In this document: positions 1 through 64,000 of the stretch, one piece after another | How positions within the stretch are numbered: the stretch's first letter is position 1 | Layout: every line of letters begins with the position of its first letter | Sequence record: NC_054922.1 | Reading direction: 5' to 3' (one strand) | Length of the DNA: 64,000 nt | Source of the DNA: Escherichia phage vB_EcoM_KAW1E185 | Notes under the pieces: generated by a model | The model's database searches: none | Told to the model about the DNA's origin: nothing | Seen by the model: only the letters and a program-made list of their open reading frames with translations | Translations under genes and position numbers: made by a program

Positions 1-186
1 CGTACTAAAGACCGCAAGACGCGTGAACGTAATGCATTTCAAACCACCGGGCTGTCTAAAGCAAAACGTAGACAAATTGCTCGCAAAGCTACCAAAACGA
101 AGATTGCCAATCCAGCAGGTCAATCTCGTGCTCAGCGTAAGCGTAAAAAAGCTCTTAAACGCCGTAAAGCATTAGGATTAAGCTAA
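1..186 (+). CDS. C-terminal fragment of upstream head gene, probably prohead core protein gp68 (5' end outside window)
   Basis: Open frame 1 runs from window start to TAA at 184-186, overlapping the gene 21 ATG (TAATG); basic Lys/Arg-rich tail; position matches T4 gene 68. Confidence 0.45.
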
Positions 187-824
187 TGAATGAACCCCAA
201 TTACTAATTGAAACTTGGGGTCAACCTGGCGAAATTATTGATGGTGTGCCAATGCTTGAATCCCACGATGGAAAAGACTTAGGTTTAAAACCTGGTTTAT
301 ACATCGAAGGAATATTCATGCAAGCGGAAGTCGTCAATAGAAATAAACGTCTTTATCCAAAACGCATATTAGAAAAAGCGGTAAAAGACTATATCAATGA
401 GCAAGTTTTAACTAAACAAGCTCTCGGAGAATTAAATCATCCTCCACGCGCTAATGTTGACCCGATGCAAGCCGCTATCATTATAGAAGATATGTGGTGG
501 AAAGGAAATGACGTATACGGACGAGCTCGTGTTATTGAAGGTGACCATGGTCCTGGAGATAAATTAGCAGCTAATATTCGTGCCGGATGGATTCCAGGAG
601 TTTCTTCTCGTGGATTAGGTTCATTGACTGACACAAATAAAGGTTATCGTATCGTAAACGAAGGATTCAAATTAACTGTAGGTGTTGATGCAGTATGGGG
701 TCCAAGTGCTCCAGATGCATGGGTAACTCCTAAGGAAATTACCGAATCACAGACGGCGGAAGCCGATACAAGTGCCGATGACGCCTATATGGCTCTCGCA
801 GAGGCCATGAAAAAAGCGTTATAA
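186..824 (+). CDS. 21: Prohead core protease gp21
   Basis: 212-aa ORF recognised as T4 gp21 (same length); synteny 21-22-23-24. Confidence 0.92.
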   Translation: MNEPQLLIETWGQPGEIIDGVPMLESHDGKDLGLKPGLYIEGIFMQAEVVNRNKRLYPKRILEKAVKDYINEQVLTKQALGELNHPPRANVDPMQAAIIIEDMWWKGNDVYGRARVIEGDHGPGDKLAANIRAGWIPGVSSRGLGSLTDTNKGYRIVNEGFKLTVGVDAVWGPSAPDAWVTPKEITESQTAEADTSADDAYMALAEAMKKAL

Positions 825-827
825 ATA
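820..827 (+). promoter_or_regulatory. T4-type late promoter TATAAATA upstream of gene 22
   Basis: Exact TATAAATA about 28 nt upstream of the gene 22 ATG. Confidence 0.55.
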
Positions 828-854
828 TTATTATCTAAACAACAGGACTACAAA

Positions 855-1664
855 ATGCTTAAAGAACAACTGATTGCTGAAGCGCAAAAAATTGATGCTT
901 CCGTTGCTCTTGATAGTATTTTCGAATCAGTTAATATTTCTCCGGAAGCAAAAGAAACTTTCGGCACTGTATTCGAAGCTACCGTCAAGCAGCACGCCGT
1001 TAAATTAGCTGAATCTCATATCGCTAAAATTGCTGAAAAAGCAGAAGAAGAAGTAGAAAAAAATAAAGAAGAAGCCGAAGAAAAAGCTGAGAAGAAAATC
1101 GCTGAGCAAGCTTCTAAATTCATCGACCATCTTGCGAAAGAATGGCTCGCTGAAAATAAATTAGCAGTTGATAAAGGCATCAAAGCCGAACTGTTTGAAT
1201 CCATGCTTGGTGGATTAAAAGAGCTCTTTGTTGAACACAACGTTGTTGTTCCAGAAGAATCAGTTGATGTTGTAGCTGAAATGGAAGAAGAGCTGCAAGA
1301 ACATAAAGAAGAATCAGCTCGTCTGTTCGAAGAACTCAATAAGCGTGACGCATATATCAATTATGTGCAGCGTGAAGTGGCATTGAGCGAAAGTACTAAA
1401 GATCTGACTGAGTCTCAAAAAGAAAAAGTCTCTGCTCTGGTCGAAGGTATGGATTATTCAGATGAATTCTCAAGTAAATTGAGTGCCATCGTAGAAATGG
1501 TGAAGAAGTCTAATAAAGATGAAAGCACTATTACTGAGGGTATAAATACTCCTGATACTGAAGCAGCCGGACTGAATTTCGTCACTGAAGCTGTAGAAGA
1601 TAAAGCTGCACCTGGTGCAGAAGATATTGTAAGTGTATATGCGAAAGTCGCATCTCGTTTCTAA
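855..1664 (+). CDS. 22: Prohead core scaffold protein gp22
   Basis: 269-aa acidic, coiled-coil-like ORF (Glu/Lys rich); T4 gp22 length and position. Confidence 0.9.
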   Translation: MLKEQLIAEAQKIDASVALDSIFESVNISPEAKETFGTVFEATVKQHAVKLAESHIAKIAEKAEEEVEKNKEEAEEKAEKKIAEQASKFIDHLAKEWLAENKLAVDKGIKAELFESMLGGLKELFVEHNVVVPEESVDVVAEMEEELQEHKEESARLFEELNKRDAYINYVQREVALSESTKDLTESQKEKVSALVEGMDYSDEFSSKLSAIVEMVKKSNKDESTITEGINTPDTEAAGLNFVTEAVEDKAAPGAEDIVSVYAKVASRF

Positions 1665-1682
1665 TTTTAAAGGTTAACACAA

Positions 1683-3248
1683 ATGACTATCAAAACTAAA
1701 GCTGAACTTTTGAACAAATGGAAACCATTACTGGAAGGTGAAGGTTTACCGGAAATTGCTAATAGCAAACAAGCGATTATCGCTAAAATCTTTGAAAACC
1801 AGGAAAAAGATTTCCAGACAGCTCCAGAGTACAAAGACGAAAAAATCGCTCAGGCGTTCGGTTCTTTCTTAACAGAAGCTGAAATCGGTGGTGACCACGG
1901 TTACAACGCTACTAACATCGCTGCTGGTCAGACTTCTGGCGCAGTAACTCAGATTGGCCCAGCTGTTATGGGTATGGTACGTCGTGCTATTCCTAACCTG
2001 ATTGCTTTCGATATTTGCGGTGTTCAGCCGATGAACAGCCCGACTGGCCAGGTATTCGCACTGCGCGCAGTATATGGTAAAGACCCAATCGCTGCCGGTG
2101 CTAAAGAAGCATTCCACCCAATGTATGGTCCAGATGCAATGTTCTCTGGTCAGGGTGCTGCTAAGAAATTCACAGCTCTGGCTGCTAGCACACAAACCAC
2201 AGTAGGTGATATCTATACTCACTTCTTCCAGGACACTGGTACTGTGTATCTGCAGGCTTCTGCTCAAGTAACAATTAGTTCTACTGCAGATGATGCAGCT
2301 AAATTAGATGCTGAAATTAAGAAACAAATGGAAGCTGGTGCACTGGTAGAAATCGCTGAAGGTATGGCTACTTCTATCGCTGAACTTCAGGAAAGTTTCA
2401 ACGGTTCTACCGATAACCCATGGAATGAAATGGGCTTCCGTATCGATAAACAAGTTATCGAAGCTAAATCTCGTCAGCTGAAAGCTGCTTACTCTATCGA
2501 ATTAGCACAAGACCTCCGCGCTGTTCACGGTATGGATGCTGATGCTGAACTGTCTGGTATTCTGGCTACCGAAATCATGCTGGAAATCAACCGCGAAGTT
2601 GTTGATTGGATTAACTACTCAGCTCAGGTTGGTAAATCTGGTATGACCCTGACTCCGGGTTCTAAAGCTGGTGTATTTGACTTCCAGGATCCGATTGATA
2701 TTCGTGGTGCTCGCTGGGCGGGTGAATCCTTTAAAGCTCTGTTGTTCCAGATTGACAAAGAAGCAGTTGAAATTGCTCGTCAGACCGGTCGCGGTGAAGG
2801 TAACTTCATTATCGCTTCCCGTAACGTAGTTAACGTTCTGGCTTCAGTTGATACTGGCATTTCTTATGCTGCACAGGGTCTGGCTACCGGCTTTAACACT
2901 GATACTACCAAGTCAGTATTTGCTGGTGTTCTGGGTGGTAAATACCGTGTATATATCGACCAGTATGCTAAACAGGATTATTTCACTGTAGGTTATAAAG
3001 GTCCGAACGAAATGGATGCTGGTATTTACTATGCTCCATATGTAGCTCTGACTCCGCTGCGTGGTTCCGATCCGAAGAACTTCCAACCAGTAATGGGATT
3101 CAAAACTCGTTACGGTATCGGTATCAACCCATTTGCAGAATCCGCTGCTCAGGCTCCGGCTTCTCGCATCCAGAGCGGTATGCCTTCTATTCTGAATAGC
3201 CTTGGTAAAAACGCTTACTTCCGCCGTGTATATGTTAAAGGTATCTAA
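1683..3248 (+). CDS. 23: Major capsid protein gp23
   Basis: 521-aa ORF recognised as T4 gp23 precursor; strong biased codon usage typical of a highly expressed late gene. Confidence 0.97.
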   Translation: MTIKTKAELLNKWKPLLEGEGLPEIANSKQAIIAKIFENQEKDFQTAPEYKDEKIAQAFGSFLTEAEIGGDHGYNATNIAAGQTSGAVTQIGPAVMGMVRRAIPNLIAFDICGVQPMNSPTGQVFALRAVYGKDPIAAGAKEAFHPMYGPDAMFSGQGAAKKFTALAASTQTTVGDIYTHFFQDTGTVYLQASAQVTISSTADDAAKLDAEIKKQMEAGALVEIAEGMATSIAELQESFNGSTDNPWNEMGFRIDKQVIEAKSRQLKAAYSIELAQDLRAVHGMDADAELSGILATEIMLEINREVVDWINYSAQVGKSGMTLTPGSKAGVFDFQDPIDIRGARWAGESFKALLFQIDKEAVEIARQTGRGEGNFIIASRNVVNVLASVDTGISYAAQGLATGFNTDTTKSVFAGVLGGKYRVYIDQYAKQDYFTVGYKGPNEMDAGIYYAPYVALTPLRGSDPKNFQPVMGFKTRYGIGINPFAESAAQAPASRIQSGMPSILNSLGKNAYFRRVYVKGI

Positions 3249-3263
3249 TCTTTGACGATTTAA

Positions 3264-3290
3264 GGGACCTTCGGGTCCCTTTAGTTGTTT
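3264..3290 (+). terminator. Rho-independent terminator after gene 23: GGGACC-UUCG-GGUCCC hairpin plus T-run
   Basis: Perfect 6-bp GC stem with UUCG tetraloop at 3264-3279 followed by T-rich tract. Confidence 0.65.
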
Positions 3291-3296
3291 TTATGG

Positions 3297-3304
3297 TATA
3301 AATA
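3297..3304 (+). promoter_or_regulatory. T4-type late promoter TATAAATA for gene 24
   Basis: Exact TATAAATA 28 nt upstream of the gene 24 ATG. Confidence 0.6.
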
Positions 3305-3331
3305 AATCATATAAACCAAAAGGAAAGCGCA

Positions 3332-4615
3332 ATGGCTAAAATCAACGAACTTCTGCGCGAATCAACCACAACGAATAGCAACTCAATCGGTCGCCCAAAT
3401 CTCGTTGCTTTGACTCGCGCTACCACTAAATTAATATATTCTGACATTGTAGCAACGCAAAGAACTAATCAACCTGTTGCTGCTTTTTATGGTATCAAAT
3501 ACCTTAATCCAGATAACGAATTTACATTTAAAACTGGTGCTACTTACGCTGGCGAAGCTGGATACGTAGACCGAGAACAAATCACAGAATTAACAGAAGA
3601 GTCTAAATTAACTCTCAATAAAGGCGATTTATTCAAATATAATAATATCGTTTATAAAGTATTAGAAGATACACCATTTGCTGATATTGAAGAAAGCGAT
3701 TTAGAATTAGCTCTTCAGATTGCAATTGTTCTTTTAAAGGTTCGTTTATTTTCTGATGCTGCAGTAACAAGCAAATTTGAAAGCTCTGATAGTGAAATTG
3801 CGGATGCTAGATTCCAGATTAATAAATGGCAAACCGCAGTTAAATCTCGTAAACTTAAAACTGGCATTACGGTTGAATTAGCACAAGATTTAGAAGCAAA
3901 TGGATTCGATGCTCCTAATTTCTTGGAAGATTTGCTTGCAACTGAAATGGCAGATGAAATCAATAAAGATATTCTGCAATCTTTGATTACAGTATCAAAA
4001 CGCTATAAAGTTACAGGAATTACTGATACTGGATTCATTGATTTGAGTTATGCATCTGCACCTGAAGCTGGTCGTTCATTATACCGAATGGTATGTGAAA
4101 TGGTTTCGCATATCCAAAAAGAATCAACTTATACTGCAACGTTCTGTGTTGCTTCAGCTCGTGCCGCTGCGATTCTTGCTGCATCAGGTTGGTTAAAACA
4201 TAAACCAGAAGATGACAAATATCTTTCACAAAATGCCTATGGGTTCTTAGCTAATGGTTTACCGCTTTATTGCGATACTAACAGCCCATTAGATTATGTA
4301 ATCGTTGGCGTAGTAGAAAATATTGGCGAAAAAGAAATTGTTGGATCAATTTTCTATGCTCCGTATACAGAAGGTCTTGACTTAGATGACCCTGAACATG
4401 TAGGTGCATTTAAAGTTGTAGTTGATCCAGAAAGTTTGCAGCCATCTATCGGTTTATTGGTTAGATATGCTTTATCTGCAAATCCTTACACTGTAGCAAA
4501 AGATGAAAAAGAAGCAAGAATAATTGATGGTGGAGACATGGATAAAATGGCGGGTCGTTCAGATTTGTCTGTTTTATTAGGTGTTAAATTACCAAAAATT
4601 ATCGTTGATGAATAA
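3332..4615 (+). CDS. 24: Capsid vertex protein gp24
   Basis: 427-aa ORF, gp23 paralogue at the T4 position and length. Confidence 0.93.
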   Translation: MAKINELLRESTTTNSNSIGRPNLVALTRATTKLIYSDIVATQRTNQPVAAFYGIKYLNPDNEFTFKTGATYAGEAGYVDREQITELTEESKLTLNKGDLFKYNNIVYKVLEDTPFADIEESDLELALQIAIVLLKVRLFSDAAVTSKFESSDSEIADARFQINKWQTAVKSRKLKTGITVELAQDLEANGFDAPNFLEDLLATEMADEINKDILQSLITVSKRYKVTGITDTGFIDLSYASAPEAGRSLYRMVCEMVSHIQKESTYTATFCVASARAAAILAASGWLKHKPEDDKYLSQNAYGFLANGLPLYCDTNSPLDYVIVGVVENIGEKEIVGSIFYAPYTEGLDLDDPEHVGAFKVVVDPESLQPSIGLLVRYALSANPYTVAKDEKEARIIDGGDMDKMAGRSDLSVLLGVKLPKIIVDE

Positions 4616-4620
4616 AACAA

Positions 4621-4642
4621 AGGGACCGAAAGGTCCCTTTTT
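4621..4642. terminator. Bidirectional terminator hairpin between convergent genes 24 and rnlB
   Basis: GGGACC-GAAA-GGTCCC stem-loop flanked by T-run on plus strand; reverse complement also forms a hairpin. Confidence 0.6.
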
Positions 4643-4644
4643 AT

Positions 4645-5649
4645 TTAACTTACCAGTTCAATCCAAGCCGGACGAAGTACATCTTGTACCATTTTAACTA
4701 ATTCCTTTTTAATCAAAGAAGGATTATCCGCTTGAGTTAAAGTAATACCTTCACGAGAAGTTTCTTCCAAAATATCTTGAACAGTTAGTCCCATCACCTT
4801 TCCAAAATCCTTTGGACCAATTTCGCCAATTTTAGAAATAACGTTATTTACTCGGTTCAGTGTAACGTAACAAGCTAAAATTCCAACCAATTTGTTATCA
4901 GCTTCTGACAGTTCAACTTTAGCTTTAATAGGCTTATCAGACTTTTTCTTTTCACTAAATTTAGAGTTCTTGCATTTGATGGCTACGCGATTGCCATTAG
5001 GCATCCAAGAAGGATAACAAGGTTTCAATACATATCCTTCAGCAGTAAATACTTCGCCTTTTGCTTCAGCATTCCAAACGCATTTATTTGCATCGACTAA
5101 TCCAGCATGGTCTACTGTAAAATTATAATCTTGGACGACAGAATCTAAATCATTTGGCAATTTAATAAGCTCTTCAAATTTACCGCGACCTAAAAGTGGA
5201 GCCATTTTAAATTTAAATGTATTGCAGAATGATTCCATCATATAATCGTCGACATAAGTCACATCGCCACTTTCTGTAGTGACAATAATGTCAAATACAT
5301 AAAAATCTTTATCACCATAATCGACATTCTTCTGAATGCCAGGTCCAGCGAATTCGCCAAAGACTTGATAAGATACAACCGCTGAGGTTTCCATAATATC
5401 TTGTACTGCTTTAATGGAATCAGCGTAATTCTTTAGAATAATTTCATACCCAAAGAAATCTTCAGCAGGAAGAATCGGTCCAGTACGTTTAGCGCAAGTT
5501 ACTTTATCACGCTCAATAATCAATGAGAAATTTGTGCCGTGAATCTTTTCACGAGCTACCCATTCGCCGCCAGTCAATCCCAAGCTATAAAGTTTTTCAA
5601 TAAATTTAGAGTTGTAATGATTTTCAAGACTGCTATACTTTTTAAACAT
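4645..5649 (-). CDS. rnlB: RNA ligase 2 (Rnl2)
   Basis: 334-aa ORF with KIHG nucleotidyltransferase motif; recognised as T4 Rnl2. Confidence 0.93.
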
Positions 5650-5658
5650 AATTAATCC

Positions 5659-5937
5659 TCAAAATGTAATTTCTAACCAATCACCATCACGCTGATCACT
5701 ATTAACTTTAAAGCTGAATCCTTCTTTTCTCAGCCAATCACCAATTTCTTCAGTAATCAATTTATCACGAGCAATACAATAATAATTAAAATGTGTTTTA
5801 CCCTGTTCAGCTGCTTTATTAGCAAGTTCCGAAAAATCTTTAATAAAACACTCTAGCTTAAACTGTTTACTTTTGAATGCTTTTTCGCGTAATTGATTAG
5901 CAAAAGATTCATTTTCATAAAGATCATACTGTTCCAT
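5659..5937 (-). CDS. Hypothetical protein, T4 24.2-like
   Basis: 92-aa ORF in conserved position between rnlB and hoc. Confidence 0.55.
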   Translation of the reverse strand: MEQYDLYENESFANQLREKAFKSKQFKLECFIKDFSELANKAAEQGKTHFNYYCIARDKLITEEIGDWLRKEGFSFKVNSDQRDGDWLEITF

Positions 5938-6139
5938 TTTTCACCTTTTTATTGATATGTCTTTTTCTATAGACAACTTTTTCTCGAGTTTCAAATTTAT
6001 TCTTAGCAGTCATAGCTCGAGCCCATAATACAGCCACTTCTTTTGCCTGTAAGTTTAATTCACGAGCAATTTCAATGAATGACTTTCCAGACTCATGAAG
6101 AGTAAACACCACAACCTCAGTTCTCATAATCAATCTCAT
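5924..6139 (-). CDS. Hypothetical protein, T4 24.3-like
   Basis: 71-aa ORF overlapping the downstream ORF start; conserved position. Confidence 0.5.
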   Translation of the reverse strand: MRLIMRTEVVVFTLHESGKSFIEIARELNLQAKEVAVLWARAMTAKNKFETREKVVYRKRHINKKVKNGTV

Positions 6140-6206
6140 GTTATCGAGTTGGTGCCATTATATACATCATTTTCTGATTGTGTTTTGTGTGCTTTCAAAA
6201 TGAAGA

Positions 6207-6224
6207 AAGGGGCCGAAGCCCCTT
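6207..6224 (-). terminator. C(UUCG)G hairpin downstream of hoc on minus strand
   Basis: Minus-strand AGGGGC-UUCG-GCCCCU stem-loop followed by T-rich tract. Confidence 0.5.
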
Positions 6225-6228
6225 ATGA

Positions 6229-7359
6229 TTATGGATAGGTATAGATGATACCAGTTTCTAAAGCAGTTTTATGAATGATGTATCCATTACGCGATTCTTG
6301 GACATCAACTTCTGGATAGTCTTTCATCATCTTCTGAAGAGTGTAACGATGCAGGTAGTATTTACTATCTGGATCTTCAGTTTTCCAATCTTTACCTTCT
6401 TCAGTCATTTTTTGGATTTCATCCATAACCCACCAACCGCACCAGATGTAAGCTGAGCTACGGTGTGGAAGAGGATGAACATAAGGTAATTCACCTTCTG
6501 GTTCTGGAGCAACTTTATCAGTTACCTGAACTTGACCTTCCGCCGTAATAGTTTTGCTATCATAATCAGCAGCAGTAACAGTTGCAGTAACTTCAATAGT
6601 TTGACTTCCAATAGATGAGGTATCAACTGTATATACATTAGTTGATCCTTCTACAGGAGAAGAATCTTTCTTCCATGAATACGCAATTTGCGCTTCTTCT
6701 GGAGCATCAGTGACATTAGCAGTAAATGTAGCCGAAGCATCTTGTTGAACGTTAATAGAAGGAGGAGTCAATGTAACCTGTGGATTCATTGTCTTCTTAT
6801 TAACTGTTAATGATACTTCATTCGAAGTAACTTCCTTTTCATTGTAATTTTCAGCAGTTACTTGAGCTACGCATTTAATTCTTTTTACTCCACTTGTAGT
6901 TGGAGTATAGTTAAATGTAGAGTTAGTTTCTCCACCAACTTGTGAATCATCTACATACCACTGATACGTAGCAGATGCTCCATCAGGTTGAGAAGCTAAG
7001 GCAGCGGTAAATTCAACAGCTGTTCCAATCACTCCAGCAGCAGGACTATCAGGAGTTACTGCCAAGGTAGTTGTCTGTGTCTTATTTTGAACTGTGATAG
7101 TTGTTGTCGCTTCAGCCGTTTCCGGGCCTCCTTCAGAAAGTGTATTTGTTGCAACTACTTTAATAGTCTTTTGACCGGCAGGTCCTTTTAGTACATAACT
7201 AAAAGTTGCTTCAGCTCCATCTTGTGGAGCATCATCTACAGTCCAAGCATAGGTAATAGTTCCGCCTCCAGTTTCACCACTGGGTGTAGCAGTAAACTGC
7301 TGAGTCTGATCTATAACTCCAGTAGGTGTTTTAGGAGTTATATCAACTGTAAAAGCCAT
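6229..7359 (-). CDS. hoc: Highly immunogenic outer capsid protein Hoc (Ig-like domains)
   Basis: 376-aa Thr/Val-rich ORF with repeated Ig-like segments; T4 Hoc length and position. Confidence 0.85.
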   Translation of the reverse strand: MAFTVDITPKTPTGVIDQTQQFTATPSGETGGGTITYAWTVDDAPQDGAEATFSYVLKGPAGQKTIKVVATNTLSEGGPETAEATTTITVQNKTQTTTLAVTPDSPAAGVIGTAVEFTAALASQPDGASATYQWYVDDSQVGGETNSTFNYTPTTSGVKRIKCVAQVTAENYNEKEVTSNEVSLTVNKKTMNPQVTLTPPSINVQQDASATFTANVTDAPEEAQIAYSWKKDSSPVEGSTNVYTVDTSSIGSQTIEVTATVTAADYDSKTITAEGQVQVTDKVAPEPEGELPYVHPLPHRSSAYIWCGWWVMDEIQKMTEEGKDWKTEDPDSKYYLHRYTLQKMMKDYPEVDVQESRNGYIIHKTALETGIIYTYP

Positions 7360-7368
7360 AAGTTATCC

Positions 7369-8049
7369 TTATTTTAATGTTACGAAAGAAGAATTGCGTG
7401 TTTCACGAATTAGAACTGATCCGTCGCGATTAATGTAATAAATTAAGCTAAATAAAGTTTGGTGTGCCGACGCATGTTCAAAACTAGTTGGGTGAGATTT
7501 CCAATCCGGAGTTTCAGCAATCCACTGATAAATCCACCAAGGAACAGTACAGAATCCTGGATTTTTTCCAATCAGCTGAAGATTCGGACTAAAGTTTTCC
7601 GGAAGAGTAAATACAGACGGCTTTTCAGATTCAATAATCTCAGCTACAGCTTGCTCGAATTTTTCTTCAACAAAAGGAGTATCTTCAATCAAAACATCGG
7701 TATTTTCGGGAATTTTATCCGTTTCGACTACTTCAATTTTAATGTCAGATTTAACCGGAGAATCAATCAGAAGTGCTGCCTCTGGATTGACTTCTTCATC
7801 GTCATATTTTAATCCGTCTGCGGCATCAGCAGCATCAATTAAGTCTTTAATAGATAACCCATCAGTCTCTGGCATAGGTTCACTAGCGAGCTTCTGGAGG
7901 GCTTCTTCAATATCATTAACGATATTATCAAAAGATTTATTCTTTTTGACCTTTATACCAAACTGTTCAGCATATTCAGCTAATTTAGCTTTAGCTTCTT
8001 TATTATCATCAAGAGCCTTCAGCTCTGCAATATAATCTTTATCTATCAT
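7369..8049 (-). CDS. inh: Inhibitor of prohead protease gp21 (Inh)
   Basis: 226-aa ORF downstream of hoc; T4 position. Confidence 0.7.
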   Translation of the reverse strand: MIDKDYIAELKALDDNKEAKAKLAEYAEQFGIKVKKNKSFDNIVNDIEEALQKLASEPMPETDGLSIKDLIDAADAADGLKYDDEEVNPEAALLIDSPVKSDIKIEVVETDKIPENTDVLIEDTPFVEEKFEQAVAEIIESEKPSVFTLPENFSPNLQLIGKNPGFCTVPWWIYQWIAETPDWKSHPTSFEHASAHQTLFSLIYYINRDGSVLIRETRNSSFVTLK

Positions 8050-8062
8050 AATATTTCCTCAG

Positions 8063-8070
8063 TATAAATA
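8063..8070 (+). promoter_or_regulatory. T4-type late promoter TATAAATA upstream of uvsW
   Basis: Exact TATAAATA 30 nt upstream of the uvsW ATG; uvsW is late-transcribed in T4. Confidence 0.55.
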
Positions 8071-8099
8071 TAGATATATTTATTACATGGTATTTAGAC

Positions 8100-9611
8100 A
8101 TGACTGACATTAAAGTACATTTTTATGATTTTAGTCACGTGAGAATTGATTGTGAAGAAAGTACATTTCATGAACTCCGTGATTTCTTTAGCTTTGAAGC
8201 TGATGGGTATCGTTTTAATCCGAAGTACAAATATGGCCACTGGGATGGACGAATCCGTCTTTTAGATTATAATCGTCTTCTTCCATTCGGCTTAGTCGGG
8301 CAAATTAAAAAGTTCTGTGATAACTTTGGCTATAAAGCCTGGATTGACCCACAAATTAACGAAAAAGAAGAATTATCAAGAAAAGATTTTGATGAATGGC
8401 TTTCTAAATTAGAAATCTATTCAGGAAATAAAAGAATTGAACCACACTGGTATCAAAAAGATGCAGTGTTCGAAGGATTAGTTAATCGTCGTAGAATTCT
8501 TAATCTTCCAACATCTGCAGGTAAATCTTTAATTCAAGCTTTGCTTGCGCGATATTATTTGGAAAATTATGAAGGTAAAATTCTTATCATTGTTCCAACA
8601 ACTGCTCTGACAACTCAGATGGCTGATGACTTCGTCGACTATCGTTTATTCAGTCATGCAATGATAAAGAAAATTGGCGGCGGAGCATCAAAAGATGATA
8701 AATATAAAAATGATGCACCAGTCGTTGTTGGTACATGGCAAACTGTAGTTAAACAACCGAAAGAATGGTTCTCACAGTTTGGAATGATGATGAATGATGA
8801 ATGTCATCTTGCTACAGGAAAAAGTATTTCATCTATCATATCAGGTTTAAATAACTGCATGTTCAAATTCGGTTTGTCTGGTTCATTACGTGATGGCAAA
8901 GCCAATATCATGCAGTATGTTGGAATGTTTGGTGAAATATTTAAGCCAGTAACGACTTCTAAATTAATGGAAGATGGACAAGTAACTGAGCTAAAAATTA
9001 ATAGTATTTTTCTTCGCTATCCCGATGAGTTCACTACTAAATTAAAGGGAAAAACTTATCAAGAAGAAATAAAAATTATTACTGGGCTTAGTAAAAGAAA
9101 TAAATGGATTGCTAAATTAGCTATTAAGCTTGCGCAAAAAGATGAAAACACTTTTGTCATGTTTAAACATGTATCACATGGTAAAGCTATTTTCGATTTA
9201 ATTAAAAATGAATACGATAAAGTTTATTACGTATCAGGGGAAGTTGATACCGAAACACGCAACGTAATGAAAACCTTAGCTGAAAACGGTAAAGGAATAA
9301 TTATAGTAGCTAGTTATGGTGTATTTTCTACTGGTATTTCAGTTAAAAATCTGCATCACGTTGTTTTAGCGCACGGTGTTAAATCAAAAATCATTGTATT
9401 ACAAACAATAGGTCGCGTATTACGTAAGCATGGTTCTAAAACAATCGCAACGGTCTGGGACCTCATTGATGATTGTGGTGTTAAGCCAAAATCTGCTAAT
9501 ACGAAAAAGAAATACGTTCATTTGAACTATCTTTTAAAACATGGCATTGATCGTATTCAGCGCTACGCAGATGAAAAATTTAATTACGTAATGAAAACAG
9601 TTAATTTATAA
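8100..9611 (+). CDS. uvsW: UvsW RNA-DNA / DNA-DNA helicase
   Basis: 503-aa ORF with Walker A-like PTSAGKS and DECH helicase motifs; recognised as T4 UvsW. Confidence 0.92.
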   Translation: MTDIKVHFYDFSHVRIDCEESTFHELRDFFSFEADGYRFNPKYKYGHWDGRIRLLDYNRLLPFGLVGQIKKFCDNFGYKAWIDPQINEKEELSRKDFDEWLSKLEIYSGNKRIEPHWYQKDAVFEGLVNRRRILNLPTSAGKSLIQALLARYYLENYEGKILIIVPTTALTTQMADDFVDYRLFSHAMIKKIGGGASKDDKYKNDAPVVVGTWQTVVKQPKEWFSQFGMMMNDECHLATGKSISSIISGLNNCMFKFGLSGSLRDGKANIMQYVGMFGEIFKPVTTSKLMEDGQVTELKINSIFLRYPDEFTTKLKGKTYQEEIKIITGLSKRNKWIAKLAIKLAQKDENTFVMFKHVSHGKAIFDLIKNEYDKVYYVSGEVDTETRNVMKTLAENGKGIIIVASYGVFSTGISVKNLHHVVLAHGVKSKIIVLQTIGRVLRKHGSKTIATVWDLIDDCGVKPKSANTKKKYVHLNYLLKHGIDRIQRYADEKFNYVMKTVNL

Positions 9612-9624
9612 GGGCTTCGGCCCT
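9611..9624 (+). promoter_or_regulatory. Intercistronic C(UUCG)G stem-loop between uvsW and uvsW.1
   Basis: AGGGC-UUCG-GCCCU hairpin starting at the last base of the uvsW stop codon. Confidence 0.45.
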
Positions 9625-9867
9625 TTGGAGAAAAAGATGTTACTAGAATTTAAACAATTTCTTTATGAAGCTTCTATTGATGAATTTATGGGTAAAATTG
9701 CCTCTTGTCAAACATTAGAAGGTCTAGAAGAACTTGAAGCTTATTATAAGAAAAGAGTTAAAGAAACTGAATTAAAAGATACTGATGACATCTCTGTGAG
9801 AGATGCTTTGGCAGGAAAAAGAGCTGAATTAGAAGATTCAGACGATGAAGTAGAAGAAAGCTTTTAA
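9625..9867 (+). CDS. UvsW.1 small acidic protein
   Basis: 80-aa ORF immediately after uvsW; T4 uvsW.1 position. Confidence 0.65.
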   Translation: MEKKMLLEFKQFLYEASIDEFMGKIASCQTLEGLEELEAYYKKRVKETELKDTDDISVRDALAGKRAELEDSDDEVEESF

Positions 9868-9922
9868 ATTAAAAAAGGCCCAACCAAAAAGGAAGGGCCA
9901 AAACTATAGACTAAAGGTCACA

Positions 9923-10090
9923 CTATAGCAAAAGTTGTGTTTCATTTAATTGTTCTTCCGAACTTTCTGAAACTGGTAGTTCTTTAATGTAATTATAACA
10001 AGGCCCAGGATGTACAGGACCTTTGTCTGTTTCAACAACCAATGCAGAATCGATTGGAGTTTTACAGACAACACAAATCTTATCTGACAT
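9923..10090 (-). CDS. Small Cys-rich protein, T4 uvsY.-2-like (55 aa)
   Basis: Minus-strand ORF below the track cutoff, hand-translated as MSDKICVVCKTPIDS...; contains CxxC plus a later Cys; conserved position. Confidence 0.45.
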   Translation of the reverse strand: MSDKICVVCKTPIDSALVVETDKGPVHPGPCYNYIKELPVSESSEEQLNETQLLL

Positions 10091-10118
10091 GATTGTCTCC
10101 TCTAAATTATATATCTAT

Positions 10119-10343
10119 TTATATAACTCTCATATGCATATCAATGCCCATATCTTTAGAATAAAAATATTCATCAAGATATCCGGCAAATTTTCCTTTA
10201 ATATAAAGTACATCTTCACCGCATGGGTGGTCGGCCAGGATACGAATATCCTGACGCTTGAGATTATACTTTTTCATTAAGAATTGAATTTCCGTTTCAA
10301 ATTCTTCTTCATAATTAAAAGCATCATCAATGCTATATCTCAT
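10119..10343 (-). CDS. Hypothetical protein, T4 uvsY.-1-like
   Basis: 74-aa ORF whose start overlaps the uvsY stop. Confidence 0.55.
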   Translation of the reverse strand: MRYSIDDAFNYEEEFETEIQFLMKKYNLKRQDIRILADHPCGEDVLYIKGKFAGYLDEYFYSKDMGIDMHMRVI

Positions 10344-10756
10344 TATTTTCCAGCCTCAAATGCTCGCATGTCTTGAATATGCTTAATAGCAAATCCGCGT
10401 GATTTGATAGCATCAAGAGCTCCGCTACAGAAATCTAATAAAATCCCCCAATACTGTAACGAGGTATCAACCTTTAAAACATCCTTATCAGCTGATAGAA
10501 CTGTCTTCATTTCTGATTTCTCGTAACGATCCATACTAAATTCATCACCATCTCCTCGTCCCGAGTAGTAGTCTAATTTAGCTTTAAGAGCAACTTTTTT
10601 CTGCGCGTCAATTCTAAGCATTTCCTTTTTAATACTTGAATGCTTATTGAGCCATTTACTATATAACATCACATTATTAGCTGCTTCATACTGCAATTTA
10701 GTCGAATCTATAAACACATCTTTCTTCAATTCTTCTTGAAGATCTTCTAATTTCAT
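10343..10756 (-). CDS. uvsY: UvsY recombination mediator
   Basis: 137-aa ORF recognised as T4 UvsY. Confidence 0.9.
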   Translation of the reverse strand: MKLEDLQEELKKDVFIDSTKLQYEAANNVMLYSKWLNKHSSIKKEMLRIDAQKKVALKAKLDYYSGRGDGDEFSMDRYEKSEMKTVLSADKDVLKVDTSLQYWGILLDFCSGALDAIKSRGFAIKHIQDMRAFEAGK

Positions 10757-10796
10757 ATTGTTCTCTATTCAATTGTTATTGGATGGACTTAGATTC

Positions 10797-10822
10797 ATTA
10801 TACCACGTTTATACGTGAAGCA
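10797..10822 (-). promoter_or_regulatory. MotA-dependent middle promoter for uvsY (MotA box TGCTTCA plus -10 TATAAT)
   Basis: Minus strand reads aaTGCTTCAcgtataaacgtggTATAATg upstream of uvsY; matches the T4 middle-promoter architecture. Confidence 0.55.
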
Positions 10823-11221
10823 TTATACTCTGTTACTGGAAGCCAGTTGTAGTTTTATCTGCTCAATATCATCAGGGTTATCGATGACCGAAAAGCGTAT
10901 TTCTACTATCAGAGTATAATCATCATAAACTGGTATTACATTAACTGCTAATTTATCAATACGTGGCTCGTAGTTTCTTACTGCGCTTTCAATGTTACGC
11001 TCAACAGTATCAGCAGTAAGAGGAGTCATATTCTCAAAAAGCTGATCAGATAAATCGCATCCAAATTCTGGGTCAAATGGCCTTGACCCTTTCCTGGTTG
11101 TAATAATTCCCAAAAGGCTATTTTTAATTGACCTTAATCCAAGAGATCTGGAAACGTCTTTGTCCCAATCCATTTTCATTTCTGGGTCAATGTCAGAATA
11201 AAGCTTATTAATATTTGCCAT
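10823..11221 (-). CDS. 25: Baseplate wedge protein gp25
   Basis: 132-aa ORF; T4 gp25 length and position; start overlaps gp26 stop (TAATG). Confidence 0.9.
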   Translation of the reverse strand: MANINKLYSDIDPEMKMDWDKDVSRSLGLRSIKNSLLGIITTRKGSRPFDPEFGCDLSDQLFENMTPLTADTVERNIESAVRNYEPRIDKLAVNVIPVYDDYTLIVEIRFSVIDNPDDIEQIKLQLASSNRV

Positions 11222-11847
11222 TACAATAGCTCAAAGAATTCTTTGAGTCCTCTTATTACATGAGCGTGAGATTTTCCACACTCTGGACACTTAATTGGAA
11301 CAGCCAAATAAACAGTAGGCTTTAAAAGCATATCTTTTATAGCTACAATATCTGACTCTGTGATGATAGAATATAAATCTTCCAACTCTTTTTCATTTAA
11401 GTCTTCAATTGGAATGCTTTCACCGTTAGCATGAATCGTTTCTATACATGATACTATCATGTGGGCTATATTTTTATCATCAAAAATTTTAGGGTAATGG
11501 AACTTAATTTTAATGTCACCCAGTGTATACCAGAGGTCTTCTGGTGCATCTATTTGTGTATGTAATAGATTTATATGGGTTGGTATTTCAGTTCCGCAGG
11601 TGCACTTCCAGGAGTTTTCGTGATTAACTTCTCCAAGAGAATGTGCCCATAAATGAATCAATAGTAGTTCTGATTCTTGGCGGTTTAAATCTTTTGCATT
11701 TGTGCATTCTTTGATTAGCTTTTTAACGATCTCTTCTACTGAACCGTTCTTTTTAGCAGTAATAAGTTCTAGATATTCTTTAAGAGTAAATGCGCGACAG
11801 TTGATTATTTTAGAACCAACTCTCACATCAAATTTGTATTCATACAT
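11221..11847 (-). CDS. 26: Baseplate hub subunit gp26
   Basis: 208-aa ORF; T4 position. Confidence 0.85.
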
Positions 11848-11869
11848 ATTTAGCTCCTTTATTTATCAT

Positions 11870-11877
11870 ATTTATAA
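11870..11877 (-). promoter_or_regulatory. Late promoter TATAAATA for genes 26/25 (minus strand)
   Basis: Reverse complement of 11870-11877 is TATAAATA, upstream of the gp26 start. Confidence 0.5.
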
Positions 11878-11880
11878 ATA
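11873..11880 (+). promoter_or_regulatory. Late promoter TATAAATA for gene 51 (plus strand)
   Basis: TATAAATA 18 nt upstream of the gene 51 ATG; overlaps the divergent minus-strand late promoter. Confidence 0.55.
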
Positions 11881-11897
11881 GAATAAAAGGAGCATCT

Positions 11898-12647
11898 ATG
11901 GCAAACATTATTCGTTGTAAATTACCAGATGGTGTTCATCGTTTTAAACCATTTACGGTAGAAGATTATCGAGATTTTTTGTTAGTTCGAAACGATATAG
12001 AACATCGGTCACCACAAGAACAAAAAGAAATAATTGCTGATTTAATTGCCGATTATTTTGGAGACTATCCGAAGACTTGGCAACCATTTATATTTTTGCA
12101 GGTATTTGTAGGGTCAATAGGTAAAACTAAAGTACCGGTCACATTTGTATGTCCAAAATGTAAAAAAGAAAAGACAGTTCCATTTGAAATATATCAAAAA
12201 GAATTAAAGGAACCTGTTTTTGATGTAGCTAATGTTAAAATTAAATTAAAGTTTCCTTCTGAGTTTTATGAAAATAAAGCAAAGATGATTACTGAAAATA
12301 TTCATTCCGTTCAAGTAGATGAAATGTGGTATGATTGGAATGAAATTAGCGAATCAAGTCAAATAGAACTTGTTGATGCCATCGAGATAGAAACATTAGA
12401 AAAAATTCTCGATGCAATGAATCCTATTAATTTAACATTGCATATGTCATGTTGTAATAAGTATGTAAAAAAATACACTGATATAGTAGATGTGTTTAAG
12501 CTATTAGTTAACCCAGATGAAATATTTACTTTTTATCAAATCAATCACACGCTCGTAAAAAGTAATTATAGCTTAAATTCAATAATGAAAATGATTCCTG
12601 CTGAGCGCGGATTCGTATTAAAACTGATTGAGAAGGATAAACAATAA
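11898..12647 (+). CDS. 51: Baseplate hub assembly catalyst gp51
   Basis: 249-aa ORF; T4 position and length. Confidence 0.85.
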
Positions 12648-13822
12648 TGAGTATGTTGCAACGCCCAGGATATCCAAATCTCAGCGTTAAATTATTTGAT
12701 AGCTACGACGCTTGGAGTAATAATAGATTTGTTGAATTAGCTGCTACTATTACCACATTAACTATGCGGGATTCTCTTTATGGCCGAAATGAAGGAATGC
12801 TGCAGTTTTATGATTCTAAAAATATCCATACAAAAATGGATGGAAATGAAATAATTCAGATTTCTGTAGCTAATGCAAACGATATTAATAATGTTAAAAC
12901 ACGAATTTATGGATGTAAGCATTTTTCCGTGTCAGTAGATTCAAAGGGTGATAACATCATTGCTATTGAATTGGGAACTATTCATTCTATAGAAAATCTT
13001 AAATTTGGCAGACCGTTTTTCTCTGATGCAGGTGAATCTATAAAGGAAATGCTTGGTGTCATTTATCAGGATCGCACGTTATTAACTCCATCAATAAATG
13101 CTATAAATGCTTATGTTCCTGATATTCCGTGGACTAGTACATTTGAAAACTATTTGTCATATGTTAGAGAAGTTGCTCTAGCTGTAGGAAGTGACAAATT
13201 TGTATTTGTGTGGCAAGACATCATGGGAGTTAACATGATGGACTATGATATGATGATAAATCAAGAACCATATCCAATGATTGTCGGTGAGCCATCTTTA
13301 ATAGGTCAATTTGTCCAAGAATTAAAATACCCATTAGCATATGATTTTGTTTGGTTGACTAAATCGAATCCTCACAAACGTGACCCAATGAAAAATGCTA
13401 CTATCTATGCTCATTCATTTTTAGATTCTTCACTGCCAATGATTACTACAGGAAAGGGTGAAAACTCTATTGTAGTGTCAAGGTCAGGTGCTTATTCTGA
13501 AATGACTTATAGGAATGGATATGAAGAAGCTATTCGTCTTCAAACTATGGCACAATATGACGGCTATGCTAAATGTTCTACTGTCGGTAATTTTAACTTG
13601 ACTCCTGGTGTTAAAATTATTTTTAATGATAGTAAAAACCAATTTAAAACAGAATTTTACGTTGATGAAGTTATCCATGAATTATCCAATAATAATTCAA
13701 TAACTCATCTATATATGTTCACTAATGCAACGAAACTGGAAACAATAGACCCAGTTAAGGTTAAAAATGAATTTAAATCTGATACTACCACTGAAGAAAG
13801 TAGTTCTTCCAATAAGCAATAA
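12647..13822 (+). CDS. 27: Baseplate hub protein gp27
   Basis: 391-aa ORF; T4 length; ATGA overlap with gene 51. Confidence 0.9.
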
Positions 13823-14300
13823 AGAAGTTTCTATTCCTAAAATGGGTCTTAAACATTATAACATTTTAAAAGATGTTAAAGGTCCTGATGAAAATTTAAA
13901 ACTTCTTATTGATTCTATTTGTCCGAATTTATCACCGGCAGAAGTTGATTTCGTTTCTATTCATTTATTGGAATTTAATGGAAAGATTAAATCTCGTAAA
14001 GAAATAGATGGCTATACTTATGACATTAATGATGTTTATGTATGCCAAAGATTAGAATTTCAATACCAAGGAAATACATTTTATTTTAGACCTCCTGGAA
14101 AATTTGAACAATTTTTAACGGTGAGCGATATGTTATCTAAATGCTTGCTTAAGGTCAACGATGAAGTTAAAGAAATTAATTTTCTTGAGATGCCAGCATT
14201 CGTTTTAAAATGGGCAAATGATATTTTTACAACTTTAGCAATTCCTGGCCCTAATGGTCCAATAACTGGAATTGGCAATATTATTGGATTATTTGAATGA
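13767..14300 (+). CDS. 28: Baseplate hub distal subunit gp28
   Basis: 177-aa ORF overlapping the gp27 3' end; T4 length. Confidence 0.8.
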
Positions 14301-16069
14301 AAAAGCCACAAGAAATGCAAACGATGCGTAGAAAAGTTATTTCAGATAATAAACCAACACAGGAAGCGGCTAAATCCGCTTCCAACACTTTATCTGGACT
14401 TAATGACATATCTACGAAATTGGATGATGCTCAAGCTGCTTCTGAATTAATTGCTCAAACTGTCGAAGAAAAATCGAATGAAATAATTGGAGCAATTGAC
14501 AATGTAGAAAGCGCAGTGAGTGATACTACTGCCGGTTCTGAGTTAATTGCTGAAACTGTCGAAATTGGCAACAATATTAATAAAGAAATCGGTGAATCGC
14601 TCGGAAGCAAATTAGATAAATTAACAAGTTTACTAGAGCAAAAAATCCAGACAGCCGGAATTCAACAAACAGGAACTAGTTTAGCTACGGTTGAAAGCGC
14701 TATTCCTGTTAAAGTTGTTGAGGACGATACAGCTGAATCTGTGGGTCCTTTATTACCGGCTCCTGAAGCAGTTAATAATGATCCTGATGCTGATTTTTTC
14801 CCTACCCCTCAGCCAGTTGAACCTAAACAAGAATCGCCAGAAGAAAAACAGAAAAAAGACGCATTTAACTTAAAATTATCTCAAGCTTTAGATAAATTAA
14901 CAAAGACTGTTGATTTCGGATTTAAGAAATCTATTTCAATTACTGATAAAATATCAAGCATGCTATTTAAGTATACCGTCAGTGCTGCTATTGAAGCTGC
15001 TAAAATGACTGCAATGATATTGGCTGTTGTTGTTGGAATAGATCTGCTGATGGTTCATTTCAAATATTGGTCAGATAAATTTTCACAGGCTTGGGATTTG
15101 TTTAGTTCAAACTTTACTAAATTCTCTAGCGAAACCGGAACATGGGGTCCTTTATTACAGAGCATCTTTAGTTCTATTGATGAAATTAAAAAATTCTGGG
15201 AAGAGGGAGATTGGGGCGGTTTGACGGTAGCTATTGTAGAAGGGCTTGGAAAGGTTCTTTATAATTTAGGAGAACTTATTCAGCTTGGAATGGCTAAATT
15301 ATCTGCTGCAATTCTTCGAGTCATTCCTGGCATGAAGGATACCGCTGATGAAGTAGAAGGAAGAGCACTAGAAAATTTCCAAAATTCTACTGGAGCATCT
15401 CTCAATAAAGAAGACCAGGAAAAAGTTGCAAATTATCAAGATAAACGAATGAACGGAGACCTTGGTCCGATAGCAAAAGGATTAGATAAAATTGCTAATT
15501 GGAAAACTCGTGCATCTAACTGGATTCGTGGCGTTGATAATAAAGAAGCACTAACTACCGACGAAGAACGTGCAGCAGAAGAAGAAAAATTAAAGCAACT
15601 TTCACCAGAAGAAAGAAAAAATGCTTTAATGAAGGCTAATGAAGCCCGTGCCGCGATGATTCGTTTTGAAAAATACGCTGATTCGGCTGATATGAGTAAA
15701 GACTCAACGGTTAAATCAGTTGAAGCTGCCTATGAAGACCTTAAAAAACGGATGGATGACCCGGATTTAAATAATTCACCGGCAGTTAAAAAAGAACTTG
15801 CTGCTAGATTTTCTAAAATTGATGCTACTTATCAAGAGCTCAAGAAAAATCAGCCTAATGCCAAACCTGAAACTTCTGCTAAATCGCCAGAAGCAAAACA
15901 AGTCCAGGTAATAGAAAAGAACAAAGCACAGCAAGCTCCTGTTCAACAAGCATCTCCTTCAATCAATAATACTAATAATGTTATTAAGAAAAATACTGTC
16001 GTTCATAATATGACACCCGTAACGAGCACGACTGCTCCTGGTGTATTTGATGCGACCGGAGTTAATTAA
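14297..16069 (+). CDS. 29: Baseplate hub / tail-length determinator gp29
   Basis: 590-aa ORF; T4 length and position. Confidence 0.85.
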   Translation: MKKPQEMQTMRRKVISDNKPTQEAAKSASNTLSGLNDISTKLDDAQAASELIAQTVEEKSNEIIGAIDNVESAVSDTTAGSELIAETVEIGNNINKEIGESLGSKLDKLTSLLEQKIQTAGIQQTGTSLATVESAIPVKVVEDDTAESVGPLLPAPEAVNNDPDADFFPTPQPVEPKQESPEEKQKKDAFNLKLSQALDKLTKTVDFGFKKSISITDKISSMLFKYTVSAAIEAAKMTAMILAVVVGIDLLMVHFKYWSDKFSQAWDLFSSNFTKFSSETGTWGPLLQSIFSSIDEIKKFWEEGDWGGLTVAIVEGLGKVLYNLGELIQLGMAKLSAAILRVIPGMKDTADEVEGRALENFQNSTGASLNKEDQEKVANYQDKRMNGDLGPIAKGLDKIANWKTRASNWIRGVDNKEALTTDEERAAEEEKLKQLSPEERKNALMKANEARAAMIRFEKYADSADMSKDSTVKSVEAAYEDLKKRMDDPDLNNSPAVKKELAARFSKIDATYQELKKNQPNAKPETSAKSPEAKQVQVIEKNKAQQAPVQQASPSINNTNNVIKKNTVVHNMTPVTSTTAPGVFDATGVN

Positions 16070-16077
16070 GGAATAAT

Positions 16078-17172
16078 ATGGCAATTGTTAAAGAAATAAC
16101 TGCTGATTTAATTAAAAAGTCCGGTGAGAAAATTTCAGCCGGACAGAGTACTAAATCAGAAGTAGCAACTAAAACATACACTGCCCAGTTTCCAACTGGG
16201 CGTGCTAGTGGTAATGACACTACAGGGGACTTCCAGGTAACAGATCTATATAAGAATGGATTATTATTTACTGCATACAATATGTCATCTAGGGATTCTG
16301 GAAGTCTTAGATCGATGAGATCTAACTACTCTTCTTCATCTTCGAGTATTTTAAGTACAGCTAGAAACACTATTAGTAGTACAGTATCAAAACTATCAAA
16401 TGGATTAATATCAAACAATAATTCAGGAACAATAAGTAAAGCTCCTGTCGCAAACATTCTTTTACCGAGATCTAAATCTGACGTTGATACGTCATCACAC
16501 AGATTTAATGATGTTCAAGAAAGTCTTATCAGCAGAGGCGGAGGTACTGCTACTGGCGTGTTAAGTAATATTGCTTCAACTGCAGTATTTGGGGCACTGG
16601 AAAGTATAACACAAGGTATAATGGCTGATAATAATGAACAGATTTATACGACAGCCAGAAGTATGTATGGCGGTGCTGAGAATAGAACTAAAGTGTTTAC
16701 ATGGGATTTGACACCACGTTCAACAGAAGATTTGATGGCTATTATTAATATCTATCAGTATTTTAACTATTTTTCTTATGGTGAAACGGGCAAATCTCAA
16801 TATGCTGCTGAAATAAAGGGGTATTTAGATGATTGGTATCGTTCTACATTAATTGAACCTTTATCTCCGGAAGACGCGGCTAAAAATAAAACACTATTTG
16901 AGAAAATGACATCGAGTTTAACTAACGTTCTAGTAGTTTCAAACCCGACAATTTGGATGGTGAAAAACTTTGGCGCAACATCTAAGTTTGATGGAAAAAC
17001 GGAAATATTTGGCCCATGCCAAATACAGAGCATCAGATTTGATAAAACACCTAATGGTAACTTTAACGGATTAGCTATTGCTCCAAACCTCCCTAGTACA
17101 TTTACTCTTGAGATTACTATGAGAGAAATTATCACGTTAAACCGTGCTTCTTTATATGCGGGGACTTTTTAA
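16078..17172 (+). CDS. 48: Baseplate tail-tube junction protein gp48
   Basis: 364-aa ORF; T4 length and position. Confidence 0.85.
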   Translation: MAIVKEITADLIKKSGEKISAGQSTKSEVATKTYTAQFPTGRASGNDTTGDFQVTDLYKNGLLFTAYNMSSRDSGSLRSMRSNYSSSSSSILSTARNTISSTVSKLSNGLISNNNSGTISKAPVANILLPRSKSDVDTSSHRFNDVQESLISRGGGTATGVLSNIASTAVFGALESITQGIMADNNEQIYTTARSMYGGAENRTKVFTWDLTPRSTEDLMAIINIYQYFNYFSYGETGKSQYAAEIKGYLDDWYRSTLIEPLSPEDAAKNKTLFEKMTSSLTNVLVVSNPTIWMVKNFGATSKFDGKTEIFGPCQIQSIRFDKTPNGNFNGLAIAPNLPSTFTLEITMREIITLNRASLYAGTF

Positions 17173-18137
17173 TGTATTCTTTAGAGGAATTTAATAATCA
17201 AGCAATAAACGCAGATTTTCAACGTAATAATATGTTTAGCTGCGTTTTTGCGACAACTCCATCAACTAAAAGCTCTTCGTTGATAAGTTCAATTAGTAAC
17301 TTTTCTTATAATAACTTGGGTCTAAATTCAGATTGGTTAGGATTGACTCAAGGCGATATTAATCAGGGAATTACCACGCTAATTACTGCTGGCACACAAA
17401 AACTGATAAGAAAATCAGGGGTTAGTAAATATCTTATTGGTGCCATGAGTCAACGTACAGTTCAAAGTTTATTGGGCTCATTTACAGTTGGTACATATTT
17501 AATTGACTTCTTTAACATGGCATATAACTCATCTGGATTGATGATATATTCTGTAAAAATGCCAGAGAATAGATTATCCTATGAAACTGACTGGAACTAT
17601 AATTCTCCTAATATTCGTATAACTGGGAGAGAATTAGACCCTTTGGTTATTTCATTTAGGATGGATTCAGAAGCTTGTAACTATCGTGCGATGCAAGACT
17701 GGGTTAACGCTGTTCAAGACCCAGTAACTGGATTGCGTGCTTTGCCACAAGATGTCGAGGCAGATATTCAGGTTAATCTTCATGCTCGTAATGGATTACC
17801 TCATACTGCGGTGATGTTCACTGGATGCATTCCAGTGTCAGTGAGCGCTCCTGAGTTATCATATGATGGAGATAACCAAATAACTACATTTGATGTTACT
17901 TTTGCGTATAGAGTCATGCAGGCTGGGTCGGTTGATAGACAAGCTGCGCTTGAGTGGCTTGAATCTGCTGCTATAAATGGCATTCAAAGCGTTCTCGGAA
18001 ATAGTGGAGGTGTTACTGGATTATCTAATTCGCTTTCACGACTTAGTAGATTAGGGGGAACTGCTGGAAGCATTTCAAACATTAATACTATGACAGGAAT
18101 TGTCAATTCGCAAAGTAAAATATTAGGAGCAATATAA
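17172..18137 (+). CDS. 54: Baseplate tail-tube initiator gp54
   Basis: 321-aa ORF; ATGA overlap with gp48; T4 position. Confidence 0.85.
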   Translation: MYSLEEFNNQAINADFQRNNMFSCVFATTPSTKSSSLISSISNFSYNNLGLNSDWLGLTQGDINQGITTLITAGTQKLIRKSGVSKYLIGAMSQRTVQSLLGSFTVGTYLIDFFNMAYNSSGLMIYSVKMPENRLSYETDWNYNSPNIRITGRELDPLVISFRMDSEACNYRAMQDWVNAVQDPVTGLRALPQDVEADIQVNLHARNGLPHTAVMFTGCIPVSVSAPELSYDGDNQITTFDVTFAYRVMQAGSVDRQAALEWLESAAINGIQSVLGNSGGVTGLSNSLSRLSRLGGTAGSISNINTMTGIVNSQSKILGAI

Positions 18138-18140
18138 CAA

Positions 18141-18160
18141 TGGGGACCGAAAGGTCCCCA
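18141..18160. terminator. Bidirectional terminator hairpin between gp54 and the alt-region ORF
   Basis: TGGGGACC-GAAA-GGTCCCCA 8-bp stem followed by T-run on plus strand. Confidence 0.6.
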
Positions 18161-18165
18161 TATTT

Positions 18166-18456
18166 TTATTTACGGAATGAAATAAAAGCAGCAACTGAAG
18201 CAACTAAACTGTCTTCAATATAAACTTCAATTTTTACCGGAGCTTCTGACTCAAATTTACCTGTTACTACACCTTGGAAAATGCTTTCAGTCTGCTCTGG
18301 CTTTGAAAAATTTTCAGAAGGAAAAATTCCGAACTTTTTATCTGTTCCAAAAATTTTGATAAATTCATCATAAACTGCTTCATTAAAAGCATTATCAGCA
18401 GGAATAACGCCTTCAACTACAAGTTCTTGACCTAAAAAGCGCAAAGAAGATTTCAT
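18166..18456 (-). CDS. Hypothetical protein, T4 alt.-3/alt.-1-like
   Basis: 96-aa ORF between gp54 and alt. Confidence 0.5.
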   Translation of the reverse strand: MKSSLRFLGQELVVEGVIPADNAFNEAVYDEFIKIFGTDKKFGIFPSENFSKPEQTESIFQGVVTGKFESEAPVKIEVYIEDSLVASVAAFISFRK

Positions 18457-18487
18457 TTTGTGTTCCTCATGTTATGTAAGTAAAATT

Positions 18488-18517
18488 ATTATAACACAAC
18501 ACGAGGGACTTGTAAAC
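18488..18517 (-). promoter_or_regulatory. Sigma70-type early promoter (-35 GTTTAC, 17-nt spacer, -10 TATAAT)
   Basis: Minus strand GTTTAC-aagtccctcgtgttgtg-TTATAAT; the 23-mer including the -35 and spacer is identical to one at 32212-32234. Confidence 0.5.
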
Positions 18518-20574
18518 TACATCTTAAACTTTTTAGACATTCCGTCGATGTTAACCAAAGAAGCTAAGATTTGAGAAACTTCGTTTTCCTCTTCTTTTGA
18601 TTCTTCTACAAGGAATTGATTAAATCCAGTCATTGGACGAACTTCACCAGTTTCCATCAGATGGTCGCCATCATATACCGATTCTTCTAATTGTTCAGAA
18701 GGAGGAACGATTGTGCCTTCGATTAAATACTTGTTATAAGCAGTTTCTTTCATCATGTACGTGCTCACTTTATTAATCTTCAGCAAAATTCCACGCGGTA
18801 GAATAACTTCAGCTTCTGTTGCTATTCCGAGACTTCCTGGATATACAACATTAACTTTATGAGCTCCATCAATTGCCCATCCTATTTGAACTTTAACGTA
18901 TTCAGGATTTTCTTTATACGCTCTTATTTCGTTTGGATTAATAGTTATTCCTTCTTCATTTTTATCAACCGTTAATTCGTTACGAGCTTCTGGTTCTAAA
19001 AGACCAATACCAGCATGTGTAATTCCAAAACGCCCAAAAATGATAGGAGTTAAAGAAGTAGATACAAAATTTCTGAAATAGAACACTTTATTTTTAACTA
19101 GCGCTTCGTATATAGGAGCAGTCATACTTTGAGCACGATAAACTGTAATGCCTTCCGGTATGCGGTCACCATTTTCAAAAGCTGAATCTAAATTATTTAT
19201 AGCAGATTCAATTTCTTTTTCACTCATTACATCATATCGTTCTGGATTGTAACGACCTAAAAGAAGATTATTGATGTCAGTATATCCTGAACCACAATAC
19301 TCTCTAATGCCGCGCTTTTGTGATGGAGTATATTTAGAACCATCACGGGCAATAGTAATATCAATCATTGGACCTGCACCAATTCCAGAAAAACTATAAA
19401 TCATTCTTTTGAGGAATTTAGTTTTTGCTGCGTTCCAGGAATTTTTAGTCATTTCTTCCCAGACTTCATCTGGCTGCCCTTTACGAGTTTTATTATGTTT
19501 ATCAAGCCAATTATCTTTATATTCTTCAAAGAGTTGATTAACAGCTGCTGCGTATTTCTCTAAACATTTTATTGAAGTAGTTGGTTCATTTTTAATCGCA
19601 TTAAGAATTACATCTTTAATTTTTTCAGAAACTTCATTAACCTCACTTTTTGAAAAGAATTTATAGTCATAATGAAGTTCATTCGCAGTTCCTTCGGCAA
19701 TAATTTTTGCTGCCTTAGTTTTAGAAGCTAATGAATTAATTCCAAGCTTCATTTCTTCTGCTTCGGGAATTAAAGGAGCGGTAGCAGGTTTATTGAAATT
19801 AGCTGCGGTAGATTCATACTTCTGGAATAATTCACTTTCAAATCTAGAAGATTCCAATGATTGACTTTGCGCAATTGCTCTACGGGAAATTTTAACTTTA
19901 ACGATTACAGCTTGGTCAGAACGTTTATCATTTTCTTGTGCAATAGATGCTGCAATTGCCTCATTTTTAGTTACTTGAGCTCCAGTATCTTTATTGATAT
20001 AAACATCGCCGACTTTCGATTCAACTTTAGTAAAGAGCTCGGTACTAATTTCCGGAACTCCTGGAATGTCTTCTAGTGATACATTTTTGCGATGTATAAG
20101 AATATATGCATACTTTTTATCATAATCCCAGAGTTCCTTAAGAAGGACGTATCTGCCACCTGAACGACTACGGATAAGTCTATCAGCAATAACTTGAATT
20201 TGTCGAGCTTGACCAGCGGTTTTAGACTTAAGAATACGAAGCATACAAGCATCAATTTTATACTGACGCATTGTTTGCATTGCAACAGTAAAAACTGAAT
20301 TGATATAATTAATTGGGCTTGGACCGAGACCTTTTAATTTAGCAATTGAACCTTTGGCAGTTAATGTAAAAGGAACAATATGCATCATTTTATCGCCCAT
20401 CTTTAAATCGCGATTAGTATCACCTCCAGATGTATAGGTGCATAAACGAAAGCCTGGTTGTTCAATTGCATCATCAACACGAACTGAAAAAATTTGTGGT
20501 ATTTTCTTCTTTGGATTTAAGTTTGTAATCGGAAGAGTAGTATCTTCGTCAAATAATTCTGTAATGAGTTCCAT
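18517..20574 (-). CDS. alt: Alt, packaged ADP-ribosyltransferase
   Basis: About 685-aa ORF recognised as T4 Alt; start placed at the second Met to match the T4 N-terminus MELITELF. Confidence 0.88.
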   Translation of the reverse strand: MELITELFDEDTTLPITNLNPKKKIPQIFSVRVDDAIEQPGFRLCTYTSGGDTNRDLKMGDKMMHIVPFTLTAKGSIAKLKGLGPSPINYINSVFTVAMQTMRQYKIDACMLRILKSKTAGQARQIQVIADRLIRSRSGGRYVLLKELWDYDKKYAYILIHRKNVSLEDIPGVPEISTELFTKVESKVGDVYINKDTGAQVTKNEAIAASIAQENDKRSDQAVIVKVKISRRAIAQSQSLESSRFESELFQKYESTAANFNKPATAPLIPEAEEMKLGINSLASKTKAAKIIAEGTANELHYDYKFFSKSEVNEVSEKIKDVILNAIKNEPTTSIKCLEKYAAAVNQLFEEYKDNWLDKHNKTRKGQPDEVWEEMTKNSWNAAKTKFLKRMIYSFSGIGAGPMIDITIARDGSKYTPSQKRGIREYCGSGYTDINNLLLGRYNPERYDVMSEKEIESAINNLDSAFENGDRIPEGITVYRAQSMTAPIYEALVKNKVFYFRNFVSTSLTPIIFGRFGITHAGIGLLEPEARNELTVDKNEEGITINPNEIRAYKENPEYVKVQIGWAIDGAHKVNVVYPGSLGIATEAEVILPRGILLKINKVSTYMMKETAYNKYLIEGTIVPPSEQLEESVYDGDHLMETGEVRPMTGFNQFLVEESKEEENEVSQILASLVNIDGMSKKFKM

Positions 20575-20610
20575 CATATCCTCTCTAGTGTTTATTCTAT
20601 TTATAAAATT

Positions 20611-20628
20611 AAAGGCCCGAAGGCCTTT
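20611..20628 (-). promoter_or_regulatory. C(UUCG)G stem-loop between alt.1 and alt
   Basis: Minus-strand AAAGGCC-UUCG-GGCCUUU hairpin. Confidence 0.4.
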
Positions 20629-20815
20629 AATAATCTATTGGTAAGAGAGTACGATATATTTCAAACTTTGGACCTTTTTCATAGGCATCAAATGTTTCTG
20701 TGAATTTATTATAAGCATATGCATCTATAAATTCAATCATAATTTGTGATACAGAAGTAGAAACATCTCCACCTTCTTTTTGAGCAACGACAATTGTTTC
20801 TAAGTAAGCTTTCAT
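20627..20815 (-). CDS. Hypothetical protein, T4 alt.1-like
   Basis: 62-aa ORF, start overlapping gene 30 stop. Confidence 0.5.
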   Translation of the reverse strand: MKAYLETIVVAQKEGGDVSTSVSQIMIEFIDAYAYNKFTETFDAYEKGPKFEIYRTLLPIDY

Positions 20816-22275
20816 AGACCAGTTACCTCATGAAAATCACCAAATACATCCTCGAATGTATTAGCTTTAGTTTTATCTTCACGTAAACGAATCGCAATCG
20901 GAAGAAATAATTTAACGTAATCAGTGCGGCCATCAGATTTTAGCCAACCGTTGCATTCGCACTCTAGAATTTTTCCAATATAATAATTTTGGTTTTCCAT
21001 AATGCGAGTACGGTCAAGTTCATGTGATTTTACACCGGCTTTATCTTTTAAGCCTGAACCAGCATTTACTTTAATTTTTCCACACTCTGATTCAAGAATA
21101 AATCCACCTGCTTTAGTAGGGTCTTTACGGTGAGGATAAATTCCTACAATTTTTAAATCAACATCAATTACTTCTTTAAATTTATAGAGATTTTTTGAAC
21201 GAGCATTTTCCCACAATCCATCGGTATTTTTGAGAATAATACCTTCAAGACCTTGGTCAATATACTTTTTATAAATTACCTTAGCTTCATCTAGGTTATT
21301 TACTACCTGGTTTTCAATTAAAATTACTTTATCATATCCTGATGTCATTTGTTCTAGTTTAGAAAAACGTACATCATATTTTAAACGAAACGCCGGAAGA
21401 CCGTATATTTCTACCAACGGAACATAATCCCAGACCTGAAACTTCATGCATTGAGCTTCTTTTTCTGAAATAGTTCCCTTTAAAGATTTATTAGCGATTC
21501 CATTAGAAGCAGTACGAGATTCCGCTACTTCGGCGAATTCTTTAGCTTTACTAATTTCAGGATAATCATCAAAAAGAAAATCTAGGCCTTCTGGTTCCTT
21601 TTTAACTTGCTCATGGTATACCAATTCGCCATCAATTAACACACCTTCTGGATGAATCTGGCGGGCTTCAGCAGTCATTTTGATTAATTCTTCCTTAAGA
21701 AGATCTAATCCTAGATATTCATTACCAGCTCGTGATAAAAGACGAACATCATCTAATTCATCGCCTCGGACTTCAGCAAAACACCTGGCTCCATCTGCTT
21801 TTAACTGTGCAAAGGCTGGAAATTTGATATTCTTACTAATGCCCTTTTCATCATAAGAACTTGCCAGCATTTGAGGTTGTTCAGGAATTAAACCTGGCCA
21901 AACTTTGTTTGCAATAGATACTGAAGCACCGCATTCAAGGTCTCGCATCATCACTCGACGCAAAACTTCAACATCATCCTTTTTACCATCGGTGATATAT
22001 CCAGTCAATTCCTCAATTGCAGCATTTCCGGTCAATTTCCGAGTAGCTAACGTGAATTCAATGAAGTCAAGCATATCGGTAATGGTCAGCATTCCAAAAC
22101 TCTGGGTAGCAATACCAGGTTTAGGCCATTTCTTGATATAATACTGTAACCCACGAGAATAAGTTAGACGATATACTCGTTTAAGCAATTCATTATCTTT
22201 ATTCTTTTCAAGAATTGCTTGCTTCTGCTTAGTTGATCCAATAGATGCTATTTCATTCAGAATTTTAAGAATCAT
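20812..22275 (-). CDS. 30: ATP-dependent DNA ligase gp30
   Basis: 487-aa ORF with KADGAR adenylation motif; recognised as T4 DNA ligase. Confidence 0.93.
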   Translation of the reverse strand: MILKILNEIASIGSTKQKQAILEKNKDNELLKRVYRLTYSRGLQYYIKKWPKPGIATQSFGMLTITDMLDFIEFTLATRKLTGNAAIEELTGYITDGKKDDVEVLRRVMMRDLECGASVSIANKVWPGLIPEQPQMLASSYDEKGISKNIKFPAFAQLKADGARCFAEVRGDELDDVRLLSRAGNEYLGLDLLKEELIKMTAEARQIHPEGVLIDGELVYHEQVKKEPEGLDFLFDDYPEISKAKEFAEVAESRTASNGIANKSLKGTISEKEAQCMKFQVWDYVPLVEIYGLPAFRLKYDVRFSKLEQMTSGYDKVILIENQVVNNLDEAKVIYKKYIDQGLEGIILKNTDGLWENARSKNLYKFKEVIDVDLKIVGIYPHRKDPTKAGGFILESECGKIKVNAGSGLKDKAGVKSHELDRTRIMENQNYYIGKILECECNGWLKSDGRTDYVKLFLPIAIRLREDKTKANTFEDVFGDFHEVTGL

Positions 22276-22541
22276 TGTTCATCCTTCAGAGTTTGATTTA
22301 CAGCTCTATTATAAATCAATTCATCATTAAGCTCAGTCAAAGACCTATGATATGTAGTTCTAACTTTATTTCCTTGCATCCAGTGCTTGACGTAAATGAA
22401 ACCTTGCTCTACACATTTTTTAAAAATTCGTTCGTCTTTTTGAGCTCGGAATTCTGGATTGCATCTAAAAAATTGATTTACGTGACCGTAATCACGTGTA
22501 GTATTACCTTCATTTTCATAAATAGTGTGAACGACAAACAT
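22272..22541 (-). CDS. Hypothetical protein, T4 30.1-like
   Basis: 89-aa ORF with ATGA overlaps on both sides. Confidence 0.5.
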   Translation of the reverse strand: MFVVHTIYENEGNTTRDYGHVNQFFRCNPEFRAQKDERIFKKCVEQGFIYVKHWMQGNKVRTTYHRSLTELNDELIYNRAVNQTLKDEQ

Positions 22542-23380
22542 TAGAATGCTCCTTGGAAAATATTATCACCACTAGTAGGTCTATTATACAAATACTCTAT
22601 GCCACCAGGTTTAATATAGTTCCATGTCTGAAACGGATGTGTCTGATATGGATGATATAGATGATTATAAGGATTAAATCCAGGAGTTCTCCAGGTAGTA
22701 TTCCAACGAAAAGAATCGTTTTTAATCATCTTTTCAATTGCATCTTTTATAGCTTTTTCACTATCAAAACTTTCTTTATTTTCCTTCGGTGAAAAAAGCT
22801 TATTTTCTACATCATTCCATGTATAAACTCGCTGTGCAGTTTTTGGAATACTGTCACGCTCTCCTCGAGCCATCCAATAAACAGGAACATTTAATATTTC
22901 ACTCGCGTGATCGCAGTGGTGAGCGAGATCGTCAATATAACAAATTACGTTATATTTTTCTTTTGCCTTTTTGAACAGCTCTTCTTTTGAAGAATCATGA
23001 CCACACATCATTACTTCTGAGAAGGCACCAGGAAAAAGAGCATTCAAATTAAATTGACGATTCAGCAGAGCGTCAATAGAATCACCCAATGCTGTAACAG
23101 CTACAAAATTATAATCTTCTTTTAATTTGTTAATTACACACAGAGCATCTTTATATGGAGACAAGTAACGAATAAAATCTGAACGATTGTATTTTTCAAT
23201 TAACTTGACACCAAGTTCTTCATCACAATTAAAGAGTTTACCTGGAGAAATAAATTTCTCATCCTGGATCATTTTTAAAATATGTTCTAACGGAAGATTA
23301 TATTTCTGAGCAAAATAAGGAAGGCCTGATTGCCAGCTTAAACATACTCCATCAATATCAGTTAAAATAGTAGGCTTCAT
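22541..23380 (-). CDS. Hypothetical protein, T4 30.2-like
   Basis: 279-aa ORF in conserved position. Confidence 0.6.
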   Translation of the reverse strand: MKPTILTDIDGVCLSWQSGLPYFAQKYNLPLEHILKMIQDEKFISPGKLFNCDEELGVKLIEKYNRSDFIRYLSPYKDALCVINKLKEDYNFVAVTALGDSIDALLNRQFNLNALFPGAFSEVMMCGHDSSKEELFKKAKEKYNVICYIDDLAHHCDHASEILNVPVYWMARGERDSIPKTAQRVYTWNDVENKLFSPKENKESFDSEKAIKDAIEKMIKNDSFRWNTTWRTPGFNPYNHLYHPYQTHPFQTWNYIKPGGIEYLYNRPTSGDNIFQGAF

Positions 23381-23841
23381 AGAGAGTCTCTTAATAGGTT
23401 TAACACATCAATAAATTCAGCTTCGGTTAGTATTGTATCATCTTTTGTTAGACCACTAGCCATGCTGTGCTTCAAAACTTTTCCTTTCGAGGCTTGTAAT
23501 GCATCGCGAAAGCCCTTGTTTTGGATCGCTGCTTCAAAATATGCATTTGTGTATAATTCTTTCCACGCTGGAGAGTATCTTGAAAACGGAACTCCAAGCC
23601 AGAAGAGGGTCCCACGGTCCTGAGCTCTAGCATAAGCTCGTCCAGCTTGTTGGGCGGCAAGCCCGGATAACCCAAATATACGTCTTTGATGTTCAACATT
23701 TTTCACCTTACACCCTTGGAGGAATCCTTCGAGACCTCCAAATTGGATACCATCCATAACAAAAGGCCATTGGGCGAAATTACTTAATGCGCATGATGGC
23801 CATCTAAAATTGCTTCTTATCTCTAGCTCAGACATTTTCAA
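23377..23841 (-). CDS. Hypothetical protein, T4 30.3-like
   Basis: 154-aa ORF. Confidence 0.5.
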   Translation of the reverse strand: MKMSELEIRSNFRWPSCALSNFAQWPFVMDGIQFGGLEGFLQGCKVKNVEHQRRIFGLSGLAAQQAGRAYARAQDRGTLFWLGVPFSRYSPAWKELYTNAYFEAAIQNKGFRDALQASKGKVLKHSMASGLTKDDTILTEAEFIDVLNLLRDSL

Positions 23842-24034
23842 TACTTATAATTTCAACATCAGCCCAATGACCATAGCAAGGAAGACGAAATTCAACTGGC
23901 CAGTTAGGGTCCTTTTCTAATATAATAGACTCAACTTGTGGTTCTTCGTGTTCATCAGTATATGGATTTTTATCTGTTACTTTATATGTGACCTTAATGT
24001 ACTGAATTCCAAAAATCTTATTAATTATATTCAT
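23828..24034 (-). CDS. Hypothetical small protein, T4 30.3'-like
   Basis: 68-aa ORF. Confidence 0.4.
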   Translation of the reverse strand: MNIINKIFGIQYIKVTYKVTDKNPYTDEHEEPQVESIILEKDPNWPVEFRLPCYGHWADVEIISIENV

Positions 24035-24228
24035 ACTAATTCCTTTAATCCGTAAATAGGAGATAATTCATCGCCCATACGAAGGTCTTCATTTCCATCT
24101 ACCCAGGAAACAATATAAGCCTCTTTTATTTGAATACCACTCCATTTAAATGGAGGTAGAACCTTAGAAATTAATCCAGGTATACCAACTCCCTTTAATT
24201 CAACAGTTTGACCTAAAAAGAATTTCAT
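24031..24228 (-). CDS. Hypothetical small protein, T4 30.4-like
   Basis: 65-aa ORF with coupled start/stop. Confidence 0.4.
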   Translation of the reverse strand: MKFFLGQTVELKGVGIPGLISKVLPPFKWSGIQIKEAYIVSWVDGNEDLRMGDELSPIYGLKELV

Positions 24229-24539
24229 TAGAACCTCATCTGAAAGCCATGCGATTTAACATTACCGCCGCCAATATCAGAAATATTAATTTCACGCGCA
24301 ATTGAAGGGTCAATGTCAATTTCACGATTGAGTTTAGTGATAGCTAAAGTATCGCGCCCATTTACAGTACGGAACTTTAAAGGACATACTACATTAACGT
24401 AGTTTTTAATCGATTCACTAGTAGGTTGCAAATGAGCAGGAAGGTCTTTAGGCGCCTTAGAGAAAACTACTTCGCAGAAGTTTTTACGAGTATCAAAATA
24501 AGTAGTCATAAACATAGTATTTTCCTCAGTAAGGGCCAA
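24228..24539 (-). CDS. Hypothetical protein, T4 30.5-like
   Basis: 103-aa ORF. Confidence 0.5.
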   Translation of the reverse strand: MALTEENTMFMTTYFDTRKNFCEVVFSKAPKDLPAHLQPTSESIKNYVNVVCPLKFRTVNGRDTLAITKLNREIDIDPSIAREINISDIGGGNVKSHGFQMRF

Positions 24540-24555
24540 AGCCCCTCATTTTATT

Positions 24556-24921
24556 TTAAATATCAAATTCGTTAAGAACTACATCAAAGATTGCTTCAAG
24601 ATGCTCAGGTTTAGCTCTGTTACTCAGAATATGACGAATCCAAGTTTTAACAAGAAGCTTACGATTAACGCCATTCCAGCAAGGATGAGTCCCTAAATCG
24701 CGTTGACGAAAATCATCATCCAAAGCGATTTTGAAGTTGGAACCTTCCATTGTAATTGAAACCGTGATGCCATTTTCAAATCGCATATAAACGTAGTTAG
24801 GAGTCATATACTGTTCAATTTCGCATACTGATCCATTTTGATGTTTCCAAAGGCAAATAGTATCAATAGAACCTGCAATACCATTAGAAACATATTTACG
24901 TTCAAAGTTGATGTAGTTCAT
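24556..24921 (-). CDS. Hypothetical protein, T4 30.6-like
   Basis: 121-aa ORF preceded by an early promoter. Confidence 0.5.
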   Translation of the reverse strand: MNYINFERKYVSNGIAGSIDTICLWKHQNGSVCEIEQYMTPNYVYMRFENGITVSITMEGSNFKIALDDDFRQRDLGTHPCWNGVNRKLLVKTWIRHILSNRAKPEHLEAIFDVVLNEFDI

Positions 24922-24956
24922 TTTTATTCTCCGAGATGTTTAATTGCGGTACAGGT

Positions 24957-24987
24957 ATATAATATCATATCCTGTACCAAAGTAAAC
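24957..24987 (-). promoter_or_regulatory. Sigma70-type early promoter (-35 GTTTAC, -10 TATTAT) embedded in an inverted repeat
   Basis: Minus strand GTTTAC-tttggtacaggatatga-TATTATAT; inverted repeat GGTACAGG...CCTGTACC brackets the -10 region. Confidence 0.45.
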
Positions 24988-24997
24988 AATTATTTTA

Positions 24998-25321
24998 CTA
25001 CTTTCCAGTGCTGCATGTCAAGTTTACCAACTTTTTCATCTTCTCAATTAAGCGTTCGGCACGTTGGCGAGCTGTAACATAATACCATTCACCTAATTCA
25101 TTTTGTTCAATTTTTCCAACGATTACTGTATTCAATTCATAAATCCAACCAGTAAAGAAATTATGAACTTGAATTGTAAAGGTGAAATCTGTTCCCATAC
25201 CTTCTGTTGTTTCTACTTCAATAATATCACCTTCAACTGCCATTAAGAACCACATAGTTTCATCATATTTACCATTGAAGCATTTAGTTTTAACTGCAGC
25301 GTTCAGATTAATCGTTTTCAT
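24998..25321 (-). CDS. Hypothetical protein, T4 30.7-like
   Basis: 107-aa ORF. Confidence 0.5.
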   Translation of the reverse strand: MKTINLNAAVKTKCFNGKYDETMWFLMAVEGDIIEVETTEGMGTDFTFTIQVHNFFTGWIYELNTVIVGKIEQNELGEWYYVTARQRAERLIEKMKKLVNLTCSTGK

Positions 25322-25407
25322 TTTATTCTCCTTTGTTTGTGTAAGATAATACTATCACAAAGGAACTATACTGTAAACAACTTTGTGCAATCTTTGGAAA
25401 ATAAAAA

Positions 25408-25427
25408 AGGACTCCCGAAGGAGTCCT
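25408..25427 (-). terminator. Rho-independent terminator (C(UUCG)G hairpin plus U-run) after the small basic ORF
   Basis: Minus-strand AGGACUCC-UUCG-GGAGUCCU 8-bp stem followed by TTTTTTATTTT. Confidence 0.6.
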
Positions 25428-25431
25428 CAAC

Positions 25432-25608
25432 TTATGCTTTCTGCTTACCAAAACGAGAAGCATCATCTCGAAGAACCGCGCGTGCTCGGCGCATGATCTT
25501 CTCAACAGTTTGATTGATACGAGAGTTCGACCCACGCTTGTAGCCAGCGCGTTTAGAATCACCAACTTTCTTTTCAACTGCTTTCTTTGCTTTAGCTTGT
25601 TTTGCCAT
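25432..25608 (-). CDS. Small basic protein, T4 30.9-like (58 aa, starting MAKQAKAKK)
   Basis: Internal ATG of the 102-aa track ORF; Lys/Arg-rich; terminator immediately downstream; the longer N-terminal extension looks non-coding. Confidence 0.4.
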   Translation of the reverse strand: MAKQAKAKKAVEKKVGDSKRAGYKRGSNSRINQTVEKIMRRARAVLRDDASRFGKQKA

Positions 25609-25845
25609 TATAAATTCTCTTTTAAATGAAAATGCAGGACTTATTGGCATTGCCGCGAAAGCCCTCAAGGGGTACTTAGGTTTTGAATATTTACCGACAG
25701 GATAACCATAAACCTCGTCAACATTCAAGAGGTACACCATAAAACTGCCGGGGTCTTAAAACTATAATGATTCGCAAATCATTAATCAGACAGTTCGATG
25801 GCTCCTCGATTTTAGCTCACACTAAGGCAGTGAATCTCCAATAAA

Positions 25846-26094
25846 TTACTTCAGTGTTACCACAAAGTGACGAACTGCTTTTCGTGCAGCAGAAGCCAGA
25901 GGCTTAGCATACTTAAGTTCATCTTTTTCCTGAAGCTCAGCAGCTAATGCAGTTTGAGCAGGATTCAGATGTTTGAAATAACGCAGGATTTCAAGAGCTT
26001 CGGCTTCAACATCAATAGATGCGCCATAGTTTTCGTGACCATTATTCCATGCGTTTCGTTGCAGTTCAAGAGCGTGTTGTAATTGTTTAATCAT
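25846..26094 (-). CDS. rIII: rIII lysis-inhibition accessory protein
   Basis: 82-aa ORF; T4 rIII length and position next to gene 31. Confidence 0.8.
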   Translation of the reverse strand: MIKQLQHALELQRNAWNNGHENYGASIDVEAEALEILRYFKHLNPAQTALAAELQEKDELKYAKPLASAARKAVRHFVVTLK

Positions 26095-26241
26095 TTAAAA
26101 ATTCTCGTTAGAGATTAAAACTCGGTAGTCACGTTCTTCTGAATTTCATCTTCTTTCGACAGATCTCTCAGTTGTAGACTACCACATAGAATTGTTCGGT
26201 TAACTTATTATTCCGACACCCAATTCATATTATTATTTATA

Positions 26242-26577
26242 TCACTTATAAAGACACGGAATAGCTTTATAGTGACAGGTAACGAATTTTTGTTTAATTT
26301 CTTTTGGCTGCTTAAGACCCAGAGCTACAAAAGGATGCGGAACGTTTCGAATTTGACCAACTGGAAGAGAAGTCAAATCACCAACTTCGCAGAAACCTTC
26401 AGGAACATCAGGACCAACAGAGTGAATTACACACAGTTCAGGAACTTCACCTTGAACACGTTTACCGATAATGAGTCCTGATTCTGTGACTTCTTCATCA
26501 CCGGCTTGTGCAGGTTCAGAAACTAAAATAACATATTCACCGACAGCACGAATTGGTAGCTGTTGTACTTCAGACAT
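26242..26577 (-). CDS. 31: Co-chaperonin gp31 (GroES analogue)
   Basis: 111-aa ORF recognised as T4 gp31. Confidence 0.9.
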
Positions 26578-26633
26578 CGTTTTTCCTTTTTGTTAACAGA
26601 TGAATTAATAATAACAAATAATTCTTAAAGCAT

Positions 26634-26942
26634 TTATTTACCAATAAATTGAAGCAAATGCTCAACTTTCATACCATTAACGGAAATCAATTTGTCAATA
26701 GAAAAACCTCGCCACTCGCCAAGCTCAACATCAAATACTGGAATCATATCAGTAGATTCTTTCCGAGCAGATTCAGTCAATTTACCAGTTTGCATGGTTG
26801 GCATAAAGTCAGCATCGCGAGTACCTTTCATAGTACGAATAGTACCATCAGACTTTTCAAAAACTACGTTTGAAATACCCATGGACAATTTAGTTTTCAA
26901 AATTTCACGAATTGCTACTTTCTGTTCAGTTGTCAGTTTCAT
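26634..26942 (-). CDS. Hypothetical protein, T4 31.1-like
   Basis: 102-aa ORF. Confidence 0.5.
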   Translation of the reverse strand: MKLTTEQKVAIREILKTKLSMGISNVVFEKSDGTIRTMKGTRDADFMPTMQTGKLTESARKESTDMIPVFDVELGEWRGFSIDKLISVNGMKVEHLLQFIGK

Positions 26943-27179
26943 TTATTTACCTATTACAGTTTTAATATGAGTTGTTCCACGTTCTTTAAGGGTGGAAAGT
27001 AATTTTTGGCATTTTTCTAAATCAGATTTCCAACTATATGGTCTATCAATACTAGTCCAATCAGTTTTATAATACTGTTTCCATTTAGAGAAAAAATATT
27101 TCTTATACTCTACAGCAAACGAGATGTTCTCGTTAGAATAAGAACTAATTGCTGTAAGCTTTACCAAACGAAATTTCAT
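26943..27179 (-). CDS. Hypothetical protein, T4 31.2-like
   Basis: 78-aa ORF. Confidence 0.45.
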   Translation of the reverse strand: MKFRLVKLTAISSYSNENISFAVEYKKYFFSKWKQYYKTDWTSIDRPYSWKSDLEKCQKLLSTLKERGTTHIKTVIGK

Positions 27180-27760
27180 TATTCACCACAGAATTCGTTG
27201 ATATTTTCCCAGTTTAACTTATTCAAGTTTTTCTTAGGAACATTAAACACTTCAATACCTGCATTTCGCAGAATATCATCCCAGCCAGGTTTATTTTTAT
27301 CGTATGTTTCACAATAAACCAACTTTTTAATTCCAGATTGAGCTATTGCTTTTGCACAATCTGGACAAGGAGAAAGTGTTACATACATAGTAGCACCTTC
27401 AATAGAAGAACCATTTCGTGCAGCAAACAAAATTGCATTTAGTTCAGCATGAATTTCATTTTTAGACGACCATTCAGAGTGAGCGCTGCGGTGTTCTTTC
27501 GCCAAGACAAAACGATCAGTTGAACCAAATGATACACATTCGGGCTTATGACCTTGAATGATAGTATGTTTAGGCTTATTCAACAACCAACCTTGCTCAG
27601 CAGCATAATCACAGCAATTTACTCCACCTGCCGGAGAACCATTATACCCAGTAGAAATAATACGTCCATTCTTTTCAATTACTGCTCCTACCTTCCAGGA
27701 GCAACATTTTGATTCCTGTGATACTAAATATGCAATTTGAAGTACTGTACTCGCTTTCAT
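27179..27760 (-). CDS. cd: dCMP deaminase
   Basis: 193-aa ORF with HAE...PCxxC zinc-dependent deaminase motifs; recognised as T4 Cd. Confidence 0.9.
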   Translation of the reverse strand: MKASTVLQIAYLVSQESKCCSWKVGAVIEKNGRIISTGYNGSPAGGVNCCDYAAEQGWLLNKPKHTIIQGHKPECVSFGSTDRFVLAKEHRSAHSEWSSKNEIHAELNAILFAARNGSSIEGATMYVTLSPCPDCAKAIAQSGIKKLVYCETYDKNKPGWDDILRNAGIEVFNVPKKNLNKLNWENINEFCGE

Positions 27761-28095
27761 TTCATAATCACCAGATAAGCAGATTTAGCAGTTTCAACAC
27801 GATAAATTTCGTGACGAAGTTTAGTTATACTTTTAATAACAGAACTAATTATATTCTGCCCATCTTTAAAGCGGTTTTTCTTATCAATAAAAATTGCACC
27901 AGCCATCTTTTTGTGAAGCTCAACTGGATATTTCGTCACAATAATAGCATCATACACAGAAGGATGAATACTATTCACTAGAGTATCATTCATTAAAGTT
28001 ATTCTAATGAACTGTGCTGTTTCAGAATCAAGCGCTCTATGATCGCCAGTATCATTTTCAAGACAATTATCAATTATATCAGTTAAATTCATCAT
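27757..28095 (-). CDS. Hypothetical protein, T4 cd.1-like
   Basis: 112-aa ORF with ATGA coupling. Confidence 0.45.
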   Translation of the reverse strand: MMNLTDIIDNCLENDTGDHRALDSETAQFIRITLMNDTLVNSIHPSVYDAIIVTKYPVELHKKMAGAIFIDKKNRFKDGQNIISSVIKSITKLRHEIYRVETAKSAYLVIMK

Positions 28096-28328
28096 AGTAC
28101 GCCATACACCCTTTGTGCTTCAACTAATCCATCAAAATCCAGTTTAAGATGTGTTATTTGGTCACCATCACCTGGATTCACAATTACTAATACTGAACGA
28201 GGAGTTTCGGTAATAACACGAACCGATGTTTCTGGAAATCGTACAGAAACTTTATTTACCAATTCCTGAGCAAATAGTTTAACTTTTTCTTGGAATTCTT
28301 TAACAGTAATTGGTTTTTCACTTAGCAT
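28092..28328 (-). CDS. Hypothetical protein, T4 cd.2-like
   Basis: 78-aa ORF. Confidence 0.45.
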   Translation of the reverse strand: MLSEKPITVKEFQEKVKLFAQELVNKVSVRFPETSVRVITETPRSVLVIVNPGDGDQITHLKLDFDGLVEAQRVYGVL

Positions 28329-28849
28329 GTTGATCCCAGCTCCTTACTTTCAACGTTTTTAACTAATTTGACAGAAACTAATTCGGCATCTTGGGTAATC
28401 ATTACCGGGCCTTCTTCATACTCTTCAAGATATTCTAGAGCTTTCTTTTTAGCTTCTTCCTTCGTATCAGTTTGAGCATAGATATAAAACATACAACCAG
28501 TAATACCTACTACTTTCCACTTAATTTCTTTATCAGTTTTAATTTCAAATTTACTGATAGAGTCATCTTTTTGAACTTCTTCGAAAAAATAATATTCTGA
28601 CATATAAGTAATTGAAAATAGCGGGCTATCTTTATAAGATTCGCCCATTACATCAACAGCTTTATACCAGCAATCGTCAATTTCGCGTTTAATGCTAATA
28701 ACATTTTTCGCAGGATCTATTTTTACTTTAAATGAATTTTCCCCAATAAACTGAGAAATTCGTTTATTAGCCCCGCAAGTTTCATTAAAAATATCTTTAT
28801 ATCCAGCTTTAAAGTGATAAACCTTATCTTCTTCAAACCATTTGCTCAT
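28322..28849 (-). CDS. Hypothetical protein, T4 cd.3-like
   Basis: 175-aa ORF preceded by an early promoter. Confidence 0.45.
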   Translation of the reverse strand: MSKWFEEDKVYHFKAGYKDIFNETCGANKRISQFIGENSFKVKIDPAKNVISIKREIDDCWYKAVDVMGESYKDSPLFSITYMSEYYFFEEVQKDDSISKFEIKTDKEIKWKVVGITGCMFYIYAQTDTKEEAKKKALEYLEEYEEGPVMITQDAELVSVKLVKNVESKELGSTC

Positions 28850-28878
28850 TTCAATTTCCTCATTTGTTTTGGTAGAGC

Positions 28879-28909
28879 TATAATATCACAACTCTACCGT
28901 AAAGTAAAC
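28879..28909 (-). promoter_or_regulatory. Sigma70-type early promoter (-35 GTTTAC, extended -10)
   Basis: Minus strand GTTTAC-tttacggtagagttgtg-ATATTATAG; inverted repeat GTAGAG...CTCTAC spans the spacer and -10. Confidence 0.45.
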
Positions 28910-28911
28910 TG

Positions 28912-29187
28912 TTAAATTGCCTTGAATTCTGATGTCTGTGATTCAAAGCGAATATCGCCTTTGATGACTAGCTCAGCATCAAGACCAAATACGACAATGA
29001 TATGCGCAGAACCTGGATACAGCGTAATGGCAATAGAATCCACCTGGTCTGGAAGCAAAGTGTTCAATACATGAGTCACTTGAGCATGAATTCGAAGCTC
29101 AGCTGCGTTATCAAGCTTTTCAAACATATTATTAGCAATAATTTGACTAAACACTACTTCTACGATTTTAGAATAAGTCGGAAACAT
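28912..29187 (-). CDS. Hypothetical protein, T4 cd.4-like
   Basis: 91-aa ORF. Confidence 0.45.
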   Translation of the reverse strand: MFPTYSKIVEVVFSQIIANNMFEKLDNAAELRIHAQVTHVLNTLLPDQVDSIAITLYPGSAHIIVVFGLDAELVIKGDIRFESQTSEFKAI

Positions 29188-29189
29188 AT

Positions 29190-29382
29190 TTACCTCACAT
29201 AATTTTCTTCAAGCCAATCAATAACATCCAACGCATTATCAAAAGTTGAACCATCTACTTTGTCTTCTGTTTCATAATCAAGAACATCTAAGCCTACTCT
29301 TCCATCAACAATAGGCCATAAACAAAATAGATATTTCTTTTCTTTTTCAATTTTATCACAAAGACGATAAATCTTTTCTATA

Positions 29383-29390
<8 letters not shown>
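29190..29390 (-). CDS. Hypothetical protein, T4 cd.5-like
   Basis: 66-aa ORF. Confidence 0.4.
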
Positions 29391-30805
<1,415 letters not shown>

Positions 30806-30808
30806 TTA

Positions 30809-31039
30809 TTATTTCTCAACCAATGATTGAATATAATCATGCAAGTCTTTAGATGCTTTACCCCACTTATTTTGGTATTCATTTTTAAGATTAGCCCGAG
30901 ATTGAGCTAATAAAACATCATTAGTTGGAGGTAAAGATTCTAACCGTTGAATCTGGCGTCCATAAATCATTGCAGCCATCTCGGATTCATAAATCAATCC
31001 TTTGAGATGTTCAAATTGATGCCATGAAATCATTTGCAT
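30809..31039 (-). CDS. Hypothetical small protein
   Basis: 76-aa ORF. Confidence 0.4.
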   Translation of the reverse strand: MQMISWHQFEHLKGLIYESEMAAMIYGRQIQRLESLPPTNDVLLAQSRANLKNEYQNKWGKASKDLHDYIQSLVEK

Positions 31040-31329
31040 TTATCCTCTTTTAACTCTTGACGATAATAACATATCATAGTTTTCTGATCATGTACATATC
31101 GTTTTACATCATTAAGCCAAATGCGAAATTCCTGGGAATCTTCAAATGGCATACCGACCCAAGCTTTACCATCAATAACTTTAACTTGCCAAGATAGTTT
31201 AGCTTCATCATATGACTTTATTTGTACAGGCCAATTAGGATGAACTGTTTCTTTCTTTACTTCTAGAGGCTTTGTCGAACAACCAACTAGAAGACCAATA
31301 GATAATATTACTGTTGATAGTTTAATCAT
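31030..31329 (-). CDS. Outer-membrane spanin lipoprotein (o-spanin, T4 PseT.2-like)
   Basis: 99-aa ORF with signal peptide and lipobox LLVGC; sits directly downstream of a membrane-anchored coiled-coil ORF. Confidence 0.65.
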   Translation of the reverse strand: MIKLSTVILSIGLLVGCSTKPLEVKKETVHPNWPVQIKSYDEAKLSWQVKVIDGKAWVGMPFEDSQEFRIWLNDVKRYVHDQKTMICYYRQELKEDKCK

Positions 31330-31679
31330 TTAGAAAGGTCCTGGATGTCTTCTGCGAACTTGTTGAAGGAGTTGTTGATTTGTTTTTCAACCAATCCTGG
31401 CTTATGAGCCACCACATCCGCCTTCTTTGCGTCTTTGCGCAGTTTTTCATTTTCACGCTCAATAGCAGCAATTGCCTCACGATTTTTATTATTCATCGCA
31501 TCAATATAATTATACTGAATTCGCAAATTATTTAATGCTAAAGCGTTTTCATTGGCCGTTTTTGTAATTTCTACAACAGACGTTTCTAATCTTTCAATTT
31601 TATTTTTTAAAATTAAAGAAGTTCCGCCCAATGCAATTACAATTAATAGCAAGCCTGCTGTCGTATTACTTAATTGCAT
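31326..31679 (-). CDS. Inner-membrane spanin (i-spanin, T4 PseT.3-like)
   Basis: 117-aa ORF with N-terminal transmembrane helix followed by a charged coiled-coil region; overlaps the o-spanin start. Confidence 0.65.
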   Translation of the reverse strand: MQLSNTTAGLLLIVIALGGTSLILKNKIERLETSVVEITKTANENALALNNLRIQYNYIDAMNNKNREAIAAIERENEKLRKDAKKADVVAHKPGLVEKQINNSFNKFAEDIQDLSK

Positions 31680-32173
31680 AAAGTTTTAATAACCTCTATA
31701 ATATCGTCTTGAGAAAGACCGTTAATTAAAATATGATGTTCAGCAGGAGATTTAGAAATTTTAAAGCATGCCTCAACATCTTCTGCCATATCTGATGCGC
31801 TACGATTTGGATTACTAATTCCAAGACGATGTTTTCCCGTCAAAGGATTAACGATGATATAGCATTTACAGTTGTTAATATGAACATTAGGTTGAGTCTG
31901 ATTAATGAACACATCACAATCATATTTCGCAAGCTGATTTTCTAAAAAGACTTTCATCTCCTCAACTGCATCAGGAAGCATATCACGGGCTTGCTCAAGA
32001 CGACGATTTCGATATTCTTTAATGGTCGTTTTCCGCTTGACTTGCTTAGCTAAATCTTTCTTAAGATCGGTGATATATCCAACTCGACGATTTCCTTTAA
32101 ATACAGAAATCCCATCTGTAGTATCACCGTATGCTTCAACGACCATTTCAGTAGTAATAAGCTGTAAATCCAT
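31670..32173 (-). CDS. alc: Alc, inhibitor of host transcription on cytosine-containing DNA
   Basis: ORF recognised as T4 Alc; start set at the second Met for about 167 aa. Confidence 0.8.
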   Translation of the reverse strand: MDLQLITTEMVVEAYGDTTDGISVFKGNRRVGYITDLKKDLAKQVKRKTTIKEYRNRRLEQARDMLPDAVEEMKVFLENQLAKYDCDVFINQTQPNVHINNCKCYIIVNPLTGKHRLGISNPNRSASDMAEDVEACFKISKSPAEHHILINGLSQDDIIEVIKTLCN

Positions 32174-32203
32174 CATAAAGTCCTCATGTTATGTCAGTAA
32201 GAC

Positions 32204-32234
32204 TACTGTAACACAACACGAGGGACTTGTAAAC
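32204..32234 (-). promoter_or_regulatory. Early promoter upstream of alc (-35 GTTTAC with spacer identical to the 18495-18517 copy)
   Basis: 23-mer cacaacacgagggacttgtaaac identical to 18495-18517; weaker -10 (TACAGT). Confidence 0.4.
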
Positions 32235-32237
32235 AGC

Positions 32238-33825
<1,588 letters not shown>

Positions 33826-33832
33826 AATAAAA

Positions 33833-33848
33833 TGGGCCTTGCGGCCCA
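33833..33848 (-). terminator. Hairpin (GNRA loop) plus U-run between nrdB stop and denA start
   Basis: Minus-strand UGGGCC-GCAA-GGCCCA followed by UUUUAUU immediately 5' of the denA ATG. Confidence 0.45.
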
Positions 33849-33852
33849 CTCC

Positions 33853-35022
33853 TTAAAAATATTTTTTAAAACTCATCATAACTTTATCATCAACGTCATT
33901 ATCAATCTGTGCTACAAGATAAGATGACAGTTCTACTTCTTGCGGTGCAGATTGAACATTATCAGAATTAAGATATTCACGAATCCAAGGATACGGATGT
34001 TTAACCGGAGCATCAGTAATTGGGCATGGAAGACCACACTGTTTCATACGAGATACAGTTAAGTAATCAATAAAGCTCCACATGCTATTTGTATTTAATC
34101 CAGGAACATCGCCATCTTTAAATAAATGAACTGCCCAGTCTTTTTCTTGACGGTTAACTTCCATGAAAATATCAACTGCTTCTTGTTCACACTCTTGAGC
34201 AATTTTAACCCATTCATCACCATCAGTGCCAAGTTGAAGTTGACGAATAATATATTGGGTGCCTTTAAGGTGAAGCTGCTCATCACGTGCAATGAACTTC
34301 ATAATCTTGGCATTACCTTCCATGATTTCCATGTTCTTATGGAAGTTAAAGGTACATGCGAAAGATACATAAAAACGAATAGCTTCCAATGCGTTGATTA
34401 CGTGCAGGCAGAGGTAAAGAGATTTCATTAGTGCTCGTTTAGTACATTCAACAACTTTGCCTAGCTCTTCTTTACGAAATCCTTCTGATAAAATTCCTTC
34501 ATAATCTTCAACCGCATTCTGATATTCACGAGTCTTAACTAGAACGTCATCATAATAACGACCAATAGATTCAGCACGTTTCATGATAGCTTTATCTAAT
34601 ACAATCTCATCAAATACCTTTGATGGATCAGTATAAAGATTTCGCATGATATGAGTATATGAACGACTGTGAATAGTTTCGCTAAAAGTCCATGTAGCAA
34701 CCCATGTATCAAGACTTGGGTCTGAAATTAACGACATAAGTACAGCAGACGGCGCACGACCCTGAATGCTATCCAAAAGTGATTGATACTTCAGGTTATT
34801 AGTAAAAATATCTTGCTGATATTGAGGAAGCTTGTTAAATTGTGCAGCATCCATCATCAAGTTTACTTCTTCAGGACGCCAGAAAAATGATAAAGATTTC
34901 TCAATAAGTTCTTCAAATACTCTATGCCGTTGAATATCATATCGAGCTAAACCCAATCCAGAACCAAAAAACATCGGCTCAGTCAAAATATTAACAGGGG
35001 ATGTATTAAAAACTGTACTCAT
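33853..35022 (-). CDS. nrdB: Ribonucleotide reductase small subunit NrdB (uninterrupted)
   Basis: 389-aa continuous ORF recognised as T4 NrdB; no intron interrupts the frame. Confidence 0.93.
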   Translation of the reverse strand: MSTVFNTSPVNILTEPMFFGSGLGLARYDIQRHRVFEELIEKSLSFFWRPEEVNLMMDAAQFNKLPQYQQDIFTNNLKYQSLLDSIQGRAPSAVLMSLISDPSLDTWVATWTFSETIHSRSYTHIMRNLYTDPSKVFDEIVLDKAIMKRAESIGRYYDDVLVKTREYQNAVEDYEGILSEGFRKEELGKVVECTKRALMKSLYLCLHVINALEAIRFYVSFACTFNFHKNMEIMEGNAKIMKFIARDEQLHLKGTQYIIRQLQLGTDGDEWVKIAQECEQEAVDIFMEVNRQEKDWAVHLFKDGDVPGLNTNSMWSFIDYLTVSRMKQCGLPCPITDAPVKHPYPWIREYLNSDNVQSAPQEVELSSYLVAQIDNDVDDKVMMSFKKYF

Positions 35023-35660
35023 TTAGAATCCTTAAATTTACATTTATCATAATGCCATCTTAGAGCATTGCCTTTATTAACCTTCTTGCCACAATGCGGA
35101 CAAGGCGGATACTCTATACTTTGCTTAGTTCTCAAAGAAATCAAATCACGAGTTTCTTTAGTATGAGGAACATCTCTTGTTGGAGAGATTGTACCATACA
35201 TCGGATTAAGCACGCCGACTTTAGCAGCAGCTATATTCTTTTTAGCTTCTTCGGTTTTAGGTTTTCTCATGCGAGCTAAATGCTCTTTGGTAAATTTCCT
35301 TCCTTTAAGAGCTCTACTTATCTTTTCCCTGGTTTCTATAGAAACTTCACGTCCTATAGCAGCTTCAGATAAACGTCGTCTACCTAATTCGTATAGTTGA
35401 GAAGAAATTTTATATGAGCGATTTTTACCAGTCAAGCACATTAAACCAAAAGCTTTCTTTAATCCTGGGGTGTCATATATTTTGCATAAAAGCCAATGAG
35501 CTATAAAATGCTCTCTACCTGTTAATTCAACTAAATTTTCTTTATCATCAGAACCTCCCATACATCTAGGGATTATATGATGAGTCTCTTTATATTCAGA
35601 TAAAGGTTCCCGAGCCTGAGCTCGGGAAATTAGGTCATTATAGATTTTTTGATAATTCAT
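35019..35660 (-). CDS. mobE: HNH homing endonuclease (MobE-like)
   Basis: 213-aa ORF with HNH motif (HHIIPRCMGGSDDKENLVELTGREHFIAHW) and C-terminal CPHC zinc-finger-like element; inserted between nrdA and nrdB with ATGA couplings. Confidence 0.7.
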   Translation of the reverse strand: MNYQKIYNDLISRAQAREPLSEYKETHHIIPRCMGGSDDKENLVELTGREHFIAHWLLCKIYDTPGLKKAFGLMCLTGKNRSYKISSQLYELGRRRLSEAAIGREVSIETREKISRALKGRKFTKEHLARMRKPKTEEAKKNIAAAKVGVLNPMYGTISPTRDVPHTKETRDLISLRTKQSIEYPPCPHCGKKVNKGNALRWHYDKCKFKDSK

Positions 35661-37924
35661 TACAATTTACACGCTGCACAATCTTCAGCTTTTGGAGTTT
35701 CTATTTCATAATCATCAGTACCAGAACCATCGCGGGTATTATGATAATAGAAATTTTTTCCGCCAAAATACCAAAAATACAAAAGGTCATCAATCATTAT
35801 TGACATTGGAACCTTGCCTTTAGGGAAGATTTGGGGGTCATAGTATGTATTCGCCGAAGCTGATTGACAAACCCATTTCAGCATAATAGCTACCTGCGTA
35901 AGATAAGGTTTATTACCTTTCTTAGCTAATTTCCATGTATAGTCGTAAAGGTCTATGTTATGCTCAATATTGGGCACGACCTGATTAAAGGAGCCCTCTT
36001 TTGATTCTTTAACAGAGACTGGTCCACGTGGAGGCTCGATACCGTTTGTACTGTTAGAAACTTGGGAAGATGACTCACATGGCATAAGTGCTGATAATGT
36101 GCTATTACGGATGCCAAAGAGCTTAAGGTCTTCCCGCAGCGACGACCAGTCACAAACGTATTTTGGAGCTGCGATTTGGTCAATCTTTTTATTGTACCAG
36201 TCGATAGGTAATTCGCCTCGAGACCAACGAGTGTCTGAATAATATTCGCAAGGTCCTTTTTCTTTGGCGAGCTTAATGGATGCTTTAATGAGTCCATACT
36301 GCAATCTCTCAAATAGTTCATGTGTTAAATCGTTAGCATCTTCATAAGAAGCAAAATTACTTGCCAGCCAAGCTGCATAGTTAGTAACACCTACGCCGAG
36401 GTTTCGACGCTTTTTAGCTTTTTCTGCTTCAGGAACTGGATATCCTTGGTAGTCCAAAAGATTATCAAGAGCACGAACTTGAACTTCTGCCAATTCATTA
36501 ATTTTATCTTGGTCTTGCCAATCAAAGTTATCTAACACAAATGCAGATAACGTACACAATCCAATTTCAGCATCAGGACTATTCACGTCATTTGTTGGAA
36601 TAGCAATTTCACAACACAAGTTGCTCTGACGAATAGGTGCCTTTTCACGAATAAATGGAGTATAGTTATTCGTATTATCAATGAACTGTACATAAATCCT
36701 TGCTGTTCCTGAGCGTTCAGTCATTAGCAATTCAAACAGCTCACGGGCTTTAATACGCTTTTTACGAATATTAGGGTCTTTTTCTGCGGCTTCATATAAT
36801 TCACGGAAACGGTCTTGGTCTTTAAAATAAGAATAATAAAGCTCACCACCCATTTCATGTGGACTGAACAAAGTAATGTAATCGTTCTTTCCGAATCGTT
36901 CCATCATCAAATCATTCAGCTGAACACCATAATCCATATGACGAATTCGGTTTTCTTCTACGCCTTTGTTATTTTTCAAAACGAGAAGATTTTCAACTTC
37001 CAAATGCCAAATAGGATAATAAGCAGTAGCAGCGCCGCCACGAATTCCACCCTGTGAGCATGATTTAACAGCAGTCTGAAAATGTTTCCAAAAAGGAATA
37101 ACACCAGTATGACGTACTTCACCTGTACCAATCTTAGAACCTTCGGCACGAATCATACCAACGTTAATACCAATTCCAGCGCGTTTGGAGATATATTCAA
37201 CAATTGAAGCGGAAGCCTTATTGATAGACTTCAGCGAATCACCTGCCTCAATAACAACACATGAACTAAACTGTCGAGTCGGAGTACGACAACCAGCCAT
37301 AATAGGAGTTGGCAGTGAAATCTGTCGAGTAGATACTGCTTCATAAAAACGGATAACATGTTTTAATCTATCAACAGGTTCATCTTGATGCAGTGCCATT
37401 CCAATAGCCATAAATGCAAACTGTGGAGTTTCATAAATTTGACCAGTGGTTTTATCTTTAACTAGATATTTTTCTTTTAATTGCATCGCCCCGGAATAAG
37501 TAAATTCCATATCCCGCTCGTGCTTAATTTTTGATTCTAAAAATGTAATTTCTTCCGCAGAATATTTTGACAATAATTCAGGGTCATATTTACCTGCATT
37601 TACGCAATAAGAAATATGGTCAATAAATGAACGCGGTTCATACTGCCCGTAAACATGCTTACGAAGAGCAAACATTAAACAGCGTGCAGCTACATATTGA
37701 TAATCAGGCTCTTCAACCGAAATAGAATTCGCAGCAGCCTTAATGACAATAGTCTGAATATCATCAGTTGTCATTCCATCACGGAGATAAGATTTAATAT
37801 TTTCATATAATTCATAAGGATCTACTGATGTTCCCTCAGCTGCCCAAGATAAAACTTTAATAATTTTTTGTGGATCAAAGCTCTGAGAAACACCACTACT
37901 TTTGATAACATTAATTAATTGCAT
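35660..37924 (-). CDS. nrdA: Ribonucleotide reductase large subunit NrdA
   Basis: 754-aa ORF recognised as T4 NrdA. Confidence 0.95.
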   Translation of the reverse strand: MQLINVIKSSGVSQSFDPQKIIKVLSWAAEGTSVDPYELYENIKSYLRDGMTTDDIQTIVIKAAANSISVEEPDYQYVAARCLMFALRKHVYGQYEPRSFIDHISYCVNAGKYDPELLSKYSAEEITFLESKIKHERDMEFTYSGAMQLKEKYLVKDKTTGQIYETPQFAFMAIGMALHQDEPVDRLKHVIRFYEAVSTRQISLPTPIMAGCRTPTRQFSSCVVIEAGDSLKSINKASASIVEYISKRAGIGINVGMIRAEGSKIGTGEVRHTGVIPFWKHFQTAVKSCSQGGIRGGAATAYYPIWHLEVENLLVLKNNKGVEENRIRHMDYGVQLNDLMMERFGKNDYITLFSPHEMGGELYYSYFKDQDRFRELYEAAEKDPNIRKKRIKARELFELLMTERSGTARIYVQFIDNTNNYTPFIREKAPIRQSNLCCEIAIPTNDVNSPDAEIGLCTLSAFVLDNFDWQDQDKINELAEVQVRALDNLLDYQGYPVPEAEKAKKRRNLGVGVTNYAAWLASNFASYEDANDLTHELFERLQYGLIKASIKLAKEKGPCEYYSDTRWSRGELPIDWYNKKIDQIAAPKYVCDWSSLREDLKLFGIRNSTLSALMPCESSSQVSNSTNGIEPPRGPVSVKESKEGSFNQVVPNIEHNIDLYDYTWKLAKKGNKPYLTQVAIMLKWVCQSASANTYYDPQIFPKGKVPMSIMIDDLLYFWYFGGKNFYYHNTRDGSGTDDYEIETPKAEDCAACKL

Positions 37925-38241
37925 AAGTCCTCAACTTGAAAATCGTCTTTAAACAATCGGTTAACTATATGAGCTATTATATCACCATGACACGGCTTTG
38001 GTTTACATGTGCATCCTAGCCTCATTCCACGTAAAGGCTCTAAATGTGCTTTAGTTATTTCTCCGGATTTAATTCGACGTATAAAATCTTTTTTGAATAA
38101 TTCAATGGCAGCCTCCCGGCTGCCAGCATCTTTACCGACGTAATTTCCCCAAAATGTACCGCGGTGAATATTAACATCAAAGTCGGATTTGTATTTATTC
38201 ACTACCCGGCATAGACGGCCCACGCTGGAATAATTCGTCAT
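37915..38241 (-). CDS. Hypothetical protein, T4 nrdA.1-like
   Basis: 108-aa Cys/His-containing ORF. Confidence 0.5.
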
Positions 38242-38458
38242 ATTGTTTTTCCGTTAAAACAGTAATATCGTAGTAACAGTCAGAAGAAGTTTTAACTGTG
38301 GAAATTTTATTATCAAAATACTCACGAGTCATTTTATGAGTATAGTATTTTTTACCATAAATGGTAATAGGCTGTTCTGGTCCTGGAACTTCTAACTCGC
38401 TTGGGTTAGGAAGTGTAAAAAGAACAACGCCAGAAGTATCTTTAAATCGTAAAATCAT
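38195..38458 (-). CDS. Hypothetical protein, T4 nrdA.2-like
   Basis: 87-aa ORF. Confidence 0.45.
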
Positions 38459-39315
38459 ATTGCCATTTTCCCTTTAATTGCTGGATGCGATTCATAATTT
38501 TCAAGGATAAAATCTTTCGGTTTCATGTATTCAGTTAACCAGTAAAGCTGTGTTTCGGTGTCACAATTTCCAAACTCTATAGGCCAATCAATTTTAAGTT
38601 CACATAGTTCTTTAGGCTCACGACGTAAAATTTCTTTACATTGCTCAGTATGATTCATATAGATGTGAGTATTACCACCAGAAAATATCAAATCTCCTGG
38701 GATAAGATTACACATCTTAGCCACAATATGCGTCAAGGCAGCGTACGAGGCAATGTTGAATGGCAAGCCCAAGAAAACATCTACACTTCTTTGGTACCAT
38801 TGTAAATCAAGATAACCATTACGCACATTAAACTGATAGAACATATGACAGGGCGGTAATGCCATTTGATTGATTTCAGCTGGATTCCATGCTGAAACGA
38901 TTTGACGTCGATCAGTTGGTAATTTTTTAATACGATCAATAGTTTCAACTAATTGATCCACACCACCGAAATCACGCCATTGTTTACCGTATATAGGACC
39001 AAGTTCACCACTATGATATCCTAGGTCTTTAGCCTGGTTTTCATAGTTATCGTCCCAAATAGTTTTACCTTGAATAAGACTACCATGAGTGCGAAGACGT
39101 AAATCATTAACATTGGTAGAACCGGAAATAAACCATAGAAGCTCAGCAATGCATGCATTCCAGGCGAGCTTCTTAGTCGTTACTGCAGGAAAACCTTTAG
39201 TTAAATCCCAGCGTAATTTAGTACCGAACAAAGCAATTGTTCCTGTGCCTGTTCGGTCATCGGTTTCATAACCATTTTCAAAAATGTCTTTAATTAAATC
39301 TTGGTATTGTTTCAT
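38455..39315 (-). CDS. td: Thymidylate synthase (uninterrupted)
   Basis: 286-aa continuous ORF with catalytic PPCH motif; recognised as T4 Td; no intron. Confidence 0.95.
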
Positions 39316-39359
39316 TTAGTACCTTATATAAATTATAATACATTTTATGAAGCTAATAA

Positions 39360-39707
39360 TTAATACGGTTTAGCATCAAATTTTCTCTCAATTTCAGGCG
39401 TGAAATATAATTCTTTACCGCGTTTGGAAAAGCGACCAATAATATGATAATTATTCTCATCAAACGTGATATTACCAATATCCATAGCTTTCAACCAAAT
39501 ATCGATATTTCTATCCAGCTTTATGTCAAAATTCCAATACGGAGAACTATTACCGAAAATACTGCAAGCGGATTCAGTGAAACAACTGCTATAAATCTTG
39601 TCTTTAGGAACTACTAATTGATAGACACCTTTAATAAACTGAGGACCCTGCCACTTTGGCTGTTTCGCGTCTTTTTCTAATAGAATAGGGTAATAATTAA
39701 AATTCAT
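39360..39707 (-). CDS. Hypothetical protein between frd and td
   Basis: Track ORF of 119 aa begins with GTG; the internal ATG at 39705-39707 gives 115 aa; no recognisable motifs. Confidence 0.4.
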   Translation of the reverse strand: MNFNYYPILLEKDAKQPKWQGPQFIKGVYQLVVPKDKIYSSCFTESACSIFGNSSPYWNFDIKLDRNIDIWLKAMDIGNITFDENNYHIIGRFSKRGKELYFTPEIERKFDAKPY

Positions 39708-39727
39708 ATTTTCCGCCACGCGTTATT

Positions 39728-40557
<830 letters not shown>

Positions 40558-40568
40558 ATTATCTCCTA

Positions 40569-40901
40569 TTAAAAAGGATCAGGAACATATCCACTAGCTT
40601 TAATCATTTTAACTAATGTTACCATTCCTTTGTTAACTGCTTGTGAGATTTCATCAAAAACTTCATCATTAAAAAGTTCTAGCACACCCTTCTGAACTTT
40701 TAATTTACAGCCAACAATTTCGTCATCGCCTATAGTAAATTCATTACCGCCAATTCCACCGAAAAACTTAATTACCCCAGTTAACTGTCTTCCACGAGAA
40801 TATGGGTCATGTGATAAAGTAATATGAGTCACCCCAGGTACAGTTTTAAATTGACAGCGAATGTTTACTTGAGAAATTCCAGTTACATGAATGTCAGACA
40901 T
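40569..40901 (-). CDS. Hypothetical protein, T4 frd.2-like
   Basis: 110-aa ORF. Confidence 0.5.
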   Translation of the reverse strand: MSDIHVTGISQVNIRCQFKTVPGVTHITLSHDPYSRGRQLTGVIKFFGGIGGNEFTIGDDEIVGCKLKVQKGVLELFNDEVFDEISQAVNKGMVTLVKMIKASGYVPDPF

Positions 40902-40911
40902 AATATTTTCC

Positions 40912-41154
40912 TCAAACAGACTTTTTCACAGTTTTCCAATCAGCTTTAAACTGATCAACATCAGAATGGTAAATCCAGAATCCTGCGCTTTCTCCATCCT
41001 CATAAAGAGGGCATCCATCGCATTCATCTTCCCATCCCATATCACGCAAAAGACGTTCAGCTTTTTCAACGAGTTCAGAATCTTTACCGATGATATTAAA
41101 ATACCATTTACCTCTAACTTCTGAATCTTTGATGCTCTGGCGTTGTAATCTCAT
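40912..41154 (-). CDS. Hypothetical protein, T4 frd.3-like
   Basis: 80-aa ORF with CDGC motif. Confidence 0.5.
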   Translation of the reverse strand: MRLQRQSIKDSEVRGKWYFNIIGKDSELVEKAERLLRDMGWEDECDGCPLYEDGESAGFWIYHSDVDQFKADWKTVKKSV

Positions 41155-41208
41155 TTTATTCTCCTTAGTTGATAGGGTAATAGTATCACACTACTACCCT
41201 TCTGTAAA

Positions 41209-41574
41209 CTACTTTTTGAAAGTTTTTCGCAAAAGTTCAATGATTTCATCTACATTGTTTTCGTCAACAATGCAGTGAATTTTTGTTACGCCATAAACCT
41301 CGTCTTTGACTTCATCTTCTTCAGAAGTCGGTTCTTTATACTCACGAAAACAATGAAATTCATCTTCGCAGACGTTGAAGTAAAAATGCTTTCCATTGGC
41401 GCATTCTACGTGTTTTACTACTTTAAATCCATCAGCAAAGAAAACTTCTTTAACTTCAAACCATCCGCCATTTTCTTGAATAGCTTTAACTATTAATGAA
41501 TTAGAACGCGGGCGATAATTAATAAATGTATCAATAAGTCTTGGAACAAGTTCGTACTTTTTATCAATATACAT
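41209..41574 (-). CDS. Hypothetical protein
   Basis: 121-aa ORF. Confidence 0.45.
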   Translation of the reverse strand: MYIDKKYELVPRLIDTFINYRPRSNSLIVKAIQENGGWFEVKEVFFADGFKVVKHVECANGKHFYFNVCEDEFHCFREYKEPTSEEDEVKDEVYGVTKIHCIVDENNVDEIIELLRKTFKK

Positions 41575-41618
41575 TGTGTTTTCCTCATTTTAATAGGGGC
41601 TTGATAGCCCCTCGATAA

Positions 41619-41870
41619 TTACTGTTCAATCAATCCCATGTAAAATTCTGCATCTTCAGCATCCATACCATCACAGTATTCATTAGCCATAAATCGTTCA
41701 AGAACTTCTAAAGGACCTTCAATAACAATAGAAAAATTGCAATAATTGGGATCATCATGAATACTTGTGATACTAAGTTCAGGATAACGATTACGAATAA
41801 TTTCTTCAATATATTCAAAATCAACGATGTCAATATCAACTTTAGCCATATTGTTTTCCTCTTTAATCAT
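41619..41870 (-). CDS. Hypothetical acidic protein
   Basis: 83-aa ORF immediately downstream of an early promoter. Confidence 0.45.
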
Positions 41871-41890
41871 CAGCAGTATTGCCGATAGTT

Positions 41891-41922
41891 GTATAGTACC
41901 ACAGTATGCTTTGGTTGTAAAC
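41891..41922 (-). promoter_or_regulatory. Sigma70-type early promoter (-35 GTTTAC, -10 TACTATAC) with A/T-rich upstream element
   Basis: Minus strand aaaaatttttttttcacagaacgGTTTAC-aaccaaagcatactgtgg-TACTATAC; near-identical copy at 58475-58506. Confidence 0.5.
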
Positions 41923-41956
41923 CGTTCTGTGAAAAAAAAATTTTTGAAATAAAAAA

Positions 41957-41975
41957 GGGGACCTCTAGGGTCCCC
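41957..41975 (-). terminator. Rho-independent terminator after gene 32
   Basis: Minus-strand GGGGACC...GGUCCCC hairpin followed by UUUUUUAUUU. Confidence 0.6.
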
Positions 41976-41997
41976 AATTAATTAGTAATATAATCTA

Positions 41998-42906
41998 TTA
42001 AAGGTCATTCAAAAGGTCATCCAGGTCCGTGTCATCAGCACTAGATGAACTGCCAGAGCTTGAGCTCATAAAATCATCTTCAGTTTTTGTTTTGAAGTCA
42101 TCAACATTGAATGCATCCAAATCATCAGCAACTTTATCGGCTTTCTTAGCAGCAGTTGCTGCGGCACCACCCATAGCAGCAGTTCCCATAACTTGACTGA
42201 ACTTAGTGCTCAGTTCTTCAAACGATTTGAATTTATCTTTAGAAGTCATTTCAGAAAGGTCAACCATTTGTTCGAACAGTTCTTTCTGGAAAGATTCATC
42301 ATCAATGTTTGGAATCGCAGATTGATTCAGGAATTTAGATTCGTCGTAGTTACTAAATCCAGAAACTTGTTTAACTTTCAGTACAAAGTTAGCACCTTCC
42401 CACGGACAAGTTACATCAACTGGAGTTTCACCCATTTCAACATCAACCGCAATCATTGCATTGATTTTATCCCAGATTTTCTTACCGAAACGGTATTTAA
42501 ATACTTTACCTTCGTTTTCTGGAGCAGCTGGGTCTTTTACTACAAGAATGTTAGCCCAGTAAGAAGTTTTACGTTTAACAAGACTGTACTCTTTATTGTC
42601 AGTGTTGTACAGATCATTTTTACTAATGTATTGACATACTGGGCAAGAATCGTAATCACCGTGGGTAGATGAACAGTTTTCAATATACCATTTACCATTT
42701 TTCTTGAAACCGTGATTTACAAGAATTGCGAATGGTGCTTGTTCATCATTTTTAGACGGAAGAAAACGAATTACTGCTTGACCGTTACCCGCATTGTCGA
42801 GTTTCAGTTTCCACTCGCCTTTATCTTCAGAAGAAAAACCACCTTTATTTCCAGCCAGTTTAGCCATTTGTGCAGCGAGTTCAGCAGTAGATTTACGTTT
42901 AAACAT
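41998..42906 (-). CDS. 32: Single-stranded DNA-binding protein gp32
   Basis: 302-aa ORF recognised as T4 gp32, including the acidic Ser/Asp-rich C-terminal tail. Confidence 0.95.
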
Positions 42907-42989
42907 TTTTATTTCCTTTTTAATTTAATTAACAGTTGGTGCTATGACGATGTATGACCTCATAGCTGGTCAGTGAGATAATTATAATC

Positions 42990-42997
42990 TATTTATA
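42990..42997 (-). promoter_or_regulatory. Late promoter TATAAATA in the gene 32 upstream region
   Basis: Reverse complement gives TATAAATA about 85 nt upstream of the gp32 ATG. Confidence 0.4.
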
Positions 42998-43005
42998 ATA
43001 AGCAA

Positions 43006-43659
43006 TTAATACTTACAAGATTTCACAGTTTCAATGAAAACACTTTTAGCTTTCTGTGAATCAATATTTAAAATTTTTCTATAAGCCTTTAACTTTATAG
43101 AATAATTATTCCAGACTAAATTATCAGTCTGTTCATCATGTTTATCAATTATATTTAAAAATGAATCAAGCAAGATAAACGTCTCAAACGAAATTATGTT
43201 CGACTGAAGCAGTTTAAAAATATAACTTGATTGAACTTTTGGATTATATTCAAAAATTTCTTTAAAAGCAGAAACTTCAACTTTTTTACTAAAATAATAA
43301 ATGTTGCGAATATCTTCTTCAAACTTAAATTTAATTTGCTTTAAGCGTCCGATATATTCACGATAAAACACAAGTGCATCAGCGTCAGAGATGTCACCAA
43401 TCCAAGCATCTTGGTTAGCAACCAAATTACTTATAAAGATTAAAGCAAGTTCCTTTAATTTATATTTTTCTGATAACTTCTGGAAAAAATACTTATCCCT
43501 TCGCTTTTGATAAGCGGCATCAGACACCCGCATGCACCAATTATACTTAATTACATCATACTTTCCATTCATATGTTGTTTTATCATTAAGTATAATTTA
43601 TAAACTGATTTACCATCAATGTATCTTTCACCACCAGCAGGCATGCGGAGTTTAATCAT
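43006..43659 (-). CDS. 59: gp59 helicase loader
   Basis: 217-aa ORF; T4 length and position directly upstream of gene 32, with no intervening seg gene. Confidence 0.9.
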   Translation of the reverse strand: MIKLRMPAGGERYIDGKSVYKLYLMIKQHMNGKYDVIKYNWCMRVSDAAYQKRRDKYFFQKLSEKYKLKELALIFISNLVANQDAWIGDISDADALVFYREYIGRLKQIKFKFEEDIRNIYYFSKKVEVSAFKEIFEYNPKVQSSYIFKLLQSNIISFETFILLDSFLNIIDKHDEQTDNLVWNNYSIKLKAYRKILNIDSQKAKSVFIETVKSCKY

Positions 43660-43994
43660 AGTAGAAAATCTAATGTATTAGTTTTTTCACAACGAACAAC
43701 AGAAGGACGTAAAAGATTTTCGTCAATAGCTTCTGACTGAATTTTTTCAATTATACCCGAAGGAATAAATTTAGCAAATTGAGTTTCAGGAATAGAATTT
43801 TCTTCCAAGAATGCTGTCGTAGCTTCAAGATAACTCATTCCAAACTCTTCTACCATTTTTTCAATAATAAATCCATTTTCTTGACGATCAAGAAGCTTTG
43901 CTATTTCATCCTTTTCTTTCTTAATTGAAAGTTCTTTTTCTGAAAGACCGGTCTCATCGACCGGACGAATATCATTTAGAGAAAACTGTGTCAT
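43656..43994 (-). CDS. 33: gp33 late transcription co-activator
   Basis: Recognised as T4 gp33; start set at MTQFSLNDI (112 aa). Confidence 0.8.
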   Translation of the reverse strand: MTQFSLNDIRPVDETGLSEKELSIKKEKDEIAKLLDRQENGFIIEKMVEEFGMSYLEATTAFLEENSIPETQFAKFIPSGIIEKIQSEAIDENLLRPSVVRCEKTNTLDFLL

Positions 43995-44241
43995 AAAGTT
44001 CAACTACCTCTTCAGTTTCAGCTTCAAACACATCACGGTTATCTTTATGATACAAAGCTAATAGACGATTAAACATCTTACCATCAACGCCAAGTTCATC
44101 TTTGGCACGAATTCGAATATCTTTAATCAGTTCATTATAACCGGAAATTTTCAGTTTATGATCAGATGCTTCTTTAATAAATTTAGCCAAGTCTTCGCCA
44201 TGGATAGCTTCATCAAATTCAACCATTTCTTTTTTAGCCAT
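43972..44241 (-). CDS. dsbA: DsbA double-stranded DNA-binding protein
   Basis: 89-aa ORF; T4 length and position. Confidence 0.8.
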   Translation of the reverse strand: MAKKEMVEFDEAIHGEDLAKFIKEASDHKLKISGYNELIKDIRIRAKDELGVDGKMFNRLLALYHKDNRDVFEAETEEVVELYDTVFSK

Positions 44242-44249
44242 TATTCACC

Positions 44250-45167
44250 TCAAAATTCATTAATGCTATTAGTTAATTTAGAAAGACCCGCTTTTACAAA
44301 ATATGAATAAATTTTGCCACGCGGTGGTAATTTATATGAATTATAGTAATTCACAATGTTTGAAGCAATATTATCAGGAATATAATCAAAATCAATTAGA
44401 ACTAAATTTTCTTTATAACGATTATATTCAGATTCTGTGAGAAGCACCTTAGCTTGCTCACGGTCATTAGCAATAGCTTCAACGATTGAAGTTTTCATTG
44501 AAGGAGTTCGTTCACCTTCAACTCTGGTAAACCAAAAGTCAGATCGTACTTTAACTGAAGCAACGTTATCTTTTTTGTCGCCTTTAAGGATTTTAGTCAT
44601 ACAGTCAATTTCAGCAGAACCGCTTTTAATTTTAACCCACTTCTTGTGCATCGGTGACCATTGCTTAACATTTGGATATTTGTGAAGTTGTGTAAAGTCA
44701 CCATCCGATGAAATGATTAAAATCTTATGTCCTTCTAAAGAGAACTTTTTAACAAGAACAGCAATGTGGTCATCTGCTTCATACTTATCAATATCCATAA
44801 CAATGTATGGCATATAAGCTTTCAATTCATCTATAACTTTATGGCTGGATTCAAAATAACCTTCCCAGTCCCAAGTAGATTCTTCTCGTGCTTTTCCACG
44901 GTTTTTCTTATAATAATAAGCAAAATCACGACGCCAGTATCCAGATTTCGCGTTATCAATACACAGTACAATTTTAGTGTATCCAAGAGCTTTTGCTTTT
45001 TTGACATTAAACTTAATTGAGTTCAATATCAAATGACGAACCATTGATAAATTAATTTTTTCTTTATCTGGGAAGTTTACCAAAGCAGTTGAAAGCGCAA
45101 TTTGACTAAAGTCAATTAAGCAGATTCCTTCTTTGTAATCTTCATCCAGCATCATTTCTAAATCCAT
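44250..45167 (-). CDS. rnh: RNase H (5'-3' exonuclease, FEN family)
   Basis: Recognised as T4 RNase H; start set at MDLEMMLDE (305 aa). Confidence 0.9.
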   Translation of the reverse strand: MDLEMMLDEDYKEGICLIDFSQIALSTALVNFPDKEKINLSMVRHLILNSIKFNVKKAKALGYTKIVLCIDNAKSGYWRRDFAYYYKKNRGKAREESTWDWEGYFESSHKVIDELKAYMPYIVMDIDKYEADDHIAVLVKKFSLEGHKILIISSDGDFTQLHKYPNVKQWSPMHKKWVKIKSGSAEIDCMTKILKGDKKDNVASVKVRSDFWFTRVEGERTPSMKTSIVEAIANDREQAKVLLTESEYNRYKENLVLIDFDYIPDNIASNIVNYYNSYKLPPRGKIYSYFVKAGLSKLTNSINEF

Positions 45168-45196
45168 ATGAACCTCGTTCAATTAGTGAGATTTCT

Positions 45197-45307
<111 letters not shown>

Positions 45308-45373
45308 CAAGCAGAAGACGGCATACGAGATCGATCGGTGTCTCGTGGGCTCGGAGATGTGTATAAGAGACAG
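45308..45373. other. Illumina Nextera i7 index adapter: P7 (CAAGCAGAAGACGGCATACGAGAT), 8-nt index CGATCGGT, GTCTCGTGGGCTCGG, mosaic end AGATGTGTATAAGAGACAG
   Basis: Exact match to the canonical Nextera index-2 primer architecture, recognised from memory; not phage sequence. Confidence 0.95.
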
Positions 45374-45428
45374 ATTATATACCATCCGAATCTTAAAGTA
45401 AACAAGTATAAATACTTATTATTGAAAA
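45374..45428. repeat. 55-bp direct repeat, copy 2 (native rnh-34 intergenic sequence)
   Basis: Identical to 45197-45251; continues into the gene 34 ribosome-binding site. Confidence 0.95.
45407..45414 (+). promoter_or_regulatory. T4-type late promoter TATAAATA for gene 34
   Basis: TATAAATA 35 nt upstream of the gene 34 ATG; duplicated at 45230-45237 within the artefactual repeat. Confidence 0.55.
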
Positions 45429-45448
45429 CACAATAGGAGCCCGGGAGA

Positions 45449-48400
45449 ATGGCCGAGATTAAAAGAAAGTTCAGAGCAGAAGATGGTCTGGACGCAGGTG
45501 GCGATAAAATAATCAACGTAGCTTTAGCTGATCGTGCCGTAGGAACTGACGGTGTTAACGTTGATTACCTAATTCAAGAAAACACAGTTCAACAATACGA
45601 TCCAACTCGTGGATATTTAAAAGATTTTGTAATCATTTATGATAACCGCTTTTGGGCTGCTATAAATGATATTCCAAAACCGGCAGGAGCTTTTAATAGC
45701 GGACGCTGGAGAGCATTACGTACCGATGCTAACTGGATTACAGTCTCATCTGGTTCATATCAATTAAAATCCGGTGAAGCTATTTCGGTTAACACTGCAG
45801 CTGGTAATGATATTACATTTACTTTACCATCTACCCCAATTGGCGGTGATACTATCGTTCTCCAAGATATTGGAGGAAAACCTGGAGTTAACCAAGTTTT
45901 AATTGTAGCTCCAGTGCAAAGTATTGTAAACTTTAGAGGCGAACAAGTACGTTCAGTACTAATGACTCATCCAAAGTCGCAGTTAGTTTTAATTTTTAGT
46001 AATCGTCTGTGGCAAATGTATGTAGCTGATTATAGTAGAGAAGCTGTAGTTGTAACACCAGCGAATACTTATCAAGCGCAATCTAATGATTTTATCGTAC
46101 GTAGATTTACTTCTGCTGCACCGATAAATATTAAACTTCCGAGATTTGCTAATCACGGCGATATTATTAATTTCGTCGATTTAGATAAACTAAATCCGCT
46201 TTATCATACAATTGTTACTACATACGATGAAACGACATCAGTACAAGAAGATGGAACTCATTCCATTGAAGGCCGTACATCTATTGATGGTTTCTTGATG
46301 TATGATGATAATGAGAAATTATGGAGATTATTTGACGGGGATAGTAAAGCACGTTTACGCATTATAACAACCAATTCTAATATTCGTCCAAATGAAGAAG
46401 TTATGGTATTTGGTGCGAATAATGGAACAACCCAAACAATTGAACTTCAGCTTCCAACTAATATTTCTGTTGGTGATACTGTCAAAATTTCCATGAATTA
46501 CATGCGAAAAGGACAAACAGTTAAAATCAAAGCTGCCGGTGAAGATAAAATTGCTTCTTCAGTTCAATTGCTGCAGTTCCCAAAACGTTCAGAGTATCCA
46601 CCTGAAGCTGAATGGGTAACTGTTCAAGAATTAGTTTTTAACGGTGAAACTAATTATGTTCCAGTTTTACAACTTGCTTATATAGAAGATTCTGATGGAA
46701 AATACTGGGTTGTACAACAAAACGTTCCAACCGTAGAAAGAGTAGACTCTTTGAATGATTCTACTAGAGCAAGATTAGGCGTAATTGCTTTAGCTACACA
46801 AGCTCAAGCTAATGCCGATTTAGAAAATTCTCCACAAAAAGAATTAGCAATTACTCCAGAAACATTAGCTAACCGTACTGCTACAGAAACTCGTAGAGGT
46901 ATCGCAAGAATAGCAACTACTGCTCAAGTAAACCAGGATACTACATTCTCTTTTGCTGACGATATTATCATCACTCCTAAAAAGCTGAATGAAAGAACTG
47001 CTACAGAAACTCGCAGAGGTGTTGCTGAAATTGCTACGCAACAGGAAACTAATGCAGGTACTGATGATACTACAATCATCACTCCTAAAAAGCTTCAAGC
47101 TCGTCAGGGTTCTGAATCATTATCTGGTATTGTAACCTTTGTATCTACCGCAGGAGCTACTCCAGCTTCTAGTCGTGAATTAAATGGTACAAACGTTTAT
47201 AATAAAAACACTAATAATTTAGTTGTTTCGCCTAAAGCTCTGGATCAGTATAAAGCTACTCCAACACAACAAGGTGCAGTAATTTTAGCAGTTGAAAGCG
47301 AAGTAATTGCTGGACAAAGCCAAGAAGGATGGGCAAATGCGGTTGTAACGCCAGAAACGTTACATAAAAAGACATCAACTGATGGAAGAATTGGTTTAAT
47401 TGAAATTGCTACACAAAGTGAAGTTAATACAGGAACTGATTATACTCGTGCAGTCACTCCTAAAACTTTAAATGACCGTAAAGCAACTGAAAGTTTAAGT
47501 GGTATAGCTGAAATTGCTACACAAGTTGAATTCGACGCAGGCGTCGACGATACTCGTATCTCTACACCATTAAAAATTAAAACTAGATTTAATAGTACTG
47601 ATCGTACTTCTGTTGTTGCTCTATCTGGATTAGTTGAATCAGGAACTCTCTGGGACCATTATACCCTTAATATTCTTGAAGCAAATGAGACACAGCGTGG
47701 TACACTTCGTGTAGCTACACAAGTTGAAGCTGCTGCAGGAACATTAGATAATGTTTTAATAACTCCTAAAAAGCTTTTAGGTACTAAATCTACTGAAGCA
47801 CAGGAAGGTGTTATTAAAGTTGCAACCCAGTCTGAAACTGTGACTGGAACGTCAGCAAATACTGCTGTATCTCCAAAAAATTTAAAATGGATTGTGCAGA
47901 GTGAACCTACTTGGGCAGCTACTACTGCGATAAGAGGCTTTGTTAAAACTTCATCTGGTTCAATTACATTCGTTGGTAATGATACAGTTGGTTCAACACA
48001 GTCGTTAGAATTATACGAGAAAAATAGCTATGCAGTATCACCATATGAATTAAACCGTGTATTAGCAAATTATTTGCCATTAAAAGCAAAGGCTGCTGAT
48101 ACAAATTTATTGGATGGTCTAGATTCATCCCAGTTCATTCGTAGGGATATTGCACAGACAGTTAATGGTTCACTAACCTTAACCCAACAAACGAATCTGA
48201 GTGCCCCTCTTGTATCATCTAGTACTGCTACGTTTGGCGGATCAGTTTCGGCAAACAGCACATTAACTATTTCTAATACTGGAACGGCAACTCGTCTGAT
48301 TTTTGAGAAAGGACCTCAAACTGGAACTAACCCAGTGCAGACGATGACTATCAGAGTTTGGGGAAATCAGTTCGGTGGCGGTTCAGATACAACACGTTCT

Positions 48401-49318
48401 ACGGTATTTGAAGTTGGTGATGAAACGTCTAATCACTTTTATTCTCAACGTAATAAAGCTGGGAATATAACGTTTAGTATCAATGGTACTGTAATGCCAA
48501 TAAATGTTAATGCTTCGGGTTCTTTGAACGCGGGCGGCGTTGCAACATTTGGTAGTTCAGTTACAGCCAATGGTGAATTCATCAGCAAGTCTGCAAATGC
48601 TTTCAGAGCAATAAATGGCGACTATGGATTCTTTATTCGCAATGATGCTGCTAACACCTATTTTATGCTTACTGCATCGGGTGATCAGACTGGTGGATTT
48701 AATGGATTACGTCCTTTAGCTATTAATAATGCATCTGGTCAAGTAACGATTGGTGAAAGCTTAATCATTGCCAAAGGTGCTACTATAAATTCAGGTGGTT
48801 TAACTGTTAACTCGAGAATTCGTTCTCAGGGTACTAAAACCGCTGATTTATACACCCGTGCACCGACATCTGATACTGTAGGATTCTGGTCAATTGACAT
48901 TAATGATTCAGCCACTTATAATCAGTTCCCAGGTTATTTTAAAATGGTTGAAAAAACTAATGAAGTGACTGGACTTCCATACTTAGAACGCGGTGAAGAA
49001 GTTAAATCTCCTGGTACATTGACTCAGTTTGGTAACACACTTGACTCGCTTTACCAAGATTGGATTACTTATCCAACAACTCCAGAAGCGCGTACCACTC
49101 GCTGGACACGTACATGGCAGAAAACCAAAAACTCTTGGTCAAGTTTTGTTCAGGTATTTGACGGAGGTAACCCTCCTCAACCATCTGACATCGGTGCTTT
49201 ACCATCTGATAATGCTACAATGGGCAATCTTACTATTCGTGATTTCTTACGAATTGGTAATGTTCGCATTATTCCTGACCCAGTGAATAAAACTGTTAAA
49301 TTTGAATGGGTTGAATAA
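45449..49318 (+). CDS. 34: Long tail fibre proximal subunit gp34
   Basis: 1289-aa ORF recognised as T4 gp34 (same length); internal repeats such as ...RTATETRRG(I/V)A(R/E)IAT... Confidence 0.93.
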   Translation: MAEIKRKFRAEDGLDAGGDKIINVALADRAVGTDGVNVDYLIQENTVQQYDPTRGYLKDFVIIYDNRFWAAINDIPKPAGAFNSGRWRALRTDANWITVSSGSYQLKSGEAISVNTAAGNDITFTLPSTPIGGDTIVLQDIGGKPGVNQVLIVAPVQSIVNFRGEQVRSVLMTHPKSQLVLIFSNRLWQMYVADYSREAVVVTPANTYQAQSNDFIVRRFTSAAPINIKLPRFANHGDIINFVDLDKLNPLYHTIVTTYDETTSVQEDGTHSIEGRTSIDGFLMYDDNEKLWRLFDGDSKARLRIITTNSNIRPNEEVMVFGANNGTTQTIELQLPTNISVGDTVKISMNYMRKGQTVKIKAAGEDKIASSVQLLQFPKRSEYPPEAEWVTVQELVFNGETNYVPVLQLAYIEDSDGKYWVVQQNVPTVERVDSLNDSTRARLGVIALATQAQANADLENSPQKELAITPETLANRTATETRRGIARIATTAQVNQDTTFSFADDIIITPKKLNERTATETRRGVAEIATQQETNAGTDDTTIITPKKLQARQGSESLSGIVTFVSTAGATPASSRELNGTNVYNKNTNNLVVSPKALDQYKATPTQQGAVILAVESEVIAGQSQEGWANAVVTPETLHKKTSTDGRIGLIEIATQSEVNTGTDYTRAVTPKTLNDRKATESLSGIAEIATQVEFDAGVDDTRISTPLKIKTRFNSTDRTSVVALSGLVESGTLWDHYTLNILEANETQRGTLRVATQVEAAAGTLDNVLITPKKLLGTKSTEAQEGVIKVATQSETVTGTSANTAVSPKNLKWIVQSEPTWAATTAIRGFVKTSSGSITFVGNDTVGSTQSLELYEKNSYAVSPYELNRVLANYLPLKAKAADTNLLDGLDSSQFIRRDIAQTVNGSLTLTQQTNLSAPLVSSSTATFGGSVSANSTLTISNTGTATRLIFEKGPQTGTNPVQTMTIRVWGNQFGGGSDTTRSTVFEVGDETSNHFYSQRNKAGNITFSINGTVMPINVNASGSLNAGGVATFGSSVTANGEFISKSANAFRAINGDYGFFIRNDAANTYFMLTASGDQTGGFNGLRPLAINNASGQVTIGESLIIAKGATINSGGLTVNSRIRSQGTKTADLYTRAPTSDTVGFWSIDINDSATYNQFPGYFKMVEKTNEVTGLPYLERGEEVKSPGTLTQFGNTLDSLYQDWITYPTTPEARTTRWTRTWQKTKNSWSSFVQVFDGGNPPQPSDIGALPSDNATMGNLTIRDFLRIGNVRIIPDPVNKTVKFEWVE

Positions 49319-49326
49319 GAGGTATT

Positions 49327-50442
49327 ATGGAAAAATTTATGGCAGAGTTTGGACAAGGATATGTCCAAACGCCATTTTTATCGGAAAGCAATTCAGTAAG
49401 ATATAAAATAAGTATAGCGGGTTCTTGCCCGCTTTCTACAGCAGGACCATACGTTAAATTTCAGGATAATCCTGTAGGAAGTCAAACATTTAGCGCAGGC
49501 CTTCATTTAAGAGTTTTTGACCCTTCTACAGGAGCATTAGTTGATAGTAAGTCATATGCTTTTTCGACTTCAAATGATACTACATCAGCTGCTTTTGTTA
49601 GTTTCATGAATTCTTTGACGAATAATAGAATTGTTGCTATATTAACTAGCGGAAAGGTTAATTTTCCTCCTGAAGTAGTATCTTGGTTAAGAACCGCAGG
49701 AACGTCTGCTTTTCCATCTGACTCTATATTGTCAAGATTCGACGTATCATATGCTGCTTTTTATACTTCTTCTAAAAGAGCTATCGCATTAGAGCATGTT
49801 AAACTGAGTAATAGAAAAAGCACAGATGATTATCAAACTATTTTAGATGTTGTATTTGACAGTTTAGAAGACGTCGGAGCTACCGGGTTTCCAAGAAGAA
49901 CGTATGAAAGCGTTGAGCAATTCATGTCAGCGGTTGGTGGAACTAATAACGAAATTGCGCGTCTACCAACTTCAGCTACTATAAGTAAATTATCTGATTA
50001 TAATTTAATTCCTGGCGATGTTCTTTATCTTAAAGCTCAGTTATATGCTGATGCCGATTTACTTGCTCTTGGAACTACAAATATATCTATCCGTTTTTAT
50101 AATGCATCAAATGGATATATTTCCTCGACACAAGCTGAATTTACCGGGCAAGCTGGATCTTGGGAATTAAAGGAAGATTATGTAGTTGTTCCAGAAAACG
50201 CGGTAGGATTTACGATATACGCACAAAGAACTGCACAAGCAGGTCAAGGTGGCATGAGAAATTTAAGCTTTTCTGAAGTATCAAGAAACGGCGGTATTTC
50301 AAAACCCGCTGAATTTGGCGTCAATGGTATTCGTGTTAATTATATCTGTGAATCTGCTTCACCTCCGGATATAATGGTACTTCCTACACAAGCATCGTCT
50401 AAAACTGGTAAAGTGTTTGGGCAAGAATTTAGAGAAGTATAA
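49327..50442 (+). CDS. 35: Long tail fibre hinge connector gp35
   Basis: 371-aa ORF; T4 position. Confidence 0.88.
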   Translation: MEKFMAEFGQGYVQTPFLSESNSVRYKISIAGSCPLSTAGPYVKFQDNPVGSQTFSAGLHLRVFDPSTGALVDSKSYAFSTSNDTTSAAFVSFMNSLTNNRIVAILTSGKVNFPPEVVSWLRTAGTSAFPSDSILSRFDVSYAAFYTSSKRAIALEHVKLSNRKSTDDYQTILDVVFDSLEDVGATGFPRRTYESVEQFMSAVGGTNNEIARLPTSATISKLSDYNLIPGDVLYLKAQLYADADLLALGTTNISIRFYNASNGYISSTQAEFTGQAGSWELKEDYVVVPENAVGFTIYAQRTAQAGQGGMRNLSFSEVSRNGGISKPAEFGVNGIRVNYICESASPPDIMVLPTQASSKTGKVFGQEFREV

Positions 50443-50447
50443 ATTGA

Positions 50448-50470
50448 GGGAGCCTTCGGGTTCCCTTTTT
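50448..50470 (+). terminator. Rho-independent terminator after gene 35 (UUCG-loop hairpin with one G-U pair, plus T-run)
   Basis: GGGAGCC-UUCG-GGUUCCC followed by TTTTT. Confidence 0.55.
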
Positions 50471-50473
50471 CTT

Positions 50474-50481
50474 TATAAATA
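50474..50481 (+). promoter_or_regulatory. T4-type late promoter TATAAATA for genes 36/37
   Basis: TATAAATA 24 nt upstream of the gene 36 ATG. Confidence 0.55.
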
Positions 50482-50504
50482 CTATTAAAATAAAGGGGCA
50501 TACA

Positions 50505-51170
50505 ATGGCTGATTTAAAAGTAGGTTCAACAACCGGAGGCTCTGTCATTTGGCATCAAGGAAATTTTCCATTGAATCCAGCCGGTGACGATGTACTCTAT
50601 AAATCATTTAAAATATATTCAGAATATAATAAACCACAAGCTGCTGATAACGATTTCGTTTCTAAAGCTAATGGTGGTACTTATGCATCAAAGGTAACAT
50701 TTAACGGTGGAGTTCAAGTTCCGTATGCTGTAAACAACACAAACCCATGCGGTGTTTATCCAGGTAACGGTGATAATGCTACTTTTGCTGTAGCAAATAT
50801 CGATATTGTTTCGTGGAATGGTATTGGTTTTAAATCATCACAAGGTTCAGCAGCTCGAACTGTTGTAATTAATGCACGTAATGGTGATATTAGTACAAAA
50901 GGCGTTGTGTCGGCAGCAGGTCAAGTAAGAAGTGATGCGGCTGCTCCTATAGCAGCGAATGACCTTACTAGAAAGGACTATGTTGATGGAGCAATAAATA
51001 CTGTTACGGCAAATGCAAACTCTAGGGTGCTACGGTCTGGTGACACCATGATAGGTAATTTAACAGCGCCAAACTTTTTCTCGCAGAATCCTGCATCTCA
51101 ACCTTCACACGTTCCACGATTTGACCAAATCGTAATTAAGGATTCTGTTCAAGATTTCGGCTATTATTAA
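50505..51170 (+). CDS. 36: Long tail fibre distal connector gp36
   Basis: 221-aa ORF; T4 length. Confidence 0.9.
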
Positions 51171-51178
51171 GAGGACTT

Positions 51179-54100
51179 ATGGCTACTTTAAAACAAATAC
51201 AATTTAAAAGAAGCAAAACCGCAGGTGCACGTCCTGCTGCTTCAGTATTAGCCGAAGGTGAATTGGCTATAAACTTAAAAGATAGAACAATTTTTACTAA
51301 AGATGACACAGGAAATATCATCGATTTAAGCATTTCTACTGGCGGTAATATCAGTGGTAATATCACTCAAACTGGTGATTATACACAGACTGGAAAATTT
51401 AATTTAATTGGTCCGCAAATTGTAGCAAGCGGTGGATATATTGAGTTTAATTATCGTACTACTGGAAGTGGGGCTTGGTCCGGTCAACATACTGCGAAAG
51501 CTCCAATTTTTGTAGATTTAAGCTCAGCTACTTCCACATCTGAATATAATCCTATAATTAAACAGCGCTTTAAAGATGGAACTTTTTCATTAGGTACTTT
51601 AGTTTCTGAAGGTTCGTTGAAGATTCATTATATCAATGAATCTGGCGATTCGAAATATTGGACGTTTCGACGTGACGGCGGATTTACTGTTGACGGTGGA
51701 GGTTTAGCAGTATCAGGAGGTAGTATAACTACATCTGGAAATATCGCAGCTATTGGAAATATTACTTCGCCTCAGATTAATACTAAAAATATTATTTTAG
51801 ATACAAAAGCATTTGGACAATACGATTCGCAATCATTAGTTCAATATGTTTATCCTGGAACAGGCGAAGAAAATGGTATAAACTATCTTCGTAAAGTTCG
51901 AGCTAAATCAGGCGGTACAATTTATCATGAATTAGCTTCTGCGCAAACCGGAAAAAGTGATGAACTTTCTTGGTGGACTGGTAATACAGCCGTTAATAAA
52001 CAAATGGGTCTTCGTAATGATGGGGCTTTAGTATTACGACGCTCACTCGCAATTGGTACAATTACAACAGATGAAAACATTAATAACTACGGCTCCGCTG
52101 GAGCAATGGGCGAATGTTATATAGTTATCGGTGATGCATCAACAGGCTTATCATACAAAAAAACTGGAGTATATGATTTAGTTGCTAGTGGTCTTTCTTT
52201 AGCATCTATTACTCCTGATAGTTTCCGTAGTACCCGTAAAGCGATTTTTGGTCGTTCCGAGGACCAAGGTACAACATGGATTATGCCTGGAACCAACGCC
52301 GCGTTTTTATCGGTTCAAACACAAGCTGATGAAAACACTGCTGGAGACGGCCAGACGCATATTGGCTATAACTCAGGCGGAAAAATGAACCACTATTTCC
52401 GTGGTAAAGGCAAAACTAATATTAATACTCAAGAAGGCATGGAAGTTAACCCGGGTATTTTGAAATTGGTAACTGGCTCTAATAATGTAATGTTTTATGC
52501 TGATGGCGGTATTACATCTGTTAAGCAGCTTTCAATATATAATGGCATATATTTAGCAGCTAATAATTCTACTGCTGGGCTAACATTCGCTCCAACTACT
52601 ACAATTGATGGTACTAAGCAAATTTTGTGGGAAGGCGGTACTCGTGCTGGGCAGAATAAAAGCTATGTAACTGTTAAAGCATGGGGTAATTCATTTAACG
52701 CATCTGGCGATCGTAATCGTGAAACGGTTTTTGAAGTAGCTGATGGACAAGGATATTATTTTTATTCACAGCGTGTGGCTCCAAGTGGCTCTGAAACTAC
52801 TGGGCCTGTTGTAACCCAGTTCAATGGACAAGTTAATGCTAGAGGAAGTATTATTACTGACGGAAGTTTTAAAGTTAATGGATTAAGCACTTTAGTCGGT
52901 AATGTTACCATGTCTAATGGTTTGTTTGTCCAAGGTGGTTCTTCTATTACTGGACAAGTAAAAATTGGTGGAACTGTTGATGCATTAAGAATTTGGAATG
53001 CCGAATACGGTGCTATTTTCCGTCGCTCAGAAACAGCATTACATATTATCCCGACTCCTAAAGATGCCGGTGAAAGTGGTGGAATAAGTAATCTCCGCCC
53101 ACTTAGTATTAGCCTTAATAATGGTATGGTGCAAATGCGTCATTCCGTTACATTAGGTGATGATGGTGCAGGCGGTAATATGGTGACGGTTGATAATGAT
53201 TCTAAAGTTATGGTAATGACGACTAATAGCCGTATTAGTCCTAACTTCCGTATGCAAATTGGACGGTCGTCTTATATTGATGTGGAATGTACTGATGCTG
53301 TGAGACCTGCTGGAGCCGGTTCTTTTGCTTCACAGAATAACGAAAACGTTCGCGCTCCGTTCTATATGAATATTGATAGAACAGATACAAGCACTTATGT
53401 TCCTATTGTGAAACAAAGATACGTTCAAAATAATAGTTGCTATTCTATTGGTACTTTAATTAATGGTGGTAACTTTAGAGTTCATTATCATGAAGGCGGA
53501 GACGGCGTTTCTACTGGTGCTATTATAAAGGATCTTGGATGGGAATTTAATAAAAACGGTGATTTTTATTCTCCTGGTAAATTAGGCGCTGGAAATATTA
53601 GAATAGGTACTGATGGTAATATTACTGGCGGAACTGGTAACTTTGCTAACTTGAACACAACTATCGAATCATTAAAAACCGATATTGTATCGAGTTACCC
53701 AATCGGTGCTCCTATTCCATGGCCAACGGATACTCCTCCTGACGGTTACGCTATTATGGAAGGCCAGACTTTTGATAAGTCTGCATACCCAAAATTGGCT
53801 ATGGCTTACCCATCTGGCGTAATTCCAGATATGCGCGGGCAAACTATTAAAGGTAAACCAAGTGGTCGAGCTGTATTAAGCGCAGAAGCCGATGGTGTTA
53901 AGGCTCATAGCCATAGTGCATCGGCTTCAAGTACTGACTTGGGTACTAAAACTACGTCGAGTTTTGATTATGGTACTAAGACGACAAGTAGCTTTGACTA
54001 TGGCACTAAGACTAGCAATACCACAGGTAACCACTCTCATACTGTAAGCGGTACTACGAGTTCTGCTGGTGCACACCAACATGCGCGCTCAGGTCCTCAG

Positions 54101-54451
54101 ATACAAGCCGGCATACCCAATAACATATTCTATGACGGATATAATAGTGTAGGTGCAAACGCCAACGCTAAATTCACTGGAACCGTGAACGGTGCTACTG
54201 TAGGGTCGAATATAGCCAAAACTTCTTCAGACGGTGCTCATACTCATACTTGGTCTGGTACTACAAGCACTACAGGTAACCATGCTCACACAGTAGGTAT
54301 TGGTGCTCATACCCATACTGTAGGTATCGGTGCTCATACCCACACGGTAGCAATTGGCTCGCATGGTCATACTATCACTGTAAATAGTACAGGTAATACA
54401 GAAAACACGGTTAAAAACATTGCTTTTAACTATATCGTTCGTTTAGCATAA
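51179..54451 (+). CDS. 37: Long tail fibre distal subunit / receptor-binding protein gp37
   Basis: 1090-aa ORF; N-terminal part gp36-like, C-terminal tip with repeated His-x-His boxes ([16 protein letters not shown]...) as in T4-type gp37; longer than the 1026 aa I recall for T4. Confidence 0.9.
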
Positions 54452-54481
54452 GGAGAGGGGCTTCGGCCCCTTCTGAATATG
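54451..54481 (+). promoter_or_regulatory. Gene 38 translation initiation region with a C(UUCG)G hairpin between the Shine-Dalgarno and the ATG
   Basis: AGGAG at 54451-54455, hairpin GGGGC-UUCG-GCCCC at 54457-54470, ATG at 54479; the hairpin shortens the effective SD-ATG spacing. Confidence 0.6.
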
Positions 54482-55030
54482 AAAATATATCATTATTATT
54501 TTGACACTAAAGAATTTTACAAAGAAGAAAATTACAAACCGGTTAAAGGACTCGGTCTTCCTGCTCATTCAACAATTAAAAAACCTTTAGAACCTAAAGA
54601 AGGATACGCAGTTGTATTTGATGAACGTACTCAAGATTGGATTTATGAAGAAGACCATCGCGGCAAACGAGCATGGACTTTTAATAAAGAAGAAATTTTT
54701 ATAAGTGACATTGGAAGCCCGGTTGGTATAACCTTTGATGAGCCCGGCGAATTTGATATATGGACTGATGACGGTTGGAAAGAAGACGAAACATATAAAC
54801 GCGTTTTAATTCGCAATAGAAAAATTGAAGAATTATACAAAGAATTCCAAGTTTTAAATAATATGATTGAAGCTTCTGTCGCGAATAAAAAGGAAAAATT
54901 CTATTATAAAAACCTTAAGCGGTTCTTTGCTCTTTTAGAAAAGCATGAGCATTTAGGTGGTGAATTCCCTTCATGGCCTGAAAAAGAACGGAAACCTTGG
55001 TATAAGCGTTTATTCAAGCATTACGTATAA
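54479..55030 (+). CDS. 38: gp38 tail fibre assembly chaperone (T4 type)
   Basis: 183-aa ORF recognised as the T4-type gp38 chaperone, not the roughly 260-aa T2-type adhesin. Confidence 0.85.
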   Translation: MKIYHYYFDTKEFYKEENYKPVKGLGLPAHSTIKKPLEPKEGYAVVFDERTQDWIYEEDHRGKRAWTFNKEEIFISDIGSPVGITFDEPGEFDIWTDDGWKEDETYKRVLIRNRKIEELYKEFQVLNNMIEASVANKKEKFYYKNLKRFFALLEKHEHLGGEFPSWPEKERKPWYKRLFKHYV

Positions 55031-55033
55031 ATA
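55026..55033 (+). promoter_or_regulatory. T4-type late promoter TATAAATA for holin gene t
   Basis: TATAAATA overlapping the gene 38 stop, 18 nt upstream of the t ATG. Confidence 0.55.
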
Positions 55034-55050
55034 TCTTAAAAGGAGGGTCT

Positions 55051-55707
55051 ATGGCAGCACCTAGAATATCATTTTCGCCCTCTGATATTCTATTTGGTGT
55101 TCTAGATCGCTTGTTCAAAGATAACGCTACCGGGAAAGTTCTTGCTTCCCGGGTAGCTGTCGTAATTCTTTTATTTATGATGGCGATTGTTTGGTATAGG
55201 GGAGATAGTTTCTTTGAGTACTATAAGCAATCAAAGTATGAAACATACAGTGAAATTATTGAAAAGGAAAGAAATGCACGCTTTGAATCTGTCGCCCTGG
55301 AACAACTCCAGATAGTTCATATATCATCTGAGGCAGACTTTAGTGTGGTGTATTCTTTCCGCCCTAAAAACTTAAACTATTTTGTTGATATTATAGCATA
55401 TGAAGGAAAATTACCTTCAACAATAAGTGAAAAATCACTTGGAGGATATCCTGTTGATAAAACTATGGATGAATATGCAGTTCATTTAAATGGACGTCAT
55501 TATTATTCTGACTCAAAATTTGCTTTTTTACCAACTAAAAAGCCTACTCCCGAAATAAACTACATGTATAGTTGTCCATATTTTAATTTGGATAATATCT
55601 ATGCTGGAACAATAACAATGTACTGGTATAGAAATGATCATATAAGTAATGACCGCCTTGAATCAATATGTGCTCAGGCGGCCAGAATATTAGGAAGGGC
55701 TAAATAA
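55051..55707 (+). CDS. t: Holin T
   Basis: 218-aa ORF with one N-terminal transmembrane segment and a large periplasmic domain; T4 T length and position. Confidence 0.88.
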   Translation: MAAPRISFSPSDILFGVLDRLFKDNATGKVLASRVAVVILLFMMAIVWYRGDSFFEYYKQSKYETYSEIIEKERNARFESVALEQLQIVHISSEADFSVVYSFRPKNLNYFVDIIAYEGKLPSTISEKSLGGYPVDKTMDEYAVHLNGRHYYSDSKFAFLPTKKPTPEINYMYSCPYFNLDNIYAGTITMYWYRNDHISNDRLESICAQAARILGRAK

Positions 55708-55980
55708 TTATTTGTTTGTATACATCTCTAGATATCGATATACACCCTCAAAACCCTCGTTGAATTCGTCGATGAGGGTTTTCTTATCTTCTTGAGTTAA
55801 TTCAGAAACAATTTTACGGAATGAATTCTGATTTAACTTTCTACCTTCATGCGTTACTCCAATCTCATTCAGAAATGCAATAAAATTAGCACGATTCTCA
55901 ACAATATCTTCTCTGGAAAATTTAATCAAAATAGACGCAACAGTAATAATTTCACGAACTGTATCAATGTTTTTATTCAT
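55708..55980 (-). CDS. asiA: AsiA anti-sigma70 factor
   Basis: 90-aa ORF recognised as T4 AsiA. Confidence 0.9.
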   Translation of the reverse strand: MNKNIDTVREIITVASILIKFSREDIVENRANFIAFLNEIGVTHEGRKLNQNSFRKIVSELTQEDKKTLIDEFNEGFEGVYRYLEMYTNK

Positions 55981-55992
55981 TAACTATACCAC

Positions 55993-56145
55993 TCAATTAG
56001 TTGACTTTGTTATAATATCATCAGACGCTTGATTTGTAAACTGGTCTGTGTTATTTTCTTCAAAAATTTTTTCTACGAATTCTTTGAACGACTCACGTTC
56101 CTGAGCTACATTATGCTCGATTACCTTTTCAAGATTATGACTCAT
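55993..56145 (-). CDS. Hypothetical small protein, T4 asiA.1-like (50 aa)
   Basis: Hand-translated minus-strand ORF MSHNLEKVIEHNVAQ...; its ATG overlaps the arn stop (ATGA). Confidence 0.4.
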   Translation of the reverse strand: MSHNLEKVIEHNVAQERESFKEFVEKIFEENNTDQFTNQASDDIITKSTN

Positions 56146-56420
56146 TCGAAATAATCTTCAATTTCATAATCATGGACATAAATCATTATAGTTTTTAATA
56201 CATCATCAATACTTTTTCCTGGAGCTGGAATTACGTAGAAATATCCGGCTTTTGAGAGGTCTTTATAAGTTCCAATCAAGAAATCATTATTCTCAAGATG
56301 CAGTTCTTCAACTAATTCATTAACAATTGAAGGGTATAAATTTGGTAAAAACTTATATAGCTTTTCTAGAATATCAATTTTGATTGTGTATTGAACCACG
56401 GACTGAGAATCAATAATCAT
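56142..56420 (-). CDS. arn: Arn anti-restriction nuclease (McrBC inhibitor)
   Basis: 92-aa acidic ORF; T4 Arn length and position. Confidence 0.7.
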   Translation of the reverse strand: MIIDSQSVVQYTIKIDILEKLYKFLPNLYPSIVNELVEELHLENNDFLIGTYKDLSKAGYFYVIPAPGKSIDDVLKTIMIYVHDYEIEDYFE

Positions 56421-56503
56421 AGACCTTCCCCTTATGTTTCTGTTTGCGATTAGATTCTTTAAACGCTTTCTTCTTATCTTTATGAACAGAAGCTTTATTA
56501 AAA

Positions 56504-56722
56504 TTATGTTTTGCGACTAAATTGTTCATAGTGCTGAATTACCTCTCTCAAACATTTGCATGTGAATGAAAACTTTTTAGCTACACCACATTCAAATATA
56601 TGTTCTCTTAAATCGCGTGTATCAGTATATCCCATCTCAACAATAAAATGCCGTATTAGATTTTTATCTTTATCATTGAGAGAATTAAAATAGCCAGATT
56701 TTGAATTAATTTCCCTGGCCAA
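56504..56722 (-). CDS. Hypothetical protein, T4 arn.1-like
   Basis: 72-aa ORF. Confidence 0.4.
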   Translation of the reverse strand: MAREINSKSGYFNSLNDKDKNLIRHFIVEMGYTDTRDLREHIFECGVAKKFSFTCKCLREVIQHYEQFSRKT

Positions 56723-57002
56723 ATTGAATCACCTTCAGTTGACGTTTTAACTCTTTTATCATTTCTTCGTTCATCGCAATATAAAGATCGCGTAAAGCAG
56801 GTTTTAGCATGTCATTTATTATAGAACTAAATGGGCATACATAATCTTTTCCTACAAGCTTTTTGGTGAATTCCATATCACAGAACTTAAATCCCGGCTC
56901 ATTGGTATAAATTCCCCAATTAGTTGACATCATTTTATTAGCATATTCCAGTGCCTGGATTTGATTCATAATTCCATCAATTTGAAACTTTTTAATATTC
57001 AT
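56706..57002 (-). CDS. Hypothetical protein, T4 arn.2-like
   Basis: 98-aa ORF. Confidence 0.4.
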   Translation of the reverse strand: MNIKKFQIDGIMNQIQALEYANKMMSTNWGIYTNEPGFKFCDMEFTKKLVGKDYVCPFSSIINDMLKPALRDLYIAMNEEMIKELKRQLKVIQFGQGN

Positions 57003-57463
57003 TAGTAAAGGTCCTCAGAGTAAAGTTCTTTTTCACTACCACCACGTTCAATACGTACTTGTCCAGCGTAAGTTGCAATAATCATTGCTTCTTCACGTGT
57101 CCAATAATTACTATATTGGTCAATAAACCCTTGGTCATCATCACAAACTTGCTGAGTAACTAATTGAGGTTTAACTACATCTAAAACTTCTGCCATATCT
57201 TTAGAATAATGACGAGCACCTGGAATAACAAGAGTTCGTCCATCTTTTAATTTAAAACGGTTGGCTGCACAGACAATTCGTCGTTGATACTTTTGGTTTT
57301 CATCCCAGTACGCAGTCTGCCAACAGATTTCAGGAACTTCTTTCAGAATATCTTCTTCTGTGCATTTATAACCATGCGCTTTAAATTTTTCAACAAGACT
57401 TTCTGGAGTTTCACGAGATAAAGGAACATTCAGCATTTTTAAACGATTAATAAATGGGTTCAT
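57002..57463 (-). CDS. Hypothetical protein, T4 arn.3-like
   Basis: 153-aa ORF. Confidence 0.45.
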
Positions 57464-57789
57464 TTAAACCATCCTTTAATACGTTGCCACAAAGTTTTCT
57501 GCTGAGCTTTGTTAACACCAATTGAACGAATAACCGGTTGAGATTCCTGGAATTCTTTATAATCGGCAAGGTAAATTTCGTAAGCTGCATCCGTAAATGA
57601 ACTTATCGCTGCCATAAAATTATTGCGAATACCTACTGGAGCATCTTTACTTTCACGAATAATCATGTATTTACCAGTCTTAATCTTTACGATAGTTCCA
57701 AGATAAGCTCCATGGTACCAAATATCCCAACCCTCTTGAGTAGGTTCTGCACAACGACGAAGTTCATTGACAGTTTCTAACTTGTTCAT
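57460..57789 (-). CDS. Hypothetical protein, T4 arn.4-like
   Basis: 109-aa ORF. Confidence 0.45.
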
Positions 57790-57799
57790 TATTTATTCC

Positions 57800-58435
57800 T
57801 CACAGTTCAGATGCTACAGTGATTACTGCTTCAATGTTTTCTGCCGAGCGTTTAATGTCAAGATACACATTACCGTTTTTAGCGATTTTACATGACATTC
57901 CGATGTCAGTAAATTTCTGAATATGATGTTCCATCATTTTATATCCAAAAATTCGCATATTTCCATTGTTGTTAATTTCAAAATTACGAATTCCGTGAGT
58001 GCGTTTTTCTAAAATAGCGAGATAGTTACTGCGGTAAGTTTCAACCTTTTTAAGAACAAATCCATTTTCATCTAAAAGTTTTAACATGAGGTCTTTATCT
58101 TCTTCCATATCAGAAGTAATCTCGCGAGCTTTACGAGTTGCTCGTTTTTTCAGCAGTTCCGGAGCATTTTCCTGTGCGTATAAAGTTGCTGCGTTTGAAA
58201 TAATATCCTGAGCTTCACCTGTAATGATTAATCCATCACCAGATTTCTCCACCAGGCCTTTTTTAATCAATACCCCAATATTACTATTAACTACTGCGTT
58301 ACCTAAATCTGGATGCACCTCACGAACTTCTGCAGCTGTAATGAAATCTTTCTTAGCAATAGTAATTAAAATCGCAGCAGTTTTTTCATTCAGAACATCG
58401 TTAGAAGCTTTGATGATGTAAGTTACTTTAGACAT
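57800..58435 (-). CDS. motA: MotA middle-transcription activator
   Basis: 211-aa ORF recognised as T4 MotA. Confidence 0.9.
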   Translation of the reverse strand: MSKVTYIIKASNDVLNEKTAAILITIAKKDFITAAEVREVHPDLGNAVVNSNIGVLIKKGLVEKSGDGLIITGEAQDIISNAATLYAQENAPELLKKRATRKAREITSDMEEDKDLMLKLLDENGFVLKKVETYRSNYLAILEKRTHGIRNFEINNNGNMRIFGYKMMEHHIQKFTDIGMSCKIAKNGNVYLDIKRSAENIEAVITVASEL

Positions 58436-58474
58436 TTTCTAATCTCCGTAATTCTGTATCAGTAGTTGATAGTT

Positions 58475-58506
58475 GTATAGTACCACAGTATGCTTTGGTT
58501 GTAAAC
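58475..58506 (-). promoter_or_regulatory. Sigma70-type early promoter for motA (-35 GTTTAC, -10 TACTATAC)
   Basis: Near-identical to the cassette at 41891-41922; A/T-rich upstream element and terminator hairpin upstream. Confidence 0.5.
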
Positions 58507-58537
58507 CGTTTTATGAAAAAATTTTTGAAATAAAAAA

Positions 58538-58557
58538 GGGAGAGCCGAGGCTCTCCC
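58538..58557 (-). terminator. Rho-independent terminator downstream of the motA.1-like ORF
   Basis: Minus-strand GGGAGAGC...GCUCUCCC hairpin followed by a U-run. Confidence 0.55.
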
Positions 58558-58562
58558 TAAAA

Positions 58563-58712
58563 TTACTGCATGACTGTGATAACTGTCATGATAACACGTT
58601 GAATGCCGAACGCAAGAAGACCTCCTGCTACGGCTGGAACAACACCTACCCCCGCTAGTAAAATGCCGCCAGATACTAATGCAGCGCTTGTAATACCAAT
58701 GAATGGACTCAT
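58563..58712 (-). CDS. Small hydrophobic protein, T4 motA.1-like (49 aa)
   Basis: Hand-translated MSPFIGITSAALVSGGILLAGVGVV...; its ATG overlaps the gp52 stop (ATGA). Confidence 0.4.
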   Translation of the reverse strand: MSPFIGITSAALVSGGILLAGVGVVPAVAGGLLAFGIQRVIMTVITVMQ

Positions 58713-60037
58713 TTGATTTCCTCTAAATCTTTAGTGTATTCTGTAACTACATCAGTAGTTTTCCAATATTCGTTTTCTTCTTTTTTAGCTTTAGCTTCTT
58801 CAGCAAGTTTCTTTGCTTCATCAGAAGTCATATGAAAAATATTCATTCCAACTAGTTTATCAACATAAGAAGAATACATCTCAATTTTAGAAAGTTCTTC
58901 GGTCAGTTCTTTACGAGTTTTACCCTGTACAACAATTTCACCTGAAATTACTTTCTTAATGAAATGCGCCTTGGCAAAGGCTAAACGAAATGCTGATTCA
59001 GTTTCTTTGATTTTGTTATCAATTCGTTTTTGGACATAAGTTTTACGAACTTCAACGAAGTCTTTGATTAAATCAACTACGTTATCGTAAACTTGTAGCT
59101 TTCCTTTCTCATTAATAACGGTAATATTTTGGGAACGACGCTCAATCAACCCGAAGTCTTTCATAATTTTTGCATGGCGTTCTTCTTCATTATCGCTCAA
59201 AGAATATTCTTTACGGAATTTAACTTTAAAGCCAAAGCCATGCTCACCACAAGCATCATCCCACGTAATGAAGCCTTTATCTTCAAGTGGGTCTAAGATT
59301 TTACTCACATAAGTTTCACGATCATACTTATACGGAATCTCAGTGATATGCATTTGAGTTCGTGAAGTAAACTTGTATGTTCCACGAATTTCATATTGCC
59401 CATCAATCTCAACGACTTCACCACGAAATTCTGGGAATTCTACCTTCGGTTTAGTTACTTTCTTTCCTTGAAGAGCTTGCAGTACAGCTTTCTTGACAGA
59501 AGAAACACTATGAGGAAGAATGTAAGTTGCATAACCAGTTGCAATACCGGAAACACCATTAAGAAGAACAGTAGGAATAATAGGCAAATAGAAAGCAGGC
59601 GGAATGTGTTCTTTATCTTGATGTACTGGAGCATATTCAGTATCTTTATATACGTTATAGAAATTTTTACTTACACGAGCAAAAATATAACGACTAGCTG
59701 CTGCCTTTTGGACAGTACGAGAACCGAAGTTTCCTTGACCATCTAACAAAGGAAAGTTATTATTCCAAGTATTAGCCATCAAAGCCCCTGCATCTTGTGC
59801 AGAGTTTTCACCATGGTGATATCCAAGGTCCGCTACACCACCTGCAATAGAAGCAAGTTTGTGAAACTTATCTTTATTTCCTCGTGCCAAATCAAGAGCT
59901 CGAGCAATAACAAATCGTTGAACTGGCTTAAATCCATCAATCATATTTGGAATAGCACGATTTTCAACCGTGTACATAGCATAAGCCAATGCTTCATTAT
60001 CAATGATACTTTTTAAATCGCGATTATTCAGTTGCAT
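58709..60037 (-). CDS. 52: DNA topoisomerase II medium subunit gp52
   Basis: 442-aa ORF recognised as T4 gp52 (GyrA-like segment). Confidence 0.93.
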   Translation of the reverse strand: MQLNNRDLKSIIDNEALAYAMYTVENRAIPNMIDGFKPVQRFVIARALDLARGNKDKFHKLASIAGGVADLGYHHGENSAQDAGALMANTWNNNFPLLDGQGNFGSRTVQKAAASRYIFARVSKNFYNVYKDTEYAPVHQDKEHIPPAFYLPIIPTVLLNGVSGIATGYATYILPHSVSSVKKAVLQALQGKKVTKPKVEFPEFRGEVVEIDGQYEIRGTYKFTSRTQMHITEIPYKYDRETYVSKILDPLEDKGFITWDDACGEHGFGFKVKFRKEYSLSDNEEERHAKIMKDFGLIERRSQNITVINEKGKLQVYDNVVDLIKDFVEVRKTYVQKRIDNKIKETESAFRLAFAKAHFIKKVISGEIVVQGKTRKELTEELSKIEMYSSYVDKLVGMNIFHMTSDEAKKLAEEAKAKKEENEYWKTTDVVTEYTKDLEEIK

Positions 60038-60041
60038 AAAT

Positions 60042-60182
60042 TTACCATACTAGTGAATGTAGTGCCATAATAACATCAGAAATGAAAAGCACGACTTGAA
60101 TCAATCCGAACATTACTCCATAATATAGTGCTACTAATAAAGTAGCAAGGGCTAATGAATAGCCCAAGATTTTCTTAATCAT
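60042..60182 (-). CDS. Small membrane protein, T4 52.1-like (46 aa)
   Basis: Hand-translated MIKKILGYSLALATLLVALYYGVMFGLIQ...; hydrophobic. Confidence 0.35.
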   Translation of the reverse strand: MIKKILGYSLALATLLVALYYGVMFGLIQVVLFISDVIMALHSLVW

Positions 60183-60333
60183 TAGTAGATAACAACACAA
60201 ATGTTAAATATGCACACATACCCTGAGCTAAAGCTTGCGAAAACACACTGCTAGCATCGATACAGATAGTTAAAACACATGCTACTATCCAACAAATAAA
60301 TGAAATAACTCCTAATAATTTTGCAATATTCAT
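60175..60333 (-). CDS. ac: Ac, acriflavine sensitivity membrane protein
   Basis: Hand-translated 52-aa hydrophobic ORF MNIAKLLGVISFICWIVACVLTI...; T4 position between 52 and stp. Confidence 0.55.
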   Translation of the reverse strand: MNIAKLLGVISFICWIVACVLTICIDASSVFSQALAQGMCAYLTFVLLSTND

Positions 60334-60340
60334 ATTTTCC

Positions 60341-60421
60341 TCACTGGCGTCCGAAGACGCCTTTAGTTTTAAGATTATTACGATAGAACTGCATCACGTG
60401 TTCGTTGTGGAAATTACTCAT
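60341..60421 (-). CDS. stp: Stp peptide (26 aa), inhibitor of EcoprrI restriction and trigger of the PrrC anticodon nuclease
   Basis: Hand-translated [26 protein letters not shown], which matches T4 Stp as I recall it; its ATG shares a base with the ndd stop. Confidence 0.7.
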
Positions 60422-60879
60422 TAATATGCCTGCAAAACGAATTTAAAGTTATCAGCCAACATACGGTTCATTTCTTCAAGTGTTTGATACTCGGAATGAT
60501 GATTACGGGTAAACGCCAAAGCTAACTGACCTTTACCAAATCCTGTCGTCAGAGGTTTCATCTTAGAAGCAGGCAGATAAAATACTGTGTATACCATATT
60601 GTTATTTGCAATAGTACGTGCAAGCTGAGACCGACGTTGACGAATATGACTTAGAACTGCACTGAATCCTTGCTTAGAACGCTGATTACCTACATAAAAT
60701 CGTGCAGACACACATGGATTACTAAATGGACGACCATCTAATTTACTTACTAAAAAGTAAAATCCAGGTTTAGATAAAATATCTTTATGCGGAGTTCCTA
60801 AAAACCATTCACCACCCTTGATTGTACCAATAACAGTAGCGCCTGCATCATTTAGATCAGTAACAGTCATATATTTCAT
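60421..60879 (-). CDS. ndd: Ndd nucleoid disruption protein
   Basis: Recognised as T4 Ndd; start set at MKYMTVTDL (about 152 aa) rather than the 16-codon upstream extension. Confidence 0.85.
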
Positions 60880-60939
60880 ATTAATTTCCTCTAAATTATT
60901 TTCTACTCCAAGGCCGCATGAATACACGCGGCCATTAAA

Positions 60940-61155
60940 TTAATCGTCGCAGTCGACGCTCAATTCCCAGAATTCTTCTACGGTATAAGTTTCAGTATCA
61001 TTTTCAATACAAAAACGTTCATTACTGTTATTTGCTAAAGTAGCATTAACTGTCGGTTTCTCGCTAGTGCTCTTAAGAGGTGAAATGCGAATTAACTGAT
61101 CACCGTTATCTAAACAGAAAATTTCACCAACTTTTACATCTTTAAAACTTTTCAT
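60940..61155 (-). CDS. Hypothetical protein, T4 ndd.1-like
   Basis: 71-aa acidic ORF. Confidence 0.45.
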   Translation of the reverse strand: MKSFKDVKVGEIFCLDNGDQLIRISPLKSTSEKPTVNATLANNSNERFCIENDTETYTVEEFWELSVDCDD

Positions 61156-61163
61156 AATTCACC

Positions 61164-61274
61164 TCAAGGAGTATAAAATCCAAATGCAGTTGTTGACCAT
61201 CCCATCCAATATGGAAAATTTGCACCAATGTAAAACATAAGAATATAAAACCAAATGTTTAGTAAATTCATCAT
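61164..61274 (-). CDS. Possible small hydrophobic peptide (36 aa)
   Basis: Hand-translated MMNLLNIWFYILMFYIGANFPYW...; ATGA-coupled to the upstream ORF stop; speculative. Confidence 0.25.
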   Translation of the reverse strand: MMNLLNIWFYILMFYIGANFPYWMGWSTTAFGFYTP

Positions 61275-61489
61275 TTTACACCATTCCAAATTGTTTCAAC
61301 TACGGATTTTAAACCATTTTGATGAATATCCATTCCGACTACCGCCATCAAATAGATTCCAACTACAACTGAACCTAAGGCAAAAATAAGCATGAAAATG
61401 AATAAAGCCGGAAAAATATTATCGAAAAACCATTCAATAAATGTAAAAGCACTGCGTTTACGCTTCATATTTTCCTCACATAAATCCAA
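61271..61489 (-). CDS. Hypothetical membrane protein
   Basis: 72-aa ORF with two predicted transmembrane helices. Confidence 0.4.
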   Translation of the reverse strand: MDLCEENMKRKRSAFTFIEWFFDNIFPALFIFMLIFALGSVVVGIYLMAVVGMDIHQNGLKSVVETIWNGVK

Positions 61490-61724
61490 AATAAGCGTTT
61501 AACATATCAATCATTAAAACGATTGGGAATATACTCAAAACTATTAGTATTATAACTACATTCCATATAGCTTTAACAATCTTTTTCATTTTCTGTTCCT
61601 CCGTAGTTGATAGGGTAATAGTACCACGGAAGAACAGTCCTGTAAACAACTTTTTTAAAAATATTCGTAATAAATGTGAATACCAACTACTACTGCTGAA
61701 ACTTGCGCAACCCACCATGCACAA
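61476..61724 (-). CDS. Hypothetical small membrane protein (true start probably internal at MKKIVKAIW)
   Basis: 82-aa track ORF; the N-terminal part overlaps a promoter-like cassette, so a roughly 37-aa product is more likely. Confidence 0.3.
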   Translation of the reverse strand: MCMVGCASFSSSSWYSHLLRIFLKKLFTGLFFRGTITLSTTEEQKMKKIVKAIWNVVIILIVLSIFPIVLMIDMLNAYFGFM

Positions 61725-61832
61725 GCAATAAGTACAGAATTCAAAATTTTCATAATAACCTCATCACAAAAGTAAATACTAAACAAATCAATGGAATACT
61801 AATTAACCAAACAAAACACCACCATAATGAAC

Positions 61833-62108
61833 TCATAGTTCAATCTCAGCGATTTTCATTTCATTACTATTAATAGCCGCTTTAAGACTATCTGAAAGAA
61901 TTACATTCCAATGGTCATTCATATGACCATTAACTAAACGTGTAATTTCTTCGGGAGTTGAAAAATAAGGCGTATCAGACTCCCAATGCGATAGTCCCAA
62001 GCGAGTATAAATCATACCTTCATCATCGCTAGAATATTCAACTGACACAAACTCATCAGTTATTTTATGTTTAGCGTAATAAAATTTAAATTTCATTTTA
62101 TTCTCCAA
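61833..62108 (-). CDS. Hypothetical protein (ndd-denB interval)
   Basis: 91-aa ORF immediately downstream of an early promoter. Confidence 0.45.
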   Translation of the reverse strand: MENKMKFKFYYAKHKITDEFVSVEYSSDDEGMIYTRLGLSHWESDTPYFSTPEEITRLVNGHMNDHWNVILSDSLKAAINSNEMKIAEIEL

Positions 62109-62131
62109 ATCCGTATCAGTAGTTGATAGTT

Positions 62132-62163
62132 GTATAATACCACGGTCCTTGTGGTATGTAAAC
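62132..62163 (-). promoter_or_regulatory. Sigma70-type early promoter (-35 GTTTAC, -10 TATTATAC)
   Basis: Diverged third copy of the 41891/58475 promoter cassette. Confidence 0.45.
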
Positions 62164-62179
62164 CGTTTTGTGAAAATTT

Positions 62180-62737
62180 TTAAATGGAAAGATACCAGCC
62201 GTTGTAGTTGCTTTTTCTTACAACCTTACGAAGGTCTTCTCTATCACCAATGAACTTCGGAGTGTACTGGATGACACCTGGATGAATTTCTTTAGTGTTG
62301 AATATAATTATACAGTCCGCGACTTGATGATTTAGAATGGGCCCTAGATTTATTCCAGAACCATATGGATACTCTCCGCTGCATCCCGTTGTTACCGAAA
62401 TCCAACGCGAGTCAGTTTGATGTGTCTTAACTTCTACACGGAGCCCACAGTATTTTGGATGTGCTAAAACATCCCATGCATACGTGTACGGATCATCGAC
62501 ATTTTCTTGGCCTTTATTGACATATCCGCTTAGCCAATCTGCCACAAAAAACTCTGCGTACACAGCGATACGGCATCTTTCGATAACTTCTGCCTTATCC
62601 TGATTTGGATTTTGTTTTAAAGAGTATCTTGCTGTATCAGCAATTTTGACCTTCATTTCACTAGTCAAGTCACTGTTCGATAGGGTAAATGTCGGAATCT
62701 GAAATAGTCTCTGTAAACCCGGATTCGTTTTCTGCAT
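62180..62737 (-). CDS. denB: Endonuclease IV
   Basis: 185-aa ORF; T4 DenB length and position next to rIIB. Confidence 0.85.
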   Translation of the reverse strand: MQKTNPGLQRLFQIPTFTLSNSDLTSEMKVKIADTARYSLKQNPNQDKAEVIERCRIAVYAEFFVADWLSGYVNKGQENVDDPYTYAWDVLAHPKYCGLRVEVKTHQTDSRWISVTTGCSGEYPYGSGINLGPILNHQVADCIIIFNTKEIHPGVIQYTPKFIGDREDLRKVVRKSNYNGWYLSI

Positions 62738-62823
62738 TAAACTTTCCTTTTACGTCGGAATCACTGATATTCATACAATAAATCATAGTTTCCCTTAAAA
62801 CAAAAGGGCCGAAGCCCCTTATT

Positions 62824-63018
62824 TTATTTGAATTGTGCAATTCTTTTTTCTAAACACTCTGCGTAAGATTTCATTGAGATGAACTGTGAAAGTAGAAGTT
62901 CTTGCTCAACTGCACTAACTGTTAGAAACTTTGCGCTTTCTAAAAATTTGCTCAGTGCATTAATTTTGAGCATTAATTGATCGTATTCTTCTTTTACTCG
63001 TGCTTGATAACCTAACAT
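62824..63018 (-). CDS. Hypothetical protein, T4 denB.1-like
   Basis: 64-aa ORF. Confidence 0.45.
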   Translation of the reverse strand: MLGYQARVKEEYDQLMLKINALSKFLESAKFLTVSAVEQELLLSQFISMKSYAECLEKRIAQFK

Positions 63019-63035
63019 AATTTTCCTTAATATGA

Positions 63036-63053
63036 TAAGGGCCGAAGCCCTTA
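63036..63053 (-). promoter_or_regulatory. Intercistronic C(UUCG)G stem-loop overlapping the rIIB stop codon
   Basis: Minus-strand UAAGGGC-UUCG-GCCCUUA, 7-bp stem; no U-run follows. Confidence 0.45.
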
Positions 63054-63989
63054 TTTAAATTGTTCAGTAACGTCTTCAACTACTTCGTATTGGCAGGTAC
63101 GCATTTTAGCATCGTTGTAATCAATCGGAATTGATACTACATCACGCGGATGTACTTTAACTTTTACAACTCGGCTAGTTGAACTGCCAAAGTGACGAAT
63201 ATAAGATTTAGAACACACATGCAGACCACGAGAACAAGTTTGTGTATCATCGTCATTCACACGAGTACGTGGCATTTTAACTACTTTACCAGGACTGTTA
63301 TCAAAGGTATTTGAGTGACAGTCAAAGTAATTACTACGAACTACTTTCCAAGCATAGAAGTAACCATCTTCTGTAATTTCAATATCGTTTGCTACCAAGA
63401 AATCAAAGAGTCGAGATACCGCTTTCTGGCTTGGGTTTTCCAGCAGATTTTCCAAGAACGGAAAATAAAATTCAAAGTTTTCACCTTTTTCCATCGAATC
63501 AAGAATACGATCAACCAGACCAGACCGTAATTCGATATTTTGATAGAACAAGCTTCCGCCTTCAATTCGAACATCACCGGAAATATATTTTTCAACAGCG
63601 CGACGAACGTTAATTTTTTGCGCTGCTTCTTCCAATTTATCTGCAACAAGCAGATTAAGAATTTCTTGGAAGTTTGAATGAGTATTAGGAGTTGCGTTAT
63701 AAGTTACGCCATCAACAGTAATTGAAATGAATTTTTTAGATGCATTCCAAATAATGTCAGATTTAGCAACTGGAGCAATAACTGCATCGCTATTAACTTT
63801 AATTGTAATATCACCGCTAATAGTAACTTTGGAGCGCTCAGCTTCTTCAGCATTTTTCAAAACACGACGGATTGTGTCCACCGATACACCTTGCCAATCA
63901 GCCAATTCCTGTTGGGTGTAATTACCACTTGAATACAGTTTGACAATTTCAGCTTGTTCGTTTTTGGTCAGGCATTTAATATTGTACAT
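63051..63989 (-). CDS. rIIB: rIIB membrane-associated protein
   Basis: 312-aa ORF recognised as T4 rIIB; the rIIA 3' end would lie beyond the window. Confidence 0.9.
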   Translation of the reverse strand: MYNIKCLTKNEQAEIVKLYSSGNYTQQELADWQGVSVDTIRRVLKNAEEAERSKVTISGDITIKVNSDAVIAPVAKSDIIWNASKKFISITVDGVTYNATPNTHSNFQEILNLLVADKLEEAAQKINVRRAVEKYISGDVRIEGGSLFYQNIELRSGLVDRILDSMEKGENFEFYFPFLENLLENPSQKAVSRLFDFLVANDIEITEDGYFYAWKVVRSNYFDCHSNTFDNSPGKVVKMPRTRVNDDDTQTCSRGLHVCSKSYIRHFGSSTSRVVKVKVHPRDVVSIPIDYNDAKMRTCQYEVVEDVTEQFK

Positions 63990-64000
63990 AATTTTCCTTA

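Follow-up and report, generated by a model that had tools for sequence, protein, structure and literature searches.

Organization of the region

The window, by which is meant the whole 64-kb stretch of DNA analysed here, is a segment of a Tequatrovirus genome that runs from gene 21 to ndd and is collinear with T4, as seen by blastn against the annotated T4 reference (NC_000866, 99000–166000). A megablast search with two parts of the window (1–12000 and 28001–53000) returned hundreds of Tequatrovirus (T4-like) genomes at ~95–98% identity. A record identical to the window is absent from the phage collection searched by megablast, in which the best matches reach ~97.5–97.8% identity.

The window contains three short intergenic spacers at positions that are occupied by seg genes in T4. 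The first separates genes 23 and 24, the second lies between the divergent genes inh and uvsW, and the third separates genes 59 and 32 (Table 1). The identities of the flanking genes were assigned by blastn against the annotated T4 reference, and their ORF lengths are the same as those in T4 and T2. A previous reading of this DNA, made by a model from the letters alone (the sequence-only reading), had placed the spacers at 3249–3331, 8050–8099 and 42907–43005, and these limits are confirmed by the ORF lists. Collinearity with T4 holds on either side of all three sites.

Several other properties of the genes in this segment were recorded. Gene 23 contains a mosaic patch (2183–2282, + strand) that has 40 differences per 100 nt from T2 and only 8 from T4; outside this patch the gene is roughly equally close to both phages. 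The uvsW ORF encodes 503 aa and is followed by a separate ORF of 80 aa (9625–9867, + strand), an arrangement also found in T2. The T4 RefSeq entry instead annotates a single fused uvsW of 587 aa, and remarks on sequence discrepancies there. The alt gene (ADP-ribosyltransferase, 686 aa; 18517–20577, − strand) is present as a single copy, whereas T2 has two tandem alt paralogues and T4 has alt together with the duplication remnants alt.-1 and alt.-2. The window alt aligns with the 3' end of one T2 paralogue and with the body of the other, an arrangement that suggests recombination between paralogues.

Table 1. Position of the genes, spacers and sequence elements in the window
Feature	Position	Strand	Basis or description
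Gene 23	1683–3248	+	ORF list
Gene 23/gene 24 spacer, empty segD site	3249–3331	+	83 bp between the flanking ORFs; 83/83 identical to T2
Intrinsic terminator hairpin after gene 23	3262–3281	+	AAGGGACC-TTCG-GGTCCCTT and T-rich tail; terminator scan
Late promoter box for gene 24	3297–3304	+	TATAAATA, exact match
Shine-Dalgarno of gene 24	3321–3324	+	AGGA, read from the sequence before the gene 24 ATG
Gene 24	3332–4615	+	ORF list
inh	7369–8049	−	ORF list
inh/uvsW divergent spacer, empty segE site	8050–8099		50 bp between the ORFs; 50/50 identical to T2
Late promoter box facing uvsW	8063–8070	+	TATAAATA, exact match
uvsW	8100–9611	+	ORF list
Seg-free (T2-type) uvsW 5' allele	8100–8235	+	Region recoded in segE+ phages
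Five small insertion ORFs	28322–28849, 30485–30805, 39360–39719, 40312–40557, 40569–40901	− (all)	
mobE-type HNH gene (predicted homing endonuclease)	35019–35660	−	213 aa, HNH and NUMOD3, between nrdA and nrdB
Gene 32	41998–42906	−	ORF list
Gene 59/gene 32 spacer, empty segG site	42907–43005	−	99 bp between the ORFs; 99/99 identical to T2
Putative T2-type gene 32 leader pseudoknot (translational operator)	42941–42972	−	Complementarity in the sequence
Putative MotA-type middle-promoter motif	42981–43004	−	TGCTTA (43004–42999), 12 nt, TATAAT (42986–42981)
Late promoter box for gene 32	42990–42997	−	TATAAATA, exact match
Gene 59	43006–43659	−	ORF list

Sequence elements within the spacers

The hairpin downstream of gene 23 consists of 8 base pairs, 5 of them GC, that enclose a loop of 4 nt and are followed by the tail TAGTTGTTTT, and thus has the form of an intrinsic terminator. 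The 23–24 spacer folds with an energy of −23.3 kcal/mol (z = −3.2), and a homologous terminator hairpin is found in T4 directly upstream of the segD cassette. With 15 occurrences of the late promoter motif TATAAATA in the window, compared with 8.5 expected, a lone match is weak. The boxes in the three spacers all have positional counterparts in T4 and T2, and alignment demonstrates that in T4 the box of the inh–uvsW spacer stands in front of segE.

The 32–59 spacer contains further elements. The motif at 42981–43004, which overlaps the late promoter of gene 32, is taken here to be a MotA-type middle promoter on the basis of the established consensus of T4 transcription. Closer to gene 32, two stems can be drawn for a putative pseudoknot, in which stem 1 is formed by UGACC and GGUCA and stem 2 by GCUAUGA and UCAUAGC; stem 2 is also predicted by folding, and the whole stretch is identical to that of T2. 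This is presumably the autoregulatory pseudoknot described for gene 32. No family was matched when the whole window was scanned against Rfam at gathering thresholds, and the pseudoknot therefore finds no support there. Both the MotA-type motif and the pseudoknot assignments fit with the description of T4, where the middle and late promoters of gene 32 lie inside segG (Edgell 2010; PMC2988022). The homology to T4 breaks at 42969/42970, within stem 1 of the pseudoknot, and hence in T4 the last codons of segG would supply the 5' strand of this structure.

According to the sequence-only reading, each spacer held only a terminator hairpin and/or a late promoter. This description is adequate for the 23–24 and inh–uvsW spacers, but is incomplete for the 32–59 spacer with its MotA-type motif and pseudoknot.

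The seg loci of T4 and their counterparts in the window

In the T4 RefSeq sequence (NC_000866) segD is located between genes 23 and 24 (106561–107232, − strand, 672 bp), segE between inh and uvsW (112057–112674, + strand, 618 bp) and segG between genes 32 and 59 (147909–148541, − strand, 633 bp). The insertion sites listed in Table 1 of Edgell, Gibb and Belfort (2010; PMC2988022) agree with this annotation, and the T4 positions given in the sequence-only reading are therefore correct. Pairwise blastn defines what replaces each gene. At the 23/24 site 789 bases of T4 (106522–107310) correspond to 60 bp of the window (3260–3319), at the inh/uvsW site 635 bases (112045–112679) correspond to 19 bp (8087–8105), and at the 32/59 site 623 bases (147919–148541) correspond to 35 bp (42970–43004). 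The 23/24 region of T4 that includes segD amounts to about 755–789 bp.

The two phages have in common the gene order and the flanks (95–99% identity), the gene 23 terminator, the gene 32 leader, and the late promoter ahead of the position of the inh/uvsW insert. T4 differs from the window in the presence of GIY-YIG genes at the three sites, the recoded 5' end of uvsW, the position of the gene 32 promoters within segG, and a different late-promoter context for gene 24.

Search for seg genes and their remnants

The alignment to the T4 reference left the seg cassettes with no counterpart in the window. Searching the window by tblastn with SegD, SegE and SegG gave a best E-value of 2.8, with the matches lying at unrelated places. 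Six-frame translation of the window yields 1195 stop-to-stop segments. Against all of these, phmmer at maximum sensitivity gave a best E-value of 0.34, and a GIY-YIG profile, built from the N-termini of SegD, SegE, SegG and I-TevI, gave a best E-value of 0.82. As a control the profile was run on the corresponding stretch of T4, where it found segD, segE, I-TevI and segG (E ≤ 1e-36); this success is expected of a profile made from those four proteins and demonstrates that the procedure functions. The longest stop-free stretches within the 23/24, inh/uvsW and 32/59 spacers are 25, 16 and 19 codons, respectively.

Degraded copies were sought by local alignment of the spacer-specific bases to the T4 cassettes, with shuffled sequences as a control. 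The segD-site spacer alone aligned above chance, and this signal derives entirely from the hairpin of the gene 23 terminator, a feature retained in T4. Downstream of the hairpin, the remaining 37 bp align to the T4 cassette with a score of 12, compared with a shuffle mean of 12.6. The bases specific to the segE site score 7 (shuffle mean 8.3) and those specific to the segG site score 12 (shuffle mean 10.9), neither of them above chance.

The absence of a GIY-YIG gene or a seg pseudogene from the 23/24, inh/uvsW and 32/59 sites of the window is thus confirmed. The claim of the sequence-only reading that all three loci are free of seg genes is borne out by blastn, tblastn, phmmer, the GIY-YIG profile and the shuffle-controlled alignments, and no degraded seg pseudogene, which that reading had named as evidence against itself, was found in the spacers. 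This statement covers the 64-kb window; the segA, segB, segC and segF sites fall outside it.

Other mobile elements in the window

Among the six homing-endonuclease ORFs that T4 carries along this stretch (segD, segE, I-TevIII, mobE, I-TevI and segG), only mobE is represented. The mobE-type gene combines an HNH catalytic motif (Pfam HNH, E = 3.3e-5) with a DNA-binding motif of the NUMOD type (NUMOD3, E = 1.9e-8), and matches phrog_655 ‘homing endonuclease’ (E = 1e-66). The MobE protein of T4 is shorter (141 aa) and is 65% identical to the window protein over 119 aa. In nucleotide sequence the T6 copy of mobE is 97.8% identical to the window gene and that of vB_EcoM_Lutter is 100% identical; the mobE-type gene is full-length in 48 records. 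With this gene the window does contain a predicted homing endonuclease, even though the three spacers are empty of seg genes.

At window positions 34355–34358 and 38763–38768, nrdB and td are intron-free, as determined by blastn against T4. The group I introns that carry I-TevIII (138458–139057 of T4) and I-TevI (143544–144564 of T4) are both missing from the window.

Relative to T4 the window has insertions between cd.2 and cd.3, pseT and pseT.1, td and frd, and frd and frd.1, which contain five small ORFs. These were considered as possible hidden homing endonucleases and rejected, as they contain no nuclease domain; their hits are confined to families of unknown function (phrog_3710, phrog_2364, phrog_1928, phrog_3183 and phrog_3566/DUF7247), and among the window-specific insertions only the mobE-type gene qualifies.

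Comparison with T2 and distribution of the empty junctions

T2 (AP018813) lacks seg genes at the three sites and has the same flanking genes, separated by spacers of 83, 50 and 99 bp in which every base is the same as in the window. This identity is confined to the spacers, in that the flanking genes of T2 are only 94.5–98.2% identical to those of the window. The alignment of the two phages is unbroken for 18.8 kb across the 23/24 and inh/uvsW sites and for 4.3 kb across the 32/59 site. With intact flanking genes directly adjacent to one another, and spacers that have the length and the sequence of those in T2, all three sites are T2-type empty (HEG-minus) alleles. T2 differs from the window elsewhere, lacking mobE and several of the small ORFs and carrying two alt genes rather than one.

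To assess how common the empty state is, records of the phage collection with a contiguous empty junction were counted against those with a seg gene. At the 23/24 site 586 of the 655 matching records have the empty junction and 55 have the T4 seg gene. The corresponding numbers for the inh/uvsW site are 445 and 159 of 605, and for the 32/59 site 355 and 142 of 498. At each site the two classes together account for approximately all of the matching records, and the sites therefore behave as simple two-allele polymorphisms with the empty junction as the major allele. At most 356 records could carry any seg gene, if none carried more than one, so that well over 100 records lack all three.

These counts bear on the proposal that the absence is an artefact, either because T4 does not in fact have seg genes in these places or because they were collapsed out of the window during assembly. 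The first half of the proposal gains some weight from the fact that the initial description was made without database searches, but is contradicted by the T4 RefSeq annotation and the published table of insertion sites (Edgell 2010, Table 1; PMC2988022), and the second half would have to accommodate identical contiguous empty junctions in hundreds of independently sequenced genomes. An artefact is accordingly considered to be exceedingly unlikely.

The empty layout extends beyond the genus. The Mosigvirus ST0 has a 50-bp inh–uvsW spacer and the Jiaodavirus KP1079 an 81-bp 23–24 spacer. As the layout is seen at two of the three sites in other genera of the Tevenvirinae, the empty state would be ancestral and the seg genes later gains. 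Judged from these sequence comparisons the empty sites of the window are the ordinary, majority and ancestral allele, and as such are already documented: that T-even phages differ in whether they carry seg genes has been on record since the 1990s, and T4 has been stated to be the outlier (Edgell 2010; PMC2988022). The sequence-only reading had called the phage a seg-free variant that would be useful for dating the acquisition of mobile elements. It is indeed seg-free at the three loci, but is not special in this respect, having the majority allele with spacers that are 100% identical to those of T2. For dating acquisitions it adds little, since the empty state is in the majority at each site and occurs in other genera.

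Alleles of the neighbouring genes

The 5' end of uvsW exists in two versions. Over the first 100 nt the window has no mismatches to T2 and 26 to T4. In the first two 100-nt bins the segE+ allele, represented by T4 and ESh16, has 26 and 11 differences from the window, compared with 0 and 1 for T2. The recoded stretch comprises the first ~135 nt of the gene and is common to T4 and the unrelated ESh16, both of which are segE+. It is altered mostly at third codon positions and is one codon shorter; the other version is the one found in both the window and T2. From this distribution, the uvsW 5' tract is clearly a co-conversion or immunity tract adjoining the segE site. The target of SegE is given as uvsW (Edgell 2010, Table 1; PMC2988022), and as the window carries the seg-free uvsW allele it is probably susceptible to SegE. 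That the window phage would be a target of SegE-driven exclusion is plausible.

No such division is apparent in gene 32, next to the segG site. The 5'-most ~200 nt of gene 32 are identical in the window and T2, and the two differ at 21 of 909 positions over the whole gene. A split between seg+ and seg− alleles of gene 32 was sought in four phages and no consistent pattern was found. Without a clean allele split among these four phages the sequence alone is no proof that the SegG site is intact, and the susceptibility of the window to SegG, judged from its likeness to T2, is considered plausible. The first 100 nt of gene 24 are identical in the window, T4 and T2. SegD has been reported not to home, and for this reason no SegD-driven exclusion is expected. 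The SegD site is also said to be the same in segD+ and segD− phages.

A second possibility is that the window phage remains empty because cleavage-resistant (immune) target alleles block invasion, which would make it a non-target. It has been noted as a paradox that many phages stay seg-free despite efficient homing (Edgell 2010; PMC2988022), and the window does differ from T2 at a few positions inside genes 32 and 24. Nevertheless, T2, which is experimentally susceptible, agrees with the window at every base of the spacers, of the initial 100 nt of uvsW and of the initial ~200 nt of gene 32, and the window lacks the recoded uvsW allele that accompanies segE. Immunity of the target alleles is therefore regarded as highly improbable. 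Much the same applies to a broader form of the idea, that the phage is seg-free owing to some property other than chance, be it subtle changes in the gene 32 or gene 24 targets or another blocking factor, and thus represents natural homing resistance. None of the data on the spacers and the adjoining ends of the target genes, which are identical to those of susceptible T2, point to homing resistance, and this too appears highly doubtful.

Origin of the empty sites

The three intervals are very probably unoccupied, ancestral T2-type alleles of presence/absence polymorphisms of GIY-YIG homing endonucleases, in a lineage that never acquired seg genes there. T4 and a minority of its relatives would have gained segD, segE and segG as cassettes of roughly 620–790 bp, each of which would have displaced some tens of bases from the original spacer, and the lineage of the window phage would not have taken part in any of these three gains. 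The spacers would then contain just their regulatory elements: the gene 23 terminator with the late promoter and ribosome-binding site of gene 24 in the first, a late promoter facing uvsW in the second, and in the third the overlapping middle and late promoters of gene 32 together with the pseudoknot translational operator.

The same layout could in principle have been produced by secondary loss, whereby an ancestor with segD, segE and/or segG underwent precise deletions that restored the short spacers. Homing endonuclease genes are expected to pass through cycles of gain, decay and loss (Edgell 2010; PMC2988022) and the seg genes are dispensable. However, three independent deletions would have had to arrive, base for base, at the spacers that T2 and hundreds of further phages carry, and the seg-free uvsW 5' allele would have had to be remade as well. 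In addition, neither a scar nor a remnant was found in the spacers, and the outgroup genera share the empty layout. A simple deletion of segG would moreover be harmful, given that the gene 32 promoters of T4 are inside it (PMC2988022). Loss through recombination with a seg-free phage (back-conversion) would leave the same present state and would be indistinguishable from never having had the gene. Taken together, these points render secondary loss by deletion very unlikely.

Expected consequences for mixed infection and annotation

If the sites are ancestral, unoccupied alleles, the window phage would be a potential recipient of seg genes. When two phages infect together, a free-standing homing endonuclease cuts the allele that lacks it, and repair from the seg+ genome then copies the gene in and co-converts the flanking markers. 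There are precedents for both of the relevant enzymes. In the account of the SegB paper, SegE homes into RB30, with a cleavage site in the inh (hoc.1)–uvsW region, and the segE-minus hoc.1 (inh)–uvsW regions of RB30 and RB52 are cleaved by SegE and converted in nearly 100% of cases in crosses (Kadyrov et al. 1997, as cited in the SegB paper). As described there, RB30 and RB52 resemble the window in the segE-lacking layout of the inh–uvsW region. The same account reports SegG-driven exclusion of T2 gene 32, with T2 as the classic seg-free recipient in T4 × T2 marker-exclusion crosses.

If a segE+ or segG+ phage infects the same cell, the window genome would by analogy be expected to serve as the cleaved recipient. 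Repair of the double-strand break would cost it the local markers of uvsW and gene 32, as experiments with RB30 and T2 have shown, and no comparable loss would be expected from SegD. The suggestion in the sequence-only reading that the phage is a target for marker exclusion mediated by seg genes is consequently plausible for SegE and SegG, in view of the T2-identical spacers and the seg-free uvsW allele, but does not extend to SegD, which is reported not to home.

In practical terms the use of the finding is confined to annotation, in that no genes should be called in the three spacers and the regulatory elements within them should be labelled. For the phage itself it leads to a routine expectation, namely that crossing it to a phage that is segE+ or segG+ would lead to loss of the local markers of uvsW and gene 32.

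Follow-up and report, generated by a model that had tools for sequence, protein, structure and literature searches.

The window analysed here is a stretch of 64,000 nucleotides from the genome of Escherichia phage vB_EcoM_KAW1E185 (NC_054922.1). It is a Tequatrovirus (T4-like) segment, collinear with approximately 103.2-168.9 kb of the T4 genome. The ribonucleotide reductase region of the window and its surroundings contain the following genes:

38455-39315, minus strand: td, uninterrupted
between td and nrdA, minus strand: nrdA.2 and nrdA.1
35660-37924, minus strand: nrdA, large subunit of class Ia ribonucleotide reductase, 754 aa, assigned by Pfam and collinearity
35019-35660, minus strand: mobE, T6-type allele, a free-standing HNH/NUMOD3 homing endonuclease gene, 213 aa
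33853-35022, minus strand: nrdB, small subunit of class Ia ribonucleotide reductase, 389 aa, uninterrupted
33415-33849, minus strand: denA, GIY-YIG endonuclease II, assigned by Pfam GIY-YIG and PHROG 1111
beyond denA, minus strand: rnlA and, farther on, pseT

The nrdA product matches the Pfam families ATP-cone, Ribonuc_red_lgN and Ribonuc_red_lgC, and the gene is collinear with nrdA of T4 and T6 at 93-100% nucleotide identity. The nrdB product matches NCBIfam NF006576 with 486.7 bits (cut-off 346) over aa 3-385, as well as Pfam Ribonuc_red_sm (PF00268), and shares 92% of its amino acids with NrdB of T6 and 90% with that of T2. The position of denA in the window is that of the annotated denA in T4 and T6. 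This gene encodes a host-DNA-degrading nuclease, is the usual neighbour of nrdB, and is not a homing endonuclease gene.

The 213-aa reading frame between nrdA and nrdB is a genuine gene rather than an open frame that arose by chance, since it matches both Pfam HNH (PF01844; 24.4 bits, cut-off 21.4, covering aa 21-44) and NUMOD3 (PF07460; 34.5 bits, cut-off 20.4) as well as PHROG 655, ‘homing endonuclease’ (E=1e-66), and evolves with a dN/dS of 0.09-0.19, as described below. Phage vB_EcoM_Lutter encodes a protein identical to its product (100%), and the annotated MobE of T6 shares 98% of its residues over the full length, while full-length identity to T4 MobE is 71% by tblastn and 77% by MAFFT alignment. 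The original prediction, made from the nucleotide sequence alone, had described this frame as a mobE-like HNH endonuclease gene overlapping both of its neighbours; the profile matches and the identities to T6 and T4 MobE bear out the assignment, and the overlaps are considered further on. Three parts of the protein can be distinguished:

35496-35582, minus strand: HNH catalytic motif, aa 27-55, HHIIPRCMGGSDDKENLVELTGREHFIAH, located by Pfam and orthologue alignment
35271-35495, minus strand: central module, aa 56-130, comprising a linker and the first NUMOD3 region, which separates T6-type from T4-type alleles
35040-35102, minus strand: C-terminal CxxC...H...C motif, aa 187-207, CPHCGKKVNKGNALRWHYDKC, located by orthologue alignment

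Eight orthologues were aligned, four of them from Tequatrovirus (the window, T6, HMD-9 and T4) and the others from phages Boboto, P479, LF82-1 and Mokit. Residues His28, Asn42, His51 and His55 show no variation among the eight, and the C-terminal motif is identical throughout, apart from a single K to N replacement in Acinetobacter phage Mokit. The pattern of Cys and His residues suggests that this C-terminal motif is zinc-finger-like. A sequence search of solved structures returned weak matches to the HNH motif (E 0.2-0.6), 6me0 and 6ghc aligning through their HNH motifs at E = 0.2-0.5, and I-HmuI was not among the matches. The Bacillus phage enzymes I-HmuI and I-HmuII likewise combine an HNH nuclease with an extended DNA-binding region, and they nick a single strand (PMC2790892); however, they are intron-encoded, whereas mobE of the window is free-standing and gave no significant match in solved structures.

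The boundaries of mobE with its two neighbours are defined by the following elements, all read directly from the sequence:

35657-35662, minus strand: TAATGA, overlap of the nrdA stop and the mobE start
35029-35033, minus strand: AAGGA, Shine-Dalgarno sequence of nrdB, located inside mobE
35019-35022, minus strand: ATGA, overlap of the mobE stop and the nrdB start

The nrdA/mobE junction reads ...AAATTG TAATGA ATTAT, so that the TAA of nrdA and the ATG of mobE overlap by one base; a second stop codon, TGA, follows directly after the TAA within the same TAATGA. The corresponding UAAUGA arrangement of T4 nrdA/mobE has been reviewed as suggestive of translational coupling (PMC2988022), and by analogy the overlap in the window suggests that mobE translation may be coupled to that of nrdA. 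At the other end, the mobE/nrdB junction reads ...TCTAAATGAGT, and the TGA of mobE and the ATG of nrdB share four bases (ATGA). The overlaps proposed for both sides of the gene are therefore present in the sequence. The junction was also compared with those of T4 and of the mobE-less phage T2H, in which no gene lies between nrdA and nrdB, just a spacer of 51 nt. Since this spacer occupies the same position, mobE of the window replaces it to the base, from the nrdA stop to the nrdB start.

In T4, nrdB is interrupted by a group I intron carrying I-TevIII, and alignment with T4 places the corresponding site in the window as follows:

34355-34356, minus strand: empty insertion site of the T4 nrdB group I intron (I-TevIII carrier), located by T4 alignment

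The T4 intron is 598 nt long (L002:2457-3054), whereas the window is contiguous across this site, TTCGCAT/GTACC at 34356/34355, and its nrdB frame holds no spliced-out insertion. An Rfam scan of the whole 64 kb detected no group I intron and no other RNA family, and a tblastn search with T4 I-TevIII found no match in the window. A hidden intron or an I-TevIII remnant within nrdB is rejected on all three of these grounds, in agreement with the earlier description of nrdB as one 389-aa frame free of both.

The same description had presented the combination of a mobE insertion with an absence of introns as an unusual mix of mobile elements, a view that comparison with other phages did not support. 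Phage T6 has the identical layout, its annotated mobE being of equal length and overlapping its neighbours in the same way and its nrdB lacking an intron, and the nrd region of T6 (AY262134.2) was already part of the published mobE analysis (PMC2790892). The 4.6-kb stretch comprising nrdA, mobE, nrdB and denA matches 878 phage records; among the best 32 of these, at least 27 match over the whole 4.6 kb in one piece at 95-97% identity, and these records consequently carry mobE without the intron. The T6-type centre of mobE was found in 34 records, including those of T6 and LZ7, two phages that were reportedly sequenced for the original mobE surveys. Just five of these 34 records (SHFML-26 twice, HY03 twice, and vB_ECOLIGBLB0003) combine T6-type mobE with an nrdB intron. 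Some form of mobE occurs in 141 records, and the nrdB intron, at a coverage of at least 80%, in 118. The nrdA/nrdB locus has been studied since the 1980s-2000s, and mobE at this position in the T6 layout is already known and ordinary. It is the T4 state, with mobE and the nrdB intron together, that is less common, and T4, with its 15 homing endonucleases, has been singled out in the literature as exceptional within the T-even phages (PMC2790892).

Additional homing endonuclease genes that might have made the content of the window unusual were also sought and rejected. Searches by tblastn with T4 SegD, SegE, SegG, I-TevI and I-TevIII found none of them in the 64-kb window, and a motif scan of all window reading frames of at least 80 aa identified mobE as the sole homing endonuclease. 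The segments of the window that have no T4 match encode small proteins belonging to known phage families of unknown function, and no nuclease.

Comparison of MobE proteins placed the differences between T6-type and T4-type alleles mainly in the centre of the gene. T6 MobE (AXN58263.1 in MH550421; also AY262134.2) lies at the same locus, has the same length of 213 aa and the same overlaps, and differs from the window protein at four amino acids; T6 also shares the intron-free nrdB and the nrdB nick-site allele of the window. A difference between the two phages is seen at td, which in T6 has an intron with I-TevI and in the window is uninterrupted. T4 MobE (232 aa; Wilson & Edgell 2009, PMC2790892) has the insertion site, the overlaps and a terminator hairpin in common with the window gene. 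In aa 1-55 it differs from the window protein at one position (residue 48, Gly in the window protein but Ala in the T4 one) and in the last 83 residues, aa 131-213, at two (aa 181-182), whereas the centres of the T4-type and T6-type proteins are approximately 35% identical, and T4 MobE has 19 extra residues there, forming a longer module with an extra NUMOD3-like repeat. The T4 nrdB is likewise unlike that of the window, having the defunct I-TevIII intron and a different nick-site allele.

The third form, RB3 MobE (243 aa, ABI48926.1), is found at the same locus and has a near-identical N-terminal HNH domain, including the hairpin, but is unrelated to the window protein after this domain, with 43% overall identity. 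The nick-site region of RB3 nrdB is T2-like, unlike that of the window, which suggests that RB3 MobE may have a different target. With the HNH domain (aa 1-55) near-identical across T4, T6 and RB3, mobE is, judging by these alignments, a modular gene. An origin of the T4 central module from another known mob gene was considered and rejected, as no close relative of the module was found outside T4-like strains, its best match there being below 48%. T6-type alleles are at least as frequent as T4-type ones, the respective centres occurring in 34 and 22 records, and it is the T6-type allele, not the T4-type, that is found across several Tevenvirinae genera.

The 5' end of mobE contains a further element, detected by a terminator scan:

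35607-35628, minus strand: putative terminator hairpin in the mobE 5' end, with a 9-bp stem and a 4-nt loop, followed by CCTTTATCT

The hairpin has a predicted fold energy of -16.7 kcal/mol (z = -2.9). Its sequence is identical to that of T4, and in HMD-9, Boboto and P479 compensatory changes preserve the pairing. In T4, mobE lacks its own promoter and shares the transcript of nrdA, about 30-50% of the transcripts end at a stem-loop just downstream of the AUG, and a middle promoter of nrdB lies within the mobE 3' end (PMC2790892). By analogy with T4, the hairpin at 35607-35628 would serve as a mobE terminator.

The T4 MobE protein acts on nrdB of mobE-less phages, and the nick site in T2 was mapped at nrdB nt 122-126 (PMC2790892), corresponding to 34897-34901 of the window. 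The region homologous to the target was located by alignment:

34892-34909, minus strand: nrdB nt 114-131, homologous to the MobE nick region mapped in T2, in the variant form ACTTATTGAGAAATCTTT

This variant is identical to that of T6 and differs from the T2 sequence (TTTAACCGAAAAGCAGTT) at 10 of 18 bases. Differences between mobE carriers and mobE-less phages within nt 114-131 have been reported, together with an immunity model, and codon 42 of the window nrdB, AAA, belongs to the variants given there for phages with mobE (PMC2790892). The two types of carrier also differ from each other, since the target reads GAG AAA TCT TTA TCA in the window and T6 and GAG CGG CAG ATC AGT in T4. Between 35660 and about 34861, or approximately nt 160 of nrdB, the sequence of the window resembles that of T6 (95-100%); from there on it is closer to T2 than to T6. 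Such a boundary fits a co-conversion tract that may have begun at the nick site.

The distribution of the variant target allele was wider than that of T6-type mobE, with 55 records at a minimum identity of 95%, compared with 34. Strict linkage of the allele to T6-type mobE is ruled out by two mobE-less carriers. In Salmonella phage BCPSen_003, the T2 spacer is present in place of mobE and nt 1-90 of nrdB are identical to T2, while nt 91-150 form a window-like patch with the nick site at its centre, matching the window at 58 of 60 positions and T2 at 46 of 60. Klebsiella phage pKp20 also carries the variant allele and has no mobE. Because the allele is present in these two phages, its relation to immunity is a correlation only. 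The two genomes look like resistant empty sites, on our interpretation, and the patch in BCPSen_003 together with the tract boundary in the window suggests that conversion events were initiated at the nick site.

Selection on mobE was estimated by comparing the window gene with those of T6, HMD-9, Boboto, LF82-1 and P479, all of which are intact 213-aa frames at the same locus, and the dN/dS was 0.09-0.19. Boboto belongs to Jiaodavirus and P479 to Gaprivervirus, and the LF82-1 record has no genus assigned. All eight collected orthologues, including the 210-aa form at nrdA/nrdB of Acinetobacter phage Mokit, are intact and located between the two reductase genes, with the HH...N...H and CxxC...H...C patterns preserved. 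The low dN/dS and the intact orthologues argue for a protein that probably still works, over a remnant that persists for the sake of nrdB signals. Such a remnant, domesticated and inactive, would be retained for the ribosome-binding site and promoter of nrdB in its 3' end; the middle promoter of nrdB inside mobE would select against its deletion (PMC2790892), the nrdB Shine-Dalgarno sequence is indeed located within the gene, and T4 has another defunct endonuclease, I-TevIII, at the same locus. However, the dN/dS of 0.09-0.19 holds across the whole frame and not at the 3' end alone, several genera share unchanged HNH residues and the same Cys/His motif, and conversion starting at the nick site is suggested both by the short T6-like patch of BCPSen_003 and by the point at which the T6-like tract of the window stops. 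An inactive mobE in the window is regarded as quite improbable.

The properties of the locus make it very probable that the 213-aa frame is a T6-type mobE, a free-standing homing endonuclease gene working as in T4. To our knowledge, T4 MobE is the only MobE tested experimentally, and the data on the nick site, mobility and the terminator all come from T4; by this analogy, the transcription pattern, nicking activity and homing described here for the T6-type protein are the most likely ones. The gene would have no promoter of its own and would be transcribed together with nrdA, with its translation coupled at the UAAUGA overlap and its level held low by the weak terminator hairpin just within the 5' end. 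The 3' end would provide the ribosome-binding site of nrdB and, as in T4, might also supply its middle promoter. In a mixed infection, MobE is expected to nick the non-coding strand of nrdB in the mobE-less phage near nt 122-126, a mechanism presumed to be shared with T4 MobE, and recombinational repair from the mobE-carrying genome would then introduce a copy of mobE, along with neighbouring markers, into the recipient. The phage's own nrdB would presumably escape nicking, since the sequence of its site differs.

For the T4 protein, nicking of one specific strand in mobE-less nrdB has been demonstrated, as has preferential inheritance in crosses, the activity in vivo only, and the authors did not discount a double-strand break or action through another nuclease (PMC2790892). 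MobE would, in the latter case, not be a nuclease itself but would act as regulator or as cofactor for a different phage endonuclease responsible for the nick in nrdB, an alternative stated by the authors of the T4 study, in which no activity of T4 MobE could be demonstrated in vitro (PMC2790892). For the window this seems extremely unlikely: the HNH motif of the protein is complete, deletion of the HNH motif abolished nicking in T4 (PMC2790892), and the 64-kb window holds no other homing endonuclease gene.

A different question is whether the T6-type nuclease, if active, has the specificity of the T4 enzyme. Its central DNA-binding module is different and 19 residues shorter, and could direct it to a different site or require a different spacing, in which case T6-type and T4-type enzymes might each attack the phage genomes that carry the other type. 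The low identity of the centres (about 35%) between near-identical flanks points in this direction, as do the nrdB targets of the two types, which differ mutually and from T2. On the other hand, both alleles occupy the same place, both come with changes within one and the same 18-nt stretch of nrdB, and both have the HNH domain and the C-terminal 83 residues in common, all of which argues for the same target region. A specificity unlike that of T4 MobE is considered rather unlikely, and activity as in T4 remains the preferred reading. With somewhat more confidence, although still only tentatively, it may be proposed that the T6-type MobE has its own spacing or specificity and that the ‘EKSL’ allele of nrdB, with Ser43 where T2 has Gln, is the determinant of immunity to it. 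If this proposal were true, the susceptible-empty, occupied and resistant-empty stages that make up a homing cycle would all be represented in the databases at a single locus, and natural allele pairs would be available for testing how specificity changes in HNH/NUMOD3 enzymes.

As a discovery the locus carries little weight, the site, regulation and nrdB target of T4 mobE having been described in 2009. It has modest value as a clean case of a homing endonuclease gene situated within an essential operon that is left undamaged. A mobE gene of Aeromonas phage Aeh1, also of the HNH mob type and tied to the aerobic ribonucleotide reductase genes (PMC2988022, PMC3045599), is by contrast inserted within nrdA and splits it (PMC2988022), whereas both nrdA and nrdB are intact in the window. 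The window also carries the allele that is widespread across genera, the T6-type, whereas the allele tested is the T4-type.

The gene mobE was the only homing endonuclease gene found within the 64-kb window. T4 carries segD in the interval of genes 23/24, segE in that of inh/uvsW and segG in that of genes 32/59; all three are absent from the window at the respective loci (3246-3331, 8050-8105 and 42907-43008). The td gene of the window (38455-39315) likewise contains no intron with I-TevI.

At least three modular alleles occur at the mobE locus, namely a T6-type of 213 aa, a T4-type of 232 aa and an RB3-type of 243 aa, located in the window and in the T4 (L002) and RB3 (L004) records as follows:

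35271-35495 of the window, minus strand: allele-distinguishing centre of mobE, T6-type
L002:3715-4413: T4-type mobE, 232 aa
L004:266-997: RB3-type mobE, 243 aa

The HNH domain is near-identical among the three types, while the DNA-binding parts differ. For the centre of the T4-type mobE, no close relative was found in the phage collection beyond T4-like strains.

From the start of mobE to approximately nt 160 of nrdB (34861, minus strand), the window is 95-100% T6-like, whereas further into nrdB (34561-34860, minus strand) it is 96-98% T2-like and only 80-95% T6-like. A mosaic boundary is located within 34561-35660 (minus strand). The nick-site allele of nrdB shared by the window and T6 is also present in two phages that have no mobE, Salmonella phage vB_Sen_BCPSen_003 (L012:1660-1870) and Klebsiella phage pKp20 (L013:1649-1862). 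In BCPSen_003 the allele takes up a patch some 60 nt long, at nt 91-150 of nrdB, and the surrounding spacer and 5' end of nrdB are identical to those of T2. Judging from this sequence pattern, the patch looks like a short conversion tract, by which resistance would have been gained without acquisition of the endonuclease gene.

A variable loop of about 35 aa in NrdB (aa 161-197; window 34432-34542, minus strand) has the MobE nick site to one side of it and the insertion site of the I-TevIII intron to the other. This loop is completely different, including indels, between the window, T6/T4 and T2. Apart from this loop, the NrdB proteins compared share more than 95% identity.

One further element was noted upstream of nrdB:

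35061-35069, minus strand: MotA-box-like sequence in the 3' end of mobE

It reads AATGCTCTA in the window and in Klebsiella phage Boboto, and AATGCTTTA in T4 and T6, and may be the mapped nrdB middle promoter.

Over most of the td gene (38461-39160, minus strand), DNA identity to the td genes of T2, T4 and T6 is only 60-85%, indicating that the window carries a divergent td allele. The protein encoded by the adjoining td.1 ORF (39360-39719, minus strand) is 100% identical to Td.1 of T2H; T4 has no td.1.

Additional differences from T4 comprise the following small ORFs, which fall in the unknown-function families PHROG 3710, 2364, 3183 and 3566:

28322-28849, 30485-30805 and 40312-40901, minus strand: ORFs of 175, 106, 81 and 110 aa with no T4 counterpart in place

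The match to T4 is missing or strongly diverged at 18537-19767 and 51346-54307, within the alt region and the distal tail-fibre gene 37 region, which are the usual variable loci among T-even phages.

Follow-up and report, generated by a model that had tools for sequence, protein, structure and literature searches.

T4 is an outlier among its relatives in being rich in homing endonucleases: most related phages carry few endonuclease insertions, and the intron lying within td, the gene for thymidylate synthase, occurs sporadically among T-even-like phages (PMC2988022). The td locus of Escherichia phage vB_EcoM_KAW1E185 (NC_054922.1), analysed here within a stretch of 64,000 nucleotides that we call the window, raises the question of whether this phage holds an intact td allele without the intron and, if so, whether the intron was never acquired, was lost, or is kept out by a site that I-TevI cuts poorly. 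An initial annotation of the window had described td as a single continuous 286-aa ORF with the catalytic PPCH motif, intron-free like many T4 relatives and a natural recipient for the T4 intron. Taken as a whole, the data are best explained by an ordinary, functional, intron-free td (ThyA) allele of an RB14/teqdroes-type Tequatrovirus, a reading that we hold with high confidence and in which the enzyme activity is predicted from homology.

Identity and integrity of the td gene

Two features define the gene, which lies on the minus strand, a detail missing from the initial annotation:

38455..39315, minus strand: td, thymidylate synthase CDS, 286 aa, uninterrupted (ORF list, Pfam, NCBIfam, 1TIS, T4 alignment)
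38845..38856, minus strand: PPCH catalytic-cysteine motif, residues 154-157 (translation; the 1TIS alignment has the same residues in T4 Td)

According to the ORF list and the translation, td reads from an ATG start to a TGA stop in a single frame, and it shares a 4-base overlap with the nrdA.2 homologue (38195..38458). Its product matches the Pfam model PF00303 (Thymidylat_synt) with an E-value of 7.2e-96 and 320.8 bits against a cut-off of 24.3, residues 2-286 covering positions 1-266 of the 266 in the model, and the NCBIfam model TIGR03284 with 299.8 bits against a cut-off of 108.35. It also aligns with the structure of T4 Td (1TIS) from residues 1-286 on 1-286 (E 1.6e-171), an alignment in which the segment Q175-R176-S177 (the QRS segment with its conserved Arg) is the same in both proteins. 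The sequence marks of ThyA membership, i.e., a full-length model match above the curated cut-offs, the PPCH cysteine and the QRS arginine, are thus all present, and the ORF list, Pfam, NCBIfam and 1TIS agree with the earlier description of one continuous ORF with PPCH. As judged from these matches, the identification of td is one of strong homology and not a chance-type statistical pattern. That the ORF might instead be a pseudogene, a misassembly or another enzyme of the family is hardly credible: no support for this was found, and although the C-terminal 50 residues of Td diverge strongly from T4, the ThyA-model and 1TIS matches are full-length, the catalytic motifs are intact, and the same allele, including its divergent C-terminus, is at least 99% conserved in dozens of viable phages that were isolated independently.

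The td product would convert dUMP to dTMP by means of the catalytic Cys156 in PPCH, its translation would proceed straight from the unspliced mRNA, and the gene would act from within the conserved nucleotide-metabolism cluster frd - td - nrdA.2 - nrdA.1 - nrdA - nrdB. The order observed in the window, 32 - frd.3 - frd.2 - frd.1 - frd - td - nrdA.2 - nrdA.1 - nrdA - nrdB, is the same in RB14 and R5505, and the window is Tequatrovirus DNA.

The T4 insertion site carries no insertion

In the T4 reference used for comparison (NC_000866), the td CDS is annotated as a join of two pieces that enclose the I-TevI gene, so that the window was not being set against an intronless T4 gene. When mapped, T4 td consists of an exon 1 of 549 nt ending TTCTTGGGT, an intron of 1017 nt and an exon 2 of 312 nt starting CTACCGTTT, which bears out what the initial annotation had said of T4, namely a td intron with I-TevI. 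The position in the window that corresponds to the T4 insertion is the following:

38766..38767, minus strand: counterpart of the site at which the T4 td intron is inserted, no insertion (ungapped exon alignment and blastn synteny)

Window td and spliced T4 td, both of 861 nt, align without a gap, with 665/861 nt and 238/286 aa identical. The junction falls between gene nt 549 and 550, i.e., between codons 183 and 184, where the window reads GGC^TTG and T4 reads GGT^CTA (the caret marks the junction, at 38767/38766). The pairwise alignment proposed with the initial annotation therefore returned an exact exon-exon junction within a colinear gene. The same boundary emerges from blastn synteny: in a map in which the window faces T4 positions 103263-168903, T4 143543-144565 is left without a counterpart between window 38763 and 38768. 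A MAFFT alignment of window td with the unspliced T4 gene had placed a 1-kb gap at the 3' end; it was superseded by the explicit exon mapping and the ungapped comparison.

The likeness to T4 td (NC_000866, 1TIS) thus comprises the 286-aa length, 83% aa identity without gaps, the catalytic motifs and the frd-td-nrdA position, whereas the difference lies at codons 183/184, where T4 has a group IA intron of 1017 nt with I-TevI and the window has none. At the DNA level, 77% of positions are identical to T4 td, and the stretch from gene nt 721 to 800 looks non-homologous.

The 3' end of td (38455-38596, gene nt 720-861) is sharply mosaic relative to T4: an identity of about 90% falls to 16/60 nt over nt 721-780, length and frame being kept and the C-terminal ~45-50 residues differing from those of T4. 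The td genes of phages Pu-Krd-SF2 and FL23 keep the same divergent 3' end as the window, and the pattern suggests that td contains an old recombination boundary.

Searches for intron and endonuclease sequences

The initial annotation had also stated that td contains neither a group I intron nor I-TevI. An Rfam scan at the gathering threshold gave zero matches in the window, and zero matches as well in an 11-kb stretch of T4 that holds the td and nrdB introns and served as positive control. Because the control was missed too, this negative result for the window carries no weight; and since both genuine T4 introns (td and nrdB) escaped detection, Rfam scans at gathering level are unusable for calling T4-like phage DNA intron-free. 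When run in E-value mode, the T4 control yielded the td intron core as RF00028 with 40.3 bits (gathering threshold 50) and an E-value of 2.9e-8, and in this mode RF00028 had no match in window positions 33000-43000 (E <= 10) or in the entire window (E <= 0.1). Comparison of the T4 td and nrdB introns with the window by blastn gave just chance matches of 12-32 nt, and tblastn with T4 I-TevI (cut-off E <= 0.01), SegD, SegE and SegG found nothing in the window. Thus, none of the hallmarks of an intron-bearing td allele, i.e., a ~1-kb insertion at codons 183/184, a group I core and an I-TevI gene, was detected in the window, and the searches for group I core elements, intron DNA and I-TevI uphold the statement.

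Other T4 insertions were followed over the same interval. The nrdB gene (33853-35022, minus strand, 389 aa, Pfam Ribonuc_red_sm) is also uninterrupted, the T4 nrdB intron with its defective I-TevIII (T4 138457-139058) being precisely missing between window 34355 and 34358. The GIY-YIG endonuclease genes segD, segE and segG, free-standing in T4, are all absent at the corresponding positions (window 3259-3320, 8086-8106 and 42969-43005). Of the six homing-endonuclease genes that T4 has in this 64-kb interval, one is present in the window, the mobE-like one.

Distribution of intron-free td alleles

When used as a query, window td matched 661 phage records, 449 of which hold td colinear, defined as at least 80% of window td in one uninterrupted place. 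The T4 td intron matched 260 records, with at least 80% of the intron present in 197; shortened td introns (24-45% coverage) occur in some dozens of further records, and intron carriers amount overall to ~200-250. From the 449/661 records with a colinear td and the 197-260 intron matches it therefore follows that td lacks the intron in roughly two thirds of the T4-like phages sequenced. The phrase "like many T4 relatives" is thus well founded, 449/661 records having a one-piece td vs. 197 with at least 80% of the intron.

A td at least 95% identical to that of the window was found in 105 phage records, including RB14 and R5505, and is colinear in all of them among the matches listed. The td genes of vB_EcoM_R5505 (MK373786) and teqsoen share 99.8% DNA identity with window td, and that of RB14 (NC_012638) shares 99.3%; R5505 and RB14 td are, like window td, intron-free and 861 nt long. 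Relative to the window, RB14 and R5505 td show 2-6 point differences, among them an A at position -1 in RB14 where the window has C, and both phages have the neighbours found in the window, including a small ORF that separates frd from td. The intron-free state of td is therefore common and already known, the same allele being present in GenBank in more than 100 phages, and as such it matters little beyond correct annotation.

The I-TevI homing site in the window allele

I-TevI recognizes a site of 38 bp, in which its binding region takes up 20 bp with the insertion site at the centre and cleavage falls 23 and 25 nt upstream; the enzyme has been described as sequence-tolerant (PMC2988022). Within the cleavage motif CAACG, C1 and G5 are critical and many CNNNG variants are not cut (PMC5009752). 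In a scan of all 64 motif triplets, single A/T-rich changes remained near wild-type, and single-substitution scans showed sensitivity at position 2 of the spacer and to C3T at its position 3 (PMC4065259). Moreover, in a Tev-TALE assay, natural phage td substrates comprising motif plus spacer (53-87% identical) were as active as that of T4, with the exception of RB32, whose activity was reduced (PMC4065259). No published data on CAAAG specifically, and no list of the phage td substrates, were found in text or supplements. Comparison with T4 gives the following counterparts in the window:

38754..38793, minus strand: counterpart of the I-TevI homing site (-27..+13) (sequence comparison with T4)
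38789..38793, minus strand: CAAAG, counterpart of the I-TevI motif CAACG (-27..-23), C1 and G5 kept, Gln175-Arg176 (sequence comparison)
Spacer positions 1-4: CTCA in T4, AAGT in the window; 4 differences
Binding region -8..+13: TCTTGGGT^CTACCGTTTAATA in T4, TCTTGGGC^TTGCCATTCAACA in the window; 6 differences (-1, +1, +3, +6, +9, +12)

Overall, 11/40 positions of the homing site differ from T4, one in the motif, four in the spacer and six in the binding region, in which 15/21 positions are identical. The motif change, AAC to AAA, is a single A/T-rich substitution. The two retained critical bases, C1 as the first base of the Gln175 codon and G5 as the second base of the Arg176 codon, are therefore both fixed by the protein sequence; the differences leave the protein unchanged over the 16-residue stretch and are therefore all synonymous. 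The ten substitutions in spacer (4) and binding site (6) could lower the efficiency of I-TevI on the window site.

The intron-free td of RB32 (NC_008515) resembles the window allele in having CAAAG, AAGT at spacer positions 1-4 and the same sequence at +1..+16. In contrast, it has 81% overall identity to window td, three additional spacer changes, and a substrate whose Tev-TALE cleavage was reduced (PMC4065259). The assumption that RB32 td equals the window allele, RB14 and RB32 being similar phages, was ruled out by this 81% identity. Since the two alleles differ, the cleavage result for RB32 transfers to the window only in part, and it advises caution rather than indicating resistance.

Naturally invaded counterparts

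A 1.7-kb query spanning frd-td-nrdA.2 was used to find window-type loci that bear the intron. Pu-Krd-SF2 (PQ249396) matched it with 100% coverage and 96.6% identity, in two pieces over 2718 nt, at a locus annotated with thymidylate synthase twice and a homing endonuclease. Its intron is identical to that of T4 at 1014/1017 positions, its I-TevI protein is identical, and its td exons divide into three segments:

Pu-Krd-SF2 td nt 1-310: window 304/310 (98.1%), T4 256/310
Pu-Krd-SF2 td nt 311-554: window 203/244 (83.2%), T4 228/244 (93.4%)
Pu-Krd-SF2 td nt 555-861: window 306/307 (99.7%), T4 204/307

The T4-like tract thus reaches ~240 nt into exon 1, taking in the cleavage site, and ends at +3 in exon 2. 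The downstream flank is identical to the window at 351/355 positions; the upstream flank contains an indel relative to the window, which makes its ungapped identity meaningless, and it was not used. FL23 shows the same pattern, i.e., window-type distal exons, a T4-type intron and a T4-like tract, the tract being longer.

The likeness of Pu-Krd-SF2 td to the window allele therefore resides in the distal exons, whereas the T4-type intron, the intact I-TevI and the T4-like exon-1 tract set it apart. With this composition, Pu-Krd-SF2 td resembles what the window allele would be expected to become "after homing", although its mosaic could alternatively stem from ordinary recombination and not from I-TevI-initiated homing. 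Together, the window allele (before) and Pu-Krd-SF2 (after) make a clean natural pair with an exon-1-skewed co-conversion tract of ~240 nt, a pair which also shows which variants of the homing site have undergone invasion in nature.

FL23 differs from the window at a further site: within 5893-8717 of its record, nrdA is annotated in two pieces, split by a "homing endonuclease" ORF at 7372-8082, which suggests an insertion inside nrdA that is missing from the window.

Origin of the allele and its fate in mixed infection

The flanks of the insertion site bear on how the window came to be intron-free. Among the alleles examined, the three with the intron (T4, Pu-Krd-SF2 and FL23) have T at -1 and a T4-like tract, CAACG(C/A)TCAG...GGGT^CT. 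The intron-free alleles have C at -1 in the window, R5505 and RB32, and A in RB14, and the tract is divergent in all four. A T at -1 would take part in the U-G wobble with which P1 closes, and folding the T4 5' splice region locally yields this pairing, a result that alone is not significant. Because the window has no T4-like flanking tract and C, not T, at -1, its allele was most likely never invaded. A secondarily intron-free state, produced by precise loss from an intron-bearing ancestor, e.g., through recombination with a spliced cDNA or an intronless allele, would fit a junction that is exact and in frame, and the shortened, ORF-less td introns seen elsewhere (24-45% coverage) show that the element does decay. 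Such a loss is nevertheless very unlikely, given that the intron-bearing alleles share the tract and the T at -1 from which the window, R5505, RB14 and RB32 differ, and given that more than 100 close relatives are intron-free too; in addition, no residual T4-type co-conversion sequence was seen near 38766/38767. In the predicted course of an invasion, I-TevI would be bound around 38754-38775 and cleave at CAAAG (38789-38793), which the window retains; a co-infecting genome that bears the intron would then serve as the repair template, so that the intron enters together with flanking exon sequence.

Whether the site permits this depends on how the substitutions are weighed. The allele might persist without the intron as a poor or resistant I-TevI substrate, owing to CAAAG, the AAGT spacer and the six binding-region changes, and would then be no natural recipient. 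The divergence at 11/40 positions, the uncut CNNNG variants (PMC5009752), the sensitivity of spacer position 2 and of C3T at position 3, and the reduced activity of RB32 td, with the same motif and the same four spacer changes (PMC4065259), all speak for a poor substrate. Against it, the critical C1 and G5 are kept and triplets with a single A/T-rich change stay near wild-type, every other natural phage td substrate was cut as well as that of T4, the three extra spacer changes of RB32 are missing from the window, and Pu-Krd-SF2 and FL23 provide window-type alleles that carry the intron with a co-conversion footprint. On balance we regard such exclusion as improbable, while giving it appreciable weight. 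The window site is probably a usable, perhaps sub-optimal, I-TevI target, and the proposal that window td is a natural recipient of the T4 intron, which draws on motif retention and the natural invaded counterpart, is plausible. A more specific idea is that the allele is partially I-TevI-refractory, its synonymous changes being packed in the spacer and binding region and selected for slowing intron invasion; this we consider doubtful, somewhat more so than the poor-substrate reading itself. If true, it would help to explain why about two thirds of the sequenced T4-like phages stay intron-free despite efficient homing.

Neighbouring elements in the window

A free-standing homing endonuclease gene with HNH and NUMOD3 domains (35019-35660, minus strand, 213 aa) lies between nrdA and nrdB. 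It matches Pfam HNH and NUMOD3 as well as phrog_655 (E 1e-66), and its product joins in one frame an N-terminal part of 125 aa similar to T4 MobE (61%) with a C-terminal part of 83 aa similar to T4 NrdB.1 (97.6%). Because the mobE and nrdB.1 parts of T4 lie in different frames, the T4 pair looks like a frameshifted, split version of the intact gene of the window. A gene of this type is present in slur02/04, FL08 and T6; it is missing from R5505, RB14 and RB32, where the nrdA-nrdB spacing is 52 nt, and in this respect R5505 and RB14 differ from the window.

Upstream of td, a 405-bp insert (window 39319-39725) separates frd from td, two genes that overlap in T4 (ATGA). On either side of the insert stands a copy of a 9-bp direct repeat (39310-39318 and 39726-39734; TAAATGAAA in gene sense) that duplicates the frd-stop/td-start junction, and the insert contains one ORF (39360-39707/39719, 115-119 aa) of phrog_1928, a function-unassigned family, with no match in Pfam or NCBIfam. 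RB32 and RB14 annotate this ORF as "RB32ORF229c, flanked by 9 bp repeat".

Small ORFs also occupy segments without a T4 counterpart at the sites cd.2/cd.3, pseT/pseT.1 and frd/frd.1:

28322-28849, minus strand: small ORF, 175 aa, phrog_3710
30485-30805, minus strand: small ORF, 106 aa, phrog_2364
40312-40557, minus strand: small ORF, 81 aa, phrog_3183
40569-40901, minus strand: small ORF, 110 aa, Pfam DUF7247

Follow-up and report, generated by a model that had tools for sequence, protein, structure and literature searches.

The interval between the dihydrofolate reductase (frd) and thymidylate synthase (td) genes of Escherichia phage vB_EcoM_KAW1E185 (NC_054922.1) contains a small open reading frame, here termed ORF-X, which is a real gene, coding for protein and subject to purifying selection; it is the allele of the T2/T6 type at this polymorphic junction. 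The textbook ATGA overlap of frd and td in T4 appears, by comparison with related genomes, to be a secondary deletion product. Taken as a whole, the explanation in which a coding T2/T6-type allele, deleted in T4, is co-transcribed with frd and td and performs an accessory role (the last element being a guess) is given a probability of roughly 0.7. The interest of the locus is modest and specialist, residing in a cassette of small genes (X, Y, and Z) at this position, the origin of the T4 overlap, and a mislabelled annotation. All coordinates without a phage name refer to the window, the whole 64,000-nt stretch of DNA analyzed here.

Organization of the frd-td junction

All genes of this region lie on the minus strand, in the order gene 32, five small ORFs, frd, ORF-X, td, homologues of nrdA.2 and nrdA.1, and nrdA. 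The frd gene (39728-40309; 193 aa; Pfam DHFR_1, E = 1.7e-18) ends in ...TESVYK-TGA, with a C-terminus identical to that of T4 Frd, and td (38455-39315; 286 aa) matches Pfam Thymidylat_synt over its full length (E = 7e-96). Between the frd stop codon (TGA, 39728-39730) and the td ATG (39313-39315) lie 412 nt (39316-39727), in which the first-pass annotation had placed an ORF of about 115 aa with either an ATG or a GTG start. This ORF is present: ORF-X (PHROG 1928; pI 8.5; a predicted small beta-barrel) extends over 39360-39707 and encodes 115 aa from its ATG (MNFNYY...), the start found in homologues and database entries, while an upstream GTG would lengthen it to 119 aa (39360-39719). A 20-nt spacer (AATAACGCGTGGCGGAAAAT, 39708-39727) separates frd from ORF-X and includes a Shine-Dalgarno-like GGCGG (39713-39717) 5 nt upstream of the ATG. 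The 44-nt spacer between ORF-X and td (39316-39359) holds the Shine-Dalgarno-like AAGG of td (39322-39325) and a 28-nt promoter-like element (TAGCTTCATAAAATGTATTATAATTTAT, 39328-39355) that is absent from phages REP1 and Shf125875. A 9-bp direct repeat, TAAATGAAA, is found at both ends of the interval, its left copy (39726-39734) spanning the frd stop codon and its right copy (39310-39318) the td start codon. No RNA family was matched in an Rfam search of positions 33000-43000.

The surroundings of the junction also differ from T4. Between the frd.1 homologue (40912-41154, minus strand, DUF5417) and frd lie two further small minus-strand ORFs, neither of which is in the T4 annotation: one of 110 aa (40569-40901; DUF7247) and one of 81 aa (40312-40557; phrog_3183) that overlaps the frd start. 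Five phages with a T4-type junction (vB_EcoM_112, G28, F1, FL12, and FL18) carry a 246-nt (81-aa) ORF abutting the frd start at the same position. Gene 32 (41998-42906) is directly followed by gene 59 (43006-43659), and the homing endonuclease gene segG, which lies beside gene 32 in T4, is absent.

Distribution of ORF-X in phages

At the DNA level, the junction is 100% identical to that of Escherichia phage vB_EcoM_R5505, and the ORF-X protein is 100% identical to a protein of phage T2. A tblastn search recovered the protein from 579 phage records, which fall into 361 Tequatrovirus records at 90% identity or more (including T2 and T6) and 218 records below 60% identity from phages of Klebsiella, Enterobacter, Salmonella, Citrobacter, Serratia, Erwinia, Edwardsiella, and others. 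Homologues are present in about 70% of Tequatrovirus records. In T2, T6, RB32 (ORF229c), and some 360 other Tequatrovirus records the gene is a hypothetical protein in the same frd-td position, with no difference from the arrangement described here; with such entries for ORF-X already in hundreds of genomes, the finding is in this respect largely ordinary.

Gene order was inspected in nine diverged records, representing Kanagawavirus (Entb_45 and PEi26), Jiaodavirus (ValerieMcCarty04), Roskildevirus (Cronus), Moonvirus (Moon), Winklervirus (CHI14), and Gelderlandvirus (STML-198), together with Klebsiella phage Biddle and the Mosigvirus-labelled Shf125875. The ORF-X homologue immediately follows frd in eight of the nine and usually overlaps its upstream neighbour. 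The exception is Cronus, in which a 144-aa ORF resembling Y (see below) intervenes between frd and X. The same synteny occurs in two metagenome contigs, one of them with a complete frd-X-Y-Z-td series, and at least eight named genera of the Tevenvirinae have the gene immediately behind frd. Identity between genera is 32-43% for X versus 46-55% for frd, so that X diverges roughly in step with frd, a pattern that fits vertical descent. In Enterobacter phage Entb_45 (2002-2516), frd is annotated as two pseudogene fragments, and X, Y, Z, and td are intact.

Among protein profiles, ORF-X matches the uncharacterized phrog_1928 over its full length (E = 9.5e-36; residues 8-115 aligned with profile positions 2-125 of 126). 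A word-indexed protein search proved insensitive (3, then 9 matches), making an exhaustive profile search necessary; across 1.84 billion representative proteins, this search returned only 42 clusters. Each of the 42 representatives is a fragment or a stand-alone protein, 37-139 aa long (95-139 aa in 39 cases), and no larger fusion protein is among them; those with names belong to T4-like phages of Enterobacterales.

The X-Y-Z cassette and the junction alleles

In many genera (e.g., Kanagawavirus, Moonvirus, Winklervirus, and Gelderlandvirus), X is followed by a second ORF, Y, of 113-131 aa. Proteins of the Y type are found among the 1.84 billion proteins by a profile built from X only (E = 2e-12 to 5e-4); Y itself matches phrog_1928 (E = 1.6e-37), has the same predicted fold family, and has the motifs QKKW, HGIY, GN, and GRFxKxGxxxxF in common with X. 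The shared PHROG and motifs indicate that X and Y are paralogues, although Y differs from X in an additional stretch of about 20 aa (PTIxxYKxNPxxY) after QKKW. The order of the paralogues is not fixed, since the Y-like relative in Erwinia phage Cronus (2059-2493) lies upstream rather than downstream of X. Y is absent from the window and from all Tequatrovirus records found. A third ORF, Z (68 aa, phrog_9550), is unrelated to X and Y and is located just before td in some phages. A 32-kb metagenome contig, the source of the nearest outgroup sequence to the Tequatrovirus X (63% identity), contains the full frd-X-Y-Z-td series, with ATGA overlaps at frd/X, Y/Z, and Z/td.

Within Tequatrovirus, the junction occurs as three alleles. 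The X-only allele is found in about 361 records, including T2, T6, and the window. The Z allele, exemplified by phage Paracelsus (1213-1419) and present in about 135 other Tequatrovirus records (a quarter), has a 68-aa basic ORF overlapping both frd and td. The T4-type allele has no ORF and is confined to 32 of about 520 records, comprising T4 strains and about a dozen other phages; T4 is the annotation reference, yet at this junction it is the odd one out. Unrelated large myoviruses (Phapecoctavirus) also have homologues of Z, with about 42% identity, and one record labels Z a 'flagellar biosynthesis protein', a label that looks wrong.

Predicted structure and possible function

The lack of a recognizable motif in ORF-X reported at first pass is borne out by Pfam (E up to 1), NCBIfam, and PADLOC searches, none of which gave a match for ORF-X or, so far as they were applied, for Y and Z, and sequence-profile searches of the PDB with two alignments yielded chance-level matches only (E at least 0.016). 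An AlphaFold model based on an alignment of 44 sequences is confident (pLDDT 91.3, pTM 0.84) and places strands at residues 6-12, 27-34, 38-40, 48-50, 62-64, 80-82, 86-96, and 99-104, with a single helix (68-77) preceding the last long hairpin. The order of these elements fits that of an OB-fold (a closed five-stranded barrel with a helix between strands 3 and 4), a comparison of element order alone, and the nucleic-acid-binding OB-fold domains regarded as closest are HIN, RPA/Teb1, Cdc13, S1, and the N-terminal domain of RecO; the model gave no significant structural superposition on known OB folds. Foldseek comparison with viral models retrieved only uncharacterized proteins of T4-like phages. 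The family is mildly basic (median pI 8.8), and its conserved residues are mainly aromatic, basic, or glycine (Q16, K18, W19, Y29, G78-N79, G91-R92-F93-x-K95-x-G97, F102, and P104). The product would be a soluble, slightly basic protein of 13 kDa, predicted to form a compact beta-barrel capped by one helix and to have no catalytic motif.

In the literature library searched, no paper mentioned the gene, its locus tags, or the junction, and no published function for ORF-X was found; one preprint (bioRxiv 10.1101/2022.07.19.500537) dealt with T5 genes and had no bearing on it. On the basis of its small size, the lack of a catalytic motif, and the aromatic, basic, and glycine signature on the barrel, it is taken to be a binding protein. 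A possible but tentative suggestion is that it serves as an accessory or adaptor of the dihydrofolate reductase/thymidylate synthase (dNTP-synthesis) module, with a partner protein or single-stranded nucleic acid as its ligand. Any role must be dispensable, given that T4 and about a dozen other phages do without X and that Z takes its place in a quarter of Tequatroviruses. A more specific and rather unlikely extension is that X and Y form an undescribed family of small beta-barrels tying dihydrofolate reductase and thymidylate synthase to the dNTP-synthesis/replication complex or to nucleic acid; if so, T4, the model phage for the dNTP-synthesis complex, would be a natural knock-out of the X-Y-Z cassette.

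A role in host takeover or anti-defence, as a small early protein that would bind and neutralize a host factor or an anti-phage system, with the position between frd and td serving for early expression only, is doubtful in itself and about as likely as the accessory role in the dNTP module. The presence of X, Z, or nothing at the junction among very close relatives would suit such a protein, as would its small size, the lack of an enzymatic motif, the restriction of the family to phages, and the other variable small ORFs nearby. Set against this are the constant location across at least eight genera and the divergence in step with frd, which are steadier than is typical of counter-defence genes, and the fact that neither PADLOC nor any other match ties ORF-X to a defence system. 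Whichever role applies, the X/Y family is conserved, under purifying selection, and confidently predicted to have a fold with no known structural relative, making it a reasonable, if not urgent, target for functional work on nucleotide synthesis in these phages.

Direction of change at the junction

The overlap of the frd stop and the td start in T4, an arrangement for translational coupling, is correctly described in the first-pass annotation: in the T4 reference (NC_000866), frd occupies 145109-145690 and td starts at 145112, giving a 4-nt ATGA overlap with no ORF between the genes. T4 and the window share the flanking genes and the last frd codons (TAT AAA TGA), and differ in that the genes of the window are 412 nt apart and the downstream genes each have their own Shine-Dalgarno-like sequence. 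The segment present here and missing in T4 measures 416 bp and is flanked by the perfect 9-bp direct repeat, of which T4 has a single copy that constitutes its frd/td junction. Taken alone, the repeat could result from a deletion or from an insertion accompanied by duplication.

The spacer between frd and ORF-X is more informative. Apart from two extra A residues in an A-run of Shf125875, its 20 nt can be aligned with the frd tail of that phage without a mismatch. The Shf125875 frd continues as ...YKNEIATGGKYEF-stop and overlaps X by 11 nt (TATGAATTTTAA), and frd in the outgroup contig L014 ends in the same overlap with X. This alignment and the L014 overlap suggest that the spacer in the window is a frameshifted remnant of an older, longer frd tail, in which case X was already present when frd was shortened to ...VYK-TGA. 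Because T4 shares the derived frd stop and then runs into td, its junction would descend from an X-bearing allele by deletion. The proposed course of events is an early 2-nt change that shortened frd, followed by a 416-bp deletion between the two copies of TAAATGAAA that produced the T4 arrangement.

The reverse course, in which ORF-X was gained in Tequatrovirus by illegitimate recombination into a T4-type ATGA junction with duplication of 9 bp, is improbable. It would account for the perfect repeat flanking the 416-bp segment, and for segment borders that are spaced from frd and td instead of overlapping them as in other genera. However, a left spacer matching the Shf125875 frd tail but for a 2-nt indel is what would be expected if X pre-existed, X occupies the same place in all outgroups, and the T4-type junction is a minority type (32 of about 520 records); bringing X back into such a junction, with 9 bp duplicated, would also be less parsimonious than deletion. 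From these comparisons, we infer that T4 is a deletion derivative and that the window is not an insertion derivative, a reading that is well supported but not proven, since T4-like phages recombine freely and the deletion scenario draws on a handful of sequences from this highly recombining group. Of the 'small accessory insertion' originally proposed, the accessory character survives, as T4 and other viable phages lack ORF-X. The insertion does not, the segment having apparently been deleted in T4: eight or more genera and about 70% of Tequatrovirus records have the gene right behind frd, and the spacer is best read as a relic of the frd tail.

Annotation as a homing endonuclease

Intergenic homing endonuclease genes are plentiful in T-even phages (PMC2988022), and GenBank records of FriedrichMiescher, FriedrichZschokke, and ValerieMcCarty04 (MZ501067 among the records concerned) label the ORF-X homologue a 'putative homing endonuclease'. 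ORF-X resembles the seg and mob genes of T-even phages in its small size, its place between conserved genes, and its presence or absence among close relatives, and the junction is polymorphic. It is nevertheless very improbable that ORF-X is a free-standing homing endonuclease, or the remnant of one, inserted between frd and td. None of the 44 family members contains a GIY-YIG, HNH, LAGLIDADG, or other Pfam domain, the BLASTP comparison of ORF-X with I-TevI gives E = 2.8, and no nuclease appears among the structural neighbours. In contrast to the sporadic occurrence expected of such elements, ORF-X is syntenic across genera, with a divergence that tracks frd. The same searches readily detect a real homing endonuclease ORF with HNH and NUMOD3 domains at 35019-35660.

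The label is unsupported in view of the missing nuclease domain, the I-TevI comparison, and the stable syntenic inheritance, and should be dropped for this gene. It likely originated in position-based transfer from T4, where I-TevI adjoins td exon 1. The record of JLBYU24 annotates the ORF-X homologue as a 'putative dihydrofolate reductase', which is likewise unsupported. The endonuclease ORF at 35019-35660 (minus strand, 213 aa) lies between nrdA and nrdB and matches the homing endonuclease family phrog_655 (E = 1e-66); T4 has mobE and nrdB.1 at this site, and the ORF in the window is probably a different free-standing homing endonuclease.

Evidence for coding and purifying selection

Codon usage, scored as log-odds with the window's 25 longest ORFs as the training set, gives ORF-X +0.13 bits/codon in its own frame; the other five frames range from -0.47 to -1.49, and the neighbouring genes from -0.18 to +0.31. 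Compared with the 94% identical Shf125875 allele, ORF-X shows 29 synonymous and nine non-synonymous differences (dN/dS 0.047), and all three differences from phage REP1 are synonymous. Residues W19, G91, K95, and G97 are invariant among proteins of only 27-48% identity, and L9, G27, Y29, F93, and F102 are near-invariant across homologues. Both coding signals at issue for this ORF are present, namely frame-specific codon usage and a putative ribosome-binding site (the GGCGG 5 nt before the ATG). An unexpressed reading frame that arose by chance in AT-rich spacer DNA has a practically negligible probability: the codon usage, the dN/dS value, the invariant residues, and the confident structure prediction all speak against it.

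Expression signals and the spacer upstream of td

ORF-X would be transcribed leftward with frd and td in an early/middle nucleotide-precursor unit and translated from its own GGCGG ribosome-binding site. Upstream of td, a promoter-like TATAAT had been noted at first pass; the sequence is there (39332-39337, 16 nt before the td ATG), but a sigma-70 scan called no promoter at it, the -35 hexamer being missing. REP1 and Shf125875 have a spacer of 13-14 nt here, to which the 44-nt spacer of the window adds a 28-nt piece, and this piece, missing from some X alleles (REP1 and Shf125875), is the only part of the interval that looks inserted when the alleles are compared. It contains a MotA-box-like GCTTCA (39348-39353), with TATAAT downstream at a spacing of 10 nt, or TAATTT at 12 nt. 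In the MotA middle promoters of T4-type phages, the box (a/t)(a/t)(a/t)TGCTT(t/c)A precedes a TAnnnT -10 element by about 12 nt, and TTAGCTTCA has one core mismatch to the consensus of the box. The 28-nt element occurs once in the window, in which a relaxed MotA pattern has 19 occurrences versus 9.4 expected. The element is a plausible candidate for a MotA-type middle promoter of td. The spacer between ORF-X and td folds no better than shuffled sequences (z = 0.56).

The td intron and the junction

The td gene of the window is uninterrupted and lacks the group I intron and I-TevI of T4, in which td is joined from two pieces around I-TevI. With its uninterrupted td, this phage would be a recipient for I-TevI homing. 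The nrdB gene (33853-35022, minus strand, 389 aa) is also uninterrupted; T4 has introns in both td and nrdB.

A td intron is present in at least 167 records, in company with all three junction alleles. Mutual exclusion of X and the intron was considered and rejected, as T6, PST, NBG2, and others carry both. The T4 strains combine a T4-type junction with the intron, and so do 10 of 11 further phages checked; a strict association was also rejected, because the td gene of FL12 has no intron although its junction is of the T4 type. About 550 bp separate the junction from the td intron site, and exon co-conversion takes place during intron homing (PMC2988022); the T4-type junction may possibly have hitchhiked with the intron by this route. 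In vB_EcoM_112, G28, F1, and FL18 (at about 2570-3008), the td intron is short (about 440 nt) and contains a 55-aa remnant of I-TevI, compared with the 245 aa of the T4 protein.

Follow-up and report, generated by a model that had tools for sequence, protein, structure and literature searches.

Genomic setting and promoter architecture

The window, i.e. the whole stretch of 64,000 nucleotides that was analysed, displays 96-99% identity to many Tequatrovirus genomes and its colinear counterpart on the T4 map is the final ~64 kb, with rIIB at the end. The T4 gene order is kept (32/frd.3, motA.1/motA, denB), and the window can be assigned to a Tequatrovirus (T4-like phage), of which it represents the 64 kb next to rIIB. 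Three related cassettes are located in this region. The first one (c1) lies between the stop codon of gene 32 (41998-42000) and the ATG of frd.3 (41849). The second one (c2) lies between the motA.1 stop (58563) and the motA ATG (58435), directly upstream of motA as originally reported; the first 15 codons of MotA (45 nt) are identical to those of T4. The UP tract of the third one (c3) overlaps the denB stop (62180-62182), and the cassette precedes an 87-aa ORF (ATG at 62096) that other records annotate as RB14ncORF269c or RB69ORF270c-like. The c1-c2 interval of ~16.5-16.6 kb contains genes 32, 59, 33, dsbA, rnh, 34-38, t, asiA, arn and motA. The minus strand encodes the genes that surround the repeats, and the plus-strand text quoted in the initial annotation must consequently be reverse-complemented to obtain the functional strand. 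The features are as follows.

41884..41975, minus strand: cassette c1, with the gene 32 terminator, UP tract, early promoter and conserved start region
41957..41975, minus strand: gene 32 intrinsic terminator, GGGGACC-CTAGA-GGTCCCC followed by UUUUUUAUUU; 7 pairs, 6 of them GC; -14.3 kcal/mol
41893..41922, minus strand: core promoter of c1, GTTTAC (41922-41917), 18-nt AACCAAAGCATACTGTGG with TGn, TACTAT (41898-41893)
58468..58558, minus strand: cassette c2, with the motA.1 terminator, UP tract and motA early promoter
58537..58558, minus strand: motA.1 intrinsic terminator, AGGGAGAGC-CUCG-GCUCUCCCU followed by UUUUUAUUU; 9 pairs; -21.1 kcal/mol, z -5.5
58477..58506, minus strand: core promoter of c2 (motA), GTTTAC, the same 18-nt spacer as in c1, TACTAT
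62113..62186, minus strand: cassette c3, with UP tract, early promoter and leader with GGAG Shine-Dalgarno, without terminator hairpin
62134..62163, minus strand: core promoter of c3, GTTTAC, spacer ATACCACAAGGACCGTGG, TATTAT; ortholog present in 13/13 phages compared
41161..41236, minus strand: family member c4, early promoter in the frd.1/frd.2 region
61599..61675, minus strand: family member c5, early promoter in the ndd.x small-ORF region, orthologue of T4 P166.8

Each copy displays, in sense-strand order, an A/T-rich tract, GTTTAC, 18 nt ending in TGG, TA(C/T)TAT and ACAACTATC. A consensus scan located TTTACA-17-TACTAT/TATTAT, with TG before the second hexamer, at 41921-41893, 58505-58477 and 62162-62134, and the -35 GTTTAC(A) is found in all three copies as well as at 10 further sites. 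The -35 GTTTAC, the -10 and the A/T upstream tract expected of early-promoter cassettes are therefore all present as initially described, together with the extended -10 TGn, the 17-bp sigma-70 spacing and a -10 of the TAnnAT form. The UP-element-like tract located 5' of each -35, a putative alpha-CTD site, reads CAAAAATTTTTTCA(C/T)A(A/G)AACG in c1 and c2 and TTTAAAAATTTTCACAAAACG in c3. All three promoters are co-oriented with an early gene and located 5' of it (frd.3, motA and the first ORF after denB, respectively). T4 early promoters have been described with GTTTAC at -36 to -31 together with a UP-like A tract and an extended -10 rich in GT (PMC1524935), and have been termed 'uber' UP/-35/TGn/-10 promoters with additional consensus regions (PMC2988021).

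T4 early promoters (Pe) occupy the same loci, in the same orientation and between the same flanking genes, at ~146.85 kb (frd.3), 163.64 kb (motA) and 167.06 kb (after denB), the last being the ortholog of the c3 core. As the GenBank and RefSeq records of T4 contain no promoter features, the T4 promoter names and coordinates given here do not originate from annotation. The UP tract, GTTTAC, 17-bp sigma-70 spacing, TGn, TAnnAT and ACAACTATC start region are shared. At motA, T4 and the window are identical from GTTTAC through the leader to the ATG; they differ at 2 positions of the UP tract, and the terminator loop is inverted. The third promoter is followed by ndd.6 in T4 and by the 87-aa ORF in the window. 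Judged by sequence, the three sites are T4-class early promoters, orthologous to those of T4. Their activity is predicted, and transcription starts placed from the T4 consensus would lie near 41886 in c1, near 58470 in c2 and near 62127 in c3. Unmodified host sigma-70 RNA polymerase would recognise these promoters immediately after infection by means of four stacked elements (A/T-rich UP tract, -35 GTTTAC(A), extended -10 TGn and -10 TAnnAT) and would drive the transcription of frd.3, motA and the first small ORF after denB.

The three loci of the initial annotation are real sites and represent an undercount. The pattern GTTTAC-N16-18-TANNAT has 13 matches in the window, all on the minus strand, for 0.84 expected. 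A family profile built from nine members retrieves 10 clear members, again all on the minus strand, and a repeat search of the window adds two family members at 41153-41227 and 61591-61665. At least 10 T4-class early promoters can be recognised in the window on this basis. Two early-promoter and leader segments located 13.7 kb apart, 18464-18517 and 32181-32234, are 91% identical over 54 nt; the 32.2-kb member of this pair is also recovered by the family profile.

MotA is an early product, and the Shine-Dalgarno of its mRNA is cut by RegB (PMC2988021), whose strong cleavage consensus is GGAGRAYARAA (PMC3014915). GGAG occurs in the motA leader of the window (58439-58451, minus strand), where GGAGATTAGAA shows one mismatch to the RegB cleavage consensus. 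The leader of the ORF following c3 (62100-62112, minus strand) contains GGAGAATAAAA, a perfect match to the strong consensus.

Extent of the repeats and adjoining terminators

Global and local alignments of 41884-41959 with 58468-58540 yield 71 identical columns out of 76, in agreement with the near-exact recurrence initially reported, and the differences consist of 2 mismatches and one 3-nt indel within an A-run. The boundaries of the local alignment coincide to the base with those first given, and the likeness stops at both ends. The longest uninterrupted identity is an exact run of 43 nt, which is the longest genuine exact direct repeat of the 64-kb window once an adapter artefact is removed. 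Over 30 dinucleotide-preserving shuffles the longest exact repeat averaged 16.2 nt and never exceeded 18 nt, and the length of the c1/c2 repeat is far above this chance level. The alignments also confirm that 62113-62170 (c3) is a diverged third copy. Its similarity to c2 spans 58433-58531 and 62094-62185, and the likeness of c3 consequently extends into the transcribed 5' leader. The spacer, initially described as conserved, is so in c1 and c2 (18/18), but c3 matches at only 9/18 positions. A scan of the whole window at Rfam gathering thresholds returned 0 matches, so that no known RNA family accounts for the repeats.

The artefact is an Illumina Nextera adapter read-through located between rnh and gene 34 (45197-45428), in which the insert (45252-45373) reads CTGTCTCTTATACACATCT-CCGAGCCCACGAGAC-ACCGATCG-ATCTCGTATGCCGTCTTCTGCTTG followed by ~60 A; around this insert, the rnh-upstream early promoter is perfectly duplicated over 55 nt. 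This insert belongs to the assembly of the source record and is not biology. Repeats of another nature, in-frame coding units both tandem and dispersed, are found in the long-tail-fibre genes at 54281-54361 and 46791-47775 (a 27-nt CAT-rich unit present three times, and others of 25-33 nt).

A terminator hairpin had been assigned just upstream of every copy. This holds for c1 (-14.3 kcal/mol) and c2 (-21.1 kcal/mol), where a G/C-rich hairpin followed by a U-tract stands at the end of the upstream gene; the c2 hairpin can also be written GGGAGAGC-CUCG-GCUCUCCC plus U-tract, with arms GGGAGAGC...GCTCTCCC. It does not hold for c3, as folding of its upstream region, the 3' end of denB, gave no hairpin (-2.7 kcal/mol, z 0.1). 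Both the c1 and c2 hairpins are annotated as terminators in orthologous records, that of gene 32 in Lutter, G10400 and wV7, and conservation of a terminator after gene 32 among T4-like phages has been described (PMC1524935). The stems of c1 and c2 differ in sequence, and the repeat accordingly stops at the CCC forming the base of each stem. Since the terminator U-tract continues directly into the UP tract in c1 and c2, the terminator of the upstream gene abuts the promoter and the two would form one insulated terminator-promoter unit.

Both hairpins (41957-41975 and 58538-58557) also occur in sister phages as exact reverse-complement 'flip' alleles (GGGGACCCTAGAGGTCCCC versus GGGGACCTCTAGGGTCCCC and GGGAGAGCCTCGGCTCTCCC versus GGGAGAGCCGAGGCTCTCCC, respectively), in which the loop is inverted inside a palindromic stem. 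Elsewhere in the window, a hairpin of the GGGCC-GAAG-CCCC type with A/T flanks is present in four copies (6193-6232, 24516-24555, 62789-62828 and 63022-63061) and probably represents a recurring intrinsic-terminator motif.

Spacer alleles at the frd.3 promoter

A base-by-base comparison was performed on 13 genomes only, namely the window and 12 phages (T4, T2, RB14, RB18, teqdroes, Ozark, PinkRuby, teqskov, UFV-AREG1, PST, G10400 and wV7), in all of which the three promoters are orthologous (13/13). The motA spacer AACCAAAGCATACTGTGG is found in 11/13 phages, and those of PinkRuby and wV7 are hybrids whose 3' half resembles the spacers of other promoters. At the frd.3 promoter, three unrelated spacer alleles differing at about half their positions are embedded in near-identical flanks. 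Allele (a), ATCCTTGTCCTTCCATGG, is carried by teqdroes, Ozark, T2, PST, G10400 and wV7, with a variant in RB18. Allele (b), the motA sequence, is carried by the window, PinkRuby, teqskov and RB14, and by UFV-AREG1 with one mismatch. Allele (c), AAGCATAAAGCTTTATGG, is that of T4 and is identical to the motA-type spacer of the window at 9/18 positions. The mean pairwise diversity of the frd.3 spacer reaches 0.33 (ungapped) versus ~0.01-0.03 in most flanking 18-nt bins.

The near-identity of c1 and c2 is very probably explained by the long consensus of T4-class early promoters combined with a lineage-specific conversion of the frd.3 spacer by that of motA. The first source of likeness would be the unusually long class consensus, extending from about -60 to +10. 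The second one would be the replacement, in the lineage of the window, of the 18-nt spacer of the frd.3 promoter by the motA spacer, through a short ectopic gene-conversion tract templated by the identical promoter blocks on either side; this swap would have given rise to the exact run of 43 nt. The frd.3 and motA promoters of T4 are identical over 30/30 nt upstream of the -35 and match at only 9/18 positions in the spacer, which suggests that the 43-nt run of the window is a derived state. On both sides of the patch the two promoters were already identical, a configuration that appears to be the signature of ectopic gene conversion, and we infer both this mechanism and its direction from sequence comparison.

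A purely functional origin, in which convergence or constraint on very strong promoters keeps the copies alike without any exchange, would agree with a class consensus that is both long and strongly conserved (PMC2988021, PMC1524935) and with the 30 upstream nucleotides shared by the two T4 promoters. It is nevertheless very unlikely, as the spacer behaves as unconstrained sequence: its median pairwise identity is 39% over 66 promoter pairs of the window, where 100% is attained only by c1/c2 and by the artefact pair, and 6/18 in T4. Sister phages moreover use three unrelated spacers at the same frd.3 promoter, and selection on the spacer does not predict an 18/18 match between paralogues within near-identical flanks.

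The distribution of the motA-type allele was also surveyed in sequence databases. A query of 75 nt, in which the motA-type spacer continues into the frd.3 leader, is matched at a coverage of at least 80% in about 146 of 495 related records, and at 100% identity over at least 97% of its length in 9 records representing 8 phages (PinkRuby, teqskov, vb_GEC_SH_GT, T-01, R5505, bov9_1, bov10K1 and EH2). When IMG/VR was scanned with an exact pattern of the context of the frd.3 promoter, 3 loci only were retrieved, all of the non-motA spacer type and too few to be informative. The independent records carrying the identical allele lead to the rejection of a collapsed repeat, i.e. of a c1/c2 identity produced by mis-assembly, which is extremely improbable even though the source assembly does contain the obvious adapter read-through insertion at 45252-45373.

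The motA-type frd.3 allele occurs on several flanking haplotypes, which could reflect recurrent conversion or the spreading of a single event by recombination between phages. A spacer resembling allele (a) is also present at the imm.1 promoter, downstream of gene 43; because of this near-copy, the motA-type allele could instead represent the ancestral state at frd.3 and have been lost elsewhere by overwriting. Homogenisation of whole cassettes was considered as well and dropped, as the C/T site of the UP tract, compared by eye in the 13 phages, is concordant in 7 of them for ~6 expected.

Cassettes as recombination substrates

The initial annotation had proposed that the same-strand copies act as substrates for homologous recombination. 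On the sequence evidence the copies appear to recombine, and the sole outcome seen is non-reciprocal: the proposal stands as far as the transfer of a short patch (the motA-type spacer at frd.3) is concerned, and no crossover is shown. The deletion or duplication of the intervening 16.5 kb, also proposed, is unsupported. Several genes of the c1-c2 interval, which includes 32, 33, 34-38, asiA and motA, are essential in T4, and headful packaging in T4 provides a terminal redundancy of ~3% only. Neither the deletion nor a 16.5-kb duplication, which exceeds the headful slack, should consequently give viable phage; such products could arise in the replicating pool and would not be propagated. Synthetic junctions were constructed in order to search 50,697 phage records at a coverage of at least 80%. 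The deletion-type junction (motA.1-terminator/promoter/frd.3) was found in 0 of 501 matching records and the duplication-type junction (gene-32-terminator/promoter/motA) in 0 of 674. Such crossovers are thus quite unlikely to account for the repeats, notwithstanding a near-identity of 43-76 nt in direct orientation, the short homology patches that suffice for T4 recombination according to Singer et al. 1982 as cited in PMC2839356, and the ORFs deleted or inserted by recombination between promoter/stem-loop cassettes in RB49 and phi1 (PMC2839356).

The latter cassettes, designated PeSLs (promoter-early stem-loops), serve as recombination linkers in RB49 and phi1 (Arbiol et al. 2010, PMC2839356). 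They resemble the present copies in combining a strong early promoter with a G/C stem-loop terminator and an upstream tract rich in A and T, and in forming dispersed conserved cassettes of ~100 bp for which a role in recombination and ORF shuffling has been proposed and partly shown. The PeSL -35 is the sigma-70 consensus TTGACA, whereas every copy in the window has the T-even type (G)TTTAC(A), and the cassettes are not classed as PeSLs since this defining -35 is absent. The stem-loop, often polyG...polyC in PeSLs, precedes the UP tract in c1 and c2 and is missing in c3. A hyperplastic or ORFan-boundary setting applies to c3, weakly to c1 and not to c2 (motA), c1 and c2 being located in conserved gene contexts. 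By analogy, c1 and c2 may work like the PeSL subclass that carries its stem-loop upstream of the AT-rich tract.

The promoter, leader and Shine-Dalgarno located downstream of denB (62096-62186) are conserved in the 13 phages and lead to three different first ORFs at the ATG: MKFKFYYAKH... in the window and 6 other phages, MKIAEIEL* in T4 and RB18, and MFTTAELK... in T2, RB14, UFV-AREG1 and PST. These alternative ORFs are best read as modular ORF replacement at the cassette.

That the cassettes as a whole are mobile PeSL-like modules, moving together with their downstream ORF (via mini-circles, for example), would suit both this association of c3 with several ORFs and the pairing of a G/C-rich stem-loop with an early promoter in c1 and c2, as in one PeSL subclass (PMC2839356). 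Such mobility is unlikely, as c1 and c2 stand between conserved genes, at the same place in 13/13 phages, and the GTTTAC promoters of T-even phages are regarded as analogues, not homologues, of PeSLs (Arbiol et al., PMC2839356). Comparable cases are the promoter-associated repeats of T-even internal-protein loci (Repoila et al. 1994) and the repeat-mediated deletions of T4 (Mosig et al. 1998), both as reported in PMC2839356, where T4-type early-promoter or stem-loop repeats constitute recombination sites in plastic regions. As summarised there, these are nearby repeats around dispensable ORFs, whereas c1 and c2 are separated by 16.6 kb that include essential genes, and the outcome detected would be a conversion patch the size of a spacer.

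In T4, the spacer of P27.05 (imm.1) is identical at 17/18 positions to that of P166.8 (166.78 kb), and its 30-nt leader is identical at 30/30 positions to that of P167.06 (167.06 kb), both of these promoters being ~140 kb away. The imm.1 early promoter of T4 can be described as a mosaic from this comparison, and the exchange of segments between promoters appears to be general.

The promoters and adjoining terminators are already known, textbook features of T4, and their rediscovery changes little. The movement of a spacer between distant promoters with fixed flanks is a side result of modest value, a small extra that could merit a systematic survey. Documentation of promoter segment exchange in T-even phages was not found in the literature searched; cassette recombination in T-even phages had been noted earlier as an analogous phenomenon (Repoila 1994 and Mosig 1998, as cited in PMC2839356). 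The natural spacer-swap alleles would provide a tool for studying the tuning effect of the spacer on very strong sigma-70 promoters, or on the stimulation of these promoters by Alt. With about even confidence, we propose that the dispersed early promoters of Tequatrovirus constitute a mosaic family in which conversion tracts repeatedly swap UP, spacer and leader blocks. Such exchanges may span promoters located tens of kilobases apart, and examples may include the motA spacer at frd.3, the hybrid motA spacers of PinkRuby and wV7, and the T4 imm.1 promoter. The cassettes of this family may also act as linkers when ORFs are replaced, the promoter downstream of denB being a possible instance, and this would extend the notion of regulatory cassettes as recombination linkers from RB49-type to T-even phages.

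Follow-up and report, generated by a model that had tools for sequence, protein, structure and literature searches.

The distal subunit of the long tail fibre (gp37) encoded in the window, which here means the whole analysed stretch of 64,000 nucleotides of Escherichia phage vB_EcoM_KAW1E185 (NC_054922.1), very probably ends in a T4-type receptor-binding tip of the common long-stem form, in which two tandem repeat arrays together make up one extra rung of the stem. One array lies before a variable head and carries no histidines, the other follows the head and consists of histidine units, and each contains one unit more than the corresponding part of T4.

The genes for the long tail fibre were present in the order gp34-35-36-37-38-t, which is the order in T4 (Table 1). 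The earlier note on this DNA had assigned the gene to gp37 and estimated the protein of 1090 aa to be about 60 aa longer than in T4. This was confirmed, as T4 gp37 comprises 1026 aa and the difference is 64 aa. The alignment assigned a net 16 of the additional residues to aa 80-184 near the N-terminus, 11 to aa 557-662 in the shaft, and 37 to the tip. The gain in the tip consisted of 10 residues from an ascending unit, 15 and 3 (together 18) in the head, and 9 from a GIGAHTHTV unit. The enlarged tip of the earlier note was thus borne out by 37 of the 64 extra residues and by one copy of each repeat above T4; the alignment with T4 neither placed the extra length outside the tip nor gave a repeat number equal to that of T4. 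The repeats and the head are encoded by the last 190 codons of the gene.

Table 1. Positions of the long tail fibre genes and of the parts of the gp37 tip in the window.
Feature	Position	Strand	Remarks
gp34	45449-49318		long-tail-fibre cluster
gp35	49327-50442		long-tail-fibre cluster
gp36	50505-51170		long-tail-fibre cluster
Gene 37, distal subunit of the long tail fibre, with adhesin at the C-terminus	51179-54451	+	ORF, 1090 aa
Collar domain, aa 843-890	53705-53848	+	Pfam PF07484; aligns to 2XGF collar
His-x-His motif 1 (H910-S-H912), needle base, ascending strand	53906-53914	+	corresponds to T4 H883/H885
Ascending-strand array, no histidines, three 10-aa units	53942-54031	+	T4 has one full unit fewer
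Upper ascending stem, His-x-His motifs 2 (H952/H954) and 3 (H966/H968), 14 residues apart	54032-54082	+	corresponds to T4 H915/917 and H929/931
Head (tip) subdomain, aa 969-1020, variable, presumed receptor-contact region	54083-54238	+	from alignment to T4
Upper descending stem, His-x-His motifs 4 (H1021/1023) and 5 (H1035/1037), 14 residues apart	54239-54289	+	
Descending-strand 9-aa His ladder, His-x-His motifs 5-8	54269-54376	+	T4 has one unit fewer
C-terminal strand, conserved, running back into the collar	54377-54448	+	identical to T4
Hairpin between GGAG and gene 38 ATG	54454-54475	+	stem GGGGC/GCCCC at 54457-54470, UUCG loop, GC-rich
Gene 38, T4-type fibre-folding chaperone, 183 aa	54479-55030	+	182/183 residues identical to T4 gp38
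Holin t	55051-55707		same cluster

The homology of the tip to the solved T4 structure (PDB 2XGF) was clear, with residues 813-1090 of gp37 matching chain residues 2-242 of the T4 tip over the whole tip length (phmmer E 3.6e-94). A phage tail collar domain precedes the needle and was recognised by the Pfam model PF07484 with an E value of 2.2e-11 and 43.9 bits against a cut-off of 24. The Pfam phage tail fibre repeat PF03335 reached 16.9 bits in gp37, under the curated cut-off of 20, while T4 gp37 scored 31 bits; this is a weak model of 14 residues, and the miss leaves the homology to the T4 tip unaffected. Eight His-x-His motifs were located in the tip, at aa 910, 952, 966, 1021, 1035, 1044, 1053 and 1062, and they flank the variable head, with three on the ascending and five on the descending side. 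All seven motifs of T4 aligned and were kept, and one was added. As had been proposed, the metal ions of the solved T4 tip are coordinated by the His-x-His boxes; in the T4 needle such motifs bind seven irons (Islam 2019). The head, 18 aa longer than that of T4, aligned poorly to it, and the C-terminal strand was kept across the 100 unique tips surveyed below.

Both repeat arrays were detected by Tandem Repeats Finder, the ascending one at 53935-54014 (period 30, 2.7 copies, 74% matches, score 83) and the descending one at 54287-54350 (period 27, 2.4 copies, 86% matches, score 100). The tandem repeats of 30 and 27 nt described earlier are real, and their coordinates differ from those in Table 1 only in the phase of the units. 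In frame, the ascending units occupy 53942-53971, 53972-54001 and, as a degenerate third unit, 54002-54031. The units of the His ladder are TTGNHAHTV (54269-54295), GIGAHTHTV (54296-54322), a second GIGAHTHTV (54323-54349) and AIGSHGHTI (54350-54376). A pattern of two FDYG units gave one match in the window, compared to 0.00 in 100 shuffles. In T4 the receptor contacts were assigned to the tip subdomain between H931 and H966 (Islam 2019), and both arrays fall outside this subdomain, in the stem.

The long-stem tip is widely distributed. The 572-nt stretch from 53880 to 54451 was shared at 99% identity or more by 16 phage records in GenBank; 124 phage records were colinear with it over at least 80%, and the copy number of the arrays was constant in all of these. 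The shorter version of T4 was colinear in 26 records, 21 of them at least 99% identical to T4. Phages R5505 and 303Ecol101PP showed 99.8% nucleotide identity over the same stretch; R5505 matched at 571 of 572 nt, and its tip protein differs from that of the window by one residue. Over 53400-54451 the identity was 98.0% to vB_Eco_Some and 96.7% to Bas42 (AndreasVesalius), the gp37 of which also has 1090 aa and the same tip. Phage teqdroes (L222, MN895438.1) carries the identical tip allele, and a repeat_region of 63 nt annotated there at 1091-1153 corresponds to 54287-54349 of the window. The same tip architecture was present in Tequatrovirus FelixPlatter (Bas40), FriedrichZschokke (Bas41) and AdolfPortmann (Bas44). 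As judged from the deposited records, the adhesin is well studied and the long-stem tip is its majority form, present in well over 100 sequenced phages; the finding is thus ordinary and already known. T4 is the atypical short form in its own family, and a tip longer than that of T4 is no sign of novelty. The discovery value is small, as this is a known allele of a known gene that has been deposited repeatedly and annotated in part.

The whole gp37 differs from that of these relatives and is best described as a new three-part mosaic of their known alleles. The first 1950 nt (51179-53128) were 96-100% identical to R5505. Positions 53129-53728 were 94-100% identical to vB_Eco_Some and Bas42 and only 73-83% to R5505, and the last 720 nt or so (53729-54451) were 98-100% identical to R5505 and Some. 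The gene directly downstream encodes a T4-type gp38 chaperone and not a gp38 adhesin of the T2/T6 type. A Pfam search of gp38 gave no match; its identity as the T4 chaperone, which the earlier note had also claimed, was settled by direct comparison with T4 gp38 (Table 1).

How the two arrays relate was surveyed in T-even phages, lambdoid prophages and viral contigs, which together gave 100 unique tips. Each tip was anchored on the DMRG collar motif, and the spacing between successive His-x-His motifs was scored. A large protein search, with roughly 2,600 homologues, gave mainly prophage side tail fibres and not full-length gp37 proteins; the T-even tips were taken from GenBank records. In 42 tips the spacing from the collar His-x-His to the next ascending motif was 32, equivalent to one ascending unit, and two 9-residue steps were present at the end of the descending strand. 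In 57 tips the spacing was 42 (41 in one tip), equivalent to two ascending units, and three 9-residue steps were present. The sole exception was a gp37-like ORF (43-2346) on a metagenomic contig (L005, IMGVR_UViG_3300030021_000020) with a spacing of 42, two ascending units and two steps, which could be either a real variant or the result of a collapse in metagenomic assembly. The numbers of ascending units and descending His units therefore agreed in 99 of the 100 tips (Fisher p = 1.5e-27, uncorrected for relatedness), and part of this pattern could come from joint inheritance of the stem halves. The two arrays had previously been treated as separate features, which does not fit with their joint change. 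Modules of 14 residues nearer to the head also matched on both strands, occurring as none and none, one and one, or two and two.

Heads were clustered by single linkage at 50% identity. The cluster containing the head of the window comprised 30 distinct head sequences, and this cluster was represented among tips of both stem lengths. Four head clusters spanned both stem lengths, and in every case both repeats switched jointly. For example, AV122 with a long stem and BYEP01 and sutha with a short stem carry nearly the same head.

By this rule, tips with one more His unit still should have a correspondingly longer ascending spacer. As a test of this prediction, viral contigs were scanned with a DNA pattern of five His-x-His motifs at a period of 27 nt, the ascending side being left unspecified. 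Unrelated proteins accounted for 137 of the 140 ORFs obtained, and the comparison was restricted to tips that have the T4/lambda collar and C-terminus. The three T4/lambda-type tips (L146, L195 and L214) all had four 9-residue steps and a spacing of 52, as predicted; here a different duplication, of 20 aa, accounts for the spacing. A search from the ascending side yielded two Felixounavirus-type fibres (L099 and L100) with a spacing of 54 and four steps. VpaE1, also of the Felixounavirus type, had a spacing of 34 and two steps, and L101, a fibre with a different C-terminus, had a spacing of 44 and three steps. Roughly ten residues on the ascending side thus go with each nine-residue step on the descending side, across independent lineages and independent duplications.

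These proportions can be read on the T4 structure. In T4, G921 contacts F970, and H929 contacts G964 of a neighbouring chain (Islam 2019). It follows from these contacts that the residue numbers of facing antiparallel strands sum to about 1892, and on this register the ascending T4 unit 895-904 would face the descending His unit 988-997. According to the proposed arrangement, each chain of the trimer would climb the needle, make the head and descend again, and His-x-His pairs from the three chains would hold a line of metal ions on the axis. Along the lower stem, a His-x-His motif would recur every 9 residues on the descending strand, and the ascending strand next to it would consist of the histidine-free 10-residue units. 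One ascending and one descending unit would then form one rung with one metal (His6) site. As three 9-residue steps are present here versus two in T4, eight metal sites per trimer are predicted instead of seven. The predicted stem would be longer by about 9 residues of strand and would bear a larger and different head. On this reading the duplication is old and spread by recombination, and it sets the length of the stem and not the choice of receptor.

The sequence anatomy, the homology to the solved T4 tip and the near-perfect agreement of the two repeat counts among relatives are shown by the data, and from them we infer how the two units pair physically, the added length and an eighth metal ion. 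The ascending side gains 10 residues and the descending side 9, and this difference must be absorbed by the geometry of the strands, by means of a bulge or a different strand path. A monomer model of the 290-aa tip, calculated with AlphaFold2 from an alignment of 76 sequences, had a pLDDT of 52.4 and a pTM of 0.22 and was too poor for reading strand pairing; modelling one chain of an intertwined trimer had little prospect of success. Both stem forms are served by an identical gp38 chaperone.

The age of the duplication was estimated from the differences between its copies. The first two ascending copies agree at 22 of 30 nt (73% identity), the two GIGAHTHTV copies at 24 of 27 nt (89%). All differences are synonymous, one of them being a TCG/AGT serine switch, so the peptide is under purifying selection. 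The copy-specific sequences recur in R5505, Some, Bas42 and F2; the duplication therefore predates these phages, and to judge from such shared differences it is old and not a product of fresh slippage. Turnover of the units by recombination does still happen. In an isolate genome (L004, IMGVR_UViG_2706795401_000001, match 1501-2370) the two ascending units of 30 nt were identical at 30 of 30 positions, which points to a recent re-duplication or to gene conversion in that lineage. The single 27-nt GIGAHTHTV unit of T4 (L001), GGTATTGGTGCTCATACCCACACGGTA, is composed of the 5' part of the second and the 3' part of the third unit of the window, and this hybrid unit also occurs in BYEP01, sutha and L005. 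Such a hybrid would be the product expected from an unequal crossover between a second and a third unit of the window type.

The counts of the two arrays could also match without any structural coupling, merely because the halves of the stem travel as one backbone when heads are swapped. Heads are in fact exchanged between backbones, and most tips belong to few backbone types. We nevertheless regard this explanation as quite improbable. The match extends to independent variants, namely the tips with the 20-aa duplication (spacing 52, four steps) and two other fibre types with different collars or C-termini (the Felixounavirus type and L101), and a single crossover within a shared head would give mismatched tips, of which only one was found among 100. 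Moreover, coupling is predicted by the antiparallel geometry of 2XGF. A sequencing or assembly artefact would be another source of extra copies, and the assembly is not clean, as the window contains an untrimmed Illumina adapter at 45252-45373. This can be dismissed almost with certainty, however, because the units of 27-30 nt are far below read length, the copies are non-identical, and the same architecture occurs in more than 100 independent genomes, including that of R5505 with its nearly identical tip.

The remaining alternative is an active contingency locus, at which slippage or unequal crossing-over would often alter the copy number and hence the host range. Laboratory host-range mutants of T4 reportedly carry in-frame duplications of short segments in this same region of gp37. 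Duplications in T4 gene 37 that were selected in the laboratory are reported to extend the host range to Yersinia (Tetart et al. 1996, as cited by others). Those duplications were fresh and selected on a new host, whereas the duplication in the window is old, affects both strands and is widespread. The identical ascending units of L004, which show that homogenisation or re-duplication occurs, and the hybrid unit of T4 also speak for exchange at this locus. On the other hand, the copies of the window differ at 8 of 30 and 3 of 27 nt and share these differences with other phages, the repeat states are matched in nearly all tips, and similar heads are borne by long and short stems alike. A slippage-prone contingency repeat would have identical tandem units and a copy number that varies among near-identical genomes; the units of the window are 73% and 89% identical, and their copy number is constant in the 16 records of at least 99% identity and in all 124 colinear records. 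OmpC is the primary receptor of Bas40, 41, 42 and 44 (BASEL supplementary table), and T4 likewise needs OmpC; the tips of these four long-stem relatives are 94-97% identical to that of the window at the nucleotide level. A contingency locus is thus unlikely, and the earlier suggestion that slippage or recombination of the repeats is a route to altered host range was not upheld in view of the diverged and shared copies, the 124 versus 26 records, the position in the stem and the receptor of the relatives. The link to host range is weakened by the stem position of the repeats, by heads common to both stem lengths and by the use of OmpC in relatives with this tip, and a host-range effect of the repeats is unproven.

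The preferred reading, one additional rung in a T4-type tip, can be compared with known systems. The T4 gp37 tip (2XGF; collar, needle with seven irons, head) has the same collar, His-x-His needle, C-terminal strand and gp38 chaperone; the tip of the window differs by one more ascending unit, one more GIGAHTHTV unit, eight motifs and a head longer by 18 aa, and the rest of the fibre is longer by 27 aa. The C-termini of lambda Stf and of lambdoid prophage side tail fibres have the same collar, needle and C-terminus and follow the same unit rule, with short and long forms both occurring, but their N-terminal shafts and most of their heads are different, and Tfa takes the place of gp38. Felixounavirus fibres such as VpaE1 contain the same two kinds of unit, FDYG and 9-spaced His-x-His, in the same proportion, but have another collar and C-terminus and an extra His-x-His motif at each end. 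One modest addition to this picture is the rule by which both arrays change together as halves of a single rung; this rule may already stand in Bartual 2010. For the engineering of tips it would mean that ascending and descending units have to be added or removed jointly. The number of metal sites per fibre, which enters estimates of phage-bound iron, would vary among close relatives.

A more speculative and rather doubtful extension is that the needle length in T4/lambda-type tips serves as an evolvable ruler, which would change by whole rungs independently of the head while selection tunes the reach of the head, through surface sugar layers that differ in depth, to outer-membrane proteins. 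A stem with two, three or four of the 9-residue steps would then hold 7, 8 or more metal sites. If this were true, stem length would be a second, unrecognised determinant of host range.

Ladders of His-x-His motifs at exactly 9-residue spacing were also seen in other, unrelated-looking tail-fibre proteins from viral contigs (L102, L110, L116, L106, L107 and L117), in which no FDYG-type partner repeat was seen. Some of these ladders come after a collar-like region and have units such as HAHGVSDPG, and other 9-spaced ladders reach ten consecutive steps.

A short way upstream of gene 34, 56 consecutive T (45252-45307) lead into CAAGCAGAAGACGGCATACGAGAT, CGATCGGT, GTCTCGTGGGCTCGG and AGATGTGTATAAGAGACAG (45308-45373). 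We take the latter segment to be an Illumina P7 adapter, an 8-nt index and a Nextera read-2/mosaic-end sequence. A 55-nt stretch of the rnh-gene 34 intergenic region, present once in T4, is directly duplicated here and borders the block on both sides (45197-45251 and 45374-45428). The region 45197-45428 is an assembly artefact from an untrimmed adapter and not biology.

The hairpin preceding gene 38 (Table 1) had a minimum free energy of -15.8 kcal/mol and a z score of -2.6, and the leader sequence is nearly the same in T4. It presumably corresponds to the hairpin known from gene 38, by which a remote Shine-Dalgarno sequence is drawn close to the start codon.
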